Source of the DNA: an uncultured Acidobacteriota bacterium
GTDB lineage: Bacteria > Acidobacteriota > Vicinamibacteria > Fen-336
Direction of reading: 5' to 3'
DNA: 64,000 nucleotides
Assembly: GCA_963729875.1 (NCBI GenBank)
Contig: CAVSPR010000010.1
Location: 77,704-141,703, forward strand
In this document: positions 1 to 64,000 of the stretch, one piece after another
How positions within the stretch are numbered: position 1 is the stretch's first letter
Layout: the number at the start of each line of letters is the position of its first letter
The notes under the pieces: model-generated
What the model saw: the letters and a program-made list of their open reading frames with translations, nothing else
Told to the model about the DNA's origin: nothing
The model's database searches: none
Made by a program: the position numbers and the translations under genes

Positions 1-3000
1 CCTCTACCAGGAGCACTTCCTCGGCTGGGCCCCCGGCGCGATCCCGTCGACACCGCGGGAACCCGGGCAACCAGGACAAGCGGCGTCTTCCTCACCGTCG
101 CCCAGGACAACACCCGGGTCTTCGTCGACTACGACAACGACGGCACCGCCGACCAGACCTACACGCTGAACCGCCTCCAGACCCAGTACATCTACGACCC
201 ACGAACCCCGGCGGCGGGGACCTCTCGCGGGCCCACTTCTGGGCGACCGGGCCCTTCACGATGGCCTACGGCGCAGAACGCGGACACCGCGCCCGACCAG
301 GCGACTCCGGCGCTGGACCTCGGCTACGTCGCGATCCCCGGCACCGACTTCATCTCCCTCGTGCTCAGGCGTGGACAAGTCGGTGAGCCCGCAGGTCGTC
401 CCCACGGCCGCCGGGTCGACGGCCACGTTCACGCTCACGGTCAACTCGCAGAAGTACACCGTGGACGGCGTCAACGTCACGGACATCCTGCCGCCGAGCT
501 GGAGCTACGTCGGGCAGCACCAGCATCACCCTCGCCGGACCAGACGACCATCACCGGCGCCGACCGACCACGATCACCGGTGCCGCGGCCGACCCCGCGC
601 CGGCACGCTACACCCTGGCGTGGTCGAGCGCGCAGCTGGGCACCGGCGAGCATGGCCGAGAACCAGGAGATCACGATCACGTTCACCGCCCGGACGACGG
701 CGGCGCTCGCCGCGGGGACCCTGAGCCAGAACCGGGTGCAGGCCGTCGGCACGCGGACGGTCGGGCGGCCGACGACCCAGACCTTCACGGCCACGGACTT
801 CGCCTACGTCGCCTCCGGCGACGCTCGCAGATCACAAGACCTCGAACGCGCCGACGCCCCTGTACCCCGGGCGACACGTTCACCTACACGGTGACGGTCG
901 ACGAACCCGGCCGGACCGGCGTCACGCTGACCGGCGTGTCGCTCTACGACGCCCTGCCGGCCGGCGTGACCTACGTGCCGGGCAGCGGCTCGGCGACCTG
1001 CGAGCTCACGTCGCAACGTGCGGACCAGTTCGACGACCGCAGCCTACACCAACAACAACGGCACGACGGACCTGGGCCGGCGACTGGACGGAGACGGACG
1101 CCGGGAGCGGTGCAACCGGCGCGGCCGGGGGATTCGTCTGGGTCACGGGCGGCGCAGCTGCAGTTCCGATACGCTGCACTCGTTCGTGCTGCGACCAGTT
1201 CAACAGCGACGGCAGCTACGCCGGCAACGACGGCTCCGCCACCTGGCAGGACGACTGGACGGAAGCCGACGACGACGGCGCGCAGCAGCGGTGACATCCA
1301 GATCGCCAACAACCGCGTCGAGTTCCGTGACCGCCACCGACGGCGGGGACGTCGATCACAGCGCACCGCGACGGTCTCGGCGGGCCACTGCGGTCGCGAT
1401 CAGCTTCACACCTGCGCGACGCCGGCGGCCTGGACGCCAACGACGACCTCATCGTCGAGTACAGCTCGAACGGCGGCGGCGCCTGGACCACTTTGCGGAC
1501 GCTGCGACGGAGGCTCGGCGAACCAGACCGTACACCGACAACGTCACGCTGGACGCCGGCCAACGCCACCGATCATCCTCCGTTTCCGCGCCGAGGACGC
1601 CATCGAGAACGGCGAGCAGGCGATGCTCGACGACGTGCAGATCAGCTACAACGTCCCGGCCAACGCCGCCGGAGCCCTCGATCCGGCGGACCGCCGATCT
1701 CACGGGAGCCACGAGCGCCACGCTTCAGCTTCAGCTACACCGGGGCGAATCTCGACCTCGGCGGGCGACATCGCTCGTGCGTCGAGGCGAGCACGGACGG
1801 CACGAACTTCACGACGCTGGCGACCTTCAACGCGCCAAACGGGACCGCGCGCCGAAGACGTACAACCTCTATCTCCCCGATCGACTACACCTCGGCGAAC
1901 ACGACCATCCGGCTTCCGCGTCACCGGCGGCTTCAATGCGACCGGCAACGAGACGTTCTCCATCGACAACGTCGACATCAGCTACACGTCCGTACCGCGA
2001 CGCAACGCCGCCCCCGAGTTCCTGAACAGCAGCGCGGGCTGCAGCCTCGCTCCCGGCGGCTCCCTCACGCTGACCTTCAACGCGACCGTCGACAACCCCT
2101 CGCCGAGCGGGATCACGTCGATCACGAACACCGCCTCCACGACATCCACCCAGTTGCCGATCGCGCTCAGCGCCTCGGTCACGAACATCGTCGTCGAACC
2201 CGAGCGTCGCTGAGCGCCAGCGTCGGCGGCAGGGTCTGGCTCGACGCCGACGGCGACGGCGTCCAGGACATCGGCGAGCCGGGGATCGCCAACGTCGAGG
2301 TCACGCTCAAGGACCAGTCGGGACGCCGGTGGCGACCACGGTCACCGACGTCAACGGCCGCTACCTCTTCCCCGGCGTCGCAGGCCGGCAACGGGCTACT
2401 ACGTCGAGGTGACGGCGAGCCGTTGCCGAGCGGAGTCACGCAGTCCTTCCCGTCGGGCCGACCGACAACCGGACGACGACCTTCGACCTCTCGGCCGGGC
2501 AGGACTACACCGGCGCGGACCTGGGCTACCGGCCCTCCGCGGGACCGCACCTTCGGCGACCTGGTCTGGGTGGACGCCGACGGCGACGGCGTGCGCGACT
2601 CGGGCGAGATCGGCCTGCGGCGGCGTCACCGTCAGGCTCTACCAGGACATCGACGGCGACGGCGTGGTGCGACGGCTGGCGACACCTACGTCGGCACGAC
2701 GACGAGCGCCCCGACGGCAGCTACCTCTTCACGGGAGCGACGGCCCGGGCACCGAGGCCTACTTCGTCGCCGTCGACGACGACCCAGGCCCCGGCTCTCC
2801 GGGTACACGCCACCACCGCGACGAGCCGCAGTCTACCCCGAATGTCGCGGCGGCGGCGCCTACCTGACCGCCGACTTCGGCTTCCGGGGGCACGCGATCA
2901 CCACCTACACCTCAGCGACCGCGTCTGGCTCGACGCGGACGGCGACGGGATCTACGACGCCGGGAGCGAGCCGGGATCGCCGGGGTCACGGTGAGCTGCT

Positions 3001-6000
3001 CGACGCCAGCCTCAACGTCATCGGCACGACGACGACGGCCGCGGACGGCACGTTCACCTTCAGCGGCCTCGCCGGCGGCGGCGCCGACTACACGACCCGG
3101 CTCAGCGACACCACCGGCGTCCTCGCGCAACTACTTCGGCACGACCACCTACGCCCAGGCGCGGCAGCGCGCCGAGAGCAAGTCTGGCCGGCGAGCCGTG
3201 GACCGCACGGCCGCGCCCAGCTACGGCTTCCGCGCCTCGCGGAGCATCGGCGACACGATCTTCTACGACCTCAACGGCGACACGGCGTCCAGGACCCGGC
3301 GAGAACGGGATCGCCGGGGTCGCCGTGAGCCTCTACCGGGACCCCAACGGCAACGGGCGTCATCGACGACCGGCGCGACGACTGCCTGGTGGGCGGCAGC
3401 GTCACGACGGACGCCAACGGGCAGTACCTCTTCGCGGGGCTCGTCAACGCCAACTACATCGTGAGCGTGCCGATCCCCGCCGGCTACACCTTCAAGGGTC
3501 CCGGCCACGGACAGCGACGGCGGGACGGCCGGGATCCAGAAGGGACGGCACGATGGCCGGGCCGCGAACATCCTCGACGTCGACTTCGGCTTCCAGGCCC
3601 ACGAACCCAGCGCACCATCTCGGGCATCATCTGGAACGACGCCGACGCCAACGGGGTGATCGACGGCGGCGAGTCCGGCATCGCCGGCGTGACACTGGAC
3701 GTCGCTCGCTCGGGGACCGACGGTCGTGGCCACGGTGACCACCGACGCCACGGCGACCTACTCGGTCGTCCGGCCTGCCGAACAGCGCCTACACGTCCGG
3801 GTGACCGACACCGACGCGTCCTCACCGGCTACGCGCCGACCTACGAGAAGACCGAAGGCACGACGGCGCCCTTCAACTACCAGGAGTCGGTCGACTCGTC
3901 CGCCGGCAACGTCACGGACGTCGAACTTCGGCTACGCGAAGCCGCTGCCGACCTACGCGGCGATCGCCTCCTGAGGGCGTACCTGGCCGCGGGGTCGGTC
4001 ACCGTGGAGTGGCGCACGTCGCTCGAGGTGGGGACGGTCGGGTTCCACCTCCTGCGGCTCGACCCGCGACGCGGGCAGTACGTGCAGCTCACCGAGCGGC
4101 TCCTGCCGGGCCTCGTCGTGCACCCGCAGGGCGGCGTCTATCGCTTCGCGACGCGGGGGCGCCCACGGAGGGGCGGCTCACCTACAGCTCGCTGGAGCTG
4201 GACGTCCGCGGCCGCGCGCACCCGTACGGGCCGTACGCCGTCTCCGTGTCCCCGGGCGGCGCCCCGGGCCCTCGATGAGCGCGGCGCACCGGGACCTGCG
4301 AGTCGCGGGCGTTCAGCCGCCAGGCCGTCGGCCCGACGCGCGATGCGACTGGCCCTTCGCGCGACCGTCGCCGAAGCCGAGCGGCAGGTGGCGTCTCATC
4401 GGACGAGGTTGCGGCGACAGGGCCGGGTCCTCAAGGTCACGACGCGGGAGGCGGGATCCACTACCTCTCCGCCGCCGCCATGGCCCCGCCCCTCGGCCTG
4501 CCCGCGGAGAGGGTCGCGGGCCTGATCCGCACCGGTCGGCTCACGCTCAGCCACCGCGGGCGCGTCGGTGCCGCTACCTGCCGGACGAGCGGGGACGCGG
4601 GATCTACTTCTACGCCGAGCCGGTCGGGAGCCCCTACACGGACGAGAACGCCTACTGGGTGACCGTCACCCCGGGTCCGACCATGAGCGCCCGGCCCGCC
4701 CCGCCGGCAGGGCTCCTCGCCACCTCCTTCACGGAGACGGTGCACCGCGAGGAGGACCAGTATCCCCTGCCGGTGTACTTCCGGGACCCGGAGCGGGACT
4801 TCTGGGTCTGGGACTACCTCTACGCGGGGTACGACGGGGTCGACGCGAGGAGCTTCACGATTCGCGCGGACGGGCGTCGCCGGGTACGGCGACGCGTCGC
4901 TGACCGTCCACCTCCTCGGCGGCACCGACAGCGTGCCCGGCGACGACCACCACGTCCAGGTCCTCTTCAACGGGCAGCCGGTGGGCGAGGCGCGGTGGGA
5001 CGGGCTCGCCCCTTCGACATCGAGTTCCCCGTCGCGTCCGGCAGCGTCCTCGAGGGGGACAACGTCGTGGAGCTGAGGGCCGTGCTCGACGCGGGCGTCG
5101 CCGAGAGCCTCCTCTACGTCGACTCCTTCGACCTGACGTACGAGCGTCGCTACCAGGCCGTCGACGACGTCCTGTCCTTCACCGCCGCGACCGGGACCGG
5201 CGTCGCCGTCGGCGGCTTCTCCGGGCCCGAGGTGATGCTCTTCGACGTGACCCTGCCCTCGCGCCCGGTCCTGGTGACGGGCTACCGTCTCCGCCGGGCG
5301 ACGGCCGGTACGAGGTGCGCTTCGGCGCGGCGGGGACCGGCGAGCCGGCGCTACCAGGCTCTGCTGCCCGGCCGCGCGAAGTCGCCGGCGGCGTGGCGGC
5401 GTGGCAGGACGCCGGCCTGCGCCGGAGGCGAACGCGGCGGACTACGTCCTCGTGGCCCCCGAGTCCCTCCTGGACGCCGCGCAGTCGCTGGCCGAGTACC
5501 GCCGGAGCCAGGGCCTCGCCACGATGGTCGTGGGGCTCGAGGACATCTACGACGAGTTCAACGCCGGCATCGCCGAGCCCCCCGCCATCCGGGCCTTCCT
5601 GCGCCACGCGACGTCCCGCTGGAGCACGGCCGCCGCGGTACGTGACGCTCGTGGGCCGCGGGACCTACGACTACCGGGACCTGCGGGGCTTCGGCGACAA
5701 CCTCGTCCCCACGCTGCTCGTCGGCTCGCCCGACGGCCTCGTCGCCTCCGACGTCGCCTTCGCCGACCTCTCCGGCGACGACGGCATTCCCGAGATCGCG
5801 CTCGGGCGCCTGCCGGTCGTCACCGCCGCGGACTCGCGGACTACCTCGCGAAGATCCAGGCCCACGAGAGCGCGGCGAGCGGCGAGTGGCAGCGCCGGGT
5901 GCTCCTGACCGCGGACAACCCGGACGCGGCGGGCAACTTCACCGGCCGACAGCGACTCCGTGGCCGCGCTCGCTCCCGCCGGACTACACGGCGAGCAGGG

Positions 6001-6478
6001 TCCACCTCGACACGACCACCGCCGCGGCGGGCCGGCAGGCGATCCTCCAGGCCGTCAACGACGGCGTCGTGGCCTTCAACTACATCGGCCACGGCGGCCT
6101 CGACCGCCTCGCCGAGGAGAACCTGTTCACCAGCGCCGACGTCGCGGCCCTGACAACTCCGACCGGCTGCCGGTCTTCCTGGCCATGACCTGCTCCGTGG
6201 GCAACTTCGCGATCCCCGGGTACCCCTCGCTCGGCGAGGCGATGCTGCTGCGGAAGGACGGCGGGGCGTTCGCGGTGTGGTCGCCGTCGGGGCTGTCGGA
6301 GAACCCCTGGCGGTGCGGCTGGACCAGGGCTTCTTCCGCGGCGCTTCGTGGATGGGGAGAAGGTCGTCGGCGACATCGTCGTGCGGAGCCTGGGCGAGCT
6401 CGACACTCCCGGGGTCGGCGCTACATGCGCTCCATGTACAACCTGCTCGGGGAGCCGGTGAGCCGGCTGCCCGAGTAG
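1..6478 (+). pseudogene. Giant secreted/cell-surface protein with its 5' end outside the window. It has DUF11-type repeats, SdrD/Cna B-like repeats and a C-terminal peptidase C25 (gingipain-like) domain. The reading frame is broken many times as sequenced.
   Basis: Recognisable peptide segments hop among all three + frames; I traced more than ten switches. DUF11-like segments: VDKSVSPQVVPTAAGSTATFTLTVN..VNVTDILPPSWSYVG (about 371-515) and VTLTGVSLYDALPAGVTYVPGSGSATCEL (about 930-1010). B-like repeats span 2224-3960. C25-like part: ADYVLVAPESLLDAAQSLAEYRRSQGLATMVVGLEDIYDEFN, FNYIGHGG (catalytic His context) and LPVFLAMTCSVGNF (catalytic Cys context), about 5440-6478. Stop TAG at 6476-6478. Confidence 0.7.
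2224..3960 (+). repeat. Five tandem SdrD B-like (Cna-B type, Ca-binding DxDxDG) domain-encoding repeats inside the giant surface protein
   Basis: Repeat starts seen at about 2224 ([27 protein letters not shown]), 2552 (LVWVDADGDGVRDSGEIGL), 2913 ([29 protein letters not shown]), 3246 (IFYDLNGD.VQD..GIAGVAVSLY) and 3618 (IIWNDADANGVIDGGESGIAGVTLDV). Each is followed by a T.DA.G.Y.F.GL type strand. Confidence 0.7.
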
Positions 6479-6529
6479 GCCACGGACCGCGCCGCGGCCA
6501 TCCGGCGTAGACTTCCGGAAGGCCGCCCC

Positions 6530-7128
6530 ATGGATACCGCCCGCCGGGTCGTGGCGCTCATGCTGCTGCTCGCACTCCCGCCCTCGCTGCTTCTCTGGGT
6601 CGTCATCCACCCGCTGGCCCGCTTCTGGCGGCGCCTGGGGTTCGGTTGGACGTACGCCCTGCTCTCCGTCCCCTGCGCGGTGGTGATGGGCACGACGTGG
6701 GCGGCGCGGCGCCGCCTGCTGGGAGCCGACCTCGGGACCTCCTGGCCCCTCGTCGTCGTTGCCGCCGCCTGCGCCGTCGTGGCCGCCGTCCTGGCGCGTG
6801 AGCGGGGCCGCCTGCTCACCTTCGGCATCCTCGCCGGGCGGCCCGAGCTCTCGCCCGCGCGCTACCCGGCCGGCTCCTGACCGAGGGCGTCTACGCCCGG
6901 ATCCGGCACCCGCGCTACGTGGAGGTGGTGATCGGGACGCTGGCGTACGCGCTGTTCGCCAACCACGTCGGCACCTACGTGCTGTGGCTGCTGCTGCTGC
7001 CCACGCTCCTCTTCGTCGTCCGGCTCGAGGAGCGCGAGCTGCGCGAGCGCTTCGGGGGCGCCTGGGAGGAGTACGCGCAGCGAGTGCCCCGCCTCATACC
7101 GCGCCGGCGGCGGGACGGCAGCGCCTGA
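6530..7128 (+). CDS. Isoprenylcysteine carboxyl methyltransferase (ICMT)/phospholipid methyltransferase family membrane protein, with one frameshift near 6870-6890
   Basis: ORF 6530-6880 gives four TM-like segments. ORF 6919-7128 carries the family C-terminus. The bridging text TEGVYARIRHPRYVEVVIGTLAYALF...RLEERELRERFGGAWEEYAQRVPRLIP reads across the frame change. Confidence 0.7.
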
Positions 7129-7220
7129 ACCGGGCTCCGGAGTCTCCCCCTGCCGCGCGGCCCGATCGCGTTAAGATCCCCCGAGCGACGCCCCGCCTTC
7201 CCAGAGAAAGGAGCCCGGCC

Positions 7221-9059
7221 ATGAACCGAAGACTCACGAGGGCCCTCCCCGTCGCGCTCGTCATCGCCTCGCTTCTCGTCGGCGTCCCGGCCGCGCGCGC
7301 GGCCGAGGACCCGCTCGTGGCGAAGAAGCTCCAGGGCTTCGACGAGTACATGGCGAAGGTGGTCAAGGACTGGAACGTGCCCGGCATCGGCGTGGGCGTC
7401 GTGGTGAGGGACAAGCTCGTCTTCGCCAAGGGGTACGGCTACCGCGACTACGGGAAGAAGCTGCCGTTCACCCCCAGACGGTGCTGCCGATCGCCTCGAA
7501 CACCAAGCTCTTCACCGCCGTCGGCCATGGGCCTCCTGGTGGAGGAGGGCAAGCTGGAGTGGGACAGGCCCGTCCGGCGAGTTCGTGCCGAGCCATCAGT
7601 TCTACAACGACGAGTTGAACAACACGGTCACCATCCGCGACATGCTGGCCCACCGGACCGGCATCACCCGGCACGACGCTGATCTGGTACAAGTCGGACT
7701 TCTCGCGCAAGGAGCTGTTCGAGCGGCTCGAGTACCTGGAGCCGAAGGAGCCGCTGCGGCCAGACGCTTCCTCTACAACAACATGATGTACGCCGGCGCC
7801 GGCTACGTCATCGAGCTGCTGTCCGGCAAGACGTGGGAGGAGTTCGTCCGCGAGCGGATCTTCACGCCGCTGGGCATGACGAACACGGTCTTTTCGATCG
7901 ACGAGATGGTGAAGCAGCCCGACCACGGCGTCCCCTTCACCGAGCGGCGCGACTCGTTCGAGATCTACTAGATCCCCTACTACGAGGAGCAGGTCGGCGT
8001 GGGCCCCGCCGGCTCGATCAACTCGAACATCGAGGACATGTCGCACTGGCTCATCGCCCTGATGAACGACGGCCGCTCGACGGGCGCGCAGGTCATCCCG
8101 CCGGCGGTGCTCAAGGCGACGCTCGAGCCGGCGATCGCCCTGCCGAACACCGGCCTGGAAGCGCGGGGCTACGGCGAGATCCTCAACTCGGCCTACGGCA
8201 TGGGGCGCTGGACGGCCTCGTACCGCGGGCACCTGCTGGCCTACCACGGCGGCGACATCAACGGCTTCCACTCGCAGGTGTCGTGCATGCCGCACGACAG
8301 CATCGGGGTCGTGGTCTCTCGTCATCGGCGACCACGCGGCGCCGCTGTACAACATGGTCGTCCTACAACGTCTACGAGCGGCTGCTGGGCCTGGGCCTGA
8401 CGCCCTGGAGCGAGCGGCAGCAACGGGATCCGCCTGAAGGGCAAGGAGGCCGGCCAGGAGGCCCGGGCCAAGGCCGGCGGCGAGCGCGTGCAGCGGAACC
8501 CGGCCCTCGCACCCGCTCGCCGACTACGCGGGCGAGTACGAGCATCCCGCCTACGGCGTGGTGAAGATCGCGTCGCCGAAGGACGGCGAGCTCGCGTTCG
8601 ACTTCCACAAGATCCGGCTGCCGCTCAGCCACTTCCACTACGACCGGTTCGACACGCCCGACGACGAGCAGGACGGCAAGTGGTCGGTCAACTTCGCGCA
8701 CGAACCCGCAGGGGGAAGTCGACAAGGCGATCATGTCGCTGGACGAGGCCGAGGTCGACGTTCGTGCGGCGGGTGCCGGCCGAGGACTGAAGGCGACGGC
8801 GACGCTCCAGCCGTACGTCGGCGACCTACCTCACGCCGACGGGCGGCCAGCTTCGAGGTCGCCTCGAGGAAGGACGGCAGCTGGGTCTCGCCTTCCCCGG
8901 CCAGCCGTTCCAGGCGCTCGTCCCCTGGAAGCCGAACCGGTTCAGGTGAAGGAGTTCTCGGACGTCCTGGTCGAGTTCGAGGTGGACGCGGGGACGGTGA
9001 AGGCGATGAAGCAGGTCGATCCCTCGGGCGAGTACCGCTTCCCGCGGCAGCAGCCCTAG
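7221..9059 (+). pseudogene. Secreted serine hydrolase of the beta-lactamase (class C/PBP-like) family with a C-terminal extension; several frameshifts as sequenced
   Basis: RBS GAAAGGAG sits upstream of ATG 7221, followed by signal peptide MNRRLTRALPVALVIASLLVGVPAARA. The S-x-x-K motif (IASNTKLFTAV) is readable only in a shifted frame between 7476 and 7523. Later segments (YNNMMYAGAGYVIELLSGKTWEEFVRERIFTPLGM; GPAGSINSNIEDMSHWL; HGGDINGFHS; VKIASPKDGELAFDFHKIRL) lie in different frames. Stop at 9057-9059. Confidence 0.75.
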
Positions 9060-9131
9060 CCCCGTTTTTCCTCGCCACGGGGTGTCTGACGGCGCTACCA
9101 TGGGCGCAGGTTTTCCAGCTGGGGGCCGGTC

Positions 9132-12100
9132 GTGGCGCTCGCGTCGAGTCAGCGCCTGGGCCGCTACGAGATCCTCGCCCCCCTCGGCGCCGGGGGGATG
9201 GGTGAGGTTTACCGGGCTCGGGACGAGAAGCTGGGGCGCGACGTCGCCCTGAAGGTCCTGCCTGCGGCGTACGCGTCGGACCCCGAGCGGCTGCGTCGTT
9301 TCGAGCAGGAGGCGCGCGCGGTCGGGGCCCTGGACCACCCGAACATCCTGACGGTGCACGACGTGGGGGTGGAGGGCGGGGCTCCGTACATCGTGACGGA
9401 GCTGCTGGAAGGGGAGACGCTGCGTGAGGCGCTGGTGCGCGGCGGGATCAGCCTGCGGCGGGCGGTGGAGCTGGGGTCGGAGCTGGCGCTGGGTCTTGGG
9501 GCGGCGCACGCGAAGGGTGTGGTTCACCGGGACGTGAAGCCGGAGAACGTGTTCCTGACGCGGGACGGGCGTGTGAAGGTTCTGGACTTCGGCCTGGCGA
9601 AGCTGCAGGCGGAGGTGGTGGGGCCGGGGGAGCTGACGACGGAGGCGCTGGGGACGCGGCCCGGGGTTCCGATGGGGACGCTGGGGTACATGTCCCCGGA
9701 GCAGCTGCGGGGGCAGGGGGTGGACGCGCGGTCGGACGTGTTCGGGCTGGGGGTGGTGCTCTACGAGATGCTGGCGGGGCGCTCTCCGTTCCGCCGGGAC
9801 TCGGCGGCGGACGTGGTGAGCGCGATCCTGAACGAGGACCCGCCACGTCTGTCGCTGACCGGGCGCGGGGTGCCGCCGGCGCTGGAGCGACTGGTTCAGC
9901 GGTGCCTGGAGAAGCGGGTGGAGGACCGTTTCCACTCGGCGCACGACGTGGCGCTGGCGCTGCGGACGCTGGTGGGGAGCCCCGGGGCTGACGGCACAGC
10001 CCGCGGACGCCGAGGAGGAGACGAACCCATACCCGGGACTGCGTGCGTTTGGGGAGGAGGACGCGCCGGTCTTCTTCGGGCGGGAGCGGGAGGTGGAGGC
10101 GGTCTGGGCCCGGATCCGGGAGCGGCGGCTGCTGGCGGTGATCGGGCCCTCGGGAGCGGGGAAGACGTCGTTCGTGCGTGCGGGGGTGATCCCCGCGCGG
10201 CCGTCGGGGTGGGCGGCGCTGGTTCTGACACCGGGGAGAGCACCGCTGGCGTCGCTGGCGCGGGCTCTCGTGCCGGAGCTGGCGGGGGACCCGGAGGCGC
10301 TGCGGGAGCTGGTGGCGTGCGAGGACGCGGACGTTCTGGTGGAGCTGTTCGGGAGGTGGCGGCGGGGGCAGGACGAGGCGCTGGTGGTGGTGGACCAGCT
10401 GGAGGAGCTGTTCACGCTGAGCGGGCCCGAGGTGCAGGAGAGGGTGGCGGTGATTCTGGCGCGTCTCGCGGAGGAAGCGGGCGTGCACGTGCTTCTCTCG
10501 CTGCGGGACGACTTCCTGATGCGGTGCCACGAGCACGCGGCGCTGGGGCCGGTGTTCTCGGAGATCACGCCGCTGGGTCCTCTGACGCGGGAGGGTTTGC
10601 GGGGAGCGATCGTGGAGCCGGCGCGGAGGAGCGGCTTCCGTTTCGAGGACGAGGCGTTGGTCGAGGAGATGGTGTCGGGTGTGGAGGACCCGCGGGGTGC
10701 GCTGCCGCTGGTGGCGTTTGCGACGGCGCGTCTGTGGGAGAGGCGCGACGTCGAGAGCCGGCTGCTGACGCGCGAGGCGTACCGTGCGATCGGGGGTGTG
10801 GAGGGGGCGCTGGCGCAGCACGCGGAGGCCACGCTGGAGGCGATCGGGCCGGAGCGTCAGGGGATCGTGCGGGAGGTCTTCCGGAACCTGGTGACGGCGC
10901 AGGGAACGCGTGCGGTGATGGACCGGGAGGAGCTCCTGTCGGCCTTCCCGGAGCGGGCGGCGGCGGAGCGGGCGCTGAGCGGCTGGTGGACGCGCGGCTC
11001 CTGACGTCGTACGAGGTGGGGGAGGGGGAGGGACGGAGCCGGCACCGTGTGGAGATCGTGCACGAGTCTCTGCTGCGGGTGTGGCCGCGTCTGGTGAGGT
11101 GGCGAGCGCAGGACGAGGAGGGAGCGCTGCTTCGGGACCAGCTGCGGCAGGCGGCGCACCTGTGGGAGGAGAAGAGGCGGGGCGGAGGACCTGCTGTGGA
11201 CGGGGACGGCGTACCGGGAGCTGGAGCTGTGGCGTGAGCGCTACCCGGGGCAGCTGACGGCCGTCGAGCAGGCTTTCGTGGCGGCGTCGGTGGAAGAGGG
11301 GGCACGGCGGCGCCGCCGCCTGCAGCGGCTGGTGGCCGGCTCGCTGCTCGGCGCGGCGGTGGTGGTGGCGGGGGTGACGGGGGCGCTGTGGAGGCGGAGC
11401 GAGGCGGCGCGCGAGCGGGCCCAGGCCGAGGCCCGCCGCGCCGAGCGAGCAAGCTCGTCGCTCTCGCCCGCGCCGAGCTGGGCCGCTACCCCCTCGCCAG
11501 CCTCGCCTACGCGCGCAAGAGCCTCGAGGTCGCGGACACGCCGGAAGGCCGGCGGTCCGTGGTCGAGGCACTCTGGCAGGTCCCCCACGGCGCGCCTTCT
11601 CCCGGTGGACCCGCCGACATGGGGCGCGGCCCTGAGCCCGACGGCCGCTGGCTGGCCGCCTTCACCTTCTCCGAAAAGGTCCTGCTGTGGGAGAACGACG
11701 GCCGCCTGGTCCCGACGATCGGAGGCCAGCGACCTCCCGGCTCGCCTCCGGGGCTCGCCTTCACGCCCGGGGGCGAGGCGCTCCTCACCTGGTCGCCAGG
11801 GGAGCCTCGCATCCGCCTGCTTTCCGTCCCGGACGGGCAGGAGATCCGCTGGCTCCCCGCGAATCCGAAGGCCGAAGCGAACGGGGGTGGTGGGGCGCCC
11901 AGGGCTGGGCAGTGCTGCGCGACGGCGTCCAGGTGATCCGTGGGGAGATGGGCTCGAGCCGCTTCGTGACGACCGGCATCGAGGCCTGGCCCTACGACGG
12001 GGGGACGCCTCGCGCTCTCGGGTCGTGGCGACGCCTCACGGGGACACGATCGCAGGATGCAAGCGGCTCCCGGATCGCGTTCTTGCGCGGCGGGCGGGTC

Positions 12101-13630
12101 GTGGTTCGACCCGTGGCCGGGCCGGCCGATACGGCAGAGCGGGAAGTCGGGTCGGTGGTCGACGAGCCGTCCGCCTCGGGCAGGCGCTGGAACTACGTGC
12201 GCTGGAGCCCGCGCGGAGACAGGATCGCGGTGGGAGAGGCCGGTGGCCGCCTCGCCGTGTTCGAGGTCGCTCCCGGACCGGCGGGCGAGCCGCGTGTCCT
12301 CCGAATGGCAAACCCCGAAGTCCAGTTCCGCCCGTCTTCGATCTCTCGGGCACGAGGCTGCTCTGGGGCTCCGCGGCCGACCGTCGCGTGTCGATCTGGG
12401 ACCTCGAGGGCCCGCCGGACGCCGAGCCCCTCGTGCTTCTCCGGCCGGACGCGGCCGAGACGAAGCCGAGCTTCTTCGACTACGGGGGTGACTGGGTCGT
12501 CGTCGTGAACCACTCCTCGCTGGCATTTTGGTCCCAGCGCCAGCCCCACGTCCGCGTGCTGCCGGGGCACGCTGCCGGGGTGAGCGCGTCTCGTGTTCAC
12601 CCGCGACGGGAAGTGGCTCCTCTCCTGCGCCGACGACGCCGTTCGCGCGTGGCCCCTCGCCGCGGGGGTGGGCGGGGGGCGGCGCCTGGACCGCGGCGGC
12701 ACATGGTGCTACGACCTCGCCATCGCCCCGGACGCGGGCGAGGTCCTGAGCGGCGGGCCGAGCGGCGCCTACCTAGCCCCGCTCTCCGGGGCTCCGGGTC
12801 ACTGGCTCTACCGGAACCCCGAAGAGGACCAGGTGGCGGCCTGCGCCATCGACGACTCCGGCCGGTTCGCAGCGACCGCACCCGCCTACACGGGTCCCGT
12901 CGCACGGAAGGCCCTGCGCGTGTGGGACCTCGCGCGCGGTGGGGTTCAGGTTCTGCCCCTCGTCCCCCCCGGGGAGAGGGGCGTGGGTTTTGACTGGGGC
13001 GTGGGGCACCTGAGCTTCACGCCCGAGGGTCGCGTGCTGGCCGCCGGCCGGCGAGGGATTCGCCGCTTCGACCCCCGGAGCGGCGAGAGCGCCTGGATCT
13101 GGAATGGACCGAACGCGTCGGATTCTGGCATGTCGGTGAGCGCCGACGGCCGGCTGGTCCTGGCCTTCGCCCGGCCCTCCGACCCGAAGGACGGCCAGGA
13201 CCGCCCGGTCGTTCTCATCGACCTGGCCGGGGGGGCGAGCCGATCCGTCACGTCGCACGGGACCCTCGTCGACGTCGTCGCTCTCGACGCGTCCGGACGG
13301 GTCCTCGTCACCGGAGACACGGCCGGGGCCGTCCGTGTCGGGTCGGCGGATGGCGAGCCTCACCTGTTGCTCGGTCACGCCGGCGCCGTCTCGGCCCTCG
13401 CCGTGTCCCCCGACGGGAAGTGGATCGCCTCCGCGAGCGGCGGGGAAATCCGACTCTGGCCGAGGCCGGACGTGAGGAAGCCGCCGCTGCACACGCTGGC
13501 CCACGCGGAGCTGATGGCGAAGCTCGAAACCCTGACGAACCTGCATGTGGTCGAGGACCCCGGCTCCTCGACCGGGTACCGTCTGGAGGTCGGCCCGTTC
13601 CCCGGCTGGAGGGACGTGCCGGCCTGGTGA
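9132..13630 (+). pseudogene. Ser/Thr protein kinase - STAND (P-loop) NTPase - TM - WD40 repeat multidomain protein; several frameshifts as sequenced
   Basis: Kinase domain 9132 to about 10000 (GAGGMGEVYRA, HRDVKPENVFL, DFGLAKL, GTLGYMSPEQ). NTPase part in ORF 10093-11004 (NPYPGLRAFGEEDAPVFFGRE.., Walker A VIGPSGAGKTSF, Walker B LVVVDQLEE). Then HESLLRVWPRLVRW, a TM segment (LVAGSLLGAAVVVAGVTGALW) and WD40-like blades ending in ORF 12593-13630 (SPDGKWIASASGGEIRLW). Confidence 0.75.
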
Positions 13631-13645
13631 GGAGAGGAGGGGGCC

Positions 13646-16600
13646 ATGAGGGCCGCCGCTCTGCTGCTCACGATGGCGTGCGCCGCCCCGGCGCTCGCCC
13701 AGATCACGCGGGGAGGGATCTGCGGCACCGTCCGCGACGCGAGCGGTGCGGTCGTCTCGGGGGCCGGCGTGACGGCCACCCGCGTGGACACCAACGTCGC
13801 TCGCCGGTCCGTCAGCGACGAGCTGGGCTTCTACCGCACCGGCGCCCTCGATCCCGGCGTCTACGTGGTCCGCGCGGAGCTCGCCGGCTTCACCGCCGCC
13901 GAGGCCCGCGACATCGGGGTGCGCTCGGCGACGGACACCACGGTCGACATGGTGCTGAAGGTCGCCGCGGTCGGCGAGGCGATCACGGTCACCGAGCAGG
14001 TTGCCGGCGTCGAGCTGAACAAGACGAGCCCGACGGTCGGCTTCACGACCGGGGCAAGGCAGGTCGTCGAGCTGCCCCTCAGCGCGGACCGCAGTGTCAA
14101 CAACCTCATTGCACTCTCGGCCAACGTCGTGCGGACCGTCGGCCAGGGCACCTACGCCGTCAACGGCCAGCGCTCCCGCAACAACAACTACATGGTCGAC
14201 GGCTCGGACAACAACGACGTCTCGGTCACGATCTCGACCGTGAAGGTGGTGCCGGAGGGGGTGGCGGAGTTCCAGGTGCTGACCAACCCCTACAGTGCGG
14301 AGTTCGGCCGCAACAGCGGGGCCCAGGTCAACGTGGTGACGCGGTCCGGCACCAACGCCTTCCGGGGCGAGGCGTGGGATTACTACACCACCAGCGAGCT
14401 CTACTCCCGCAGCAACCTCGAGAAGGCCTCCGGCCTGACGTCGCCGCCGCGCTTCAACCGCAACCAGGTCGGGGCAGCCTCGGAGGGCCGATCCTCCGGG
14501 ACCGCACGTTCTTCTTCCTCCTCTACCAGTACGACGCGCAGCGCCCGGGGCCGACGCTCGGGCCGACCACCCGGATGCCCACCCGGCCGGCCACGCCGCG
14601 CTCCAGGGCGTGCCGCTCGGCCCCGGGCAGACGCCGGCCAGCCGCGAGGCCGTCCTGCAGCGCCTCTCCTTCCTGCCGGACGTCTACGCCCAGGGCCTGA
14701 CGTTCCGCAACCTCCGGCCGACGCTCGTCAACGGGATCCCGATCGAGACCGGCGAGGCGAACGTCCGCTCTCCGCGCCCAGCACCTGGCACAACGTGCTC
14801 GCCCGGGTGGACCACCGGCTGGGCGGGGCCGACAACCTCACCCTCCGCTACCTCCTCGACGACCGGGCGTTCACCAACGCGGTCTCCAACTGCACGTTCG
14901 GTCCCGTTTTCTGCGGGAACGGGACCGTCCGCAGCTCGAACCTCGCGGGGAGCGAGATCCACACATTCGGCCCGTCGATGCTCAACGAGCTCCGGCTCTC
15001 GTGGGTAAGGCGCGAGATCGAGCAGGTGAAGAACGACCCCGAGAGCCCCACGGCGTCGATCGAAGGCCTCTTCACGGTCGGGGGCGCCAGCAACTACCCG
15101 CAGGGCCGCCTCGACGACGCGTTCCAGCTCTCGGACACGCTCACGTGGGAGAAGGGGCGCCACACGCTCAAGGCCGGGGTCGACGTCCGCCACAACCGCG
15201 TCCGCAACCGGGCGGCCTTCAACTCGAAGGGCACGTTCTACTTCAACAGCCTGCAGGACTACGTGAACAACGTCGCCGCCTACGTCGGGCAGGCGCTCCA
15301 GACGGCGAGCTACGATGCGACGCAGTGGCAGACGTCCTTCTTCGTCCAGGACGACCTGCGCGCGACGGCGGACCTGACCCTGAACCTGGGGCTGCGCTAC
15401 GGCTGTCGGAGGTGCCGCTCGGCATGTTCGGCGCCACCGACCCCGAGAGCCTGGCCGCGCGGGTACCCGGCCCGCCCGGGAGGGACGCCGACAACTGGGC
15501 GCCGCGCGTGGGCTTCGCCTGGAGCCCCCGCAAGGGCGGGGGCCTGCTCGGCGACGGCCAGACGGTGCTGCGCGGCGGCTTCGGGATCGGCCACGACCTG
15601 ATCTTCTACAACCTGTTGACCGTCAACGCCTCGAACTACCCCGGGTCGTGGTCCTCGGCCGGTTCGACGTCGCGAACCTCTACCCGGAGAGGCTGGCGGG
15701 CAGTGCCAGCCCCGTCTTCGACCCGCTGGCCGCCTACACGAACGCTCCCCGGACCTGCAGAACCCCGACACCCGCTACTGGAGCCTCACCGTCCAGCGGG
15801 AGATCTCGGACTTCGTGGTCGAGCTGGGCTACACGGCGAGCCGGAGCGGCCACGGGATCAACAGGTCCAGATGAACCCGTCCCTCCTCACCGCGGAGCAG
15901 GCGGCGCTCGTGGCCGCGACCCGCAACGCCGGCGCGATCCCGGGCGCGGCGGCGCGAAGGCTCTACCCGCAGTACGGGAGCCGACTGCCGATCCCGGCCT
16001 ACGTGGGGCCGGGCAGGAACGACGTCGAGGCCCGCGCGGAGTACGACGCGGCGATCATGTCGGTCAACAAGCGCTTCTCGAAGGGCTGGCAGGCCGGAGT
16101 CGCGTACACGTACAGCCGCTTCCTGAGCAACAACGACGCGTCCCTCGCCGAGAACGGGACCGACGCCTCGAGCCAGCGCCCGCAGAGCGCTCTTCGACTA
16201 CGAGGCGGAGTGGAGCCGCTCGCAGTTCGACCGGCCGCACCGACTCGCCCTCAGCTGGATCTGGGAGATCCCCGGGCCGAGGTCCGGCGTGCTCGGCCAG
16301 GTCCTCGGCGGCTGGCAGGTCTCCGGGGTGACCCAGGGCCAGTCGGGGCGCCCGTTCACGATCTTCACGGGCGTCGACTCGAACGGCGACGGCGCCACCC
16401 CCGACCGCCCCGACCGCAACGGGTCCTGCGGCGTCACCTGGGACGGCGAGCACCGGGGCTTCGTCAACGCCGGCTGCTACACGACCCCGCTCGGCACCAA
16501 CAACCTGCCCCTCGCCAACGCCCTCGGCGACGGCAGCGCCCCCGCAACAGCGAGCGCGGCGCCTCCACCTGGAACACCGACCTGAGCCTGCTCAAGCGGT

Positions 16601-16767
16601 TCCGGATGGGTCGGTGGGAGCTGAGCATCCGGGCCGACGTCTTCAACGCCTTCAACCAGGACTCATACGGGGTGCCGGTCGCCGTGATGAACAGCCCGAG
16701 CTTCGGCCTCAACACGAGCGACTCGGGACGGCGCAGCGTCGCCCTCAGCGTGAAGGTCGTGTGGTAG
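13646..16767 (+). pseudogene. TonB-dependent outer-membrane receptor with an N-terminal carboxypeptidase-regulatory-like domain; at least about eight frame changes as sequenced
   Basis: GGAGG-rich RBS, ATG 13646, signal peptide ..APALAQ. Then GTVRDASGAVVSGAGVTAT..GFYRTGALDPGVYVV (CarboxypepD_reg-like) and NGQRSRNNNYMVDGSDNND and NPYSAEFGRNSGAQVNVVTRSGTN (plug/barrel start). GGPILRDRTFFF lies in another frame. The C-terminal barrel ends ..RRSVALSVKVVW. Confidence 0.8.
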
Positions 16768-16803
16768 GCTGCCCGCGCCGGCCGGGCGGGCGAAGGGGGT
16801 CGG

Positions 16804-19242
16804 ATGAGGGGACGAGCCGGGGCAGTCCTCGTCCTGGTCGCGCTCGCGGCGGCGACGGGTGCTGCCGATCGGGCTCCCCTCGAGCGCCAGAGCTTCCGCC
16901 TCGCGGGCCTCGCGAGGACGGCGGAGATCGTCGTCGACCGCTGGGGCATCCCGCACATCTACGCCGCCACCGAGGAGGACCTCTTCTTTGCGCAAGGCTG
17001 GAACGCCGCGCGCGATCGCCTGTGGCAGCTCGACCTCTGGCGGCGGCAGGGCGAGGGGAAGCTGGCCGAGGCCTTCGGCCCACGGTTCGTGGAGCAGGAC
17101 CGCGCGGCACGCCTCTTCCTCTACCGCGGGGACCTCGACGCCGAGCTCCGGAGCTACCACCCGCGGGCGCGGTCGATCCTCACCGCGTTCACGCGCGGGA
17201 TCAACGCCTACGTCGACCTCACGCGACGGCAGCCTGACCTCCTGCCCGTCGAGTTCGAGCTGACCGGCGCCCGGCCCGGGCACTGGAGCCTCACGACCCC
17301 GCTCGTGCGCCTCTTCGGGCTCACGCGCAACGCGGGGCGCGAAGTGCGCCTCGCACAGCTCGTCCGGGCGCTCGGACCGGACCGCGTGGAGAAGCTCTCG
17401 CTCTTCGAGCCGCCCACGAAGCTGGAGGTGCCGAAGGGACTCGACCTGTCGGCTCTCGACGCCGCCGTCCTGAAGACCTACGCGCTCGCCCATGCCGGCG
17501 TCACCTTCACGGCGGCGGACCTCGCGGCGGCCAATCCGCAAGAGGACCGCGAAGGGCTGGCCCGCGCGATCTCCACGCCGCCCCCGGCTGATGCGTCCGC
17601 GGCGGGCGCCCCGCGGTTCGAGAGCAACAACTGGGCGGTCTCGGGACGGCTCAGCGCGTCCGGCCGGCCGATCCTGGCCGGCGACCCCCACCGGGCACTC
17701 GCGGTTCCGTCGTTGCGATACGTCGCGCACCTCGTCGGCCCGGGCTGGAACGTCGTCGGGGCGGGGGAGCCGGCCCTGCCCGGCGTCTCCCTCGGCCACA
17801 ACGAGAGGATGGCGTGGGCGCTGACGATCTTCGCCTTCGCCGACGAGGAGGACCTCTACGTCTACGAGACGAACCCCGCCGCCCCGCGCCAGTACCGCTA
17901 CCGGGGCCGCTGGGAGAGCATGCGAACGGTCGAAGAGCAGGTGCCGGTGCGGGGCGCCGCGCCCGTGACGGTCACCTTGCACTTCACGCGTCACGGGCCG
18001 GTCCTCTTCGAGGACGTCGTGCGTCACCGGGCCTGCGCGCTGCGCGCCGCCTACCTGCAGCACCCGGGCACCGCCCCCTACCTCGCGAGCCTGCGCCTCG
18101 GCCAGGCGCGCGGGTGGAGCGAGTTCGTGAGCGCCGCCGGGCGGCACCTCATGCCGAGCCTCAACCTGGCGTACGCGGACGTGGACGGGAACGTCGGCTG
18201 GTTCGGGGCCAGCCTCGCGCCCGTGCGGGACGGGTGGAGCGGGCTGCTGCCGGTTCCCGGGGACGGTGCGTACGAGTGGCGGGGAACCCTCGGGCCCTCG
18301 AACCTGCCCCGCATCCTCAACCCGCCGGAGGGCTGGATCGCGACCGCCAACCAGTTCAACCTGCCCCCGGGGTACCCGCACACCGACGCCTCGGGCCGGG
18401 AGTGGGCGGCGCCCTATCGGTTCCGTCGGATCGCCGAGGTGCTGAGCACGGGACGGCCGATCGGCATCGAGGACGCGATGCGTCTCCAGTACGACGACGC
18501 GTCGCTGCCGGCGCGGGAGCTGGTTCCCCTGCTGCGAGGCGTCGTGGCCGTGACTCCCGACGTCGATGCGGCTCTCCAGTCGCTGCGGAGCTGGGACCTC
18601 GTCCTCTCGAAGGACTCCGAGGCCGCGGCGATCTACGAGGCGTGGGTGGTCGAGCTGCGGAAGCAGGTGCTGTCGCGATACGTACCCGGGGCCGGCGGCG
18701 ACACCGGCGCGCTCGTCCCGATGCCGGTGCTCGTCCGCCTCCTCGCCTCGCCGGACGGCGCGTTCGGCGACGACCCCGTCGCCGGCCGTAACGCCGTTCT
18801 GCTCGAAAGCTTTCGACAGGCGGTGGCCCGTCTCGAGGAGACGCTCGGCCCCGACCGCTCGGCCTGGCGGTGGGGGCGGTTGCACCATGTCGCGCTCGAG
18901 CACGCGCTGTCCGCCACCGCGGGCGCCGCACGGCGGGACACGCTCGACGTGGCGCCGCTTCCCGTCGGCGGCGACGCCTACGCGGTCCACAACACGTCGT
19001 TCCGCGAGAGCGACTTCCGGCAGACGTCCGGCGCCACTTACCGGCAGGTCGTCGACGTGGGGGCGTGGGACCGCTCGATGACGCTCAACGCCCCGGGCCA
19101 GTCCGGCGATCCCCGCAGCCCGCACTACCGGGACCTCTTCCCCCTCGCCGCCGAGGGGCGCTACGTACCGATGCTGTACAGCCGCGAGAAGGTGATGGAG
19201 GCGGCGGAGCGGATCATCACCCTGGAGCCGGACGCCCGGTGA
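16804..19242 (+). CDS. Penicillin acylase/amidase family Ntn-hydrolase (possible acyl-homoserine-lactone or beta-lactam acylase), secreted
   Basis: Intact 812-aa ORF with a signal peptide. Contains DRWGIPHIYA..DLFFAQGWNAARDRLWQLDLWRR and the beta-subunit N-terminal nucleophile context ESNNWAVSG. Confidence 0.85.
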   Translation: MRGRAGAVLVLVALAAATGAADRAPLERQSFRLAGLARTAEIVVDRWGIPHIYAATEEDLFFAQGWNAARDRLWQLDLWRRQGEGKLAEAFGPRFVEQDRAARLFLYRGDLDAELRSYHPRARSILTAFTRGINAYVDLTRRQPDLLPVEFELTGARPGHWSLTTPLVRLFGLTRNAGREVRLAQLVRALGPDRVEKLSLFEPPTKLEVPKGLDLSALDAAVLKTYALAHAGVTFTAADLAAANPQEDREGLARAISTPPPADASAAGAPRFESNNWAVSGRLSASGRPILAGDPHRALAVPSLRYVAHLVGPGWNVVGAGEPALPGVSLGHNERMAWALTIFAFADEEDLYVYETNPAAPRQYRYRGRWESMRTVEEQVPVRGAAPVTVTLHFTRHGPVLFEDVVRHRACALRAAYLQHPGTAPYLASLRLGQARGWSEFVSAAGRHLMPSLNLAYADVDGNVGWFGASLAPVRDGWSGLLPVPGDGAYEWRGTLGPSNLPRILNPPEGWIATANQFNLPPGYPHTDASGREWAAPYRFRRIAEVLSTGRPIGIEDAMRLQYDDASLPARELVPLLRGVVAVTPDVDAALQSLRSWDLVLSKDSEAAAIYEAWVVELRKQVLSRYVPGAGGDTGALVPMPVLVRLLASPDGAFGDDPVAGRNAVLLESFRQAVARLEETLGPDRSAWRWGRLHHVALEHALSATAGAARRDTLDVAPLPVGGDAYAVHNTSFRESDFRQTSGATYRQVVDVGAWDRSMTLNAPGQSGDPRSPHYRDLFPLAAEGRYVPMLYSREKVMEAAERIITLEPDAR

Positions 19243-19271
19243 GGTCGTCGACCGCTCTGTGGAGGACTCCG

Positions 19272-20756
19272 ATGCGCACTCGTGGGACGTGTGTCGCCCT
19301 GGCCGCCCTTGGCTGCCTGGCCGCCGTGGCTGCCGCGCCAGAGCCGAAAGCCCCGAGTCGCTTCTCGCCGGACGTGCAGGCATACGTCCGGCACGATGCC
19401 CCGCGCATCGTGCTGGCGCACGTGCGCGTGGTCGACGGCACCGGCGGGCCGCCCGTCGAGGACCGCAACGTCGTCGTCGAGGACGGCCGGATCTCGGCGA
19501 TCGAGCCGGGCGCGGACCTTCGGCCGACGCCCGGGACGCTCGTGCTCGAGCTGCCCGGGCGCACGGTGCTGCCGGGTCTCGTCGGGATGCACGACCACAT
19601 GTTCTACATCGCGCGGCCCAACGTCGACGCGACGATGCGCTTCGAGCGGCCGCTGCTGGTGCCGCAGATGACGTTCTCCTCGCCGCGGCTGTACCTGGCG
19701 AACGGCGTCACGACCGCGCGCACCACCGGCAGCGTGGAGGGCTACGCCGACATCAACCTCCGCGACCTGATCGAATCCGGCCGGATCGTCGGGCCGCACC
19801 TCGACGTGACCGCCCCCTACCTGGAGGGAAAGGGCTCCCCCTTCATGCAGATGCACCAGCTGAAGGACGCCGCCGCCGCGCGCCGGTTCGTGGACTTCTG
19901 GGCCGACGCCGGGGCCACGTCGTTCAAGGCGTACATGTACGTCAGCCGCGACATCCTCCAGGCCGCGATCGAGCAGGCGCACGCGCGGGGCCTGAAGGTC
20001 ACCGGGCACCTGTGCTCCGTCACGTACCCCGAGGCCATCGCGCTCGGCATCGACGACCTCGAGCACGGCTTCTTCGCCAACACCCAGGGGGCGCCGGGCA
20101 AGCAGCCCGACGTGTGCCCGGAGGGACAGACCTCGGCGTTCCTCGACCAGGCGGACCCCGCGAGCCCCGAGGCCCGCGCACTCGTCGAGAGCCTGGTGTC
20201 GCACCGCGTGGCCGTGACCTCCACGCTGCCCGTCTTCGAGCACTCGCTGCCGAACCGGCCGCCGCTCGACCCGCGGGCCCTGGAGGCCCTCACGCCCGCC
20301 GCGCGCACAGCCTTCCTCTACGCCCGCGCCGCCCGGGCGGCCGCCTCGCCCGAGGTCGCCGCGAAGGCCCTCACCCGCTTCCAGCGCGACATGACGCTCG
20401 AGCTCGCGTTCGTGCGGGCTGGCGGACTGCTCATCGCCGGCCCGGACCCCACCGGCAACGGCGGCACCCTCCCCGGCTTCTCGAACCACCGCGCGGTCGA
20501 GCTCCTCGTCGAGGCGGGCCTCACCCCGGTGGAGGCCATCCAGGTCGCCACCCTCAACGGGGCCCGCTACCTCGGGCGCGAGAAGACGATCGGCTCCGTC
20601 GAGGTCGGCAAGCACGCCGACCTGCTCGTCGTCGAAGGCGACCCCTCGAAGGACATCAAGGACATCGAGCGGGTGGAGCTGGTCTTCAAGGACGGCGTCG
20701 GCTACGACCGCGAGAAGCTGCTCGCGAGCGTCCGCGGTCGGTACGGGGAGTACTGA
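19272..20756 (+). CDS. Secreted metal-dependent amidohydrolase family protein
   Basis: In-frame ATG at 19272 begins signal peptide MRTRGTCVALAALGCLAAVAAAP. Contains the H-x-H motif GMHDHMF and C-terminal GSVEVGKHADLLVVEGDP typical of the amidohydrolase superfamily. The upstream part of ORF 18870-20756 overlaps the acylase gene and is Arg-rich noise. Confidence 0.8.
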   Translation: MRTRGTCVALAALGCLAAVAAAPEPKAPSRFSPDVQAYVRHDAPRIVLAHVRVVDGTGGPPVEDRNVVVEDGRISAIEPGADLRPTPGTLVLELPGRTVLPGLVGMHDHMFYIARPNVDATMRFERPLLVPQMTFSSPRLYLANGVTTARTTGSVEGYADINLRDLIESGRIVGPHLDVTAPYLEGKGSPFMQMHQLKDAAAARRFVDFWADAGATSFKAYMYVSRDILQAAIEQAHARGLKVTGHLCSVTYPEAIALGIDDLEHGFFANTQGAPGKQPDVCPEGQTSAFLDQADPASPEARALVESLVSHRVAVTSTLPVFEHSLPNRPPLDPRALEALTPAARTAFLYARAARAAASPEVAAKALTRFQRDMTLELAFVRAGGLLIAGPDPTGNGGTLPGFSNHRAVELLVEAGLTPVEAIQVATLNGARYLGREKTIGSVEVGKHADLLVVEGDPSKDIKDIERVELVFKDGVGYDREKLLASVRGRYGEY

Positions 20757-20769
20757 AGCCCGCGCGTCC

Positions 20770-23370
20770 TCACTTCTCGGCGAGCAGGTCCCTGAGGACC
20801 GGTCGCCCGCCGAGCGAGGTCCGGAAGCCCCAGCCGGCCACGGCGAGGCATGCGCCTACGGCGAGGAAGGTCACGTAGGCGTACCACGCGGAGAGGTCGT
20901 CTGTCAGCGGGAAACTGCTGAGCAGGTCGGTCGTGACGGTGGCGGTCAGGATCGTGACCCAGCCGAAGCGGAAGAAGAAGACGTGCCAGAGCGTGATCCA
21001 GGAGACGATCGGCACGAACCCGAAGCTGGAGGAGTAGAGGAGGACGTACCCCGTCCAGTGCGCAGCGATCGCGAGCCCGGTCCGGCGCAGGAGGAAGCGC
21101 AGGAGCAGGAGCGCGACGAAGAGGAAGAGGATGTGCGTCGTGAGGTTGACGACGACCGCGAGCATCTCCGCGACGGCCTCCCGGACGCCGCCCAGGGCGA
21201 GCAGGGTGGCGGGATGAGGCGGCAGGTCGGGGCGGGGGGGGATGCCGCCTCGCCAGACGGTGAAGAGACGGAAGGTCATTCCCAGGACGGCGTACCCGCC
21301 TCCCCAGAGGCAGCCGATCAGCACGTCCCGTCCGAGCTGGGGGTCGCGCAGCCGCCCGTCCAGCAGGCGCACCCAGGAGATCATCGTCCGGGGCCACAGC
21401 CGGCGGGCGTAGGGCTCGAGGACGATGTAGAAGAGCCAGCCGAGGCCGAAGGCGAAGAAGGCCCGGTAGAGACCGCCGAAGACGAGCTCGAACTCGGAGC
21501 GCTCGGGTACGTGGTGCGTGGCGAGGAGCCACTGGAGCATCACCAGGACGAAGAGGACCGAGGCGAGGCGGAAGGCGAACCGGCGGTCGCCTCGCCCCGT
21601 GCGGAGGTTGCGGCGGGCGAGGAGGCCGAGGCCTAGCAGCAGGGAGAAGTGGAAGCCGATGTGGGCCACGCGGAGCCAGTTGGCCGAGACCACGTCCCAC
21701 GAGCGGACCCAGCCCGGTCGATCGGTGCCGGTCGGGGTCCACGGCTCGACGATGCGGAAGGCGACCGGTCTCCCTCGGAACGCGGCGGCCTCGACGCGGA
21801 TCGGGACCTCGGGGGCGTCGGGGTAGCGCCCCTCCCAGGCCGCCCGGCGATCCGCGAAGGCCGGGGGCAGCCACCGTGGCTCGACGGCGGTGAAGCGCGC
21901 GGGGTCGAGCTTCGCCTGGGCGAAAAGGCCGTTCCAGTCAGGCTCCCCTCTCGCTCCGCCGGCCTCGTCCGTCTCCGCGGGAACGGCCTCCAGCCGGCGC
22001 AGCCGGCCGCGGGTGTCGAGCTGCACGCTCACCATGCCGGGGATGGAGACCGGCGGGTCGAGCTCGGTCGGGAAGAACTCGGTCGTCCGGTGGGGCACGA
22101 GGTAGGTCGGGCTCTCGCGGTACCAGAAGCGCACGACGCTCGGCTCGCCGCGCGCCAGGAGCTTCCACCAGTCGGGTGAGCGCGGTCCGGCCACGAGATG
22201 GTCGACGTAGCCGCTGTCCCGCAGGAAGCCGCGGGTGCGGTCGCTCCGGAGCGCCGGGTAGCCGAGGGCTTCGAGGATGGCGCGCGCGTCCGCGGCGAGC
22301 ACTTCAGGGGACTTGGGGAGCGGGACGATGCTCGTCAGCCGGGTCCGGCCCGCCGACCAGACGGCCCCGACGAGGGCCAGAACCACCCCGGCGAGGCACA
22401 TCCACGCGGCCGCGGGCGAGAGCGCGGCGAAGTCCCCCGCCTCTGCGACGATCTCGGGAGCGGGCGTCTCCCCGCGGGCGACCGCGAGCGTGAGCAGGTC
22501 GCTGCCGGGGAAGGCGGCGCGCACGGCGAGGGCCGAGGCCGGGCGCCGGGCCGGGTCCTCCTCCAGACAGCGCAGGATGATCCGGTCCACCGCCGGGTCC
22601 AGGCCCTCGACGAGGCTCGACGGCGGCGGGGGCGGCTCCGCCAGGCCCGGCTGCGGGAAGGCGCGCCGGCCCGTGAACAGCTCGTACAGCACGAGACCGA
22701 GGCTGTAGATGTCGCTGCGCTCCGTCACCTCCCGGCCGGCCCGCTGCTCGGGGGCCATGTAGGCCGGCGTCCCGCTCTGGATCTCCCCGGCCCCGATCGT
22801 CCCCGCCACCGCCGCGAGGCCGAAGTCCATGATGCGGGCGTGGCCCCGCTCGTCGAGCATCACGTTTGCGGGCTTCAGGTCGCGATGGAGGACGCTCTTC
22901 TCGTGGGCCGCGGCGAGGCCCGAGGCCAGCTGGCGGGCGATCTGGGCCGCCTTGTCGGCGGGGAGTCGCCCGATGCGCTGCAGGAGCGAGCGCAGGTCCT
23001 CCCCGCGGATGTACTCCATCGAGAGGAAGCACAGGCCGTCCGTCTCGGTGATGTCGTAGACGCGGCAGACGTTCGGGTGGGAGACCTGGCGCGAGATCCG
23101 CACCTCGCTCTTCAGCCCCGCGAGGCGCTCCGGGTCCCGGGCCACCCGCTCCGGCAGCAGCTTGAGGGCGACCGGCTGGTCGAGGCTGAGGTCGTCCGCG
23201 TGGTAGACCTCGCCCATGCCGCCCTTGCCCACGCACTCGACGATGCGGTAGCGCTTCGCGAGGACGTCGCCGGGACCGTAGCGGCCGGCGTCCGGGCGGC
23301 GAGAGGCCGAAGAGCCGAGCCCGTCCCGCAAGTGAGTGCAGGCCGTCGCCGTCGGGGGCGAGAGACTCAT
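20770..23370 (-). CDS. Ser/Thr protein kinase with a large C-terminal polytopic membrane domain
   Basis: Start ATG is complementary to 23368-23370 (MSLSPPTATACTHL..). Kinase motifs: VGKGGMGEVYHA, ALKLL, HRDLKPANVML, DFGLA, GTPAYMAPEQ. The C-terminal about 350 aa contain multiple hydrophobic helices. Confidence 0.85.
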   Translation of the reverse strand: MSLSPPTATACTHLRDGLGSSASRRPDAGRYGPGDVLAKRYRIVECVGKGGMGEVYHADDLSLDQPVALKLLPERVARDPERLAGLKSEVRISRQVSHPNVCRVYDITETDGLCFLSMEYIRGEDLRSLLQRIGRLPADKAAQIARQLASGLAAAHEKSVLHRDLKPANVMLDERGHARIMDFGLAAVAGTIGAGEIQSGTPAYMAPEQRAGREVTERSDIYSLGLVLYELFTGRRAFPQPGLAEPPPPPSSLVEGLDPAVDRIILRCLEEDPARRPASALAVRAAFPGSDLLTLAVARGETPAPEIVAEAGDFAALSPAAAWMCLAGVVLALVGAVWSAGRTRLTSIVPLPKSPEVLAADARAILEALGYPALRSDRTRGFLRDSGYVDHLVAGPRSPDWWKLLARGEPSVVRFWYRESPTYLVPHRTTEFFPTELDPPVSIPGMVSVQLDTRGRLRRLEAVPAETDEAGGARGEPDWNGLFAQAKLDPARFTAVEPRWLPPAFADRRAAWEGRYPDAPEVPIRVEAAAFRGRPVAFRIVEPWTPTGTDRPGWVRSWDVVSANWLRVAHIGFHFSLLLGLGLLARRNLRTGRGDRRFAFRLASVLFVLVMLQWLLATHHVPERSEFELVFGGLYRAFFAFGLGWLFYIVLEPYARRLWPRTMISWVRLLDGRLRDPQLGRDVLIGCLWGGGYAVLGMTFRLFTVWRGGIPPRPDLPPHPATLLALGGVREAVAEMLAVVVNLTTHILFLFVALLLLRFLLRRTGLAIAAHWTGYVLLYSSSFGFVPIVSWITLWHVFFFRFGWVTILTATVTTDLLSSFPLTDDLSAWYAYVTFLAVGACLAVAGWGFRTSLGGRPVLRDLLAEK

Positions 23371-23424
23371 GCGGCACCCACCTCGTCCCGCTCCCCGCGC
23401 GAGACCGAGGCGATTGTACGCTCG
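23218..23424. repeat. Direct repeat copy A: 5' coding end plus upstream region of the kinase gene
   Basis: Near-identical to 24243-24414 except for a few substitutions and a 45-bp in-frame segment (23275-23319) present only in copy A. Confidence 0.85.
23413..23418 (-). promoter_or_regulatory. Candidate -10 element TACAAT upstream of the kinase gene
   Basis: ATTGTA on the + strand reads TACAAT on the - strand, about 43 nt upstream of ATG 23370. The same hexamer context recurs at 23924-23929 and 24393-24398. Confidence 0.3.
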
Positions 23425-23467
23425 TGAGTCCGGCCAGGGGGCCGGCGCCGCAGCGGGTCGCCTGGCG

Positions 23468-23692
23468 TCACAGAAGCGCGCGTAGCGCTTCTGTCGAGAG
23501 ATCGCAGTCGCGGAGGATCTTCGCCGTGATCCCGGGGCCCAGCGTCTCTCCCGCATGCGCCGGTACCACGGTGGACCGACCATCCGCATGGCGGAGGTAG
23601 TGGTGGCTGCCCTTCACTCGAACGACGGCGAATCCGGCAGCGCCAAGAGCCGTGATCAGGTCCGCACCGGTCAGGCGCGGCAAGCGCGTCAC
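23468..23692 (-). CDS. hicA: HicA-family mRNA interferase toxin (YcfA/HicA)
   Basis: 74 aa: ..LITALGAAGFAVVRVKGSHHYLRHADGRSTVVPAHAGETLGPGITAKILRD. The GTG start overlaps the hicB stop (GTGA). Confidence 0.85.
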   Translation of the reverse strand: MTRLPRLTGADLITALGAAGFAVVRVKGSHHYLRHADGRSTVVPAHAGETLGPGITAKILRDCDLSTEALRALL

Positions 23693-23904
23693 GACGCCAA
23701 CCGGACCCGCTGCACTCCGACGAAGTCCAGCTTCTCGCTGGTGTCTCCCTGGACTTCGACGCAGAGCTGGATGGCCTCCTTGATGCGTTCCATGAGCTCA
23801 TCGAGGGATCGAGCCTGCGTGTGGCAACCCGGCAGGGTCGGCACGGATGCGACGTAGAAGCCTTCCCCGTCCCTCTCAACGACGACGTCGAACTCTCGGC
23901 CCAT
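23689..23904 (-). CDS. hicB: HicB-family antitoxin (short, UPF0150/HicB fold)
   Basis: 71 aa from the ATG complementary to 23902-23904: MGREFDVVVERDGEGFYVASVPTLPGCHTQARSLDELMERIKEAIQLCVE. The antitoxin gene lies upstream of the toxin gene. Confidence 0.8.
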   Translation of the reverse strand: MGREFDVVVERDGEGFYVASVPTLPGCHTQARSLDELMERIKEAIQLCVEVQGDTSEKLDFVGVQRVRLAS

Positions 23905-23923
23905 CAGTCCACCACCTGGCCGT

Positions 23924-23929
23924 ATTGTA
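23924..23929 (-). promoter_or_regulatory. Candidate -10 element TACAAT for hicBA
   Basis: ATTGTA on the + strand, 20-25 nt upstream of the hicB ATG. Confidence 0.3.
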
Positions 23930-24044
23930 CGAGTGAACTCCCCTTCACGCGCGGGCGTACTTCGAGGGGCTGAGCAGCATCGTCTTCTTCGAACCGCCCG
24001 CTCCAGGCCGGGCTCTCCCACCGGCACGTCGGTTGGTGTGGAGA

Positions 24045-24350
24045 TCACGTGTCGGCGATGGGGCGATCGCGGTACGCATCCCCAAGCACGCCCGCCGCGG
24101 GTCGGGCTGCGGGCCCGGCGGCTGGAGGCACAAAAGGCCTGGCGAAGTAGCGAAGCCAGACGAAGGCAATCCAGCCGGACACCGGATGAATCCCGAGCCA
24201 CATCCAGTGCGGTGACCGGCCCTTGGCCTTGGCCGCGCGGAGGCCGCCTTTGCCCACGCACTCGACGATGCGGTAGCGCCTCGCGAGAACGTCGCCGGGC
24301 CCGTCCCGCAAGTGAGTGCAGGCCGTCGCCGTCGGGGGCGAGAGACTCAT
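24045..24350 (-). pseudogene. Truncated kinase N-terminal fragment (first about 35 codons of a kinase paralogue fused to unrelated sequence)
   Basis: MSLSPPTATACTHLRDGPGDVLARRYRIVECVGKGG matches the 20770-23370 kinase N-terminus minus 15 aa. It then diverges (LRAAKAKGRSPHWMWLGIHPVSGWIAF..) and contains no kinase catalytic motifs. Confidence 0.7.
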
Positions 24351-24414
24351 GCGGCGCCCACCTCGTCCCGCTCCCCGCGCGAGACCGAGGCGATTGTACG
24401 CTCGGGGGTCTAGC
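24243..24414. repeat. Direct repeat copy B of the kinase 5' end and upstream region
   Basis: See 23218-23424. The shared string ..CCCGTCCCGCAAGTGAGTGCAGGCCGTCGCCGTCGGGGGCGAGAGACTCATGCGGC.CCCACCTCGTCCCGCTCCCCGCGCGAGACCGAGGCGATTGTACGCTCG is present in both copies. Confidence 0.85.
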
Positions 24415-26674
24415 CCGGGTGGGACGGGGCGGCGGTGCGGTCCTGGGGTCCCGAGCCGACCGCGAACTCGTCGCGCGGGAAGAGGTCCCGGTTCAGCGGG
24501 ATGTCGGCCGGCGGGTCGGCCGGCACGAGCCTCATCACGCGCTGGTGCACCAGCTCCGTGTGCGCCCGGCCCAGGTAGTCCGCCGACGCCTCGAGCCGGC
24601 GCCGCCAGGTGCCTGGCTCGATCGGCAGCGGCTCCCGGCTGCCCACGAGGATGCCCCCGTCCGCGACCTCGAGGACGTGGGGGAACACGCGAAGAAACGT
24701 CGCGTGCACGCGCGGCGTGGGCGCCCAGGTGCAGGCGATGCCGCCGGGCCGGAGCCGTCGCGCGACGAGCTCGAAGAACTCGAGGGAATAGAGGTTGCCG
24801 CTGTAGGCCGCCTGGGGCCAGATCGCGTCGGCCTCGATGAGGTCGTAGGTCTCCGGCTCGGACTGCAGGACCTGGCGGCCGTCGGCGATGCGCATCGTCA
24901 CCCGGGGGTCGTCGAGGAACCGCGTGAGGGCGGGAAACGACGCGAACGGCAGGAGCCGGCGCAGGATCCTCGGCTGCGGGCTCGACAGCTCGATGACCGT
25001 GACGGACTCCGTCTCGCTCCGGCACCCGGCCGCCCACGCGGTGTCGCCGGAGCCGAGGCCCACGATCGCCACCCGCCGGGGGGCGGGGTGGACGATCGCC
25101 GGCACCGCGCCGAGCGCCGTGTGGGCGCCGCCGAAGGGGAACCAGCTGTTGCCCTTGCCGTTGATCGAAAGGCGGAAGCGCCAGCGCGCGTCTTTCGGCT
25201 CCTCGGTGATCGCGACGACGCCGGTGGCGTCCTCGTCGAAGAGCGCCCGGGCGTCCGTCGGCAGGCCGTGGAGGCGCCGCCACAGCGCCTCCCCGTCGGG
25301 GAGGGCCGCGGCGAGGGCGACGACCGCGAGGAGCGGCGCCGCGAAAACGCGGCCGTACCGCCGCCAGCCGAGAGCGGCGAAGACGACGCCGGCGAGGACG
25401 AGGAGGCGCAGGGTGCCCGCGGTCCCGATCGCCTGCACGGCCAGCAGGCCCACGAGGAGGCTCCCCGCCACGCAGCCCGCGATGTTGGCCGCCTGGAGGA
25501 GGCCGACCTTGCGGCCGGTGTCGCGGACGTCGTCGTGCACGGCCCGCTGCAGCACCGGGAAGGAGAAGCCCATGAGCACCGTGGGCAGGCCGAAGAGGAG
25601 GAGCGGCAGTTGAACGTAGAGCCGCAGCAGCGCGGCGGCGTCGTGCGCCTGGCCCAGGTCGAAGAAGTTGTACCCTCGCCAGTACGCCCGGTAGAAGGAC
25701 TCGTTCGGCATGCCGTGGGCCAGCATGAGCATGCCGCCGGCCGTGACGACGAGCATCGCGCACTGGGCGAGGAGGAAGACGCGCAGCGGCCGGCGGACGC
25801 GCTCGACGAGCGCCGTGGCGACGAGGCAGCCCGCGGCCGCGCCGAGCAGGTAGACGGCCAGGACCGTGCCGAACGTGAACGCGGTGGACTTCACGGCCAC
25901 GTCCAGGATCCGGAACCACGTGATCTCGAGCGAGAGGGCGACGAAGCCGGAGAAGGCGTAGAGGCCGAGCCAGAACCGGAAAGGCTGGCTGCCGGGGGGC
26001 TCGGCCGCCGCGAGCGCGGGGACCTCCTCCTCCGGCGCGGCCGGGACGTCGTCCCGGACCCTCCGCAGGAGGGCCAGCCCCCCGAGGCCCACCATCGTGC
26101 TCGTGACGCCCGCGGCGACGAGCGCCCCCCGGATGCCGAGGTGCGGCACGAGGAGCCACGGCGTCGCGAGCGCCCCCAGGCCCGCCCCCGCCATGTTCAG
26201 CGCGTACAGCAGTCCGATGGAGTGGCTCGCCTCCCGCACCCCCGGGACGACCGCCCGCGTCAGCAGGGGCAGCGATATCCCCATCAGGAGGGTCGGCGGG
26301 CCGAGCGCCGCAAAGTGCACGAGGCCGGCGGGCCACGAGGGGACGGGCAGGTGCGAGGCGATGGGGTACAGCCAGTCGTAGTAGACCCAGGGGCTCGCGA
26401 TGCCGAAGGCGCCGATCGCGGTCTCCACGAGCGCGAAGCGAGAGAGCGCGGCCCTCCGGCCGAGGCGCGCGCTCCACAGGCCCCCGAGGTGGCTTCCGGC
26501 GCCGAGGCCGGCCATGAACGCCGCGACGATCACCGCGATCGAGTAGAGTCCCACCCCCGTGTAGAGGGCGAGGATGCGCTGCCAGGCCACCTGGTAGACG
26601 AGGGCCGCGACCCCGCTGAAGAGGTAGAGGGCGGCGGTCAGCCGGAGGGTCACCGTCTGGCGAGGTGTCGTCAT
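24410..26674 (-). CDS. Fused polytopic membrane (MFS-like) / spermidine-synthase-like class I methyltransferase-fold protein
   Basis: Intact 754-aa ORF. The N-terminal roughly 480 aa are TM-rich (LYLFSGVAALVYQVAWQRIL..). The C-terminal domain carries VAIVGLGSGDTAW...YDLIEADAIWP..SGNLYSLEFFELVARRLRPGGI. Confidence 0.8.
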   Translation of the reverse strand: MTTPRQTVTLRLTAALYLFSGVAALVYQVAWQRILALYTGVGLYSIAVIVAAFMAGLGAGSHLGGLWSARLGRRAALSRFALVETAIGAFGIASPWVYYDWLYPIASHLPVPSWPAGLVHFAALGPPTLLMGISLPLLTRAVVPGVREASHSIGLLYALNMAGAGLGALATPWLLVPHLGIRGALVAAGVTSTMVGLGGLALLRRVRDDVPAAPEEEVPALAAAEPPGSQPFRFWLGLYAFSGFVALSLEITWFRILDVAVKSTAFTFGTVLAVYLLGAAAGCLVATALVERVRRPLRVFLLAQCAMLVVTAGGMLMLAHGMPNESFYRAYWRGYNFFDLGQAHDAAALLRLYVQLPLLLFGLPTVLMGFSFPVLQRAVHDDVRDTGRKVGLLQAANIAGCVAGSLLVGLLAVQAIGTAGTLRLLVLAGVVFAALGWRRYGRVFAAPLLAVVALAAALPDGEALWRRLHGLPTDARALFDEDATGVVAITEEPKDARWRFRLSINGKGNSWFPFGGAHTALGAVPAIVHPAPRRVAIVGLGSGDTAWAAGCRSETESVTVIELSSPQPRILRRLLPFASFPALTRFLDDPRVTMRIADGRQVLQSEPETYDLIEADAIWPQAAYSGNLYSLEFFELVARRLRPGGIACTWAPTPRVHATFLRVFPHVLEVADGGILVGSREPLPIEPGTWRRRLEASADYLGRAHTELVHQRVMRLVPADPPADIPLNRDLFPRDEFAVGSGPQDRTAAPSHPG

Positions 26675-26854
26675 CGGCGGGCCCCAATCTGGCCCGGCCC
26701 GAGGCGGGAACGCAAGCGCCCTCGAAGGTACGTTCAGTGTGGATGAACAGCAGCGACGGGCTCGAGCCGTTCTTCACCGGCGGCCCGTTGGGGTAGGCTC
26801 TCGTGCTGGGCTCTTCGGTCGCGCTGGAGCGCCGGCCCGCACGAGAGGAATTCC

Positions 26855-28294
26855 GTGACCCCGAACCAGACTTCGACGCTCACCCGCCGTCGTTTCGTGA
26901 CCACCACGGCCGCCGCCGCCGCCGGGGTGACGATCCTCCCCCGCCACGTCCTCGGTGGTCCGGGCTTCGTGGCCCCGAGCGACAAGGTGAACGTCGCCAT
27001 CGTCGGCGTCGGCGGGCAGGGGCGCACCAACGTCCGCGCCCTCTTCTACGAGGAGGACTGCCAGATCATCGCCATCGCCGACCCGTGCGAGGAGTGGGAC
27101 CTCTCCCCCTTCTACTACGAGGGGAAGGCCGGCCGGGGACCGGTCCGGGCCGAGATCGAGCAGCACTACCGCGCCAGGACCCCCAGCTACGCCTGCGCGG
27201 TCTACGAGGACTTCCGGGTGATGCTGGACAAGGAGAAGGCGATCGACGCCGTCCTCATCGCCACCCCGGACCACTCCCATGCCTACATCTCCATCCTCGC
27301 CATGAAGGCCGGCAAGCACGTCTACTGCGAGAAGCCTCTCACTCGCGACATCTGGGAGGCCCGCACGGTGGCGAGGATCGCGAAGGAGACGGGCGTCGCC
27401 ACCCAGATGGGCAACCACGGCCGCTCCTCGGAGGGGCACCGGCAGACCGCCGAGTGGATCTGGGACGGCGCGATCGGCGCCGTGCGCGAGGTGCACTCCT
27501 GGGGTGGGTCGGACCCCTTCGCGACGGGGCGGGGGCGCCCCGCGGACACCCCGGACGTGCCGGCCGGGCTCAACTGGGACCTCTGGCTCGGGCCGGCCGA
27601 GTGGCGCCCTTACCACCCGGCCTACGCGCCGTTCGGCTGGCGCGGGTACTGGGCCTTCGGGGGTGGGTCGCTGCCGGACCTCGCGGTGCACCACCTCGAC
27701 CCGGCGTTTGCCGCCCTCTTCCTCGACACGCCCGAGACCGTCGAGGCCACGGCCGCCGGCGGGGTGGACGCGGAGGTCGTCGCGTTCGGAGAGCTCGTGA
27801 CCTGGCGGTTCGGCGAGCGCTCGACCGAGCACGGCACGATGGGCCCCGTGACCGTCCACTGGTACGACGGCGGCCTGCGACCGCCGACACCGCCGGGCGT
27901 CGACCTCGAGGACCCGCGGCAGCGCCTGGGCGAGGGCGGCAGCGGCGTCACCTTCATCGGCGAGAAGGGGATCATCACGTGCGGGGGGTGGTCGGGCATG
28001 CCCCGCCTGCTTCCCTGGGAGCGACACCGCGAGTACAAGCGCCCGCCGAAGACCCTCCCCCGGGTGGAGGGGCACCACGCCGACTGGCTCCAGGCCTGCA
28101 AGGGCGGGAAGCCCGCGAGCGGCAGCTTCGAGTACGGCGCGCGGCTCGTCGAGTTCATCATGCTCGGCAACGTCGCGCTGCGCGCGCAGAAGCAGATCCG
28201 GTGGGACGGCCCGGGCCTGAAGGCCACGAACGCGCCCGAGGCCGACGCCTACCTGAAGGGCCCCTACCGCGCGGGCTGGGAGCTTCCCGTCTGA
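26855..28294 (+). CDS. Gfo/Idh/MocA-family NAD(P)-dependent oxidoreductase with a twin-arginine signal
   Basis: GTG start with GAGAGGA RBS. Tat motif TRRRFVTTTAAAAAG. Rossmann segment VNVAIVGVGGQGRTN. EKP motif in HVYCEKPLT. Confidence 0.85.
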   Translation: MTPNQTSTLTRRRFVTTTAAAAAGVTILPRHVLGGPGFVAPSDKVNVAIVGVGGQGRTNVRALFYEEDCQIIAIADPCEEWDLSPFYYEGKAGRGPVRAEIEQHYRARTPSYACAVYEDFRVMLDKEKAIDAVLIATPDHSHAYISILAMKAGKHVYCEKPLTRDIWEARTVARIAKETGVATQMGNHGRSSEGHRQTAEWIWDGAIGAVREVHSWGGSDPFATGRGRPADTPDVPAGLNWDLWLGPAEWRPYHPAYAPFGWRGYWAFGGGSLPDLAVHHLDPAFAALFLDTPETVEATAAGGVDAEVVAFGELVTWRFGERSTEHGTMGPVTVHWYDGGLRPPTPPGVDLEDPRQRLGEGGSGVTFIGEKGIITCGGWSGMPRLLPWERHREYKRPPKTLPRVEGHHADWLQACKGGKPASGSFEYGARLVEFIMLGNVALRAQKQIRWDGPGLKATNAPEADAYLKGPYRAGWELPV

Positions 28295-28302
28295 TCGCGG
28301 GG

Positions 28303-29133
28303 ATGCACGACCTCGACGAGCTGGCCCGCCTGAGCCCCCGTCCGGACATCCGCCTGATCGCGACCGACATGGACGGCACGCTCGTGGACGACCAGAAGCG
28401 GATCCACGACGAGCTGTGGCCGCTCGTCGACGAGCTGCACGCCCGCGGCATCACCTTCTGCCCGGCCAGCGGCCGCCAGTACTACAACCTGCGGCAGCAG
28501 TTCGAGGACGTGGCCGACGAGCTGGTGTTCGTCGCCGAGAACGGCACGTACGTGGTCGCCCGGGACCGGGAGCTCTCCTCGGACTGCCTGGACCCCGGCG
28601 TGGCGCGGGCCGTGGTGAGCCGGGTGCGGGGGATGAAGGACGCGGGCGCCGTGCTCTGCGGCAAGCGCTCCGCCTACATCGAGCGGACCGACCCGCCCTT
28701 CGTCGACCAGGGCACGGCCTACTACGCGAGGCTGCAGGTCGTCCCCGACCTGCTCGAGGTCGAGGGCGACGAGGTGCTGAAGGTCGCCGTCTACGACTTC
28801 GTCTCCGCCGAGCACGGTGCTCTCCCGCGGCTCGCCGAATTCCGCGCCACGCACCAGGTCGCAGTGTCCGGGCTCCACTGGGTCGACGTCATGAGCCCCA
28901 CCGCGAACAAGGGGCGGGCGCTCCGGCGCCTGCAGGAGAGGCTCGGCGTCACGCGGGACCAGACGATGGCCTTCGGGGACTTCCTCAACGACCTGGAGAT
29001 GATGGACACGGCCACCTACTCGTTCGCGATGGCGAACGCCCACCCGCTCCTCAAGGAGCGCGCGAGCTGGATAGCGCCCGCGAACAACGCGAACGGGGTG
29101 GTGAGGACGATCCGCACCGTGCTCGGGCTCTGA
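28303..29133 (+). CDS. Cof-type HAD-IIB family hydrolase (sugar-phosphatase-like)
   Basis: ATG at 28303. Motifs: LIATDMDGTLVD (motif I), CPASGRQY (motif II), FGDFLNDLEMM (motif IV). Confidence 0.85.
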   Translation: MHDLDELARLSPRPDIRLIATDMDGTLVDDQKRIHDELWPLVDELHARGITFCPASGRQYYNLRQQFEDVADELVFVAENGTYVVARDRELSSDCLDPGVARAVVSRVRGMKDAGAVLCGKRSAYIERTDPPFVDQGTAYYARLQVVPDLLEVEGDEVLKVAVYDFVSAEHGALPRLAEFRATHQVAVSGLHWVDVMSPTANKGRALRRLQERLGVTRDQTMAFGDFLNDLEMMDTATYSFAMANAHPLLKERASWIAPANNANGVVRTIRTVLGL

Positions 29134-29145
29134 CCCGAGGGGCGC

Positions 29146-30495
29146 TCAGAAGACGAGGACGAGGGCGAGGGCGACGAGCGCCGAGTACACGGCGAGGGCG
29201 AGCAGCTCGTAGCCGAGGATGTCCCGGAACTCGAGTCGCGCCACGCCGAGGAGCGGGATCGCCCAGAACGGCTGGACGAGGTTCGTGGCCATGTCGCCGT
29301 ACGCGTAGGCCATGGCCACGGACGTCGCGGGGACGCCGAGCTCCCTCGCCGCGCCGAGGACGTAGGGCGCCTCCATCGCCCACTTCGCCCCGCCCGAGGG
29401 GACGAGGTAGTTGAGGACGGCGGAGTAGGCGAAGACCACGAGCGGGTAGCTGCCCGGCGTCGAGACCGCGAGAAACGCCCGCGTCAGGGACTCAACGAGG
29501 CCGGTGTCCCGGATGATCCCGTAGATGCCGGCGTAGAGCGGGAACTGCAACACGACGCCGTGCAGCGGCCGCGAGGCCTCTTCGGCCGCCCTTCCGAGCG
29601 AGGCCGGGCTCGAGTGCAGGAGCAGGCCGAGGGCGAGCGCGATCAGGTTCACGCTGTCGAGCGTCGCCGCGAAGGTGCCCGCGCGCACCTGGAGAAGGAC
29701 GAAGGCGAGGGCGAGGAGCCCGAGCCCGCGGTTGAGCCACGGCCCGTGCATCAGCCGCTCCGCCGGCGTGGGCTCCGCCGGCCGGGCCGGCGGCTCGAAC
29801 GTGGCGAGCTGCGCCAGCGTCAGCGGGCTCACCGCGAGTGTCGCCTCCCGGGCGGGGTGCAGGAGGGCCGCGAAGCCGGTGAGGACGGCCACGACGGCGA
29901 GCATGAGGCCCAGGTTCGCGGCGGTGAAGACGGTGGCCGAAAGGGGGACCGGCCCGGCGAGCAGCCCGTCCTTGATCATGAAGTTGCCCGGGGTCGCGAA
30001 GAGGAGCGGCACCGAGCCCGACGGCCCGCCGTGCCACGTCGTGCCCATGCCGAGGTAGGCCACCGCCACGAGGAGCCGGTAGTCGGTGTCGGGACGGGCC
30101 CGGCCGATCGTCCGGACGAGCATCGCGGAGGCGATGAGCCCCATGCCCCAGTTCAGCCAGCACAGGACCATCGACAGGAAGGCGGTCCACGCCACCGCCG
30201 AGCGCGGCCCGCGGGGCACGCGGGCGAGGGCCTCGAGGGCCCGCGCGACCGGCGGGGCCACCGCGAGCACGTACCCGGCGAAGATGACGAGCGCGATCTG
30301 CATCCCGAAGGACAGCAGCGCCCACACCCCGCCCCCCCACGCGAGCGCGCACTGCGCGGGGGAGGCGCCGCCCACGGTCAGTCCGAGGACGAGGGCGAGC
30401 AGGCTCAGGAGGGCGGCGATCGAGAACGCGTCGGGCACCCAGCGGAAAGACAGCCGCGCGAGGGCGTCGGCGAGCCGGGGCAGGAGGCCGCTCAC
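29146..30495 (-). CDS. Short-chain fatty acid transporter family (AtoE-like) membrane protein
   Basis: Intact 449-aa polytopic ORF: RLSFRWVPDAFSIAALLSLL..GGVWALLSFGMQIALVIFAGYVLA..GGAKWAMEAPYV. Confidence 0.75.
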   Translation of the reverse strand: MSGLLPRLADALARLSFRWVPDAFSIAALLSLLALVLGLTVGGASPAQCALAWGGGVWALLSFGMQIALVIFAGYVLAVAPPVARALEALARVPRGPRSAVAWTAFLSMVLCWLNWGMGLIASAMLVRTIGRARPDTDYRLLVAVAYLGMGTTWHGGPSGSVPLLFATPGNFMIKDGLLAGPVPLSATVFTAANLGLMLAVVAVLTGFAALLHPAREATLAVSPLTLAQLATFEPPARPAEPTPAERLMHGPWLNRGLGLLALAFVLLQVRAGTFAATLDSVNLIALALGLLLHSSPASLGRAAEEASRPLHGVVLQFPLYAGIYGIIRDTGLVESLTRAFLAVSTPGSYPLVVFAYSAVLNYLVPSGGAKWAMEAPYVLGAARELGVPATSVAMAYAYGDMATNLVQPFWAIPLLGVARLEFRDILGYELLALAVYSALVALALVLVF

Positions 30496-30499
30496 GGCG

Positions 30500-31879
30500 T
30501 CAGAGCGGGAGCGGCTCGAACAGGGCGGTGAAGTGTCGCAGGACGGACGGCGCCTTCGTGATCCGGTAGCCTCGCAGCCCGTCCTTCATCCGGGCGACGC
30601 CGATCACCGCCTCCGCCACGTAGTCGATGTGCGACTGGGTGTACACGCGGCGGGGGATGGCGAGGCGGACGAGGTCCATCGGCCCCGGGGCCTCGGTGCC
30701 GTCCGCGTGAAGGCCGAACATCACGGTGCCGATCTCGACGCCGCGGATCCCCGCCTCCACGTAGAGGGCGTTGGCGAGCGCGATGCCGGGGTACTGGAGG
30801 GGAGGGACGTGGGGGAGCAGCGCCCGCGCGTCGATGTAAACCGCGTGTCCCCCGGCCGGCTGGATCACCGGCACCCCGGCCGCCACCAGGCGCTCGTGCA
30901 GGTACTCCGTCGAGCGGATGCGGTAGCGGAGGTACGGCTCCTCGACCACCTCCTCGAGGCCGCGGGCCACCGCCTCGAGGTCGTAGCCGGCGAGGCCGCC
31001 GTAGGTGGGGAAGCCCTCGGTGAGGATGAGCAGGTTGCGGCAGCGCTCCGCCCAGGCGTCGTCGTTGAGGCCGAGGAAGCCCCCGATGTTGGCGAGGCCG
31101 TCCTTCTTGGCCGACATCGTGCAGCCGTCGGCGAGCGCGAACATCTCCTGGGCGATCGACTTGGGGCTGCGGTGGGCGAAGCCCTCCTCGCGGAGCTTGA
31201 CGAAGTAGGCGTTCTCGGCGAAGCGGCAGGCGTCGAGGAAGAACGGCTTGCCGTACCGGTCGCACAGCTTGCGGACGCCGCGCAGGTTCTCGACGGAGAC
31301 GGGCTGGCCTCCGCCGGTGTTGTTGGTGACGGTGACCATGACCAGCGGCACGCGGGCGCCGTCCGTCTCCAGCGTGCGCTCGAGGGCGGCGAGGTCGACG
31401 TTGCCCTTGAAGGGGTGGACCAGCGAGGGGACCCGCCCCTCGGGGATGACGAGGTCGCGCGCCTCGGCCTCCTCGACCTCGACGTTCGCCCGCGTCGTGT
31501 CGAAGTGGTTGTTGTTGGGGACGACGTCCCCCGGCTCGAGCACGCTGTGGAAGAGGATCCGCTCGGCGGCGCGGCCCTGGTGGGTGGGGATGATGTGGCG
31601 GAAGCCGGTCAGCTCCTGGACGACGTCGCGGAAGCGGTAGAACGAGCGGCTCCCGGCGTACGACTCGTCGCCCTGCATGATCGCGCCCCATTGCGCGGCC
31701 GACATCGCCCCGGTGCCGGAGTCCGTGAGGAGGTCGATGAGCACGTCCTCGGCGTGCAGACGGAAGACGTTGTAGCCCGCCTCCGCGAGGGCCCTCTCGC
31801 GGTCTTCCCGTCGCGTGAACTTCACCGCCTCGACGGACTTGATGCGGAACGGCTCGATGATCGTCTTGAAGTGCAGCAT
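30500..31879 (-). CDS. tnaA: Tryptophanase-type beta-eliminating lyase (PLP-dependent)
   Basis: 459 aa from the ATG complementary to 31877-31879. Contains EPFRIKSVE, DLLTDSGTGAMS, PTHQGRAAE, CTMSAKKDGLANIGG (PLP Lys context) and EGFPTYGGLAG. NHFDTTR has Asp where tyrosine phenol-lyase has Thr, which favours tryptophanase over TPL. Confidence 0.75.
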   Translation of the reverse strand: MLHFKTIIEPFRIKSVEAVKFTRREDRERALAEAGYNVFRLHAEDVLIDLLTDSGTGAMSAAQWGAIMQGDESYAGSRSFYRFRDVVQELTGFRHIIPTHQGRAAERILFHSVLEPGDVVPNNNHFDTTRANVEVEEAEARDLVIPEGRVPSLVHPFKGNVDLAALERTLETDGARVPLVMVTVTNNTGGGQPVSVENLRGVRKLCDRYGKPFFLDACRFAENAYFVKLREEGFAHRSPKSIAQEMFALADGCTMSAKKDGLANIGGFLGLNDDAWAERCRNLLILTEGFPTYGGLAGYDLEAVARGLEEVVEEPYLRYRIRSTEYLHERLVAAGVPVIQPAGGHAVYIDARALLPHVPPLQYPGIALANALYVEAGIRGVEIGTVMFGLHADGTEAPGPMDLVRLAIPRRVYTQSHIDYVAEAVIGVARMKDGLRGYRITKAPSVLRHFTALFEPLPL

Positions 31880-31956
31880 GAGGGCCTCGCTCGCCGGCGC
31901 CAGTATAGCCCCCGGTGCCGTGGCGCGGCCCGCGATCCGCCGGCGCGTGACGGCGC

Positions 31957-33237
31957 TCAGCGCGGGCGCGACAGGCGAAGCAGCACCACCCCGACCAGCA
32001 CGGCGCCCGCCGCCACGAGGGCCTCGCGCGCGGTGGCGCCCGAGGCCACGAGCACCGCGGCCACGGCCAGGGTGGGGACGGCCGACCACGCCTGGCGCGG
32101 GACGAGGCCCCGGTCGCGGCGCCGCGCCAGCACGACGAGCGCGAGCGCGCTCGTGCCGAACTGCAGGAGGACGGCGATGCTCGACAGCGCGAAGAGCTCG
32201 CCGAGATCGCCGAGGCTCACGAGGACGGAGACGACCACCCAGGTCACGGCGAGCGCGCGCGTCGGCACGCCGCTCGCGGACACCCGGTCGAGAGCCAGGA
32301 GCTCGCGCCCACCCGCGGCGAGAGCCGAGAGGTAGCGGGGCGTCGTCACGATCATCCCGAACGCGATGCCGAGAGCCGAGACGCTGGTGCCCACGGCGAC
32401 CAGGCGGGAGAGCCCGGCGCCTCCCAGAACGGCCGCCGCCTCGGCGAGCGGGGCGCTCGAGGAGGCGAGCCCGGGGAGTGCCGTGACGCAGGCGAGGACG
32501 AGCGCGACGTAAAGGGCGACGGCGAGGACGAGCGAGCCCACCGTCGCGAAGGGCACCGCGCGCGAGGACGCGCGCACCTGCCCCGCGATCACCGGCACGA
32601 TCTCGAAGCCCTGGCAGGCGAAGACGACGGTCAGGGCGGCCCGCAGCCAGCCCGCGTGGGGCGCGGCGGGCGACGGGGCGGGGAGGCTGCCCCACGCGAG
32701 GGCGAGAGCGCCCACCAGCAGGACGAGGGGGAGCAGCTTGAGGACGGTCAGGCTCGTCCACACACGCGCGGACAGGCGCAGGCCCGAGGCCACGACCGCG
32801 GCGAGCAGCGCGACGAGGAGGGCCGGGGCGGCCCGGCTGAGCACGCCGTCGCCGGGGCCGGGGGCAGGGAGGACGGAGCGCGTGAGGCCGACGACCACCG
32901 CCGCGGTGCTGAAGAGCGCGCTCACGTAAGCAACCCAGCCGACGAGAAACGCCACGCGGTCGCCGAAGGCGGCGCGGGCGAAGACGACCGGGCCGCCGTC
33001 CTCGTCGAAGCGGCGGCCGAGCGTCGCGAAGGTGAGGGCGGCGGGCAGGAGGCACAGGCCGGTCAGGGCGAACACGGCCACCGCGCCGAGGCCGGGGGCG
33101 CTCGACGCCACCGCGGCCGGAACGAAGAAGATGCCCACCCCCACGATCCCGTTGAGGCCGAGGGCCAGGAGCTGCAGCGGCCCGACGGGTCGCGCGCCCC
33201 CCTGCGGGCCGGACGCCGTGCTCTCGGGGGGCGACAT
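31957..33237 (-). CDS. APC-superfamily amino acid permease
   Basis: 426 aa from the ATG complementary to 33235-33237. LLALGLNGIVGVGIFFVPA is typical of the first TM pair, and there are about 12 hydrophobic segments. Confidence 0.8.
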   Translation of the reverse strand: MSPPESTASGPQGGARPVGPLQLLALGLNGIVGVGIFFVPAAVASSAPGLGAVAVFALTGLCLLPAALTFATLGRRFDEDGGPVVFARAAFGDRVAFLVGWVAYVSALFSTAAVVVGLTRSVLPAPGPGDGVLSRAAPALLVALLAAVVASGLRLSARVWTSLTVLKLLPLVLLVGALALAWGSLPAPSPAAPHAGWLRAALTVVFACQGFEIVPVIAGQVRASSRAVPFATVGSLVLAVALYVALVLACVTALPGLASSSAPLAEAAAVLGGAGLSRLVAVGTSVSALGIAFGMIVTTPRYLSALAAGGRELLALDRVSASGVPTRALAVTWVVVSVLVSLGDLGELFALSSIAVLLQFGTSALALVVLARRRDRGLVPRQAWSAVPTLAVAAVLVASGATAREALVAAGAVLVGVVLLRLSRPR

Positions 33238-33348
33238 GGAAGGCGAGTTCACCACAAGGGCCGGGAGAAGACAAAGCCTTGTCGGCCGGGGAGCCGCTCG
33301 CCTATCATTCGGGCAAGGGTCCAGGTCATTCCAAGGGGGTCCGTTTCC

Positions 33349-33753
33349 ATGCGGTGCTTGGGTTCGATGCTCGTTGTCGCGCTGGCGCAGGTCAAGCCCG
33401 GCTCCCCTCCCGCCGACCCGGGCCTGCAGGTCGTCTCCGGCGCCTACGCCTTCCGCACCTACTGCGCGACCTGCCACGGCGCCGACGGGAAGGGCGAAGG
33501 TCCGCTCGCCGAGAACCTCCGCTTCCGTCCCCCCGACCTGACCGTGATCGCGAAGGGCAACGGCGGCGAGTACCCGGCCGAGAAGGTCCACCGCATCGTT
33601 GACGGGAGAAAGCCCCTGCCCGGCCACGGGGGCCCCGACATGCCGATCTGGGGCGACGCGTTCAAGAACCCCGAGACCGGCTTCGACGACGCCTCGGTGA
33701 AGGAGAGGATCCGCGCGGTCGTCGAGTACGTGCGCACGCTGCAGGCGAAGTAG
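33349..33753 (+). CDS. Small monohaem c-type cytochrome
   Basis: ATG at 33349. One CXXCH (CATCHGADGKGEGPL) and a distal Met candidate in GGPDMPIWG. Confidence 0.75.
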   Translation: MRCLGSMLVVALAQVKPGSPPADPGLQVVSGAYAFRTYCATCHGADGKGEGPLAENLRFRPPDLTVIAKGNGGEYPAEKVHRIVDGRKPLPGHGGPDMPIWGDAFKNPETGFDDASVKERIRAVVEYVRTLQAK

Positions 33754-33785
33754 GCGGACGCGGGCCGGCCGGCACCGGCGCTGTT

Positions 33786-35993
33786 ATGATCGCCGCGGAC
33801 GTCTTCCCTCCGATGGCCGATTCCCGCCTTCCCGCCGACCCGGTCCTGGACATACGCGTCCGCTGGCGTCTCGGGCGGGTGCTCCTGGGGGTCGCGGCGT
33901 TCCTCACGGTCGTGGCGCTCGCCCGGCCCCTCGCGCCATGGGCGCCGGGCTGGCTCAAGGCCGCCGACGCGCTCCTGGTCGGCCTGGGTGTCACCGCCTC
34001 CGCCCTCCTCGCGAGCCTGCGCGGGAAGAAGCTCCCGGAGACCCTGGCCCTCCACGCCTTCCTCGTCCTCTCCGTCGACGCGCTCGGCCAGGTGATCGGC
34101 GCCCGCGGCTTCCCCGTCTGGCCCTTCATGGCGCTGCTCGTGGCGGCGCTGGCCGTCGCCGAAGGGCTCCCGGTCGCACTCGGCGTGGCGGGTCAGGCCA
34201 CGCTGCTCGCGCTCGCCGACGTCGTGCGGCCCCTCCTGCCGCCCGCGCCCCCGGGCGTCGCTCCCTTCTTCGACCCAAGGCCCGCCCTCGCCGCCGCCAT
34301 CGGCTACTTCGCCCTCGCCGTCGCCGTGAACCGCGCGCTCGCCGGCGAGAAGCAGCGGCTCAGCGCGACGCTCGCGGAGCTGGCGCGGCTCAAGCACGGC
34401 ATCGACCAGCTCGAGGACGAGCCGGGCGAGGCCCCGGCCTCGCCGGCGAGCGCGGCCGAGGCCCTGCGCCAGGTCACGGAGGAGGGCCGCCGCGCGCGCC
34501 ACCTCGACCGCGCGAGCGAGCTCGACGCGTCCCTGCAGCGGCTCGTGGACGTGGCGCACCTCGCGGTCGGGGCGCACTCTCTCCTCTACTTCGACCTCGA
34601 CCGCCAGCGCGAGCAGGCGCACCTGCGGGTGGCCCGCGGCCCGGCCGCGCTGCTGCCGGGGTGCGCGGCGCCGCTCGGGGCCGACCCCTTCTCGTTCCTC
34701 GTGGAGCGGGACCAGCCCTTCTACGCGACCGACTTCAAGAGGCTGCTCTGGGAGCTGCCGTGGTACCGCGGGCAGGTCAAGGTGGGCACGCTCCTGGTGG
34801 TCCCGGTGCGGTCCGGCGACGTTGCCGTCGGCGCCCTCGTGGCTGACCGGCTGGAGATCCAGGCCTTCACCGCCAACGAGCCGCGCCTGCTCGACGGCTT
34901 CGCCCGTCTCGCCGCGGAGGCGATCCAGCGCACCCGCGCCGCGCTCGGGCGCGAGGAGCTCGACGCGGAGTGGAAGGCGGTGTACCCGCTCTCGCAGCGG
35001 CTCGCCACCTTGTCGCGCGAGGCGGAGGTCCGGGAGCTGCTCCTGCGCGCCTCGCGCCACATCGCGAGCCTCGACGGCGGCGCGGTGGCGATGGCCGACG
35101 ACCTCGGCACCCGCTACGTGGTCGAGGCGGGCTTCGGGTGGCCGACGGACTTCCTGAAGCGCGAGGTGAGCCTCGACGAGCGCACGTGGGCCTCCTGGGT
35201 GCTGCGCAGCGCCGAGGAGGCCTACCTCCTCGACAGCGTCGCGGGGCACGAGGACCCCATGCCGGTCCTCGTCCTCGACGAGGGCTCGGGCCGCGCCGAG
35301 TCGCTCCTCGCCGTCCCCCTCCGGGCCCGCAACCGCACGCTCGGGGTCCTCGTCCTCACCGGGGCCCGCGGGGCCTTCGACGCCTCCTCCCGCCGCGTGC
35401 TCGAGATCCTCGCCAACCAGGCGGCCGCGACCATCCAGCTCATCAAGGACAAGGAGCAGCAGCGGCAGCTCGCGGTGCGCGACGGCCTGACCGGCCTCTA
35501 CAACCGGCGCGCCTTCAACGAGCTTCTCGCCGCGGCCATCGCCAACGAGGACCGCCGCCCCGGCGGCTCCCTCGGCCTCGCCATCCTCGACCTCGACCAC
35601 TTCAAGAAGCTCAACGACACCTACGGCCACCCGGCCGGTGACGCCGCGCTGCGCTCGCTCGCCCGCCTCCTGACCCAGCACCTGCGCAAGGGCGACCAGG
35701 CGGCCCGCTACGGCGGGGAGGAGTTCGTGGTCATCCTGCCCGGCTCCGACGAGGAGCGGTCGATGGGCGCGGCCGAGCGCCTGCGCAGCGCCCTCGAGAA
35801 GCACCGCTTCGTCCACGAGGGGGCCCGCATCCTCCTCACCGCGAGCCTGGGGGTCGCGGTGTGGCCGGCGGACGGCCGCGAGCCGGACGCCCTGCTCGCC
35901 GCCTCCGACCGCGCCCTCTACGCCGCCAAGCAGTCCGGCCGCAACCGCGTGGTGTCGGCGTCGAGCGTCGCCCCGCCGGCCGAGCGGCCCTGA
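33786..35993 (+). CDS. Membrane-anchored GAF-GAF-GGDEF diguanylate cyclase
   Basis: 735-aa ORF; an alternative start is at 33813. N-terminal TM helices, two GAF-like regions, and C-terminal RDGLTGLYNRRAF..DLDHFKKLNDTYGHPAGD..RYGGEEFVVIL. Confidence 0.85.
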   Translation: MIAADVFPPMADSRLPADPVLDIRVRWRLGRVLLGVAAFLTVVALARPLAPWAPGWLKAADALLVGLGVTASALLASLRGKKLPETLALHAFLVLSVDALGQVIGARGFPVWPFMALLVAALAVAEGLPVALGVAGQATLLALADVVRPLLPPAPPGVAPFFDPRPALAAAIGYFALAVAVNRALAGEKQRLSATLAELARLKHGIDQLEDEPGEAPASPASAAEALRQVTEEGRRARHLDRASELDASLQRLVDVAHLAVGAHSLLYFDLDRQREQAHLRVARGPAALLPGCAAPLGADPFSFLVERDQPFYATDFKRLLWELPWYRGQVKVGTLLVVPVRSGDVAVGALVADRLEIQAFTANEPRLLDGFARLAAEAIQRTRAALGREELDAEWKAVYPLSQRLATLSREAEVRELLLRASRHIASLDGGAVAMADDLGTRYVVEAGFGWPTDFLKREVSLDERTWASWVLRSAEEAYLLDSVAGHEDPMPVLVLDEGSGRAESLLAVPLRARNRTLGVLVLTGARGAFDASSRRVLEILANQAAATIQLIKDKEQQRQLAVRDGLTGLYNRRAFNELLAAAIANEDRRPGGSLGLAILDLDHFKKLNDTYGHPAGDAALRSLARLLTQHLRKGDQAARYGGEEFVVILPGSDEERSMGAAERLRSALEKHRFVHEGARILLTASLGVAVWPADGREPDALLAASDRALYAAKQSGRNRVVSASSVAPPAERP

Positions 35994-36013
35994 CCGCCGT
36001 GCCGCACGACGGC

Positions 36014-36022
36014 TGATATGAT
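36014..36022 (+). promoter_or_regulatory. Candidate extended -10 promoter element (TGATATGAT) for gatED
   Basis: TG-N-TATGAT in an otherwise GC-rich spacer, 25 nt upstream of ATG 36047. A similar TGTTATGAT occurs at 33782-33790 in front of the cyclase gene. Confidence 0.3.
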
Positions 36023-36046
36023 GCGCTTCGCCCGCCCGGGCGCCCG

Positions 36047-38017
36047 ATGACCCGCCCCCTCGACCCCCCCCTCGACTACGCCGCGGTCGGCTTCATCTCC
36101 GGGCTCGAGGTCCACCAGCAGCTGCTGACGGAGAAGAAGCTCTTCTGCCAGTGCCCGGCGGGGCGCTACACCAGGACCCACGACGGGACGGTGCTGCGGC
36201 ACATGCGGCCCACCCTCTCCGAGCTCGGGGTCTACGACGGCACCGCGCTCATGGAGTTCAAGACCCGCAAGCACATCGTCTACCTCCTCAACCGGGCGAA
36301 CACCTGCACGTACGAGATGGACGACACCCCGCCCTTCCCGGTGAACCAGGCGGCGGTGGACGTGGCCATCGAGCAGTGCCTCATGCTCGGGTGCGACATC
36401 GTGGACGAGGTCCACATCGCGCGGAAGCAGTACCTGGACGGGTCGATCCCCACCGGCTTCCAGCGAACCGCGATCGTGGGCGTCAACGGGACGCTCCCCT
36501 TCCGGGGGCGCACGCTCTCGATCACGCAGGTCAGCGTCGAGGAGGACTCCTGCCGCGAGGTCTCGGACAAGGGCCACCTCATCGTCTGGCGCACCGACCG
36601 GCTCGGCATGCCGCTCATCGAGACGGTCACCGGCCCCGACCTGCGCACGCCGGACGAGGTGGAGGAGGCGATCCTGCTCGTGGGCCGCGTGTGCCGCTCG
36701 ACGGGGCACGTGCGGGTGGGGATGGGCGCGAGCCGACAGGACGTGAACGTGTCGGTCCGGGGGGGACGGCGCGTCGAGATCAAGGGCGTCCCGCAGGCGG
36801 GCTGGGCGCCGCGGCTCGTCCACGGCGAGGCCTGGCGGCAGGTCAACCTGCTGCGGCTGCGCGACGAGCTCTTCGGCCGCGGCTTCCGGGGCGCCTACGA
36901 CGTGCGGGTCGAGACGACGGACGTCACCGGCTTCGTCGGCTCGTCCTCCCTCGCCCCCCTGCGCGCGGAGAGCTGGGAGTGGTTCGTGCGCAGCCAGAGC
37001 CGGCGCCCGGGCTTCGAGCTGGGGCACGGGCCGTTCCGCGTGCTCGCCGTGCGCCTGCCCGGGCTCGCGGGCACGCTCTCCTGGCCGACCCAGCCGGGAC
37101 GCACGTTCGCCGACGAGCTGGCCGGCCGCGTCCGCGTGATCGCGGGACTCGACCAGCCGCCCATCCTCTTCCACTCCGAGGCGTGGCCGCGGGAGGCGGG
37201 GGAGCACCTCGCGCGGCTACGGGCGACGGCGCGCTGCGGGGAGAAGGACGGCCTCGTCCTCGTCTGGGGGCCGGAGCGCGACGTGCACACGGCGGCGGAC
37301 GAGATCCGGCTGCGCTACGTGGATGCGACGGACGGCGTCCCGAACGAGACGCGGCAGCCCTTCCCGGACGGCTCGACCGACTTCGAGCGCATCCTGCCCG
37401 GGCCCGACCGCATGTATCCCGACACCGACTCCCCGCCCACGCGGGTGACACGCGACCGCGTCGATCGCCTGCGGGCGGCCCTGCCCGAGCGGCCGTGGGA
37501 TCGCGAGGCGCGTTACGCGGCGGCCGGCGTGCCCCTTCCCGTCGCGCACTACCTCGTCCGGCGGGGGGGCGCCGCCCTCGTGGACCGCGTGGTGGCGGAG
37601 GCGAAGGCGGACCTGCGCTTCGCCGCGTTCTTCTTCGGCGAGCGTCTCAAGGGCCTGCGTCGCGCCGGCGTGCCCGTCGACGCGATTCCCGGCGACGCGT
37701 GGGTCGACCTCTTCCACGCGCTCGCGGCGCGCCCGGCCCGCCGCGAGGCCTGGGCGATCCTGGTCCGACGGATGGCGTATCGTCCCGGGGAAAGCCTGGC
37801 CGGCCTTCTCGGCGAGCTGGGTCTCGACCACGAGCCGCCCGGGTGGCGGGAGATGCTCCCGCGCTGGGTGGAGGCGGCGGAGCATGAGGCCTACGACCGG
37901 GACCCCGGCCGCATCCTCCGCCACGCGGCGGGGCAGGTGATGGACACGCTGCGCGGACGGGTCACGGCGAGCGTCGTTCTCGAGGCGATCCGGTCGGCCG
38001 CGGAGGTGAGGCCGTGA
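36047..38017 (+). CDS. gatE: Archaeal-type Glu-tRNA(Gln) amidotransferase subunit E
   Basis: Intact 656 aa. Contains GLEVHQQL..KLFCQCP, RPTLSELG, TCTYEMDDTPP, DEVHIARKQYLDGSIPTGFQRT, SVEEDSCRE, RLGMPLIETVTGPD and ASRQDVNVSV..RVEIKGV. From memory these match the GatE N-terminal catalytic cradle. Confidence 0.85.
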   Translation: MTRPLDPPLDYAAVGFISGLEVHQQLLTEKKLFCQCPAGRYTRTHDGTVLRHMRPTLSELGVYDGTALMEFKTRKHIVYLLNRANTCTYEMDDTPPFPVNQAAVDVAIEQCLMLGCDIVDEVHIARKQYLDGSIPTGFQRTAIVGVNGTLPFRGRTLSITQVSVEEDSCREVSDKGHLIVWRTDRLGMPLIETVTGPDLRTPDEVEEAILLVGRVCRSTGHVRVGMGASRQDVNVSVRGGRRVEIKGVPQAGWAPRLVHGEAWRQVNLLRLRDELFGRGFRGAYDVRVETTDVTGFVGSSSLAPLRAESWEWFVRSQSRRPGFELGHGPFRVLAVRLPGLAGTLSWPTQPGRTFADELAGRVRVIAGLDQPPILFHSEAWPREAGEHLARLRATARCGEKDGLVLVWGPERDVHTAADEIRLRYVDATDGVPNETRQPFPDGSTDFERILPGPDRMYPDTDSPPTRVTRDRVDRLRAALPERPWDREARYAAAGVPLPVAHYLVRRGGAALVDRVVAEAKADLRFAAFFFGERLKGLRRAGVPVDAIPGDAWVDLFHALAARPARREAWAILVRRMAYRPGESLAGLLGELGLDHEPPGWREMLPRWVEAAEHEAYDRDPGRILRHAAGQVMDTLRGRVTASVVLEAIRSAAEVRP

Positions 38018-39402
38018 GCGCCCCCGATCCCCTCAAGGGCTACAAGGGCCGGGCCCGGGCGCGGCTCGAGGGCTTCGGCGTCCGGGTGTGGAGCGACGTG
38101 CGCGCCACGAACGACGCCGGCAGCGTCTTCGAGGGCGTGATCCTGCCCCGCAGCGAGACCCTCGACGACGAGCACGTCGTCATCAAGCTCAAGACCGGCT
38201 ACAACGTCGGCCTCCACGTCGACCGGGTTCGGACGATGGGCGAGGTCGGGTACAAGGAAGCCGTCTACAAGATCCCGGAGAAGGAGTTCCCCTCGCGGCC
38301 GGAGCTGCCGACGGTCACGCTCCTCGGCACCGGGGGGACGATCGCCTCGCGCCTCGACTACCGGACGGGCGCGGTGATCCCCGCCTTCACGCCCGGCGAG
38401 CTCTACGGCGCGGTGCCGGAGCTCGCCGACCTCGCGAACCTCACCACGAAGAAGCTCTTCGGCGTCTTCTCGGAGAACATGGCGAAGGAGCAGTACGTGG
38501 CCCTCGCCGAGGCCATCGGCCGCGAGATCGAGGACGGGGTGGACGGCATCGTGATCGGCCACGGCACCGACACCATGGGCCACACCGCGGCGATCCTGTC
38601 CTTCATGGTCCAGGACACCCCGGTGCCGATCGTGATGGTCGGCTCGCAGCGCTCGAGCGACCGGCCCTCGAGCGACGCCGCGCTCAACCTGATCCACGCG
38701 GTCCGGGCCGCGGGCCGGGGCGAGATCGCCGAGGTCCAGATCTGCATGTTCGGCCCGACCTCGGACCAGTACGCGCTGCTGCACCGCGGCACGCGCTGCC
38801 GCAAGATGCACAGCTCGTACCGGTCCACCTTCCGCACCATCGGCGGCATCCCTCTTGCCATGGTGGGCGACGACTTCACGTACCTCTCCGACGACTTCCG
38901 CCGCCGCGACCGCTCGGGCAAGGTGAAGGTGGACACGGCCTACGAGGACCGGACGACCATCCTCTACTACTACCCGGGGATGAAGCCGGACCTCGTGGAC
39001 GCGCTCGTCGAGAAGGGCTACCGCGGGATCGTGATCGCGGGGACGGGCCTCGGGCACGTCAACAAGCCGCTCTACCCGGCGCTCGAGCGCGCGGTGGCGG
39101 CGGGCGTCCACGTGGTGATGACCGTGCAGACGCTCTGGGGCTACGCCCAGATGTACGTCTACGACACCGGGCGCGACCTTCTCGACCTCGGCATCGTGCC
39201 CCTCGACAACATGCTGCCGGAGACGGCCCTCATGAAGCTGAGCTGGGTCCTCGGCCACACCGACGACCACGCCGAGGTGCTCCGCATGATGCGCCACCCG
39301 ATCAGCCACGAGACGACGGAGCGCGAGCCACACAACGGCTACCTCATCCTCCAGGGCGGGCTGCCGGAGACGGAGGAGTTCGTCTCCAGCCACTGGAAGT
39401 AG
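38014..39402 (+). CDS. gatD: Archaeal-type Glu-tRNA(Gln) amidotransferase subunit D (asparaginase-fold glutaminase)
   Basis: The GTG start overlaps the gatE stop (GTGA). Contains LGTGGTIASRLDYRTGAV, HGTDTMGHTAA, GSQRSSDRPSSDA and RKMHSSYRSTFR, the type I asparaginase/GatD signature blocks. Confidence 0.85.
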   Translation: MSAPDPLKGYKGRARARLEGFGVRVWSDVRATNDAGSVFEGVILPRSETLDDEHVVIKLKTGYNVGLHVDRVRTMGEVGYKEAVYKIPEKEFPSRPELPTVTLLGTGGTIASRLDYRTGAVIPAFTPGELYGAVPELADLANLTTKKLFGVFSENMAKEQYVALAEAIGREIEDGVDGIVIGHGTDTMGHTAAILSFMVQDTPVPIVMVGSQRSSDRPSSDAALNLIHAVRAAGRGEIAEVQICMFGPTSDQYALLHRGTRCRKMHSSYRSTFRTIGGIPLAMVGDDFTYLSDDFRRRDRSGKVKVDTAYEDRTTILYYYPGMKPDLVDALVEKGYRGIVIAGTGLGHVNKPLYPALERAVAAGVHVVMTVQTLWGYAQMYVYDTGRDLLDLGIVPLDNMLPETALMKLSWVLGHTDDHAEVLRMMRHPISHETTEREPHNGYLILQGGLPETEEFVSSHWK

Positions 39403-39465
39403 CGCCGGCTCTCCTGCGCGCGGTGCCTCCCCATCTCCGCCGGGGGCAATCGCGGCGGTCGATGG

Positions 39466-39471
39466 TATAGT
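39466..39471 (+). promoter_or_regulatory. Candidate -10 element (TATAGT) inside an AT-rich partial palindrome upstream of vapB
   Basis: TGGTATAGTAAGACTGGTAGGAGTATTACCATG: the TGGTA / TACCA arms flank the -10 and the AGGAG RBS. This is a plausible autoregulatory operator. Confidence 0.3.
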
Positions 39472-39492
39472 AAGACTGGTAGGAGTATTACC

Positions 39493-39717
39493 ATGCGCAT
39501 CACGTCCAAGGGGCAGGTCACGATCCCGCAGGAGATCCGGCTCCGGCTCGGGCTGCAGCCGGAGACCGAGGTCGAGTTCGATGTCGTCGGCAACGCGGTG
39601 AGGATGCGCAAGGTCGAGGGCCGCCCGGGCCGCGGCCGGGGGATCGTCGACCGCCTGCGCGGGCGCGCGACGACCCGGCTCACGACCGACCAGATCCTCG
39701 CCCTGACCCGGGGGTAG
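39493..39717 (+). CDS. vapB: AbrB/MazE/SpoVT-family antitoxin (VapB-type)
   Basis: 74 aa: MRITSKGQVTIPQEIRLRLGL, a SpoVT-AbrB looped-hinge helix motif. Confidence 0.8.
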   Translation: MRITSKGQVTIPQEIRLRLGLQPETEVEFDVVGNAVRMRKVEGRPGRGRGIVDRLRGRATTRLTTDQILALTRG

Positions 39718-39721
39718 CGGC

Positions 39722-40132
39722 ATGGCGGGGGTCCTCGTCGACAGCAACGTCCTCCTCGACGTCCTCACCGAGGACCCGGAGTGGTTCGCCTGGTCCTCGG
39801 AGGCGCTCGCGCGCTGCGCCGACGAGTCGGAGCTCGTCGTCAACCCGATCGTGTACGCGGAGGTGTCCGTCGGCTTCGGCCGGGTCGAGGACGTCGAGTC
39901 CGCCCTGCCCCCGGACGCCTTCATCCGCAGCCCGCTGCCGTGGGACGCGGCCTTCCTGGCCGGGAAGTGCTTCCAGGCCTACCGGCGTCGGGGCGGAGCG
40001 AAGCGTTCGCCGCTCCCCGACTTCTACATCGGCGCGCACGCGGCGGTGGCGGGGCTCTCGCTCCTCACCCGCGACCCCGTGCGGTACCGGACGTACTTCC
40101 CCAGGCTCCGGCTCGTCGCGCCTACTTCGTGA
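39722..40132 (+). CDS. vapC: PIN-domain ribonuclease toxin (VapC-type)
   Basis: 136 aa. VLVDSNVLLDVL (first acidic residue), ..NPIVYAEV.., DFYIGAHAAVAGLSLLTRD (conserved Asp pair context). Starts 4 nt after vapB. Confidence 0.85.
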   Translation: MAGVLVDSNVLLDVLTEDPEWFAWSSEALARCADESELVVNPIVYAEVSVGFGRVEDVESALPPDAFIRSPLPWDAAFLAGKCFQAYRRRGGAKRSPLPDFYIGAHAAVAGLSLLTRDPVRYRTYFPRLRLVAPTS

Positions 40133-40152
40133 TCCCCACCTGCTTCAGCATC

Positions 40153-40330
40153 TCACGCCGCCTTGTCGTTGGGGTTGCCCCACTCGAGGTGCTCGCCGAC
40201 CGTGAGCGGCAGGGTCGCGTCCATCATGGTGTTCATCACTTCCACGAAGGGCACCGTCGCGTGGACGGCCCGGAAGAGGTCGGGGCGCAAGTTGGTGACG
40301 GCGCCCATCAGGAGGCCGCTCACGGGGAAG
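40153..40330 (-). pseudogene. Remnant (about 55 codons) of an S9A prolyl-oligopeptidase/oligopeptidase-B-type serine peptidase
   Basis: The minus-strand reading GLLMGAVTNLRPDLFRAVHATVPFVEVMNTMMDATLPLTVGEHLEWGNPNDKAA* matches, from memory, the S9A block that follows the catalytic GGSAGG. The nucleophile Ser motif and the Asp/His part are absent. Confidence 0.5.
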
Positions 40331-41024
40331 CGTCGCTGTCCGCCTCGACCGCCCCGTCGCGCAGCCGGATGATGCGCGTGGCCAGCTCGACCACGCGCGC
40401 GTCGTGGGTGGCGAAGATGAAAGTGACGCTCCGCTCGCGGTTGATGTCCCGCATCAGTCGGACGATGCCGCCGCCGGTCTCGGAGTCCAGGTTCGCGGTG
40501 GGCTCGTCGGCCAGGACCAGGAGGGGGTCGGTGACCAGGGCGCGGGCGATGGCCACGCGCTGGCGCTGTCCGCCGCTGAGCTGGTCGGGCCGGTGCGCGA
40601 GGTGGCTCGCGAGCCCCACGGCCTCGACGGTCTCGCGCACCTTGCGGTCGCGGTCCTTTCGCGCCCGGCCCTTGAGGATGAGCGGGAACTCGACGTTCTC
40701 GTAGACGTCGAACACCGGCACGAGGTTGAAGCTCTGGAAGATGAAGCCGATGGCGTCACGCCGCAGCCGGGTGGCGGCGGCGTCGCTCAGGCGGCTCGTG
40801 GCCTGCCCGTGGACGTACACCTCGCCCTCGGTCGGCACGTCCAGGCAGCCGACGAGGTTGAGCAGCGTCGTCTTCCCCGAGCCGGAGGGGCCGGCCACCG
40901 CCACGAAGCCGCCGCGGGCGATCGAGAGGTCGACGCCTTTCAGGGCCCGGACCCAGGTCTCGCCCAGGCGGTAGGACTTCCGAACCCCGGCGAACCGCAC
41001 GACCGTGTCGGGATCATCGGCCAT
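40320..41024 (-). CDS. ABC transporter ATP-binding protein (MacB/LolD-type)
   Basis: 234 aa. Walker A GPSGSGKTT, Q-loop, signature LSGGQRQRVAIARA, Walker B LVLADEPT. Confidence 0.9.
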   Translation of the reverse strand: MADDPDTVVRFAGVRKSYRLGETWVRALKGVDLSIARGGFVAVAGPSGSGKTTLLNLVGCLDVPTEGEVYVHGQATSRLSDAAATRLRRDAIGFIFQSFNLVPVFDVYENVEFPLILKGRARKDRDRKVRETVEAVGLASHLAHRPDQLSGGQRQRVAIARALVTDPLLVLADEPTANLDSETGGGIVRLMRDINRERSVTFIFATHDARVVELATRIIRLRDGAVEADSDASP

Positions 41025-41032
41025 GGTCGTCC

Positions 41033-42244
41033 TCAGAGGAAGTACCGCAGGGAGAGGGCGAGGCTGCGTCGCACGGCGAGCAGGCCGAACTCGTCGGCCG
41101 CGCTCCCGTAGCGCCAGAAGCCCGTCAGGGCGACCTTGAACCGGCCCGCCGCGCTCCACTCGAGGACGGGCCTCACGTACCCGGAGCCGTCCTCCAGGCT
41201 CGTCAGGCTCACCAGGCCGAGCTTCCACCTCTTCGCGCCGGTGTGGGTGTACGACGCGTGGAGATAGGCGTGGCGCAGCTCCCCGGGCTGGCGGAGCGCC
41301 CCCGCGAGGCCCGCCGCCGGGTCCATCCCGCCCTCCGCCGGCGCGCCGAGGCCGCCGGCGAGGGCCCGGACGCGCTCGAACTCGGCGGCGGAGAGGCCGC
41401 GCGAGTCGTAGAGCACCTCCATCACGAGCAGGCCGTTCCGGAGCGCCTGCCGGTTCACCCCGAGGACCACGAGGCCCCGGACCGCGTCGCTCCGCTTCTC
41501 CACGGGGGGGGCTCCGGCGGCGACGTCCGGTGGTGGCACGGGGTAGATGCGCTGGTCGTTCCAGATGAGGCAACCCTCCGCCTGGACCGTCCACGAGCCC
41601 AGGCCGCGCCGGACCCCGGCCCCGAGCGTGCGCTCGGACTCGGTGCTGCCGAAGGCGTTGACGTAGGCCTCGGTGCCCCCGAAGTAGCCGTCGAGCTGCA
41701 CGCCCGGGAACACGCCGTCGGAGTTCCAGGCCACGACCAGCCGGGGCGTGAGACGGGCGGAGCGGCACCACACGGCGGCGGTCGAGATCCCCTCTGCCAG
41801 GTAGTCGGGCCGCGCCAGGTCGACCTTGGGCTGGGCAAGGAAGGTCGGGTTCCAGTAGTAGGAGTACTGGTCGGGGTAGCGCCGCACGCCCAGCGACGCG
41901 CCGCACTCGGCCGTCGAGAAGGCGAGGTAGGCCTCGTTCAGCTCCCCGGTCAGGCCCCCGAGCCGCGAGACGTCCTCGCCTCCCGCGATGGCGTAGCCGT
42001 CGAAGCGGGCGGTCAGCCGGCGGCTCTCGTCGCCCATCTGGAAGAGAGCCCGCAGGGACAGGGCCGTCTGCACGTCGTCCACGGCCTCGCTGCCGGGGGC
42101 GCCGGGGCTGCCGTCGTTGGCCCTCACCATCCACTCCAGGTCGCCCGACAGGCCCTGGGCGCCGACCGGGGCCGCGCCGGCGAGCGCGGCCACGAGCAGG
42201 CCGACCGCCGCGAGCGAGCGCGCCGCCCCGGGAGGGAAGCTCAC
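41033..42244 (-). CDS. Secreted hypothetical protein, probable outer-membrane beta-barrel
   Basis: The GTG start overlaps the upstream stop (GTGA). Signal peptide ..AGAAPVGAQG. Alternating-polarity strands throughout and C-terminal ..LALSLRYFL. Confidence 0.5.
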   Translation of the reverse strand: MSFPPGAARSLAAVGLLVAALAGAAPVGAQGLSGDLEWMVRANDGSPGAPGSEAVDDVQTALSLRALFQMGDESRRLTARFDGYAIAGGEDVSRLGGLTGELNEAYLAFSTAECGASLGVRRYPDQYSYYWNPTFLAQPKVDLARPDYLAEGISTAAVWCRSARLTPRLVVAWNSDGVFPGVQLDGYFGGTEAYVNAFGSTESERTLGAGVRRGLGSWTVQAEGCLIWNDQRIYPVPPPDVAAGAPPVEKRSDAVRGLVVLGVNRQALRNGLLVMEVLYDSRGLSAAEFERVRALAGGLGAPAEGGMDPAAGLAGALRQPGELRHAYLHASYTHTGAKRWKLGLVSLTSLEDGSGYVRPVLEWSAAGRFKVALTGFWRYGSAADEFGLLAVRRSLALSLRYFL

Positions 42245-43014
42245 CGGAGCGCCTCCACGGAAAGGGCGCCCGGAGGGACCGCGGCCTCCTCCAGCTTCTC
42301 GATGTCGATGACGGAGAAGCTGCCCTCGACCGTGTCGTCCCGCATCTCGATGCGGGTGGGACGCAGCCTCCGGGCGAGGTGCTTCGGTGCGCCGAAGGAG
42401 GCCGTCTTCGTCCGGAGGCCGGACCGCGTGAAGTACTCGAACTGCCGGGGGATGAAGGTCTCGGCGTCCACGACCATCTTGATCGAGGCGTACGTGATCC
42501 GCTCCGTCCGGGCCCGGCAGACGAGGACGTACACGCTCCGGCCGCCGACCACGCTCATCGCCTCCACGCGGCTGTCGTAGTCGTCGGCGTAGGCCGAGTC
42601 CATGAGGTCGCTGTTGGCGAAGCTCGAGTCCATGAAGTCTTCCTTCGCCGAGACCCGCACGACGTTCGGAAGGCCCGGGATCGCGATCCAGATGCTGCGG
42701 TCCCGGAAGAGGTACCTCTTGCCGACCTCGGTGGGGGGTGCGCTGAAGCTCAGCAGGCTGCCCGTGTGCCGGGCCCCCTTGAGGTGGATCCTGAAGGACC
42801 GCTCGCCCAGGCGGGGCTTGTGGTCGGTGAGCGTGAGCTCCATTGTGAACGAGGCGGGGAAGAGCGTCTCGTCCACCCGCGCCAGGACCTCCTCGGCCGT
42901 GAGGGGCGGGTTGCCCTGGGCCGTCCAGCCCGGCGCGAGCGGAAGGGCGAGCACCACCAGCGCGACGACGGCGGCGTGCCGCGACCTGGACCTCATGAAG
43001 GACCTCTCAATCAC
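42241..43014 (-). CDS. LolA-like outer-membrane lipoprotein-sorting/carrier family protein
   Basis: 257 aa with a signal peptide. LTAEEVLARVDE..FTMELTL.......RSFRIHLKG..TGSLLSFSAPPTEVGKRYLFRDRSIWIAIPGL is typical of the LolA_like family, which co-occurs with MacB-type permeases. Confidence 0.7.
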   Translation of the reverse strand: MIERSFMRSRSRHAAVVALVVLALPLAPGWTAQGNPPLTAEEVLARVDETLFPASFTMELTLTDHKPRLGERSFRIHLKGARHTGSLLSFSAPPTEVGKRYLFRDRSIWIAIPGLPNVVRVSAKEDFMDSSFANSDLMDSAYADDYDSRVEAMSVVGGRSVYVLVCRARTERITYASIKMVVDAETFIPRQFEYFTRSGLRTKTASFGAPKHLARRLRPTRIEMRDDTVEGSFSVIDIEKLEEAAVPPGALSVEALR

Positions 43015-44256
43015 GCAGCGCCTCCACGATCCTCAAGCGGCGGGCGCGGAGCGCCCCGCGCAGCCCGCCCAGCCAACCCGCCGTCACCCCGAGCACGGCA
43101 CAGCCCACGTACTCGATGGGCCGGCTGATCGGGTAGAAGCGGGGGCTGACGGGTGTCGAGGACAGCTCCCCGACGTCGGTCGGGATGCCGTGGATCCCGT
43201 AGTACCAGCAGAGGAGCGCGCCCAGCAGGCACCCGGCGAGGGCGCCGAGAGCTCCACGAGGGCCGACTCGGCCGAGACCAGGGCCAGGAGCGTGTTGCGG
43301 GACATCCCGACCGCCCGCAGCGTGCCGAGCTCGCGCGTCCTCTCGAAGACCGTCATCGACATGGAGTTGCTCATGATGAACGTCGAGACCAGGAGCAGCA
43401 CCCCGAAGAAGAGGGTGAGGAAGCGCGTGTCCACGGCGATGTCGGCCACGAGCGCGGGCTCGTAGTGACGCCAGTCGAACGCCTCGGTCGCCGCCGCGAG
43501 CTCGGGCCCGAGGAAGCCGGGGATCGCCCCGAGCACCGCCTTGGTCGCGCCCGGGTCCTCGAGCGCCACCAGCACCTCCGTGGCGCCGTCCCGCATCTCG
43601 AGCAGCTCCCGGGCGAGGGGCAGGGGGACGAAGAACGTCGCCTGGTCGACGGCGCTGAACGGGGGGCGGACGATCCCCACCACCTCGGCCTCGACGATGT
43701 TGGGGACGTCGTGGACGCTCTGGGCATTCAGCCGGACCGTCTGGCCTGGGGCGGCCTCGAGCAGGCGCGCGAGGCGCTCGGTGAGCAGCACCCCCGCGTC
43801 GGACGAGCGCAGGTAGCGCCCGGCCCGGACCCGCTCGGGAAGGAGCGAGAACGCCGCCTCGCGCTCCGGGTCGAAGGCGACACCGTGGCTGCGGAGCTGC
43901 TCCTGCCCCCGGGACAGCGACGCCGGGAAGCGGATGCGCGCGGAGACGAGCCGGACCCCGGGGCGGCCCTGCAGGGCGAGGAGGATCGGGCCGGGGTCGG
44001 CGATGGCCGGCGCGAGCGGCAGCCGTCGGGCGACGGCGTCGTAGCCGCGCGCGTGGATCTGGATGTGCCCGGTCCGGTAGCGCGTGGCCTTGGTCACCCC
44101 GTCGACGATGCGGAAGCGGTAGACGCCGACGAAGAACGCGATCATGGACAGGCAGACGACGAAGGCCGCCATGTCGAGCAGGGTGCGCCTCGGGTTCCGG
44201 CGCACGTTGCGCCCGGCGAGCCCGAGGACGAGCCGGGCGGGTCCCAGGGCTCTCAT
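43007..44256 (-). CDS. FtsX/MacB-type ABC transporter permease, with one frameshift near 43250-43262
   Basis: ORF 43084-44256 carries the N-terminal TM and the periplasmic domain. After ..GMSRNTLLALVSAESALV the frame must shift to read LGALAGCLLGALLCWYYGIHGIP...RRLRIVEALRD* (stop complementary to 43007-43009). Confidence 0.8.
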
Positions 44257-45464
44257 CGGAAGGACAGGGCCTCGATGGGCTTAATCTTCCCGGCCAGCCA
44301 GGCCGGGTAGACGCCCGCCAGGGCCGACACGCCGACCCCGATCACCAGGCAGAAGACGCCGATCTCGGCCGTGAACGCGGGGTGGATCACCCGGGCGATC
44401 CCGTCCAGCTGGGGTCCCATGTCGATGCCCCTGCGCCCCGCCAGGGCGACGACGAGCGCGCCCAGGGCCACTCCGAAGATCGAGCCGACGAGGCCCGTCA
44501 GCCCCGTCTCGGCCACGACGACGCCGGCGATCCCCCACCGCGACATGCCGATCGAGCGCATGGTCCCGAGCGTGCGGACGCGCTCGAAGACCGCGATCAG
44601 GTGCGTGTTCGCGATCCCCGAGACGACGACGCCGACAATGATCGAGAACAGCACGACGATCACGATGTTCACCCAGACGAGCCCGGCCGCGATCTCGGCG
44701 TAGACGTCGCGCCAGGAGTGCACGGCGAGATGCCGCTTCGCCAGCGGCCCCGCGAGCTCGGCCACCACCCGCGCCGTGTCGTCGGCGTCGCGTAGCCGCA
44801 CCAGCACCGCGGTCACGCTCGACCGCACCTGCAGGAGGCGGCGCACGGTGTCGATGGAGGCCAGCGCGAGGTCCTCGTTCTCCTCGGTCTTGTCGGTCCG
44901 GTAGATCCCGGCCACGACCACGCTCACGGCGTTGAGGCCCCCGTTGGGGTTGTAGGCCAGGAGGGTCAGCCGGTCGCCCACCTTCAGTCCCAGGTAGCGC
45001 GCGAGCCCCCAGCCGAGGACGACGCTTCCGTCGGAGGCCGGGAAGGCGCCGTCCACGATCGCCTGGCGATAGCGTCGGTTCCACGCCGCATCGCCGACGT
45101 CGATGCCACGGAGCATCACCTCCGCGGAGCGCTCGCCGCTCAGCAGCCGGGCCCCGCACGCCAGCTCGACGGTCGCGCCCGACACGTCGGGGCGCCCGCG
45201 CAGCGCTTCGAGGAGGGGCGCGGGGTCGTCGATGGCCAGGTGAACGGGCAGCATCGCGGCCCTCTCGCGGTAGCCCTCCCGCTCCACCGTGACGTGGCCG
45301 ACCGTGTCGAAGGCCAGCTCCATGAACATGCGCCTCATGCCGATGAGGAGCGCGAGCGCAGAGGTGAGCGCGGCGATGCTCAGGGCCATGGCCACGACCA
45401 CGCCCATCGACCTCCGCCGGTCCCGCAGGGCGTGGCGCCAGGCGACCTTCAGAACCATGGCCAT
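44253..45464 (-). CDS. FtsX/MacB-type ABC transporter permease
   Basis: Intact 403 aa with the same architecture. The C-terminal FtsX block is RVRTLGTMRSIGMSRWGIAGVVVAETGLTGLVG. Its stop overlaps the downstream start (ATGA). Confidence 0.85.
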   Translation of the reverse strand: MAMVLKVAWRHALRDRRRSMGVVVAMALSIAALTSALALLIGMRRMFMELAFDTVGHVTVEREGYRERAAMLPVHLAIDDPAPLLEALRGRPDVSGATVELACGARLLSGERSAEVMLRGIDVGDAAWNRRYRQAIVDGAFPASDGSVVLGWGLARYLGLKVGDRLTLLAYNPNGGLNAVSVVVAGIYRTDKTEENEDLALASIDTVRRLLQVRSSVTAVLVRLRDADDTARVVAELAGPLAKRHLAVHSWRDVYAEIAAGLVWVNIVIVVLFSIIVGVVVSGIANTHLIAVFERVRTLGTMRSIGMSRWGIAGVVVAETGLTGLVGSIFGVALGALVVALAGRRGIDMGPQLDGIARVIHPAFTAEIGVFCLVIGVGVSALAGVYPAWLAGKIKPIEALSFR

Positions 45465-45474
45465 CGCGCTCTCT

Positions 45475-46664
45475 CTAGGCCACCGGCGCCGCCGGCGCCG
45501 GGCGCGCCGTCGAGAGGGGGCGCCAGTCGCACGCCAGCGCGAAGTCGATGCAGCGCCTGAACAGCTCGTAGTCGAAGGGCGGACAGCGCACGCCGGCCGC
45601 CTCGAGGACCCGGTCGGCGCGCGTGGTGTCGAAGAGGCGCGTGTCCTTCAGGTAGGGCCGGTAGACGTCGATGTCCTTCTCGAACCGCTCCTCGAGAGCG
45701 GTCTTGGGCGCCGCGAGGAACGTCTCCGACGGGCAGGCCGCGGGACCCGTCAAGCGGAAGTAGCGCGACGTGTAGGCGACGAGGTCGGCCACCGAGGAAG
45801 GCCGCTTGTTGACGAGGTGGTAGATGCCGGGCTCGGCGTCCGAGGCGATCACGGCGAGCACGGCGTCGACGACGAAGTCGATGGGCACGAGGTTCAGGAC
45901 CCCTCCCCCGGGGGGCCCGTGTCCAGCCGCACCGGCACGTCGAGCGTGCCGTCCTCGCGCAGGTGGACCCCCATCTCGGCGGCGAGCCGCCCCTCGTTCT
46001 GGTCGATGTCCATTCTCAGGAGGTCGAGGATGTATCGCGAGAACCGGACGGGGTAGTACATGGCGTTGAAGAGCAGGGTCCGCCCGTCCGCGGAATCGCC
46101 CACGATGATCGAGGGCCGATGGACGTACACCGGGACGTGGCGGCGCCGGCCGAAGTCCAGGACCATCTTCTCGGCCTCGAGCTTCGATTCCTCGTAGGAG
46201 TTGTGGAAGCCCGGCGGGTCCTCGATCGCCTCGGCGCAGAGCCCGTCCCGACGGCCGGACACGAAGGCCGTGCTCATGTGGTGGAGGGAGCGGAGGGGCG
46301 CGGCCTCCGCCAGCTCGAGCAGGTGGGCCGTGCCCTCGACGTTCGAGGCGTAGATCTGCGCCCGCTTCGTCTCCTCGAAGGTGGTCGCCGCCGCGCAGTT
46401 CACGATCCCGTCCAGGCGGCGGGCGAGACGCGTGAAGGCGGCCGGGCTCAGGCCGAGCCCGGGCCGGGCGAGGTCGGCCTGCACCAGCTGGACGCGGGAG
46501 GCCTCGCTCGCCCCGTGCCAGCGCAGGACGCGCTCCAGCCGCTTCCGCGCCGGGTGGTTCTCGCGGGAGCGGACGAGCGCCGCCACGCGATGGCCCGCCC
46601 GGAGGAGAGCCACGGTGAGGTAGGAGCCCACGAACCCGGCGGCGCCCGTGACCAGAAACCTCAT
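45475..46664 (-). CDS. Thioester-reductase / fatty-acyl-CoA-reductase-type extended SDR (NAD_binding_4-like), with one frameshift near 45890-45900
   Basis: MRFLVTGAAGFVGSYL (Rossmann), ..HHMSTAFVSG.., NSYEESKLEAE (YxxxK). The C-terminal part (PIDFVVDAVLAVI..) lies in ORF 45475-45888. The frame break falls in the run CCCCTCCCCCGGGGGGCCC. Confidence 0.75.
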
Positions 46665-48532
46665 CTTCGGCCCCCGAAGAGATAGGTCGCGGGGCGGCTC
46701 AGCCCGTGCAGCCGGACGGACTCGCCCGAGCAGACGAAATCGGGGCCCGCGCACAGCTCGCGCTCGGTCTCCGCCGCCTCCTTCATGGCCGCGCGGACCT
46801 CCCGGACCTGGCGCGGGTCGGTGGCGTCGAAGTACAGGTCGTACTCCATCACCGCCCGCGTGCCGTCCGCCAGCGGGACGAGGTAGCCGAACGCGTGGGG
46901 GAGGCCGTGACGCTCGCCGATCTCCCCCAGGCGCTCGCAGGCCCGGGGCACGGCCCCCGGCTCGTCCAGCGAGCAGTAGAGGACGCGCGACACGAACTGG
47001 TGCCCGCGCCCCATCCGCGCGGGGAGGATGCGGAAGAGGTTGAGCCAGACGGAGTCGGCCGTCTCCGGCCGCCGGAGGAAGGCCTCGAAGAAGCCCCGCA
47101 GGTCCGCGTCGACACCGTCGTCGGGCACGCAGGCCCGCGCCCGCAGCGCCATCTCGACGAGCGGGCGCAGGCCGGGGGCGAAGAGCTCCTTGTAGCGCGC
47201 CTCCCCGCCGCCCTGCTCCATCATCCACTGGAGCTCGGGGTCGCGATCGAGGCTCGGGAGGGCTCGCAGCAGCAGGCCGCCCAGGGCGCGGCTCAGCACC
47301 GGCCCGGCGAACGACGGGATGGCGGCGAGGACGCTGCGGTCGCCGATGCACACGACGAAGGCCCGCACGCCGAGGCCGTCCTCGAGCGCCCTGCGGATCC
47401 GCGGGACGGCCGCCGGGCTGGGGGCGGCGAACATCGACACGTACGCCGTGCCCATCACCCCCAGGCCGGTCCCGATCCGGCGCCGGGCGATGTCCCTCGC
47501 GACCGCTACCGCCTCCTCTAGGCTGCCGCAGGGGACGAAGACGCAGTCCTCGTCGGGAGGGGCGGGGTGGAGCCGGATCTCCATCTCCGTGCAGATCCCG
47601 GCCTCGGCCGCGGACCGCGCGCCGGGAAGGGAGACCAGGTTGGGCGCGTCGGGGTCGCTCAGCCGGTACACGCGGCCGGTCGGGTCGACGAGCTCCGCGT
47701 CCACCACGTGGTCGATGCCCACGCCCCAGGCGTAGGACAGGAAGGAGTGCATGTTGGTGCACAGGACGTTGGCGCAGACGCAGGCTGCGGGCTCGGCCAC
47801 GCTGGCCCACATGCCGACCTTCACCGCTGCCGCCTGCAGGTCGAAGGCGAGGACCCCGGGTCCGACCGTGGCGGTCCAGCGGGGGCGGTCGATGCTCAGG
47901 CCGTTCATTCGCGCGAGGTCGATCACCAGGCCGTCGCTCAGCGCGCCCGCGAGGCTCGTCCCCGCGCCCCGGGCCGCGAAGGGGATCTCCCGGTGCCGGC
48001 AGGTCCGGACCAGGGAGGCGACCTCGGCGGTGGATCCGGGCAGGGCCACGTAGCGCGGCGGCGTCTCCTCGGCGAGGGGCGAGCGGGCCCAGCCGTAGCT
48101 CGCGAGGATCGCCGGGTCGGCGCTCACCCAGCCCCGCCCCACGCAAGCGACGAGCTCCGCGAGCACGGGATCCGCGCCCTGGCCGGCGGCGGGAGCGGCA
48201 AGCGTCGCCACCTCCTCCTTGAAGGCCTGGAACAGGCGCAGCGAGCGGATGCCGGCGGTGAAGTAGCACTGCTTGTCGCAGACCCCGCACTCCGTGCAGG
48301 AGCGGGCCACCTCCAGGAGGCCGTCCGTGACCGGCAGGGCGCCCCGGCGGAACGCGCCGATCACCCGCATCCGGCCCTGGGGATAGAAGGCGGCGAAATG
48401 CCGCTCCCGGCCCACGGGGCAGACGCCGATCCCCAGGAAGTCGATGCGGCACATCCCATAGCCGGGACAGCGGTCGGCGGCCTCCGCCTGCCGGGCGAAG
48501 CCGCTCGTCGGTCGCACGGCGACGGAGCTCAC
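46661..48532 (-). CDS. FAD-linked oxidase (FAD_binding_4/PCMH-type) with an N-terminal Cys-rich, Fe-S-like segment
   Basis: The probable GTG start at 48532 overlaps the SCP2 stop (GTGA); an alternative ATG is at 48454. Cys cluster CPGYGMCRIDFLGIGVCPVG...CTECGVCDKQCYF. FAD-binding block PRYVALPGSTAEVASLVRTCRHREIPFAARGAGTSLAG. The stop overlaps the reductase start (ATGA). Confidence 0.65.
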   Translation of the reverse strand: MSSVAVRPTSGFARQAEAADRCPGYGMCRIDFLGIGVCPVGRERHFAAFYPQGRMRVIGAFRRGALPVTDGLLEVARSCTECGVCDKQCYFTAGIRSLRLFQAFKEEVATLAAPAAGQGADPVLAELVACVGRGWVSADPAILASYGWARSPLAEETPPRYVALPGSTAEVASLVRTCRHREIPFAARGAGTSLAGALSDGLVIDLARMNGLSIDRPRWTATVGPGVLAFDLQAAAVKVGMWASVAEPAACVCANVLCTNMHSFLSYAWGVGIDHVVDAELVDPTGRVYRLSDPDAPNLVSLPGARSAAEAGICTEMEIRLHPAPPDEDCVFVPCGSLEEAVAVARDIARRRIGTGLGVMGTAYVSMFAAPSPAAVPRIRRALEDGLGVRAFVVCIGDRSVLAAIPSFAGPVLSRALGGLLLRALPSLDRDPELQWMMEQGGGEARYKELFAPGLRPLVEMALRARACVPDDGVDADLRGFFEAFLRRPETADSVWLNLFRILPARMGRGHQFVSRVLYCSLDEPGAVPRACERLGEIGERHGLPHAFGYLVPLADGTRAVMEYDLYFDATDPRQVREVRAAMKEAAETERELCAGPDFVCSGESVRLHGLSRPATYLFGGRR

Positions 48533-48897
48533 GGGAGCCCCCCCCCGGCGCCGCCGGCCCGCGCCGCCTCCTTCGCCGAAGCGGAGAGGATGGCGGCGAA
48601 CCGCAGGACGTCGAACAGGCTGCCCGAGGTGCGGATGAGCCCCTGCATCTTCGCCTCCAGCGGGTTCAGGGTCCCCGCCATCAATCGGTCCAGCGTGCCT
48701 TCGTCGAGCTCGAAGAAGGGTGAGGCGTCGTCGGCCGCCGGACCGAGCGAGGCCCGGCCCCCGTCGATCAGAAGGTGGATGCGTTCGGCCCCGATCGCGA
48801 GGCCGACGCACCTGTCCCAGCCCCGCAGCATGCGTCCCACGGAATCGCTCCGGTTGGCGGCCTCGACCAGCAGCCCGACCTTGCCCGCGGCGTCCAC
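48529..48897 (-). CDS. SCP2 (sterol-carrier-protein-2) domain lipid-binding protein
   Basis: 122 aa. ..FELDEGTLDRLMAGTLNPLEAKMQGLIRTSGSLFDVLRF is the canonical SCP2 C-terminal helix pattern. Confidence 0.7.
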   Translation of the reverse strand: MDAAGKVGLLVEAANRSDSVGRMLRGWDRCVGLAIGAERIHLLIDGGRASLGPAADDASPFFELDEGTLDRLMAGTLNPLEAKMQGLIRTSGSLFDVLRFAAILSASAKEAARAGGAGGGLP

Positions 48898-48916
48898 GAT
48901 CGATGCCTCCCCGCCC

Positions 48917-50371
48917 TCACGCCGTGACCGGGGCTTCGAGGTAGGCGTTCACGTCGACCTCCTCCATCCAGCGGGTGTCGGACCGCGTCAGGCGATGGCC
49001 GTGGCCCTTCTTGCGGGTGGCGTCGATGCCCGTCTTCACGGAGAAGTCCCCCACCCGGGCGGCGTCGGTCAGCTCGCCGGTCGCTTCCAGCACCACGACG
49101 TCGCGGGTGGCGACCACCCGCGTGTCCACCGCCCACTGCACGTCCTGCGGGTCGTAGATGTCCACGTCGGTGTCGACCACCACGATCCGCTTGAGCCGCG
49201 CGGAGAAGGCGAACAGCCCGCGGATGAGATCGAGGGGCTCGCTCTCGCTCCGCTTGTCGACCGCCACCACGAGCCCGGTGCCGGGCACGCCGGGCAGCAC
49301 GAAGAGGTCCTTCACGTTGGGGGAGATCAGGGAGACGAACCGCCGGGTCTTCGCGAGTTCGGTCATGTTCAGGGGGAGGATGAGCGACACCATCTCGAGC
49401 GACGTGCAGACCAGGCTGTGGAAGACGGGGGCCTCCCGCCGGCGCACGGCCGTGACGTTCACGCAGAACCCCTCGGTGGCCTGGCTGGCGATGAGGTCGT
49501 ACTCGGTGAACGGCCCCTCGCGGACCCGCTCGTCCGGGTCGATCGTTCCCTCGATCAGGAACTCGGCGTCGGCCGGCACGGGCAGGTCGACGGTGAGCCC
49601 CCGCGCCACCTCGTAGGGAGCGCCCTGGAGCGCACCGGCCACCGCGAGCTCGCTCTGGCCGAAAGGCACGCTCATGGTGGCCGCGACGAGCAGGGAGGGC
49701 GCGACGCCGACCGCGATCGCGACCTCCAGCCGCTTCCCCTGCCGCGACGCGCCGTAGAGGATCGACAGGAGGTCCCGCCTGGCGTTGACCATGATGGCCA
49801 GCCGCCGCTCGTCGAGCAGCTGGATGCGGTAGATGCCGGCGTTCAGATGGCCGGTGGCGTCGTCCCGGGCGATGGTGACGGCCGTGGTGAGGTAGGGACC
49901 GGCGTCCTCGCGGAAGTACCAGGAGGCAGGGACGAGCCGCGGGACGTCCACCTCCCGGTCCACGACGGTGTGCTCCCATTGGCCGCCGGCGGCCACGGGC
50001 TCGATCGGATGCGCCAGCGCCCCCATGACCGCGGCCTCCAGCTCCCGGTAGAGGCCCAGGAACATCGGGTTGGTCGCCCAGACGGGGTAGACGATGCCGG
50101 GCTTGCGAAGCCCCGCGTAGAGGCCGGCCAGCTCCGGCTGCATCGGGATGGTGGGGAGGACGCCCGTTCGCAGCGGCATGAGGAACAGGTTGCCGGCGGC
50201 CGTCACGCCCGGGTGGCCCACGATCTGCTCGAAGAGAACGGCCTTGCGGAGCGTCCTCTCCACCTGCCACTGGACCGCCGCCATCTCGTGCCGGGTCTCG
50301 ACCGGCCGCCGGACGCGGACCAGGTGCCCCAGGTCCTCGAGCTCCTCGATGTACTCTCGCAGGCCATTCAT
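48917..50371 (-). CDS. UbiD-family (prFMN-dependent) decarboxylase
   Basis: Intact 484 aa. Contains LFEQIVGHPG, NAGIYRIQLLDERRLAIM, GQSELAVAGALQGAPYEV, AEFLIEGTIDPDERVREGPFTEY and the C-terminal UbiD fold. Confidence 0.85.
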   Translation of the reverse strand: MNGLREYIEELEDLGHLVRVRRPVETRHEMAAVQWQVERTLRKAVLFEQIVGHPGVTAAGNLFLMPLRTGVLPTIPMQPELAGLYAGLRKPGIVYPVWATNPMFLGLYRELEAAVMGALAHPIEPVAAGGQWEHTVVDREVDVPRLVPASWYFREDAGPYLTTAVTIARDDATGHLNAGIYRIQLLDERRLAIMVNARRDLLSILYGASRQGKRLEVAIAVGVAPSLLVAATMSVPFGQSELAVAGALQGAPYEVARGLTVDLPVPADAEFLIEGTIDPDERVREGPFTEYDLIASQATEGFCVNVTAVRRREAPVFHSLVCTSLEMVSLILPLNMTELAKTRRFVSLISPNVKDLFVLPGVPGTGLVVAVDKRSESEPLDLIRGLFAFSARLKRIVVVDTDVDIYDPQDVQWAVDTRVVATRDVVVLEATGELTDAARVGDFSVKTGIDATRKKGHGHRLTRSDTRWMEEVDVNAYLEAPVTA

Positions 50372-50390
50372 GGCCGAGGCTCCCCGGGGG

Positions 50391-51209
50391 TCAGATCAGT
50401 CTGCCGAGCTCGGACCCCCGTCTCTCGTTGCGATACTCGGACAGCATCTCCGTCGAGATCTCCACCTTGTCCCGGAGCCACGCGAGCGCCTTGCGGTTGA
50501 ACTCCAGGTACGGCTCGAAGGGAAGGCGGTACCCCAGGGAGTGGATGAGCGACATCACGACGCCCAGGCACACCGGCTGCGCGCGGTAGCTCGTGGCGTA
50601 GTCGGACTTGTGTCCTCCGTCGCCGAGCACGTTCATCTCGTGGAGCTCCTGCGACGTGCTCTTGTGGACGGCGCCCTCGAGCTCCTCCGGGGAGAGGTAC
50701 TTGACGAGATCGAAGAGGTCGTCGCCGACGTAGTCGACCACCGGGTGCTCGAGGGTGATGCCGAACGCGCGATACAGCTGGTCGATCATCTCCAGCCCCT
50801 TGCGCGTCTGGTCGACCCACAGGGCCATGGTGATGTTCGCGCCGTCGAGCACGTGGGCGACGTCGTTGTCGAGGCAGTACATGATCGTCCGCACGTGCAT
50901 CCCCATCCGGCAGTGCAGGCAGAGGGAGGCCTCCATGAGCCCGTGCCGGAGCACGGAGCGGAGCTGCTTCTTCGTCAGGATCTTCTCGATCACCGCCCCG
51001 GCCGGCATCATCACGTGCGTGAAGCGCACGCCCGGGAACGCCTCCCGCAGGCGGGGCACGTTCCGCCCGGCGAACTCGTCCAGGCACGAGACGGGGACCT
51101 CGTAGGTGAGGAGGACGATCTCCTCGAACCGGCCCGACCGGGCGGCCTTGGCGGCGGCGAGCGTGCAGTCGGAGCCGCCGGAGAAGAGCACGACCGCCCT
51201 CGCGCTCAC
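50391..51209 (-). CDS. PP-loop (adenine nucleotide alpha-hydrolase superfamily) ATPase-like protein, function unknown
   Basis: The N-terminal VVLFSGGSDCT resembles the SGGxDS PP-loop. An internal CLHC motif is present. The GTG start overlaps the upstream stop (GTGA). Confidence 0.55.
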   Translation of the reverse strand: MSARAVVLFSGGSDCTLAAAKAARSGRFEEIVLLTYEVPVSCLDEFAGRNVPRLREAFPGVRFTHVMMPAGAVIEKILTKKQLRSVLRHGLMEASLCLHCRMGMHVRTIMYCLDNDVAHVLDGANITMALWVDQTRKGLEMIDQLYRAFGITLEHPVVDYVGDDLFDLVKYLSPEELEGAVHKSTSQELHEMNVLGDGGHKSDYATSYRAQPVCLGVVMSLIHSLGYRLPFEPYLEFNRKALAWLRDKVEISTEMLSEYRNERRGSELGRLI

Positions 51210-51421
51210 GCCGCCCCCCTTCCCGGTTTCGCCTGCTCGATGATGTCGAACATCACGCGAAAGAACTCGTACCGCCTCCAGACCGGCAGCCGGGCGAGGG
51301 CGAGCGCGAACCGGCTCTTCAGCCGGATCGTCGGGATCAGCACGAAGGTCGAGAGGACGAGGAAGCTGAGCGCGGCTCTCCCCACCCTGACCGTCCTGTG
51401 GGGAGAGATCATCTCTTCCAT
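51206..51421 (-). CDS. Small single-TM protein, first gene of the 11-gene operon (hypothetical)
   Basis: 71 aa from the ATG complementary to 51419-51421: MEEMISPHRTVRVGRAALSFLVLSTFVLIPTI... The stop is coupled to the next gene. No recognisable family. Confidence 0.35.
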   Translation of the reverse strand: MEEMISPHRTVRVGRAALSFLVLSTFVLIPTIRLKSRFALALARLPVWRRYEFFRVMFDIIEQAKPGRGAA

Positions 51422-51589
51422 GCTGTGAGCCCCCGCCGGAGGGTTCTCGTGTGCCTCACTGAACGCCCAAGGCGCCGGCAACCTCAATAGTGCAAGTGGA
51501 CTACGCACCGCCGGGGACGGCACGACTCACTGCTATTCTTGGTCCGCCTCGAGTCGCCGTCGGGTGCGCGTGGACGAAGGAGGGCCAGT

Positions 51590-53155
51590 GTGGGCAAGAA
51601 GATGAAGAGCGCGGGACCGCCGCCGGCCCCGCCCGGCACGCCGGTCCCGGCGGCGGGCGCTGCGTCGCGGGCCCTCCTGCTCCTCGCCCCGCTCCTCTCC
51701 GGCGCGGCCATCATGGGGCTCGAGCTCGTCGGCCTCCGGCTCCTCGCCCCGCGCTTCGGCGCCTCGACGTACGTGTGGGGAGGGCTCCTCGGGACGATCA
51801 TGGCGGCGCTCGCCGTCGGCTACCTGCTCGGCGGGGCGCTGGCCGACCGGCGCCCGCGCCCCGCGTGGGTCTTCGGGCTCCTCGTCGCGGGCGGGGCCTG
51901 GGTGGCGGGGAGCCTCCTGGTCACGGAGGCGGTCCTCGACGCGGCCGAGCGGCTCGGCGCCACCCTGGGCCCCCTCCTCGCGACCGGCGTTCTCCTCGGG
52001 CCCCCCATGCTCCTGCTCGGCTCGGTGTCCCCCTTCGTCATCCGGCTCGAGGCCCAGCTCTCCTCCCTCGGGGTCACCGCCGGGCGCGTCTTCGCCCTGT
52101 CGACCGCGGGCAGCCTCGCCGGCACGTTCGTCGCGGCCTTCTGGTGGATCCCGGATTACGGGTGCCGTCACACGCTCCGGATCCTGGTCGCCGCGCTGGT
52201 GGTGCCGGGGATGCTGGGGCTCGCCTGGCCGCGCTCCCGCGCCGCGAGGGCGGCGGCGGCCCTCGTTCTCGCCGCCCTCCCCCTCCTGGCGCCGGACGCG
52301 CCGCTCCCGCCGGGCATCGTCTTCGCCGAGGAGTCCCCCTACAACACCGTCTTCGTCGAGAAGCAGGGAGAGAACACGCTGCTGCGACTCAACGACCCCA
52401 GGCGCGGCTTCCACTCGGTGCAGCTGGGGCGGGGAATGCTCACCGGGGCCTACTACGACGTCCTCTACCTCGGCCCGCTCCTCGCGCAGGGAAGGGACGT
52501 GCTGGTCCTGGGGATGGGCGGAGGGACGACGGTGCGCGCCTACCGCCGCTTCTACCCCGGCGCCCGCGTGAGCGCGGTCGAGATCGACCCCGTGATCGTC
52601 CGGGTCGCGCACGAGTTCATGGGCGTCGCGCGCGGCCCCGACCTCGACGTGCACGTCGAGGATGCCCGGCCGTTCCTGAAGCGGGGGAAGAGCGCCTTCG
52701 ACGTGATCGAGGTCGACCTCTTCGCGGGCGGCCCGTACGCGCCCTTCTACTGCCTGACCCGGGAGTTCTTCGAGGCGGTGCGGGCGCGGCTCGAGCCCTC
52801 CGGCCTCGTCTCGATGAACGTCTACGCGCCCGGCGGCGACCGCACGCTCGCCGAGGCCGTCGTGGCTACCCTGGCCGCGGTGTTTCCCACCGTCCTGGAG
52901 TTCCCGCTCGCCGAGGAGCGGGTGCTGATCGCGTTCAGGGAAGAGACCTCTCTGGATCGGGTCCGCGCGCTTCTCTCCGACCCCGCCCTGCCCGAGGAGC
53001 TCGGAGCCGTCGCGCGTGAAGCGACGGTCGCGCTGCGACCGGCGACGCCCGGCCGCGGGGCCGTTCTGACCGACGACCGCGCCCCCGTCGAGCCGCTGAC
53101 GCACGCGATGATCGTCCGCCGGGACCTCCTTCGCGAAGGGAGCCGTCGGCACTGA
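51590..53155 (+). CDS. Fused membrane domain / spermidine-synthase-like protein (second paralogue in the window)
   Basis: Start is GTG 51590 or ATG 51602. N-terminal TM helices (LLSGAAIMGLELVGLRLLAPRFG). C-terminal domain DVLVLGMGGGTTVRA..VSAVEIDPVIV..FDVIEVDLF..PFYCLTREFFEAVRARLEPSGLV. Confidence 0.8.
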   Translation: MGKKMKSAGPPPAPPGTPVPAAGAASRALLLLAPLLSGAAIMGLELVGLRLLAPRFGASTYVWGGLLGTIMAALAVGYLLGGALADRRPRPAWVFGLLVAGGAWVAGSLLVTEAVLDAAERLGATLGPLLATGVLLGPPMLLLGSVSPFVIRLEAQLSSLGVTAGRVFALSTAGSLAGTFVAAFWWIPDYGCRHTLRILVAALVVPGMLGLAWPRSRAARAAAALVLAALPLLAPDAPLPPGIVFAEESPYNTVFVEKQGENTLLRLNDPRRGFHSVQLGRGMLTGAYYDVLYLGPLLAQGRDVLVLGMGGGTTVRAYRRFYPGARVSAVEIDPVIVRVAHEFMGVARGPDLDVHVEDARPFLKRGKSAFDVIEVDLFAGGPYAPFYCLTREFFEAVRARLEPSGLVSMNVYAPGGDRTLAEAVVATLAAVFPTVLEFPLAEERVLIAFREETSLDRVRALLSDPALPEELGAVAREATVALRPATPGRGAVLTDDRAPVEPLTHAMIVRRDLLREGSRRH

Positions 53156-53413
53156 GGGCCCCGCCCGCTCCTTCGGGGGAGAGAGCGAAAACGTACTCTC
53201 GGTGTACACATACCGTTCCCCCCAGAACCACCAGTGACACGCGAATCACCGGATGAATCATCGGCACCATTGCCCGTAGCAGGGGGGGCCGGTAAAAAGA
53301 GGTGTGTTCCAGTGTCGTGGTGGGGGAGAGGGTTTCGGAGATTCCGCACTCCTTCCCAGGGTTTTCACCTGACAGGAAGATTCGATCGCTCCCCGCCCCC
53401 CAGCGACAATGGA

Positions 53414-53427
53414 CGTTAGCGCTAACG
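53414..53427. promoter_or_regulatory. Perfect 14-bp palindrome CGTTAGCGCTAACG in the leader of the omcS-like gene (candidate operator or RNA hairpin)
   Basis: Self-complementary by inspection. Lies 42 nt upstream of ATG 53469 within a 313-bp comparatively AT-rich intergenic region. Confidence 0.3.
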
Positions 53428-53468
53428 AGTCAGCTGAAAACCCGTCATCTCCAAGGAGAAGCGTACCG

Positions 53469-54602
53469 ATGAAAGCCTACAAACTCCTGATCCTCGCGGC
53501 GGCTGCCGTGCTGGTGACGGGAGCCCCGGCTCTCGCCTTCCACGACGGCGGCGTCGCCGCCTGCAACGGCTGCCACACCATGCACAACAGCTCGAACGGC
53601 CAGCCCATGAACTACAAGGCCGATGGCACGATCGGCGGCACCCCCGTCGGCACCGGCTACACCGACCTGCTCCTCTTCCAGAACAAGTCCGACGTGTGCC
53701 TGCGCTGCCACGGCAACAACACCGCGTCCTACGGCGTGTGGTCGTCCGACCCCGCGGCCCCGAACGTCGTCCGTGCGAACCGGGGCGGCGGCGACTACGT
53801 CTTCCTGCAGGAGGACAACATCAACGACGGCCGCGGCGGCGCCACGAACCCGATCCTGGGTCACGCGGCGGGCCACAGCGTGATCTCCGGCATCAAGGGC
53901 ACGTCCGCCGACCCCGTCCTCACGACGTCCCCCGGCGGCACTTTCGCCGCCGCCAACCTGGCCTGCACGTCCTGCCACGACCCGCACGGCACGGGCTCCT
54001 ATCGGCTGCTGTACCAGTCCGGCCAGAGCGTGAACACCGCGGTCTTCACCAGCACCTTCGACGCCGACGGCATCGCGCTGTCGACCACGGTCGGGGAGTC
54101 GGCCACCAACCACAACGCCTACAAGGGCGGCATCAGCGGCTGGTGCGGCACCTGCCACGGAAACTTCCACGCGAAGTCGGGCAACCTCATCCACCCCTCG
54201 GGCGAGCCCCTGGGCGACGACATCGCGACGGCCTACAACCTCTACAAGGGCACCGCGGACTGCATCGCCAACCCGCCGACGGGAACGCTCCCCTGCGGCA
54301 GCGGCGTCCAGGCCACGGCCTACCTGCCTCAGGTGCCCTTCGCGGACGCCTCAGCGACCATCACGTCCACCGCGGGGCCCACGTCCAACAGCGCTGTGGC
54401 CTGCATCAGCTGCCACCGCGCCCACGCCACCTCGGCGCCGAACGCGGGCCGCTGGGACTTCAACATCCTGGGCATCGCCACGGACGGCAACATCTCGGGC
54501 TCCTACAAGATCCCGAACCCGTACGACGACTACCAGCGCTCGCTGTGCAACAAGTGCCACTCCAAGGACGAGTTCGACGAGCTGGAGGACTTCGTTCCCT
54601 AG
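53469..54602 (+). CDS. omcS: OmcS-family hexahaem c-type cytochrome (candidate nanowire-forming subunit)
   Basis: AGGAG RBS 10 nt upstream of ATG 53469. Signal peptide ..GAPALA then FHDGGVAACNGCHTMHNS. Six CXXCH motifs (CNGCH, CLRCH, CTSCH, CGTCH, CISCH, CNKCH). Blocks SPGGTFAAANLACTSCHDPHG, ISGWCGTCHGNFH, CISCHRAHA and YQRSLCNKCHSKD parallel my recollection of G. sulfurreducens OmcS (FHSGGVAECEGCHTMHNS, ..CSSCHDPHG, ..WCANCH.., ..CLSCHRAHA, YQRALCNKCHAKD). Confidence 0.85.
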   Translation: MKAYKLLILAAAAVLVTGAPALAFHDGGVAACNGCHTMHNSSNGQPMNYKADGTIGGTPVGTGYTDLLLFQNKSDVCLRCHGNNTASYGVWSSDPAAPNVVRANRGGGDYVFLQEDNINDGRGGATNPILGHAAGHSVISGIKGTSADPVLTTSPGGTFAAANLACTSCHDPHGTGSYRLLYQSGQSVNTAVFTSTFDADGIALSTTVGESATNHNAYKGGISGWCGTCHGNFHAKSGNLIHPSGEPLGDDIATAYNLYKGTADCIANPPTGTLPCGSGVQATAYLPQVPFADASATITSTAGPTSNSAVACISCHRAHATSAPNAGRWDFNILGIATDGNISGSYKIPNPYDDYQRSLCNKCHSKDEFDELEDFVP

Positions 54603-54623
54603 AGTCCCGAACTCGAGCGTGTA

Positions 54624-54653
54624 GCCCGGGGCGTGAGCCCCGGGCTTTTTTTT
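54624..54653 (+). terminator. Rho-independent terminator directly after the omcS-like gene
   Basis: GCCCGGGGC-GTGA-GCCCCGGGC (perfect 9-bp GC stem, 4-nt loop) followed by T8. It starts 22 nt after the stop codon. Confidence 0.8.
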
Positions 54654-54686
54654 CGGGCGGACCCCCTCGGGGCGGGGGGAGCGACC

Positions 54687-54709
54687 TGGTGCAAATGGTG
54701 CAAATGGTG
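54687..54709 (+). promoter_or_regulatory. 9-bp direct repeat (TGGTGCAAA x2.6); candidate sigma-54 -24/-12-like element or regulator site ahead of the downstream cluster
   Basis: TGGTGCAAATGGTGCAAATGGTGG. Read as TGGTGCA-N4-GTGCA, it has GG and GC at the spacing of the TGGCACG-N4-TTGCW consensus. It sits between the terminator and the barrel gene. Confidence 0.25.
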
Positions 54710-54795
54710 GAGTGACTCGGGGGCCGTCCCGTGGTCAGAATGGGCCCTCCAGCGGAGCCATGAGGCCGACGCGCGTGCGGGATCACCGACCGACG

Positions 54796-56901
54796 ATGGA
54801 CGTCAGGGGAGCCACCCCGTTGCACCCGGCGTGTGCGGCCTTCCTGCTCGTCTCGCTGGCCGGGCTCGCGTCGCCGGCCCTCCCCGCCGACCTCACCGGA
54901 AGCGCCCTGGTGGCGAACACCTCGACCACTGCCGGCGCCTTCAAGAGCGACCTCCTCGAGCAGCAGTACACGCTGGGCCTCTTCCAGCCGCTGACGCCCT
55001 ACCTCACGGTGCGCGTCGGCTACCAGTACTTCGACCTCGGGACCACGTTCCAGGGCGGCACCTCCTTCACCCGCAGCACGTCGCAGCCCCTGGTCGAGCT
55101 CCTCTACAACCGCGAGGAGCTGTCGGCGCGCGTGGCGGCCTACCAGCTCTCGGTCGACAGCTCGGCCGCGGCGGAGAGCCTGGACCGGCGGTCGCTCGCC
55201 GCCAACCTGAGCTGGAAGTCCTCGTTCGGGCCCGGGTTCAGCGTGGACTTCCGGGACGAGCGCAACGTCGCCGACGTCTCCGCGTTCGGACGGGACGTGA
55301 ACACGCGGCTCCTGGACCTCACGGCCTTCTACAACCGCCGGCACTGGTCCGCCAGCTACACCTACGAGACCCTCACCGTCGACAACCAGTCGAACGCCTT
55401 CCGGAGCGATCAGGACCGGCACGAGGCCCGCCTGAGCGCGCAGCGTTCGTTCTGGGCCGATCGTCTCTCGGTGGGGCTGTCCGGGCAGGCCAGCCTCCTC
55501 GGCCGCACGACAGGGATCGGCGAGGAGGCGGAGCTCGCCGAGCCCGTTCCCGCCGCCGCCGGCCTCTTCGCCGTCGACGCCTCGCCGGAGATCGGCGAGC
55601 TCGTGAGCAGCCCTACTCTCGTCGACGGGGACGCCGTCACACCGGCCTCGCCTCCGGTCGAGATCGGGGGGGCGAGCACGTTCCGCAACGTCGGGGTCGA
55701 CCTGGGCGTGACCCGCCCGATCACCCGCCTGGAGATCGCGACGGACGTCGTCTCCGGCCCGTCCGTCGTCTGGCAGGTCTACCGCAGCCGGGACAACCTG
55801 TTCTGGGAGGCGGTCTCCGGGGCCACCTCGACCTTCGATTCGGGACTCCTGCGGTACCGCATCCTCTTCCCCCAGACCGAGGACCGGTTCTTCAAGGCCG
55901 TGAACGTCTCCGTCAATGCGGCGTCCGCGGTGCGCGTCACCGAGGTCCGGGCCCTGCTGGACCGGGCGGCGACGGCCTTCGCCGAGGACTCCGACGACAG
56001 CCTCTACCGGGGCGACGTGATCCTGGGCTTCAATCCCTCCCGGAGGGTGAGCATGGCCGTGGGCTTCGGGGCGAGCTCGGACGAGACGCTGGCCGCCGGC
56101 CTCGTGCGCCGCGACTACGAAGACGTGCACGCCCAGGCGCGCCTCTCGGTCATCCTCGCCCGGGACCTCGACCTCAACCTGGGGTACCGCTACAACGACT
56201 CCGCGAACCGGGCCGATCCGGTGCTGCTGCGGACCGTGAACCACTACAGCGCGAACCTGGTCTGGAAACCCCTCCCGACCGTGGACGCCGCCCTCACCGT
56301 CGGCCGCCGGGACGAGTCCGAGAAGGCGACTCTCCTGCAGTCACAGGACTCCGTCCGCCTCGGCGTGAGCTTTCAGCTCCTGGAGGACCTGCGCTACATG
56401 ACGAACTTCGACGTCTCGCGGCTCGCGGATCCCTTCGAGGGGCGCGACCGCAACAGCTGGACCTGGACCCACACCCTGGAGATGCGCCCCCTCCCGGCGT
56501 GGGACGTCTCCGGCAGCCTCACGCTCTCCCGCAACGAGACGTTCGCCGGCGAGCCCCTCCTCGACCGGACCCAGTACCAGCTCTGGACGACCTGGAACCC
56601 CACCTCGTACCTCTCGCTGAGCGGCAACTGGTGGTACACCGACGACGGCGGGCGGGGCTCCCTCAACCAGAGCTACAACCTCTCGTACGCGCCCGGGGAC
56701 CGGCTCACGGTCTCGGCCACGTACCAGGGGTACGAAGACGCCGGGGGCTTCCAGACGTCGACCGACAGCCTCAGCGCGACCTATCGCCTGTTCATGCAGT
56801 TCCTCCTCTTTGCTAACCTCTCGAGGTCGACGAGCGAGGGCACCCAGGGCGAGAGCACCCGGGTGTCCAACTTCCGAGCGGGCCTCCAGCTCGCCTTCTA
56901 G
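54796..56901 (+). CDS. Large outer-membrane beta-barrel protein with an internal discoidin (F5/8 type C)-like domain
   Basis: The start is uncertain (ATG 54796 gives a signal-like ..AAFLLVSLAGLASPALPA). Alternating beta-strand pattern (YLTVRVGYQYFDL, LSARVAAYQLSVD, WSASYTYETLTVD ...). The C-terminus ends ..NFRAGLQLAF. The central segment about 55560-55965 (FRNVGVDLGVTRPITRLEIA..VVWQVYRSRDNLFWEAV..) looks like a soluble jelly-roll domain. Confidence 0.6.
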   Translation: MDVRGATPLHPACAAFLLVSLAGLASPALPADLTGSALVANTSTTAGAFKSDLLEQQYTLGLFQPLTPYLTVRVGYQYFDLGTTFQGGTSFTRSTSQPLVELLYNREELSARVAAYQLSVDSSAAAESLDRRSLAANLSWKSSFGPGFSVDFRDERNVADVSAFGRDVNTRLLDLTAFYNRRHWSASYTYETLTVDNQSNAFRSDQDRHEARLSAQRSFWADRLSVGLSGQASLLGRTTGIGEEAELAEPVPAAAGLFAVDASPEIGELVSSPTLVDGDAVTPASPPVEIGGASTFRNVGVDLGVTRPITRLEIATDVVSGPSVVWQVYRSRDNLFWEAVSGATSTFDSGLLRYRILFPQTEDRFFKAVNVSVNAASAVRVTEVRALLDRAATAFAEDSDDSLYRGDVILGFNPSRRVSMAVGFGASSDETLAAGLVRRDYEDVHAQARLSVILARDLDLNLGYRYNDSANRADPVLLRTVNHYSANLVWKPLPTVDAALTVGRRDESEKATLLQSQDSVRLGVSFQLLEDLRYMTNFDVSRLADPFEGRDRNSWTWTHTLEMRPLPAWDVSGSLTLSRNETFAGEPLLDRTQYQLWTTWNPTSYLSLSGNWWYTDDGGRGSLNQSYNLSYAPGDRLTVSATYQGYEDAGGFQTSTDSLSATYRLFMQFLLFANLSRSTSEGTQGESTRVSNFRAGLQLAF

Positions 56902-56912
56902 GACGGTCAGAC

Positions 56913-57500
56913 ATGAGCCAATGCGCTTCCGTCGCCTCCCTCCTCCTCCCGGCCGCGCTGGGCCTCGGCGCCTGTGGCGGCACGATGAAGGCCACGCAGT
57001 TCACCAACCCGAAGTTCGACTTCGCCTTCGTCCAGAGGGTGGCGGTCCTGCCGTTCGACAACGAGAGCATCGACCGCCAGGCCGGCTCCCGGGCCACGCG
57101 CCTCGCGATCACCGAGCTTCTGGCCACCGGGGCGGTGGACGTGGTCGAGCCGGGCGAGGTGCAGGCCGCGCTCGTCAAAGTCGCCGGGGCCGTCTCCGGA
57201 CGCCCGGTCGCCCCGAGCACCGAGCAGATCCTCGCGCTGGGCAAGGCCCTGAACGTACAGGCGCTCCTCCTCGGTAGCGTCACCCAGTCGGAGAACCTGC
57301 GCTCGGGCGCCGTGCCCATCCCGGTGGTGACCGTCGACCTGCACCTCGTCGAGACCGAGACGGGCGCCACGGTCTGGGCCACGACCCACAGCGAGAAGGG
57401 GGGCAGCCTCGAGGCCCGTGTGCTCGGGACCGGCGGCGAGCCCATCGCGGAGACGACCCGCCGGTGCGTGCACGAGGCCCTCAAGACGCTGGTCAAGTAG
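56913..57500 (+). CDS. Lipoprotein with a TolB-N/LpoB/CsgG-like alpha-beta domain
   Basis: Lipobox LGLGAC. VAVLPFDNESIDRQAGSRATRLAITELLATGAVDVVEPGEV.. and ..ALLLGSVT.. resemble small OM-anchored scaffold lipoproteins. Confidence 0.6.
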   Translation: MSQCASVASLLLPAALGLGACGGTMKATQFTNPKFDFAFVQRVAVLPFDNESIDRQAGSRATRLAITELLATGAVDVVEPGEVQAALVKVAGAVSGRPVAPSTEQILALGKALNVQALLLGSVTQSENLRSGAVPIPVVTVDLHLVETETGATVWATTHSEKGGSLEARVLGTGGEPIAETTRRCVHEALKTLVK

Positions 57501-57510
57501 CGGGTCCCGC

Positions 57511-58590
57511 GTGAACCTCAGGTCAACTCTCGCCGCCGCTGCCGTCCTGCTGGCCGCTGCGTCGGCGGCCCCGGGGGGCGGCACGGCCGCCGCGGACGCG
57601 CGCGCGGTCGCGCTCTTCCCCGTGCAGGACCGGGCGGGCGACCCCGCGGCCGCCGCCGCGGTCGGCGAGGCGCTGCGGAGCGAGCTGGGCCGCCTCGGCC
57701 GTCTCGTCGGCCCGGGCGAGACGCGGGACGCGCTGCGCCGGCTGCGCATCCGGAACGGGGACCGCATCACCCCCCAGCTCCTGCGCCAGCTCGGCCGCGA
57801 GCTGGCGGCCGACTGGCTGGCCTCGGCCACGCTGCACGAGGCCGACCGGAGCCTGGTGCCCGGCCTGACCCTTTCGGTCCGGCTCTACTCGAGCGAGACC
57901 GGGGAGCTCGTCTTCTCGGGCTTCCGCGGGGAGAGCGGCCTCGATCGGCGGAAGCTGCTCGGGCTCGGGGTGATCGCCGGGATCGAGGATCTCACCCCCC
58001 TCGTGGCCCGCGATCTCCTGCGAGATCTCCCGCTCGTGGCAGACGGCGCGGGGGCCGCGCGCCCCCGCGAGCCGCGCCGGAGCCGGCTCGGCACCGTCGC
58101 CGTCGTCCCCTTCACCGGCTCGACCGCCTTTCAGCCCACGTTGAGCGCCGAGGCCGTCACCGAGGCCGTTCACGCCCGTCTCTTCGCCGACGGCGTTTCC
58201 GTGGTCTCGCCGAACCGCTTGTACGACGTCCTGCGCCGGCTCCAGGGCGGCCAGTGGGGCGGCGTCACCTCGCAGACACTTGCCGCCCTCGAGCGCACCG
58301 CGTCGGCCGACACGATCCTCACCGGCACGGTCGAGACCTGGGACCTCGGGGGCGGGGAAGCCGAGCCGGAACCGGAGGTCGCGGTCGCCCTTCGGCTGCT
58401 GGAGGCCTCGACCGGCCGCATACTGTGGACGGGCGCCTCGGAGCGCCGAGGCTGGGACGGCCAGGGCCTTTTCCGCCGCGGGCGCGTCCACTCCCGGGGA
58501 GCCCTGACCGCGCGAGTGATAGAGGACCTCGCCCGCCGTCTCGACCGGGACGGCATCGAGGTCGCTCCCCGAACCGAAGGACGACGATGA
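57511..58590 (+). CDS. Secreted protein with two copies of the same lipoprotein-like domain
   Basis: GTG start at 57511 with a signal peptide. The two halves each carry V(A/V)L/VPF..., ...TG.V..W pattern (AVALFPVQDRAGD.. and VAVVPFTGSTAF..ILTGTVETWD). The stop overlaps the next start (ATGA). Confidence 0.5.
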   Translation: MNLRSTLAAAAVLLAAASAAPGGGTAAADARAVALFPVQDRAGDPAAAAAVGEALRSELGRLGRLVGPGETRDALRRLRIRNGDRITPQLLRQLGRELAADWLASATLHEADRSLVPGLTLSVRLYSSETGELVFSGFRGESGLDRRKLLGLGVIAGIEDLTPLVARDLLRDLPLVADGAGAARPREPRRSRLGTVAVVPFTGSTAFQPTLSAEAVTEAVHARLFADGVSVVSPNRLYDVLRRLQGGQWGGVTSQTLAALERTASADTILTGTVETWDLGGGEAEPEPEVAVALRLLEASTGRILWTGASERRGWDGQGLFRRGRVHSRGALTARVIEDLARRLDRDGIEVAPRTEGRR

Positions 58591-60320
58591 CACCGAGATC
58601 CTTGCTCGCCGCCACGCTCCCGCTCCTGCTTGTCCTGGCTGGAGAGCCAGGGCTTGCCCTGGCCGCGCAAGCCCAACCGGCGTCCCCCGCGGCGCCGGAG
58701 CCCGGCGTCATCGCCCAGGTGAACGGGGAGCCCGTCTACCTGGAGGATCTCGAGAACCTGCTGGAGCAGAAGCACAGCGGCGCCGCGGAAGGCCGGCGGA
58801 GCCGGCCCGACCTGAACCAGCTGATGTTCCGGCTCGTCAACGACACGCTCCTGGCCCAGGAGGCCCGCGCGCTGGGGATGGACGAGGATGACCCCATCCC
58901 CTCCCGGCTGGCGGCCCGACGCGAGAGTCTCGCGACCGCCCGCCTCGAGAGCGAGGAGATCTGGAGCCGGGCCGAGGCCACCGACGAGGAGGTCCAGCAG
59001 GCCTTCGCCGAGCAGTACCGCAGGATCACGTTCCGGATCCTCACGGTCCGCGAGCGGCCGAAGGCCGAGGCCCTGCGCGGGCAGATCGAGAAGGGGGCCG
59101 ACATCGGCGCCCTCGCGAAGGAGATCTCGATGGACCCGTACGGGCCGAAGGGAGGCCTTGTCGAGAACCTCGCGAGGATCGACACCCCGAACGAGTTCGC
59201 GGCCGCCCTGTTCGCCCTCGAGCCCGGCGCCCTCGCGGGACCCCTGGTCACCCGCCTCGGCTACAGCGTCGCGCGGGTCGAGTCGCTCGCGCCCGCCGAC
59301 CCCGCGCGGCTGGAGAAGCTGAAGCCGTCGCTGCGGACCTTCGTGCGCTTCCGCAAGGCGGACGCCCTCCGTGCCGACCTCGGCGCGCGCCTGCGCGCCG
59401 CGCACAAGGTCTCGATCGACGAGTCGGTGCTCGCGGCGATCGTCCCCGAGCGGCTCCCCGACGGGAGGCTCATGCCGAAGGTCGAGAGCCGCGACGCCGT
59501 CGTCGCCCGCGTCGCCGAGCGCACGATCACCGCGGGAAAGCTCGGTCAGACCCTCGGCCGGCGGTGGGGAGGGGTGGCGAACGAGGAGGCCGCCCTCGCG
59601 GCGAAGCCCATCGTCCTCGATCGCCTGGTCGAGGGGGAGCTGATGGTGGCCGAGGCCCTGGCCCGCGGCTATGGGGACACGAAGGAGGCCAAACGCGCGC
59701 TGCACGCCGCCCAGACCCAGCTTCTCGCCCCGCGCTTCCTGAGCCAGGTGGTGGCCGCGGAGATCCGGGTCACGCCGGAGGAGACGGCCGCCTGGTACGA
59801 GCGGAACAAGGAGAGCTACCACCGGCCGCCGCGGCTGCACCTGCGCCAGATGACGGTGGCCACCGAGGCGGAGGCGCAGCGCCTCGCCGCCCTCGTGCGG
59901 CAGGGCGCGGACTTCGGCTGGCTCGCGCGCCAGCACTCGACGGACGGCTACAAGGAGAGCGGCGGAGACAAGGGCTGGGCCACCCCCAAGGGGACGGGCG
60001 AGGCTCTCGAGGCCGCCCTCTTCGACGCGAAGCCGGGGGACGTGCTCGGGCCCCACCCCGCTCCGGAGGGCTTCACCGTCGTGCGGGTCGAGGCCCGGGA
60101 AGAGCAGGGGATCTACGACTACGGCGAGGTCTCGGGGAACGTGCGCAAGGTCCTCGAGGACCAGAAGCGCCAGCAGGCGATCGACGCGGTGATCCAGAAG
60201 CTGCGGGGGCGATCGAAGATCGAGGTGTACGACGACCGGGTCGCGGCGCTGGCGATCAGCGTGGCCCCGGCCGCCGAGGCGGCGCCGTCCCACGTCGCGC
60301 CGCCGAGACCCGAGCCCTAG
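58587..60320 (+). CDS. SurA/PpiD-like periplasmic chaperone with two parvulin PPIase domains
   Basis: Signal peptide and an N-terminal SurA-like helical region (IAQVNGEPVYLEDLENLL). Two parvulin blocks (ADIGALAKEISMDPYGPKGGLV...GYSVARVES and ADFGWLARQHSTDGYKESGGDKGW...GFTVVRVEA). Confidence 0.8.
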   Translation: MTPRSLLAATLPLLLVLAGEPGLALAAQAQPASPAAPEPGVIAQVNGEPVYLEDLENLLEQKHSGAAEGRRSRPDLNQLMFRLVNDTLLAQEARALGMDEDDPIPSRLAARRESLATARLESEEIWSRAEATDEEVQQAFAEQYRRITFRILTVRERPKAEALRGQIEKGADIGALAKEISMDPYGPKGGLVENLARIDTPNEFAAALFALEPGALAGPLVTRLGYSVARVESLAPADPARLEKLKPSLRTFVRFRKADALRADLGARLRAAHKVSIDESVLAAIVPERLPDGRLMPKVESRDAVVARVAERTITAGKLGQTLGRRWGGVANEEAALAAKPIVLDRLVEGELMVAEALARGYGDTKEAKRALHAAQTQLLAPRFLSQVVAAEIRVTPEETAAWYERNKESYHRPPRLHLRQMTVATEAEAQRLAALVRQGADFGWLARQHSTDGYKESGGDKGWATPKGTGEALEAALFDAKPGDVLGPHPAPEGFTVVRVEAREEQGIYDYGEVSGNVRKVLEDQKRQQAIDAVIQKLRGRSKIEVYDDRVAALAISVAPAAEAAPSHVAPPRPEP

Positions 60321-60336
60321 GAGAGCGTCGCGAACC

Positions 60337-62280
60337 ATGAGAGCGATCATGCGGAGACCATCGAGGATCGGCCTGGCGGCGGCGCTCGCTGCCGTGGGCC
60401 TCGGCGCCGGCGTCGCCCACGGCCAGCTGAAGAAGGGGGCGCGCTTCGAGAAAGGCGGCTCCTGCGTCGAGTGCCACGCCGACGTGGGCAAGGCGCGCAA
60501 GGTGCCGCACGCCCCCATGGCCCAGGGCGACTGCACGGTCTGCCACAAGCCCCACGGCCTGGTCGGCGCCCTGCGACTGCAGTCGGAGGAGCCGAAGCTG
60601 TGCCTCGGCTGCCACCAGGCGGCGGCGCTCGGGCTCGAGGCGGCGCACCGCCACCCCGAGGTGGACAAGTGCTCTCGGTGCCACGACCCGCACGGCTCCG
60701 ACCACGCGAAGATCCTGAGGACCGCCGCGCGTGAGCTCTGCACGAGCTGCCACAAGGACGGCGGGTTCGGGGGGAAGGTCGTCCACGCCCCGGTGGGCGA
60801 GGGCTGCCTCACCTGCCACCGGCCGCACGGGTCGGCCGAGGCCTCTCTCCTCGCCCAGCCCGGTGAGACCCTCTGCACCTCCTGCCACGACGGGTCGAAC
60901 GGTTTCGCCGCGGCCCACGGGGGCTTTTCGGTGGCTGGAGCGAAGTGCGCGTCCTGCCACCCGCCCCACTCCGCGGCCAGCGACCACCTGCTCCGGGCCT
61001 CGGTGCACCCTGCCCTCGAGTGCGGCACCTGCCACGAGCAGGCAACGCGCACGGCCGCCCCGGCCGCCGGCGCCGGCGTGTGCTTGAACTGCCACGAGAA
61101 GCCCGAGGCCGGCAAGGGCAGCCTGCACCCGCCGGCCGCCGAGGGGGACTGCCTGACCTGCCACGACCCCCACACGAGCGACTTTGCCCCGGTGCTGGTC
61201 GGCGCCCAATCGACCCTGTGCGTCGGCTGCCACGACGACGTGGGGAAAGCGCTCGCGGGCAGCCATCCCCACAAGGCCGCCTCGGAGTGCACGGACTGCC
61301 ACAAGGGGCACCGCTCCGACCGCCCGAACCTGCTGAAGGCCGACGGCCGAGCCCTCTGCGTAGGCTGCCATGAGGACCCGGCGAAGAAAGCGGGCGCCGC
61401 CCTCGTTCACGCCCCGGCCGCCGGCGAGTGCACGGCGTGCCACGCGCCTCACGGGACGGGTCGCAAGGCCCTGCTCACCGCCGCCCAGGGCGACCTCTGC
61501 GGGGCCTGTCACTCCGACGTCGGGGCCCGCTCGGGCCTGCCCGTCCTCCACGCCCCGGTGACCCAGGGCGAGTGCGCCGCCTGCCACGAGCCCCACGCGG
61601 GGCCCGCGAAGCTCCTCCGGGCCACGGGCCGGGCGCTCTGCATCCGCTGCCACGATGGGATGCTCAAGGGGACCGACGGCCTCCCGCAGCACGAGCCCTT
61701 CAAGGCGGGCGACTGCGACACCTGCCACCCGCCCCACGCGTCGGAGACGCCGAAGCTCCTCAAGGCCCCGGAGGGCACCCTCTGCCGGGGCTGCCACGAC
61801 GTCCCGGACGCGGCGCCGGCCGGGGGGTCCCTGCACGCGGTCGCCCGCGACCGCTGCACAGGGTGCCACCAGCCCCACGCGAGCGCCACGGCCCACTTCC
61901 TGATGGCCCCGGCGCGGCCCCTCTGCGTCACCTGCCACAAGGAGATCGGCGAGCGGCTCGAGAAAGAGACGGTGCACCCGCCGGCCGGGCAGGACGACGG
62001 CTGTCTGGGCTGCCACCGCCCGCACACCGCAGCCGAGCCCCACCTGCTGCAGGCGTCCGTGTCGAAGACCTGCCTGGGCTGTCACGACGGCACGACACCA
62101 AAGTTCGCGGAGAAGCACCTCGGCTTCCCGCCCGAGGGAATGAACTGCGGGGAGTGCCACGACCCGCACGCTTCACGCGTGGCGGGGATGCTCCTGCCCG
62201 AGACGCACCCGCCGTTCGTCGGGGGGGACTGCACCACGTGCCACACGGGGCCCCGTCCGAAGCAGGAGGGTGCGCGATGA
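60337..62280 (+). CDS. 26-haem periplasmic c-type cytochrome built from about 13 tandem dihaem (paired CXXCH) modules
   Basis: Signal peptide ..GAGVAHG. I counted 26 CXXCH motifs, alternating CxxCH(D/E/K/Q) and CxxCH(P/K/G)PH types about every 24 aa. Confidence 0.9.
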   Translation: MRAIMRRPSRIGLAAALAAVGLGAGVAHGQLKKGARFEKGGSCVECHADVGKARKVPHAPMAQGDCTVCHKPHGLVGALRLQSEEPKLCLGCHQAAALGLEAAHRHPEVDKCSRCHDPHGSDHAKILRTAARELCTSCHKDGGFGGKVVHAPVGEGCLTCHRPHGSAEASLLAQPGETLCTSCHDGSNGFAAAHGGFSVAGAKCASCHPPHSAASDHLLRASVHPALECGTCHEQATRTAAPAAGAGVCLNCHEKPEAGKGSLHPPAAEGDCLTCHDPHTSDFAPVLVGAQSTLCVGCHDDVGKALAGSHPHKAASECTDCHKGHRSDRPNLLKADGRALCVGCHEDPAKKAGAALVHAPAAGECTACHAPHGTGRKALLTAAQGDLCGACHSDVGARSGLPVLHAPVTQGECAACHEPHAGPAKLLRATGRALCIRCHDGMLKGTDGLPQHEPFKAGDCDTCHPPHASETPKLLKAPEGTLCRGCHDVPDAAPAGGSLHAVARDRCTGCHQPHASATAHFLMAPARPLCVTCHKEIGERLEKETVHPPAGQDDGCLGCHRPHTAAEPHLLQASVSKTCLGCHDGTTPKFAEKHLGFPPEGMNCGECHDPHASRVAGMLLPETHPPFVGGDCTTCHTGPRPKQEGAR

Positions 62281-63527
62281 GAGCCAACGGGAGAACCCTC
62301 GCGCTCACGCTCGCTGGGGTGGTCGGCCTCTTCGGTGCCGCCCCCGCCGCGGAGGCCCAGCACACGGCCGGGAGCCAGGTCGACCAGAAGGCCGTCTGCC
62401 TGTCCTGCCACGACCTCGAAGACCTGAAGGCGAAGGTCACCCACGCACCGGCGGCAGCGGGGGAGTGCAGCGCCTGCCACAACCCCCACGTCGCGCGTTT
62501 CAAGAAGCTGCTCCGCGATCGCCCCGCGCCCCTGTGTGCCCGCTGCCACGAGTCGGTGCAGGCCCAGCTGGCGCGCAAGACCGTGCACCGGCCGGTCGCC
62601 GACGGCAAGTGCGCCTCCTGCCACCGGCCGCACGGCAGCCCGAACGAGGGCCTGCTGGTCGCCCCGAGCCGGGACCTCTGCGCCACGTGCCACGCCGACG
62701 TGACGGACTGGAAGGGGCGGAAGGTCCAGCACGCCCCCTTCGCCCAGGGGCGCTGCGCCACGTGCCACGACCCGCACGCGAGCGACGCCCCGGGGCTGCT
62801 CACCCGGGGTGGGGCCGGCCTCTGCGGCAGCTGCCACAAGGTCGATGCCACCCTGCGCGCGCGGCACAAGGGCTACCCGGTCGAGAAGGCGGCCTGCCAG
62901 CAGTGCCACGACCCCCACGCCTCGGCCCGCCCGGGGCTCTTCCGCGAGTCGCTCCACGCCCCATTCGAGAGCGGCGACTGCACCACCTGCCACCGCGGGC
63001 CGGGGGCGGCCGACCCCTTCGCCACCCTCAAGCCCGTCAACGCCCTCTGCGCCGACTGCCACGGCGACGTGGTCGAGGCGTCGCACAAGACGGCCTTCCC
63101 CCACGTGACCGGCGGGGGCTGCACGGCGTGCCACAACCCGCACACCGGCGACGGTCGCGCGCTGCTCCGCAAGCCGCCGCAGGCCCTGTGCACGACGTGC
63201 CACGACCCCGGTGGCTCGAAGTCCGGGGAGAAGGGGCGCCACGCGACCCACGCCGGCTTCGAGTGCACGAAGTGCCATGCGGGCCACGGGGGCCAGCAGC
63301 CGCTGTTCTTCGTCTCGGACTCGATCGAGCTGTGCGCGGGCTGCCACAAGCACGAGCACGGCGTCAGCCACCCGGTCGGCGAGAAGAGCCGCGACCCGAG
63401 GACCGGGGAGCCCATGACGTGCCGCTCCTGTCACGGGATCCACCGCGCCGACGGCGAGAAGTATCTCTTCGAGGCCGACCAGAGGACGCTGTGCCTCGGC
63501 TGCCACAAGGACCTGCGAGGACGCTAA
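62277..63527 (+). CDS. 16-haem c-type cytochrome (paired CXXCH modules)
   Basis: The ATG overlaps the upstream stop (ATGA). Signal peptide ..AAPAAEAQ. I counted 16 CXXCH motifs. Confidence 0.9.
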   Translation: MRANGRTLALTLAGVVGLFGAAPAAEAQHTAGSQVDQKAVCLSCHDLEDLKAKVTHAPAAAGECSACHNPHVARFKKLLRDRPAPLCARCHESVQAQLARKTVHRPVADGKCASCHRPHGSPNEGLLVAPSRDLCATCHADVTDWKGRKVQHAPFAQGRCATCHDPHASDAPGLLTRGGAGLCGSCHKVDATLRARHKGYPVEKAACQQCHDPHASARPGLFRESLHAPFESGDCTTCHRGPGAADPFATLKPVNALCADCHGDVVEASHKTAFPHVTGGGCTACHNPHTGDGRALLRKPPQALCTTCHDPGGSKSGEKGRHATHAGFECTKCHAGHGGQQPLFFVSDSIELCAGCHKHEHGVSHPVGEKSRDPRTGEPMTCRSCHGIHRADGEKYLFEADQRTLCLGCHKDLRGR

Positions 63528-63529
63528 CG

Positions 63530-64000
63530 ATGAACCGACCGATCACTCTCCTGCTGGCTGCCGGGGCGGTGGTGGGCCTCGCCGGCGCCCGTCCCGTCCG
63601 TGCCCAGGTCAGCCCGCCCCGGGTGCTCGCCTTCCAGGAGGCGCTCAAGGGGACCGAGGCGGCCTCCCTCCGCTGTCCGCTGGCCGTCGCCGCCGCTTCC
63701 GACGACGAGGTGGCGGTCGCCGACGCCTCCGGCCCCCGCCTCCTGCGCTTCCGCAAGGTCGGCGTGTCGTGGCAGCTCGACCGCACCGTCCCGATGGGGG
63801 GAGCCCCGGCCGGCCTCGCCTGGGACGGGCGACGCTACGTCGCCTCGCTCCGGCAGAACGCGGGCCTCGTGGCCTTCGAGGGCCCGGAGCTCGCCCAACG
63901 CCGCCTGCCCCTCCCGCGCGGCGTCGTCCCCGGGGCGCTGGCCGCGGGGCCGGCCGGCGGCCTGCTCCTCTACGACGCCGCGAAGCGCAGCGTGCTGCGC
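63530..64000 (+). CDS. Secreted NHL-repeat/beta-propeller-like protein, 3' end outside the window
   Basis: ATG lies 2 nt after the upstream stop. Signal peptide MNRPITLLLAAGAVVGLAGARPVRAQ. Short repeats of the type P.GLAWDGRRYVA.. and ..VAVADASGPRLLRF are consistent with NHL blades. Only about 157 aa are visible. Confidence 0.45.
   Translation, partial: MNRPITLLLAAGAVVGLAGARPVRAQVSPPRVLAFQEALKGTEAASLRCPLAVAAASDDEVAVADASGPRLLRFRKVGVSWQLDRTVPMGGAPAGLAWDGRRYVASLRQNAGLVAFEGPELAQRRLPLPRGVVPGALAAGPAGGLLLYDAAKRSVLR

Follow-up and report, generated by a model that had tools for sequence, protein, structure and literature searches.

A candidate filament-forming hexahaem cytochrome of the OmcS family encoded upstream of an osc-like gene block in a high-GC bacterium

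Genes and sequence features at the locus

The window (the whole stretch of DNA analysed, 64 kb with a GC content of 72.3%) was found to contain a single hexahaem cytochrome gene, preceded by a gene for a fused MFS/spermidine synthase and followed by seven genes that match the Geobacter osc operon in order (Table 1). The hexahaem gene encodes a Sec-exported hexahaem c-type cytochrome that is homologous to OmcS along its whole length. An alternative upstream start of the open reading frame at 53409 would add only a non-signal leader. The precursor consists of the signal peptide MKAYKLLILAAAAVLVTGAPALA followed by the mature start FHDGGVAACNGCHTMH, and residue 24 of the precursor (mature residue 1) was paired by HMMER with the first residue of the mature chain in the OmcS structure 6EF8, FHSGGVAECEGCHTMH. 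A mature F-H start was seen in 65 of the 69 OmcS-family members, which agrees with the ALA/FH cleavage predicted in a preliminary description of this DNA.

The same description had reported six CXXCH motifs in the order of OmcS. These were located at mature positions 9, 54, 143, 203, 289 and 337 (CNGCH, CLRCH, CTSCH, CGTCH, CISCH and CNKCH, respectively) and are collinear with all six OmcS motifs (positions 9, 47, 140, 239, 328 and 400). Searches of the protein against Pfam and NCBIfam returned generic multihaem domains only.

Table 1. Coordinates of genes and sequence features in the window
Feature	Position	Strand	Remarks
Candidate sigma-70-like promoter, GTGACA-16-AATCAT	53234..53261	+	Consensus match only
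Shine-Dalgarno sequence, AAGGAG	53453..53458	+	10 nt 5' of ATG; kept in L083
OmcS-family hexahaem c-type cytochrome precursor	53469 (ATG)..54602 (TAG)	+	377 aa; mature protein 354 aa
Sec signal peptide, ...APALA/FH	53469..53537	+	23 aa; cleavage inferred from alignment
Codon of mature His16, equivalent of OmcS His16	53583..53585	+	In-register alignment
Fifth haem motif CISCH, mature C289-H293 (OmcS C328-H332)	54402..54416	+	His in 69/69
Intrinsic-terminator-like hairpin and T8	54623..54653	+	Stem 54623-54632 / 54637-54646
9-bp tandem repeat GGTGCAAAT (x2.7), then GTGACT-18-CAGAAT	54688..54741	+	Candidate operator/promoter
OscE-like large outer-membrane beta-barrel	54796..56901	+	701 aa; signal peptide; C-terminal ...LQLAF
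OscF-like lipoprotein	56913..57500	+	195 aa; lipobox LGAC; 33% to Geomonas counterpart, E 3e-31
OscG-like protein	57511..58590	+	359 aa; two OscF-like domains; 25% to Geomonas counterpart, E 4e-12
OscH-like periplasmic parvulin-type prolyl isomerase/chaperone	58587..60320	+	577 aa; Rotamase_2 E 1.7e-30
OscI-like 26-haem c-type cytochrome	60337..62280	+	647 aa; 26 CXXCH; Paired_CXXCH_1 E 2.7e-122
OscJ-like 16-haem c-type cytochrome	62277..63527	+	416 aa; 16 CXXCH; Pfam match
NHL-repeat (beta-propeller) protein	63530..64000	+	Start only; gene cut by window end

Predicted transcription signals

The candidate promoter upstream of the hexahaem gene was the sole promoter-like match between 51000 and 63000, where shuffled sequences predict 0.1, and its region is partly conserved in L083, one of three closer relatives (L081–L083) that share the order of the hexahaem gene and the block. 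A search of the entire window against Rfam at gathering thresholds matched nothing; thus, the leader of about 200 nt is predicted to contain no GEMM-type or other known riboswitch.

A 9-bp GC stem beginning at nucleotide 22 past the stop codon, followed by T8, had been described previously and was found again, the full stem comprising 10 bp (9 G:C) with a GTGA loop and the T run at 54646–54653. The RNA fold of this terminator-like hairpin had an energy of -33.4 kcal/mol (z = -4.07), and none of 200 shuffles folded equally well. Neither strand of the whole 64-kb window has any other run of at least six T or A, so T8 is far from a chance feature at this GC content. Hairpins of differing sequence were found at the same place in L081, L082 and L083 and in 17 of 30 more distant loci.

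In the element that follows the terminator, both L082 and L083 retain the repeats, and L083 also has an identical hexamer pair. The pair scores 8/12, which is below the threshold of the promoter scan. No other copy of the 9-bp repeat was found across the window, and with three mismatches allowed two matches were obtained versus 0.39 expected, which is weak statistically. The candidate element is therefore based on conservation in these two relatives, not on match counts, and a function as operator or promoter for the downstream genes is put forward as a lead.

The effective number of codons was 30.0 for the hexahaem gene compared to 28–34 for 14 other genes, which gives no separation and is uninformative on expression at 72% GC. 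Very high expression and separate transcription of the hexahaem gene are predictions from sequence features.

Homology to OmcS and predicted haem ligation

Database comparison bore out the proposed membership of the OmcS family. Only OmcS (6EF8/6NEF) was matched in PDB by phmmer (E 1.5e-32), in three collinear stretches spanning OmcS residues 1–407. By tblastn, OmcS (reference sequence identical to 6EF8_A over 407 aa) showed 30.8% identity to the window over 429 columns (E 2.6e-41). Besides, an AF2 model of the cytochrome (pLDDT 80.2, pTM 0.78) gave 6EF8_A as its sole Foldseek match in PDB (E 1.4e-17, TM 0.67/0.63).

The motif histidines of the window protein align with OmcS H13, H51, H144, H243, H332 and H404. 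In the alignment of 69 family sequences, exactly six non-motif histidines were near-invariant, corresponding to OmcS H2, H16, H110, H147, H257 and H335, and with these six the distal histidines H2, H16, H113, H150, H219 and H296 (mature numbering) of the window protein are aligned. All 12 haem-ligand histidines of OmcS are accordingly present in the window protein, and six motif histidines together with six near-invariant distal ones would provide 12 ligands for six haems. Bis-His ligation of all six haems, including ligation by His16 in trans, is thus predicted from residue conservation. The haem-5 CXXCH (OmcS C328-H332) was found conserved, and the two proteins also share the mature N-terminus FH.GGVA.C.GCHTMH, the haem-5 motif CxSCHRAHA and the C-terminal CNKCH.KD. 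Both genes have a terminator-like hairpin after them and osc-type genes farther downstream.

A histidine at mature position 16 had been proposed as the equivalent of His16 of OmcS. HMMER placed the two in register, and the residue was found to be kept in 66 of the 69 family members and without exception in 108 close homologues. Wang and colleagues (2019) reportedly numbered as His16 the OmcS residue that binds haem 5 of the adjacent protomer, and this number was cross-checked against the H332 numbering in the 6EF8 sequence. H16 sits three residues past H13, the ligand of haem 1. In OmcS filaments, a histidine from one protomer ligates haem 5 of the neighbouring protomer (PMC7096707, PMC9473688). 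Because of its position near haem 1, H16 would be out of range of haem 5 in the same subunit if the haems form a linear chain as in OmcS, as judged from the sequence and from PMC7096707.

The use of His16 as a marker of wire-forming proteins was rejected, since the 66 members that carry it include Geobacteraceae paralogues not known to form wires; both Geomonas paralogues that were inspected retain it. On the alignment, His16 is necessary for a wire reading and is not diagnostic. Within the OmcS family of Geobacter, OmcS is the sole proven wire, OmcT, OmcJ and OscC/GSU2501 not being among the proven ones, and OmcS is indistinguishable by sequence from non-wire paralogues (PMC12977616).

The osc-like block and the conduit and carrier alternatives

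The osc gene letters were assigned from PMC13194489 and PMC12977616, as far as these describe the operon, and from the Geomonas silvestris locus L048, which was also the reference for pairwise blastp. No Osc-specific Pfam or NCBIfam models were found for the downstream neighbours. The OscF-like lipoprotein showed a weak match to CsgG, its Geomonas counterpart matching GNA1162-like and LpoB, and the OscG-like protein cross-matched OscF and weakly matched LpoB/FlgO. The OscH-like protein has a SurA_N-like N-terminal part and matched its Geomonas counterpart with an E of 6e-21. The OscI-like cytochrome showed 35–61% identity to cytochromes at the same position in other loci; OscI of Geobacter (GSU2495) is a protein of about 70 kDa with 26 haems (PMC12977616). 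An OscJ-like gene of equal size was present at the same position in L081 and L082, and the NHL protein was 70% identical to the one that follows the block in L081.

By tblastn, the order of the hexahaem gene followed by E, F, G, H and I was found in about 25 loci from Acidobacteriota, Krumholzibacteria, Zixibacteria, Ignavibacteria, Fibrobacteria and Desulfuromonadia, including Geomonas. The block lies beside OmcS homologues in at least six phyla. Compared to the osc operon as reported by Shen et al. (2025, Cell Chem Biol) and relayed in the available accounts (PMC13194489, PMC12977616), the homologues of OscE to OscJ are collinear and an NHL gene lies at the end, whereas OscD, an OmcT-like second paralogue and an upstream NHL gene are missing from the window. 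In these accounts and in a further one (bioRxiv 10.1101/2025.10.22.684050), the osc genes are tied to folding, secretion and morphology of OmcS in G. sulfurreducens.

The AF2 model of the OscE-like protein (pLDDT 91.7) is all-beta, with about 30 long strands, most of them in the barrel, and an inserted domain. The protein showed 23% identity over 613 aa (E 7e-9) to the Geomonas gene product at the same position, and some of its homologues match OMP_b-brl or Porin_4. The best PDB match of the model was MtrB of the Mtr complex (6R2Q_B, E 1.4e-9), which together with the two large periplasmic-type multihaem cytochromes encoded alongside, also a feature of MtrCAB, could suggest a porin-cytochrome conduit. 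The OscE-like barrel would then sheathe the 26-haem cytochrome as MtrB sheathes MtrA, and the hexahaem protein would be a surface-exposed, non-polymerising terminal reductase, docked outside as a monomer or small oligomer like MtrC. This interpretation has been given for comparable clusters from Thermoanaerobaculia and other Acidobacteriota (PMC8528874; bioRxiv 10.64898/2026.05.27.727921). However, the TM-score to MtrB was low (0.36–0.39) and TonB-type barrels scored nearly equally, so that this match says only that the protein is a large barrel. No decahaem protein of the MtrC/OmcA type is encoded in the window, and the hexahaem protein is unlike MtrC/OmcA beyond its haem motifs, its sole fold match being the OmcS filament subunit. 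The conserved His16 and the exactly six distal histidines would be explained by ligation in trans, and the OscF, OscG and OscH homologues indicate a role in assembly and secretion (PMC13194489), the lipoprotein and prolyl-isomerase genes being absent from mtr operons. A conduit of this kind is therefore considered unlikely.

In Geobacter, the hexahaem gene that lies immediately before the assembly block is oscC (GSU2501), so the window gene occupies the position of oscC. The OscC type has been proposed as the ancestor of OmcS and as a constant companion of the eight-gene block (PMC12977616), and one table of predictions places OscC in the periplasm (PMC13194489). The window protein might thus be a soluble periplasmic hexahaem carrier comparable to the paralogues OscC/GSU2501, OmcT and OmcJ, or an enzyme whose haem 5 is five-coordinate, merely sharing ancestry with OmcS; family membership by itself is no proof of polymerisation (PMC12977616). 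Several observations make this very improbable. The window contains no other hexahaem gene, and in the recovered stretches of the closest relatives its counterpart is likewise the only one called, so that the assembly genes encoded with it would lack any other client. In Geomonas, the oscC-position gene is directly followed by oscD with no hairpin between them, and the hairpin lies after the paralogue nearest to OmcS, whereas the window gene is followed by a strong terminator, which fits an abundant structural product. Besides, the near-invariant His16 would have no role in a monomer with unligated haem 5.

No gene for OscD was found between the hexahaem gene and the OscE-like gene in the window or in L081–L083, and a tblastn search for OscD in the window gave no match at E 1e-2; in the Geomonas locus, a YncE-like propeller is encoded at 13122–14525. 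Since the closest Acidobacteriota relatives also lack OscD, its absence points to a variant of the clade and not to an assembly gap.

Proposed filament formation

The product of the hexahaem gene is probably the major subunit of an OmcS-type cytochrome filament outside the cell of a high-GC diderm bacterium. An OmcS-type nanowire is taken to be an extracellular, conductive head-to-tail polymer in which His16 of each protomer binds haem 5 of the adjacent one and haem 1 is stacked on haem 6', and the part of this definition addressed here is residue conservation. The prediction is strengthened by the finding that the hexahaem gene heads a collinear homologue of the osc block.

According to this proposal, the subunit would be cleaved at ALA/FH and receive its haems in the periplasm, with folding aided by the prolyl isomerase, and would then pass through, or be mounted on, the complex of barrel and lipoproteins. 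Head-to-tail polymerisation would make His16 the sixth ligand of haem 5 in the next protomer, which would give a continuous chain of bis-His haems supplied with electrons by the large periplasmic multihaem cytochromes. The hairpin located 3' of the subunit gene would keep the subunit transcript far above the transcripts of the assembly genes, which might be read through the terminator or from the conserved element at 54688–54741.

A comparable principle is seen in filaments of OmcE and of the archaea P. calidifontis and A. veneficus, in which an inter-subunit histidine completes the haem coordination, insulation surrounds the haem chain and a gene for a large barrel is found close by (PMC9473688; bioRxiv 10.1101/2025.10.22.684050). 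In contrast to the window protein, these are tetrahaem cytochromes without similarity in sequence or fold, and they were absent from the phmmer and Foldseek matches in PDB.

The preliminary description implied that such a locus was new, which was overstated. OmcS homologues and osc machinery have been published as widespread (Portela 2024, PMC10954620; Shen 2025, as relayed in PMC12977616 and PMC13194489), and MAGs of Thermoanaerobaculia had already been noted to carry six-haem OmcS-like genes beside genes for barrels and for periplasmic cytochromes (PMC8528874). As a genomic observation the locus thus adds little to what is reported of these widespread and ancient clusters, and it may be regarded as a good but unsurprising new example of a known nanowire system. 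If the protein polymerises, a compact OmcS-type wire and its full assembly operon would be present on a stretch of about 10.5 kb, which would be convenient for rebuilding in a heterologous host and for cryo-EM. They would come from Acidobacteriota and relatives, a lineage that is abundant in soil and sediment and difficult to cultivate. The locus could also be used to test whether an osc machinery lacking OscD suffices for assembly, and whether polymerisation can be predicted from a conserved His16, a question flagged by the field (PMC12977616).

A shorter clade of OmcS homologues

Assignment of the window protein as a specific orthologue of OmcS was rejected, since a neighbour-joining tree placed it outside the whole Desulfuromonadia radiation of OmcS, OmcT and OscC, and no nearer to the OscC-position paralogue of Geomonas than to OmcS. 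It was instead found in a separate, deep clade of Acidobacteriota and the FCB group, the members of which have about 330–355 mature residues and an acidic C-terminal tail and were found in Acidobacteriota, Krumholzibacteria, Zixibacteria, Ignavibacteria and Fibrobacteria. Named relatives of the window cluster include Thermoanaerobaculia and other Acidobacteriota, from which a probable placement of the bacterium in Acidobacteriota, class Thermoanaerobaculia, was deduced.

It is possible, and proposed here tentatively, that this short clade forms a structurally distinct nanowire assembled by a minimal osc machinery without OscD. If so, nanowire-based extracellular respiration would reach, in a testable way, beyond Desulfuromonadia into phyla that are abundant in soil and sediment. 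The conserved tail, located at the haem-6 end, could change the interface between protomers or serve as an assembly signal.

Some features of the locus speak against a filament. The window protein is only about 30% identical to OmcS and, with 354 mature residues versus 407, is 53 residues shorter, with shorter loops. The conserved acidic tail, EFDELEDFVP (10 residues) in the window protein, follows directly after haem 6, at the would-be protomer interface. The position directly 5' of the osc block matches that of OscC/GSU2501 and not of omcS, and the OscD beta-propeller is missing from the window.

The window protein also differs from OmcS by a clade-invariant His192 and by an extra pair of cysteines (C242/C253), a predicted additional disulfide that was found in its own subclade.

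The hexahaem gene and its similarity to OmcS

The elements on which the preliminary description was based, i.e., six CXXCH motifs, the N-terminus and a hairpin followed by a T8 tract, were all found in place and are not due to chance. The hexahaem ORF (see table) encodes 377 aa and has an AAGGAG ribosome-binding site 10 nt 5′ of the ATG. The precursor starts with a typical Sec signal, MKAYKLLILAAAAVLVTGAPALA, and the predicted mature protein of 354 aa has the N-terminus FHDGGVAACNGCHTMH and CXXCH motifs at mature positions 9, 54, 143, 203, 289, and 337. Its proposed membership of the OmcS family was confirmed, as a phmmer search against all PDB chains showed OmcS, the hexahaem nanowire subunit of Geobacter sulfurreducens (GSU2504; 6EF8/6NEF), to be the sole relative (E 1.5e-32), with three collinear stretches jointly spanning the whole chain. 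Query residue 24 aligned to mature OmcS residue 1, so that the N-termini are in register (FHDGGVAACNGCHTMH vs. FHSGGVAECEGCHTMH), and the fifth motif, CISCHRAHA, aligned with C328-L-S-C331-H332-RAHA of OmcS; the reference sequence used was identical to 6EF8_A over 407 residues. An AlphaFold2 model (pLDDT 80.2, pTM 0.78; 108 homologues in the alignment) gave one Foldseek match only in the PDB, 6EF8_A (E 1.4e-17, TM 0.67/0.63, 29% identity), consistent with the remark that the OmcS fold matches only its own homologues (PMC9473688). Only generic multihaem matches came from Pfam and NCBIfam.

Compared to OmcS, the window protein showed approximately 30% identity, was 53 residues shorter and carried an acidic C-terminal tail (KD-EFDELEDFVP, mature residues 342–354) directly after haem 6, in which EFDELEDFVP follows the shared CNKCH.KD end. 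Also absent in OmcS were two further Cys, C242 and C253, a nearly invariant pair that flanks an inserted loop and probably forms a disulfide, and His192 (NHNAY), which is invariant within the clade.

Conservation of haem ligands and His16

An alignment of 69 family members (OmcS, the window protein and 67 proteins translated from fetched loci) showed exactly six nearly invariant His outside the CXXCH motifs. In OmcS numbering, H2, H257, and H335 were present in all 69, H110 and H147 in 68, and H16 in 66. Together with the six motif His these make up twelve ligands for six bis-His haems, all of which are kept in the window protein. Filament formation had been predicted from a His at mature position 16; this residue (precursor H39) was found to be in register with OmcS His16 and was also invariant in 108 closer homologues.

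In OmcS, haem 5 receives its distal His from the adjacent monomer, so that its ligation is part of polymerisation (PMC7096707, PMC9473688). This residue is reportedly His16, pairing with His332 (Wang et al., 2019), and the numbering of the fifth motif as H332 in the 6EF8 sequence agrees with this. His16 is three residues away from the haem-1 ligand His13 and would therefore be out of reach of haem 5 in its own subunit, assuming a linear haem chain like that of OmcS.

His16 does not discriminate wire formers. It was absent only from three Geobacteraceae paralogues among the 69 members, and both Geomonas paralogues keep it; the demonstrated wire in Geobacter is OmcS alone (PMC12977616). The three ORFs without an equivalent (L054, ORF at +905; L045, ORF at −18412; L057, ORF at +9793) are additional paralogues from genomes of Geobacterales or Geobacteraceae, and these variants could be non-polymerising or chain-capping.

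An osc-type gene cluster downstream of the hexahaem gene

The hexahaem gene is adjoined downstream by a block of genes of which the preliminary description made no use. According to papers citing Shen et al. (2025), the omcS companion (osc) operon of G. sulfurreducens comprises omcS, omcT, and oscC (GSU2501, OmcS-like hexahaem), together with OscD, which affects morphology, OscE/F/G, with a role in secretion, OscH, with a role in folding, and OscI (GSU2495, 26 haems) and OscJ (PMC13194489, PMC12977616). Geomonas silvestris has two OmcS paralogues, behind which lie genes for a YncE-like beta-propeller, a 762-aa barrel-like protein, lipoproteins of 199 and 388 aa, a 600-aa prolyl isomerase and a multihaem cytochrome. 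The window counterparts matched these with E-values of 7e-9 (OscE), 3e-31 (OscF), 4e-12 (OscG), and 6e-21 (OscH). A tblastn search showed the order hexahaem-E-F-G-H-I in about 25 loci, distributed over Acidobacteriota, Krumholzibacteria, Zixibacteria, Ignavibacteria, Fibrobacteria, Desulfosudis, Deferrisomatales, and Desulfuromonadia, and also in three closer metagenomic relatives (L081–L083; 70–75% identity), where gene sizes match the window coordinates. Thus, with collinear homologues in matched order, the window is shown to carry an osc-type cluster. One difference from the osc operon is that OscD is missing: no gene lies between the hexahaem and OscE-like genes in the window or L081–L083, and tblastn gave no OscD match in the window.

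Features of the window
Feature	Position	Strand	Remarks
GAF-GGDEF diguanylate cyclase	33786-35993	+	
GatE	36047-38017	+	378 bits (TIGR00134 cut-off 319.55)
GatD	38014-39402	+	490.7 bits (TIGR02153 cut-off 324)
PIN-domain protein	39722-40132	+	
LolA-like protein, two MacB/FtsX-type permeases	42241-45464	-	
Fused MFS/spermidine synthase	51539-53155	+	NF037959, 175 bits
Hexahaem cytochrome	53469-54602	+	
Hairpin	54623-54646		10 bp, 9 G:C
T8 tract	54646-54653		
Repeat and hexamer element	54688-54741	+	
OscE-like	54796-56901	+	701 aa, signal peptide, C-terminal ...LQLAF; AF2 pLDDT 91.7, all-beta large barrel with inserted domain
OscF-like	56913-57500	+	195-aa lipoprotein; weak CsgG/LpoB-like matches
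OscG-like	57511-58590	+	359 aa; two LpoB/CsgG-like domains
OscH-like	58587-60320	+	577-aa SurA-like parvulin prolyl isomerase; Rotamase_2 E 1.7e-30
OscI-like cytochrome	60337-62280	+	exactly 26 CXXCH
OscJ-like cytochrome	62277-63527	+	16 CXXCH
NHL-repeat protein	63530-window end	+	start only, truncated by window end

From homology, ligand conservation, gene context and terminator, the window protein is read with moderate confidence as the major subunit of an OmcS-type extracellular cytochrome filament, its polymerisation, localisation and stoichiometry being predictions. The OscH-like isomerase would fold the subunit, the OscE/F/G-like outer-membrane complex would export or mount it, polymerisation would proceed by ligation of His16 to haem 5 of the next subunit, and the 26-haem and 16-haem cytochromes would supply the filament with electrons. 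Similar acidobacterial clusters have been read as porin-cytochrome conduits (PMC8528874; bioRxiv 10.64898/2026.05.27.727921), in which case the hexahaem protein would be a non-polymerising surface reductase. The best PDB match of the barrel, MtrB (6R2Q_B, E 1.4e-9, TM only 0.36–0.39), supports this weakly, and we consider a conduit unlikely. A periplasmic carrier like OscC, itself uncharacterised, is more improbable still.

The inserted all-beta domain of the predicted barrel (residues about 245–390) was confidently modelled, interrupts the strand series and contains a cluster of nearly invariant residues, e.g., W326, D333, W337, Y354, K367, and N370; it may act as a plug or as a domain on which the subunit docks. 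Each of the two OscG-like domains resembles the OscF-like lipoprotein, which suggests an internal duplication, and this cross-match was also present in Geomonas.

Terminator and putative regulatory element

The hairpin 3′ of the TAG, AGCCCGGGGC-GTGA-GCCCCGGGCT, runs directly into the T8 tract, as had been described. Its folding energy is −33.4 kcal/mol (z = −4.07; none of 200 shuffles fold as well), and in the window (72.3% GC) T8 is the sole run of at least six T or A on either strand of all 64 kb. A hairpin and T-rich tract were found at the same place in L081–L083, with a common CCCGGGG core and different flanks and loops, and 17 of 30 more distant loci likewise have a hairpin, of unrelated sequence. 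Of the two Geomonas paralogues, the one with a hairpin behind it is that closest to OmcS (55–56% identity), not the one abutting oscD.

In the spacer before the OscE-like gene, 34 nt past the terminator, a 9-bp tandem direct repeat (GGTGCAAAT, 2.7 copies) is followed by GTGACT-18-CAGAAT. The repeats were kept in L082 and L083, the hexamer pair was identical only in L083, and the whole element was absent from the shorter spacer in L081. The element may be the operator and promoter of the assembly genes, and the layout is consistent with strong transcription of the subunit gene, the assembly genes being attenuated or driven separately. Comparable layouts are known in fimbrial operons. Codon bias was of no help regarding expression level, and Rfam detected no riboswitch or other family in the 64-kb window.

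Distribution of the family

Among the candidates examined, 2,429 proteins had E ≤ 1e-5; representatives clustered at 50% identity numbered 770 at E ≤ 1e-3, 308 at ≤ 1e-10, and 60 at ≤ 1e-30. In a neighbour-joining tree, the window protein formed a group with a pair of paralogues encoded in a single Acidobacteriota MAG (57 and 56% identity). This group falls within a clade of short proteins (323–354 mature residues) whose members belong to Acidobacteriota and FCB-group phyla; the Desulfuromonadia radiation, with OmcS and the Geomonas paralogues, lies wholly outside this clade. Named close relatives of the cytochrome and the barrel alike were Thermoanaerobaculia or Acidobacteriota MAGs, and the window probably comes from this lineage.

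OmcS homologues have been reported from phylogenetically diverse bacteria (PMC10954620), the osc machinery is termed 'widespread and ancient' in the title of Shen (2025) and described so in papers citing it (PMC12977616, PMC13194489), and Thermoanaerobaculia MAGs are known to contain clusters in which six-haem OmcS-like genes are accompanied by those for barrels and periplasmic cytochromes (PMC8528874). The window gene is therefore a correctly identified further case of a known system. The deep, short, OscD-less clade comprises candidate filament formers that may merit specialist attention, and with its compact, complete operon it would lend itself to testing whether conservation of His16 predicts polymerisation.

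Other genes in the window

The GatE/GatD pair constitutes an archaeal-type Glu-tRNA(Gln) amidotransferase, usually taken as an archaeal signature; apart from it, the window is diderm-bacterial in look, with LolA-like, MacB/FtsX, SurA-like, and outer-membrane barrel genes. The gene immediately upstream of the cytochrome gene encodes the fused MFS/spermidine synthase. This link recurs: in L082 and L083, the hexahaem gene has a spermine-synthase-domain gene as a divergently oriented neighbour, and in another locus (L040) a homologue lies approximately 3.4 kb upstream on the same strand.

Follow-up and report, generated by a model that had tools for sequence, protein, structure and literature searches.

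An osc/Oet-type gene cassette around an OmcS-like hexahaem cytochrome in a bacterium outside Desulfobacterota

The end of the window (the whole 64 kb stretch of DNA analysed here, from a high-G+C uncultured bacterium, probably Acidobacteriota/Thermoanaerobaculia-like) raises the question whether an OmcS-like cytochrome gene and the genes that follow it form one machine for making and charging an extracellular filament, a cytochrome system of another kind, or a chance neighbourhood. A first-pass annotation had read this region as a complete omcS companion set consisting, in order, of genes for an OmcS-like subunit, an outer-membrane barrel, a lipoprotein, a tandem-domain lipoprotein-like protein, a two-parvulin chaperone, a 26-haem and a 16-haem cytochrome and an NHL protein. 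All eight ORFs were found in that order and place, all of them on the plus strand of 53469-64000 (g1 to g8; Table 1). The overlaps of start and stop codons that it had noted at 58587 and 62277 (both ATGA, g5 over the stop of g4 and g7 over that of g6) and the 2-nt spacing before 63530 are confirmed on the sequence. The region is a tightly packed operon of an OmcS-like six-haem cytochrome gene and helper genes; the translationally packed operon comprises the genes after a hairpin, namely those for the barrel, the lipoprotein, its two-domain paralogue, the chaperone, the 26-haem and 16-haem cytochromes and the NHL protein, and the gap between g1 and g2 is about 190 nt. The ORFs with 6, 26 and 16 CxxCH motifs are the only multihaem ORFs in the window.

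Table 1. Genes and sequence elements at the end of the window.
Feature	Position	Strand	Basis
Sigma-70-like promoter match GTGACA-16-AATCAT	53234..53261	+	Consensus match only, about 210 nt upstream of g1
g1, OmcS-family hexahaem c-type cytochrome, 377 aa	53469..54602	+	6 CxxCH; phmmer to 6EF8/6NEF
Intrinsic-terminator-like hairpin	54623..54654	+	10-bp stem (9 G-C pairs), then run of 8 T; terminator scan
Tandem repeat TGGTGCAAA TGGTGCAAA TGGTGGAG	54687..54712	+	Read from sequence
g2, outer-membrane beta-barrel (OscE / OetI position), 701 aa	54796..56901	+	AlphaFold2; homology
Inserted beta-sandwich domain of g2, residues 245-392, CBM32 / discoidin-like fold	55528..55971	+	AlphaFold2, Foldseek
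g3, small lipoprotein (OscF position), 195 aa	56913..57500	+	Lipobox LGAC
g4, periplasmic protein, two g3-like domains (OscG position), 359 aa, GTG start	57511..58590	+	Half-vs-half match
g5, secreted double-parvulin SurA/PrsA-like chaperone (OscH position), 577 aa	58587..60320	+	Pfam, PDB matches
g6, 26-haem periplasmic cytochrome (OscI / GSU2495 type), 647 aa	60337..62280	+	26 CxxCH, 59 His
g7, 16-haem cytochrome (OscJ / GSU2494 position), 416 aa	62277..63527	+	16 CxxCH, 36 His
g8, secreted NHL-repeat (beta-propeller) protein, N-terminal 156 aa	63530..64000	+	Cut by window end

Two published systems bear on this question, the osc (omcS-companion) operon of Geobacter sulfurreducens, GSU2504-GSU2493 (Shen et al., 2025, Cell Chem Biol 32:239), and the OetABI porin-cytochrome conduit of syntrophic sulfate reducers (Skennerton et al., 2017; Murali et al., 2023, PMC10553843). 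In osc, GSU2501, GSU2495 and GSU2494 are oscC, oscI and oscJ, GSU2495 is a 26-haem protein and GSU2497 a lipoprotein; OscH is assigned to folding, OscEFG, on the basis of genetic work, to OmcS secretion, and OscD to morphology. The parts list that the first-pass annotation had given for the G. sulfurreducens omcS neighbourhood was right, and we infer the Osc letters of the window genes from the identity of GSU2501 with oscC and of GSU2495 with oscI.

The product of g1 is a candidate filament subunit, as far as its sequence can indicate. It has a Sec signal peptide, predicted cleavage of which leaves FHDGGVAACNGCHTMHNS, and it matches OmcS (PDB 6EF8/6NEF) over three stretches (phmmer, E=1.5e-32), the alignment beginning at residue 1 of mature OmcS. 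Five of the six CxxCH motifs pair with OmcS motifs in the phmmer alignments, and the second motif (CLRCH/CLNCH) is paired with OmcS in a multiple alignment. The mature N-terminus, FH.GGVA.C.GCHTMHNS, is invariant across the hexahaem family alignment, and His39 within CHTMH, equivalent to His16 of OmcS, is invariant in 13 aligned sequences that include the 6EF8 fragment; this is conservation at the sequence level. In OmcS, His16 reportedly ligates a haem of the neighbouring subunit (Wang et al., 2019).

In a neighbour-joining tree of 98 hexahaem sequences, g1 belongs to a clade outside Desulfuromonadales, which branches outside the group formed by the Geobacter-type paralogues together with the 6EF8 fragment; on this tree g1 would be a co-orthologue of OmcS, OmcT and GSU2501 (OscC) alike. 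The separation from the clade of OmcS is in line with a reading under which g1 is not a filament subunit but a monomeric or oligomeric hexahaem cytochrome of the outer surface or the periplasm, similar to OscC or OmcT, for which no wire is known, and the cluster specifies a cell-surface reductase instead of a nanowire. The same reading gains from Geobacter, where wire formation is known only for OmcS among OmcS, OmcT and GSU2501, and the eight-gene companion block GSU2500-GSU2493 always comes after a GSU2501-type hexahaem gene, being preceded directly by GSU2501 and not by omcS; oscC is also listed as periplasmic (PMC13194489). We nevertheless regard it as quite improbable, given the invariant mature N-terminus with its His16 equivalent, the position of g1 as the sole hexahaem gene within the window, and the terminator-like hairpin after g1, which is expected for an abundant structural subunit.

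This hairpin starts 21 nt past the g1 stop codon and is predicted to fold at -35.3 kcal/mol (z=-3.5), a stability reached by 0 of 200 shuffles. A hairpin or terminator directly 3' of the subunit gene is a feature of conserved position: among 17 loci examined, one of them the window, 15 have the strongest 40-nt hairpin 5-61 nt past the hexahaem stop codon, and in 9 of 15 loci tested no 40-nt hairpin elsewhere in the locus is more stable than this post-hexahaem one. Upstream of g1, the sigma-70-like match is the only one in 52800-64000, with 0.1 expected from shuffles. The first 16 nt of the tandem repeat upstream of g2 fit the sigma-54 -24/-12 pattern (GG-N10-GC) and are the only strict match in the window on either strand, which is weak evidence for such an element; comparison of related loci found that the match is not conserved there.

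The assignment of g2 as an outer-membrane barrel holds for the ORF and for its model, but the start codon is most likely at 54796, or alternatively at a GTG at 54775, and not at 54712. The protein carries a signal peptide and a C-terminal Phe, and the AlphaFold2 model (pLDDT 90.3, pTM 0.82) predicts an all-beta barrel with strands in groups of about 11 and 17 (about 28). A Pfam search of g2 and g8 gave no annotation; g2 has homologues in the same place in the clusters of Geomonas (BLASTP 8e-17) and Geobacter sp. AOG1 (hhalign 98%). Among PDB structures the model comes closest to MtrB (6R2Q_B, E=1.3e-9, TM 0.37-0.39), ahead of TonB-dependent receptors, LptD and PapC; the structural likeness to MtrB is weak and of a kind common to generic large barrels.

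Within the barrel, a CBM32-like domain is highly conserved. With 21 of the 31 columns that are invariant in the family alignment, this insert is the best-conserved part of the protein. Modelled alone, it reaches a pLDDT of 95.9, and its top Foldseek matches are all CBM32 or galactose-binding modules (TM 0.55-0.68).

The lipoprotein g3 is the most conserved of the companions: 1.84 billion representatives contain 233 clusters (50% identity) that match it at E<=1e-10, and in 39 of 79 genome loci a homologue occurs that is likewise a lipoprotein, ~190-200 aa long. The Pfam matches of g3 (CsgG and LpoB) and of g4 (LpoB and FlgO) are weak. The N-terminal and C-terminal halves of g4 match each other (E=2e-8) and are matched by g3 (E=2e-6 and 5e-4), which bears out the tandem domain proposed earlier. 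The ORF begins with the GTG at 57511, and the protein carries a signal peptide without a lipobox cysteine. Distant homologues of g4 (in Geomonas and in loci L004 and L141) are lipoproteins, whereas its closest relatives are not. The chaperone g5 is matched in two stretches by Rotamase_2 (PpiC/parvulin, E=1.1e-30) and weakly by SurA_N, with SurA, PrsA and HP0175 as its PDB matches; within the protein a helical-plus-parvulin module is duplicated (E=1e-13), and g5 is homologous to the gene in the same place in loci L047 and L035.

The two large cytochromes are MtrA-like, MtrA being their best PDB match. With about 25 aa per haem, g6 contains 12 paired-CXXCH units (Pfam), scores 293 bits with the NCBIfam DmsE/MtrA-family model, matches MtrA (6R2Q chain A) at E=1e-15 in phmmer and is 39% identical to a 26-haem ORF of Geomonas; g7 contains eight paired units and matches MtrA at E=6.5e-19. 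Signal peptides are present in both, and inspection of these for a cysteine lipobox found it in neither; homologues of g6 from the same clade share the cleaved N-terminus QLKKGSRF, preceded by A at the cleavage site. The truncated g8 is 70% identical to the same-position protein of the related contig L080, itself an NHL protein at E=1.9e-12, and 9 of 17 metagenome loci have such a gene next to that for the 16-haem cytochrome, on its downstream side.

The linkage of these companions with the hexahaem gene is far beyond chance, and the gene set is co-inherited across many phyla. Among loci anchored on the hexahaem gene, drawn from Acidobacteriota, Fibrobacterota, Zixibacteria, Krumholzibacteriota, Nitrospirota, Planctomycetota and Geobacter/Geomonas, the lipoprotein g3 is encoded in 23 of 30 well-flanked genome loci and g3, g5 and g6 together in 18 of these 30. 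In metagenome loci anchored on g3, the barrel and the hexahaem gene are present in 18/18 and g4-g7 in 17/17. The first-pass annotation had argued that conservation of the whole set across distant genomes would speak for one machine; homologous genes in the same order are found in many other phyla and specifically in the loci of Geobacter sp. AOG1 and Geomonas.

The notion that the adjacency is fortuitous, with unrelated envelope genes lying beside three cytochrome genes, could draw on nothing beyond the absent Pfam annotation of g2 and g8. The genes overlap or are nearly contiguous, and the same order and spacing are found in dozens of loci from at least seven phyla; this recurrence of the order already refutes the notion, and we give it practically no credence.

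The locus is, very probably, a homologue of the osc/Oet cassette. As in osc, a hexahaem gene is followed by genes for a barrel, a lipoprotein, a related second protein, a PpiC-type chaperone, a 26-haem cytochrome, another large cytochrome and NHL/propeller proteins, and position-wise comparison with the clusters of Geomonas and Geobacter sp. AOG1 gives E=3e-16 to 8e-17 for g2, 5e-31 for g3, 3e-12 for g4, 2.5e-17 for g5 and 1e-131 for g6. The barrel g2, the lipoprotein g3 and its tandem relative g4 correspond to OscE, OscF and OscG, the chaperone g5 occupies the OscH position after the lipoprotein genes, and g6 and g7 follow each other as do the 26-haem OscI and the large cytochrome OscJ. Unlike osc, which has three hexahaem genes (omcS, omcT and oscC), the window has one, and its product is shorter (~354 aa mature vs 407); the OscG-like g4 is not lipidated, and there is no adjacent two-component regulator (compare L047). 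In addition, osc has between its hexahaem and barrel genes an OscD-type gene, for a YNCE/lactonase-like propeller lipoprotein, that the window lacks: tblastn of the Geomonas and Geobacter sp. AOG1 proteins encoded in this place against the whole window gave only E>0.1, and such a gene is likewise absent from the related loci L001 and L080. Measured against Geobacter, the set lacks OscD, OmcT and OscC, and the earlier description as complete has to be given up, also in view of the end of the window inside the NHL gene and of a second NHL/SGL gene that L080 has beyond the g8 counterpart.

Like Oet, the cassette unites an omcS-like gene with genes for an outer-membrane barrel and for large multihaem cytochromes, here g6 and g7, and the Oet sub-order PPIase, 26-haem, 16-haem and beta-propeller is exactly that of g5-g8. 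Unlike Oet, the window contains neither OmcX nor Apc2a genes, its host lies outside Desulfobacterota, and g6 and g7 are not lipoproteins, whereas OetB is described as an extracellular lipoprotein. With MtrCAB of Shewanella (PDB 6R2Q) the locus shares a large barrel encoded with MtrA-like paired-CXXCH cytochromes; it differs in the ~28 strands and CBM32-like insert of g2 (vs 26 strands and no insert), in cytochromes of 26 and 16 haems, not 10, and in the lack of an MtrC/OmcA-type decahaem lipoprotein. With so low a TM score between g2 and MtrB, the locus would at most work like this family, and the likeness is better taken as one of parts than as a sign of membership.

These likenesses feed an alternative under which the cassette is purely a porin-cytochrome conduit of the OetABI type, resembling MtrCAB: g2 would sheathe the MtrA-like g6 or g7, the hexahaem protein would serve only as an extracellular electron acceptor or donor, reaching the surface by, for example, type II secretion, and g3-g5 would function in biogenesis of the barrel and the cytochromes, not in filament secretion. 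MtrB being the best structural match of g2 and the MtrA and DmsE/MtrA-family matches of g6 and g7 are consistent with it, and Murali et al. (PMC10553843) read the same cassette in this way and report its expression in an omcB mutant on Fe(III) oxide. However, the genetic assignment of OscEFG to OmcS secretion and of OscH to folding speaks against a pure conduit, as do the absence here of a lipoprotein cytochrome, the feature of OetB, and the unbroken linkage of the hexahaem gene to the barrel gene; nor does such a model predict that conservation within the barrel should peak in a CBM32-like insert, which is not a cytochrome domain. We consider the pure conduit unlikely.

Another parallel is with chaperone-usher pili (PapC/PapD), which also combine a periplasmic chaperone with a large outer-membrane barrel bearing an inserted beta-sandwich domain, have the major subunit gene first and then a hairpin, and lack an ATPase in the cluster; PapC is itself among the structural matches of g2. 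Nevertheless, no usher (PF00577) or PapD Pfam domains were found in g2-g5, the chaperone is a parvulin instead of an Ig-fold protein, the inserted domain is CBM32-like, and the subunit is a haem protein without a donor-strand motif.

Folding and export of the subunit through the barrel, as proposed in the first-pass annotation, corresponds to the Osc model, and the wiring to the periplasm through the large cytochromes corresponds to the OetABI model. Membership in the osc/Oet group together with this export-and-wiring explanation, taken as a whole, is the reading that we hold to be probable. By analogy with these systems, we propose that the hexahaem subunit would be exported by Sec and receive its haems in the periplasm, where the OscH-like parvulin chaperone g5 would keep it assembly-competent. 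As a folded holoprotein, it might then pass through the large barrel, or polymerise at it, with the lipoprotein partners (g2-g4, OscEFG-like), while g6 and g7, as peptide-minimised haem rods spanning the periplasm, would supply the extracellular hexahaem polymer with electrons at its base, at that same barrel; the hairpin after g1 would set a high ratio of subunit to machinery. With all five steps included, this mechanism is tentative, its chances falling a little short of even, and the secretion route of OmcS itself is still termed speculative in a 2025 review.

A bolder and doubtful extension makes g2 a dual-purpose "usher-conduit". The universally conserved CBM32-like insert would dock or gate the growing hexahaem polymer and the MtrA-like 16-haem and 26-haem rods would enter the same barrel from the periplasm, so that a single structure would both secrete the polymer and connect it electrically. 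The version with eight genes, one subunit and no OscD, widespread outside Desulfobacterota, might then be the ancestral minimal module, sufficient for nanowires in a heterologous host.

Given that a conserved set of OmcS companions has already been published as osc (2025) and as Oet (2017/2023), the locus does not represent a new kind of system; the window copy is a further, somewhat slimmer example of the published osc/Oet cluster. Its value is practical: a compact cassette from outside Desulfobacterota, with one subunit gene and no OscD, of ~10.5 kb plus the remainder of the NHL gene, and as such a possible minimal set for reconstitution. It could also help to decide if the job of the barrel is secretion, electron conduction or a combination of the two, and the hairpin after the subunit gene and the CBM32-like insert of the barrel provide concrete handles for that work.

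The last part of the window (G+C content, 72%) is occupied by eight consecutive genes, all on the forward strand, that extend from position 53469 to the window end and encode a hexahaem cytochrome (g1), a barrel protein (g2), a lipoprotein (g3), a tandem-domain protein (g4), a double-parvulin chaperone (g5), 26-haem and 16-haem cytochromes (g6 and g7) and an NHL-repeat protein of which only the N-terminus falls within the window (g8). No multihaem ORF other than these three cytochrome genes occurs in the window. The refined start of the barrel gene is at 54796 (with an alternative GTG at 54775), ~190 nt away from g1. The successive intergenic gaps from g2 to g8 are 11, 10, -4, 16, -4 and 2 nt, so that g2-g8 form a single packed operon; the two ATGA overlaps (58587 and 62277) and the 2-nt spacer that precedes 63530, which were already described in the first-pass annotation, are borne out on the sequence. 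The upstream neighbours (45894-53155) are unlike those of the related contig L080, and no link to the cluster was found for any of them. Rfam and tRNA scans of the whole window were empty.

Coordinates of the features discussed in the text (positions in the window)
Feature	Position	Strand	Evidence or remark
Overlapping long ORFs, NAD-binding reductase and FAD-binding domains	45894-48811	-	upstream neighbours
UbiD-family decarboxylase	48917-50371	-	upstream neighbour
Spermidine-synthase-domain protein	51539-53155	+	upstream neighbour
g1, hexahaem cytochrome	53469-54602	+	6 CxxCH
G+C hairpin, 10-bp stem, then run of 8 T	54623-54654	+	21 nt past g1 stop
Tandem repeat TGGTGCAAA-TGGTGCAAA-TGGTGGAG	54687-54712	+	between terminator and barrel gene
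CBM32 / discoidin-like beta-sandwich insert, g2 residues 245-392	55528-55971	+	predicted structure and family alignment
g4, tandem-domain protein	57511-58590	+	refined start, GTG 57511
g6, 26-haem cytochrome	60337-62280	+	26 CxxCH
g7, 16-haem cytochrome	62277-63527	+	16 CxxCH

Judging from sequence comparison, g1 is an OmcS homologue: OmcS (6EF8/6NEF) is its sole match in a phmmer search of the PDB (E=1.5e-32), and the alignment begins at mature residue 1 of OmcS (FHSGGVAECEGCHTMHNS vs FHDGGVAACNGCHTMHNS) and pairs five of the six haem motifs, the second being paired in the multiple alignment. All 13 sequences of an alignment share the equivalent of OmcS His16, a residue that reportedly ligates a haem in the adjacent subunit. 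A less likely rival reading takes g1 as a non-filament cytochrome; this residue speaks against it, and the position of g1 in a neighbor-joining tree speaks for it. In this tree, g1 groups with sequences from outside Desulfuromonadales, whose hexahaem gene directly precedes the barrel gene, and this clade lies outside the group that holds the 6EF8 OmcS fragment; because of this position, g1, while a member of the OmcS family, is not assignable to OmcS proper as opposed to OmcT or OscC. Among the matches listed, the closest homologues with a name are from MAGs of Thermoanaerobaculia and Acidobacteriota, with an identity of no more than 57% for the best representative in GTDB. The host is probably an uncultured member of this group, a placement that relies on these named, more distant matches. 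In a Nitrospirota MAG (L038, 6706-16500), the subunit gene has expanded locally, and five tandem hexahaem paralogues of the OmcS family are located upstream of a g3-type lipoprotein gene.

The barrel protein g2 has no match in Pfam. Its predicted fold (pLDDT 90.3, pTM 0.82) is all-beta, with ~11 and 17 barrel strands separated by a beta-sandwich of 148 residues, and the PDB entry that matches the model best is the MtrB chain of the Mtr complex (6R2Q_B; E=1.3e-9, TM 0.37-0.39), followed by TonB-dependent receptors, LptD and the PapC usher. Of the 31 columns that are invariant in the g2 family alignment, 21 fall within the insert, which, when modelled alone (pLDDT 95.9), is matched by CBM32 and galactose-binding modules at TM 0.55-0.68; a CBM32-like insert is also recognisable in the g2 homologues of Geomonas and Geobacter sp. 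AOG1. Possible roles of the insert are those of a plug, a dock for the filament or a glycan-binding module.

The lipoprotein g3 (~195 aa) shows weak similarity to CsgG and LpoB, and g4 is a tandem duplication of the g3-type domain. Like its closest relatives, g4 has a plain signal peptide only and lacks a lipobox, whereas one is present in more distant tandem-domain homologues (Geomonas L047, 15704-16801; L004; L141). The chaperone g5 is secreted and internally duplicated; it combines two parvulin domains with helical segments like those of SurA and PrsA. Neither g6 nor g7 is a lipoprotein; both are peptide-minimised (~25 aa per haem), consist of 12 and 8 paired-CXXCH units, respectively, and match chain A of 6R2Q (phmmer, E=1e-15 and E=6.5e-19), which we take to be MtrA. 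The sequence file labels this chain 'Cystathionine beta-synthase', probably a mislabel; the fold library has this entry as 'Structure of the Mtr complex', and the match falls in a multihaem sequence.

The linkage of these genes was examined by using an OmcS-family alignment to scan GTDB, with each species represented by one genome, which yielded at least 79 loci, and searching these loci with the companion proteins of the window (tblastn); G. sulfurreducens PCA is not among the scanned loci and is represented by the stand-ins Geobacter sp. AOG1 and Geomonas. Conversely, a narrow g3 alignment was used as the anchor in metagenome contigs. Conserved linkage with omcS homologues, the absence of which the first-pass annotation had named as a refutation, is clearly seen from both sides. 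Among the matches listed, g3 is present in 23 of the 30 hexahaem-anchored loci that are flanked by 9 kb or more on each side, and g3, g5 and g6 together in 18 of the 30; all 18 g3-anchored loci with at least 4 kb upstream carry the barrel and hexahaem genes, and all 17 with at least 6.5 kb downstream carry g4, g5, g6 and g7 (with the NHL gene in 9 of the 17). The complete order occurs, among the matches listed, in MAGs labelled Acidobacteriota, Fibrobacteria, Zixiibacteriota, Krumholzibacteriota and Ignavibacteriales, and also in Planctomycetota MAGs, in which the barrel was undetected by tblastn; Nitrospirota, Geobacter sp. AOG1 and Geomonas, again among the matches listed, have most of these genes, although g4 or g2 usually went undetected. 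At some loci (e.g., L016, L019, L020 and L028), the OmcS-like gene has no companions, and these look like orphan paralogues. A permuted cassette, in which the hexahaem gene is located downstream of the 16-haem gene and the order of the companion genes is retained, is present in two metagenome loci (L133, L153) and four genome loci (L021, L022, L037, L066).

The hexahaem gene is followed by a hairpin and T run (RNA fold z=-3.5, with 0 of 200 shuffles folding as well), which recur at the same position among the loci L001-L024 and L080. Counting the window, 17 loci were examined, and 15 of them have their strongest 40-nt hairpin 5-61 nt past the hexahaem stop codon; of 15 loci tested, 9 have no 40-nt hairpin anywhere that is more stable than this one. 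The only sigma-70-like match in 11 kb is upstream of g1. The hairpin is probably an attenuator or a 3' stabiliser of the mRNA, which would yield far more subunit than machinery; by analogy, a subunit gene followed by a hairpin resembles the layout of major pilin genes. The first 16 nt of the repeat at 54687 fit the sigma-54 GG-N10-GC pattern, the only strict match in the window, and represent an unproven candidate promoter; the motif is not conserved in relatives.

The gene set described in the first-pass annotation is confirmed, with homology, architecture and co-inheritance shown, and its interpretation is supported. In the summary of Shen et al. 2025 given by PMC13194489, omcS, omcT and oscC (GSU2501) are members of the 'omcS companion' (osc) operon of G. 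sulfurreducens. OscH is there given a role in folding, OscE, OscF and OscG one in secretion and OscD one in morphology, and the genes oscI and oscJ correspond to GSU2495 and GSU2494. A Bond-lab preprint states that a GSU2501-type hexahaem gene always precedes the eight-gene block GSU2500-GSU2493, and other papers list GSU2497 as a lipoprotein and GSU2499 as a hypothetical protein and note that regulator genes of the sigma-54 type are located close by in G. sulfurreducens. In both Geomonas edaphica (L047) and Geobacter sp. AOG1 (L035), the order is hexahaem gene, propeller lipoprotein, barrel, lipoprotein, double-domain lipoprotein and PpiC protein, with a 26-haem ORF next in L047, and L035 ending within its 26-haem gene (tblastn); from the barrel onward, the proteins of the window match position by position. 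The letter order then gives g2=OscE, g3=OscF, g4=OscG, g5=OscH, g6=OscI, g7=OscJ and g8 as the GSU2493-type NHL protein. The osc locus encompasses three hexahaem genes (omcS, omcT and oscC) and an OscD-type gene, whereas the window has a single hexahaem gene and no OscD-type gene was found anywhere in its 64 kb; the latter is also lacking in the relatives L001 and L080. Independently, Murali et al. 2023, building on Skennerton et al. 2017, name the same cassette the OetI-type conduit, and the SEEP-SRB operon order PPIase, 26-haem, 16-haem, beta-propeller is that of g5-g8. Descriptions of the system already exist under the names osc and Oet, and the window locus is a new, slightly reduced member.

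The two mechanistic ideas of the first-pass annotation, export of g1 through the barrel and wiring of the polymer to the periplasm through g6 and g7, correspond to the published Osc and Oet models, respectively; the individual steps we infer as follows. Haems are attached to c-type cytochromes in the periplasm, so g1 would have to be folded when it crosses the outer membrane. As in the published Osc model, the parvulin chaperone g5 would keep hold of the subunit, with g2-g4 making up the channel. The ~28-strand barrel of g2 would be in the size class that houses MtrA in MtrB. The 10 haems of MtrA span ~80 Angstrom; scaled from MtrA, g6 and g7 would be rods of ~200 and ~130 Angstrom, respectively, which would let them reach across the periplasm, in keeping with the Oet model. 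A pure electron conduit is a less likely rival reading; a combined role in secretion and conduction appears most likely. The compact variant described here, with its CBM32-like barrel insert and conserved hairpin, may aid in testing the secretion channel against the electron conduit.
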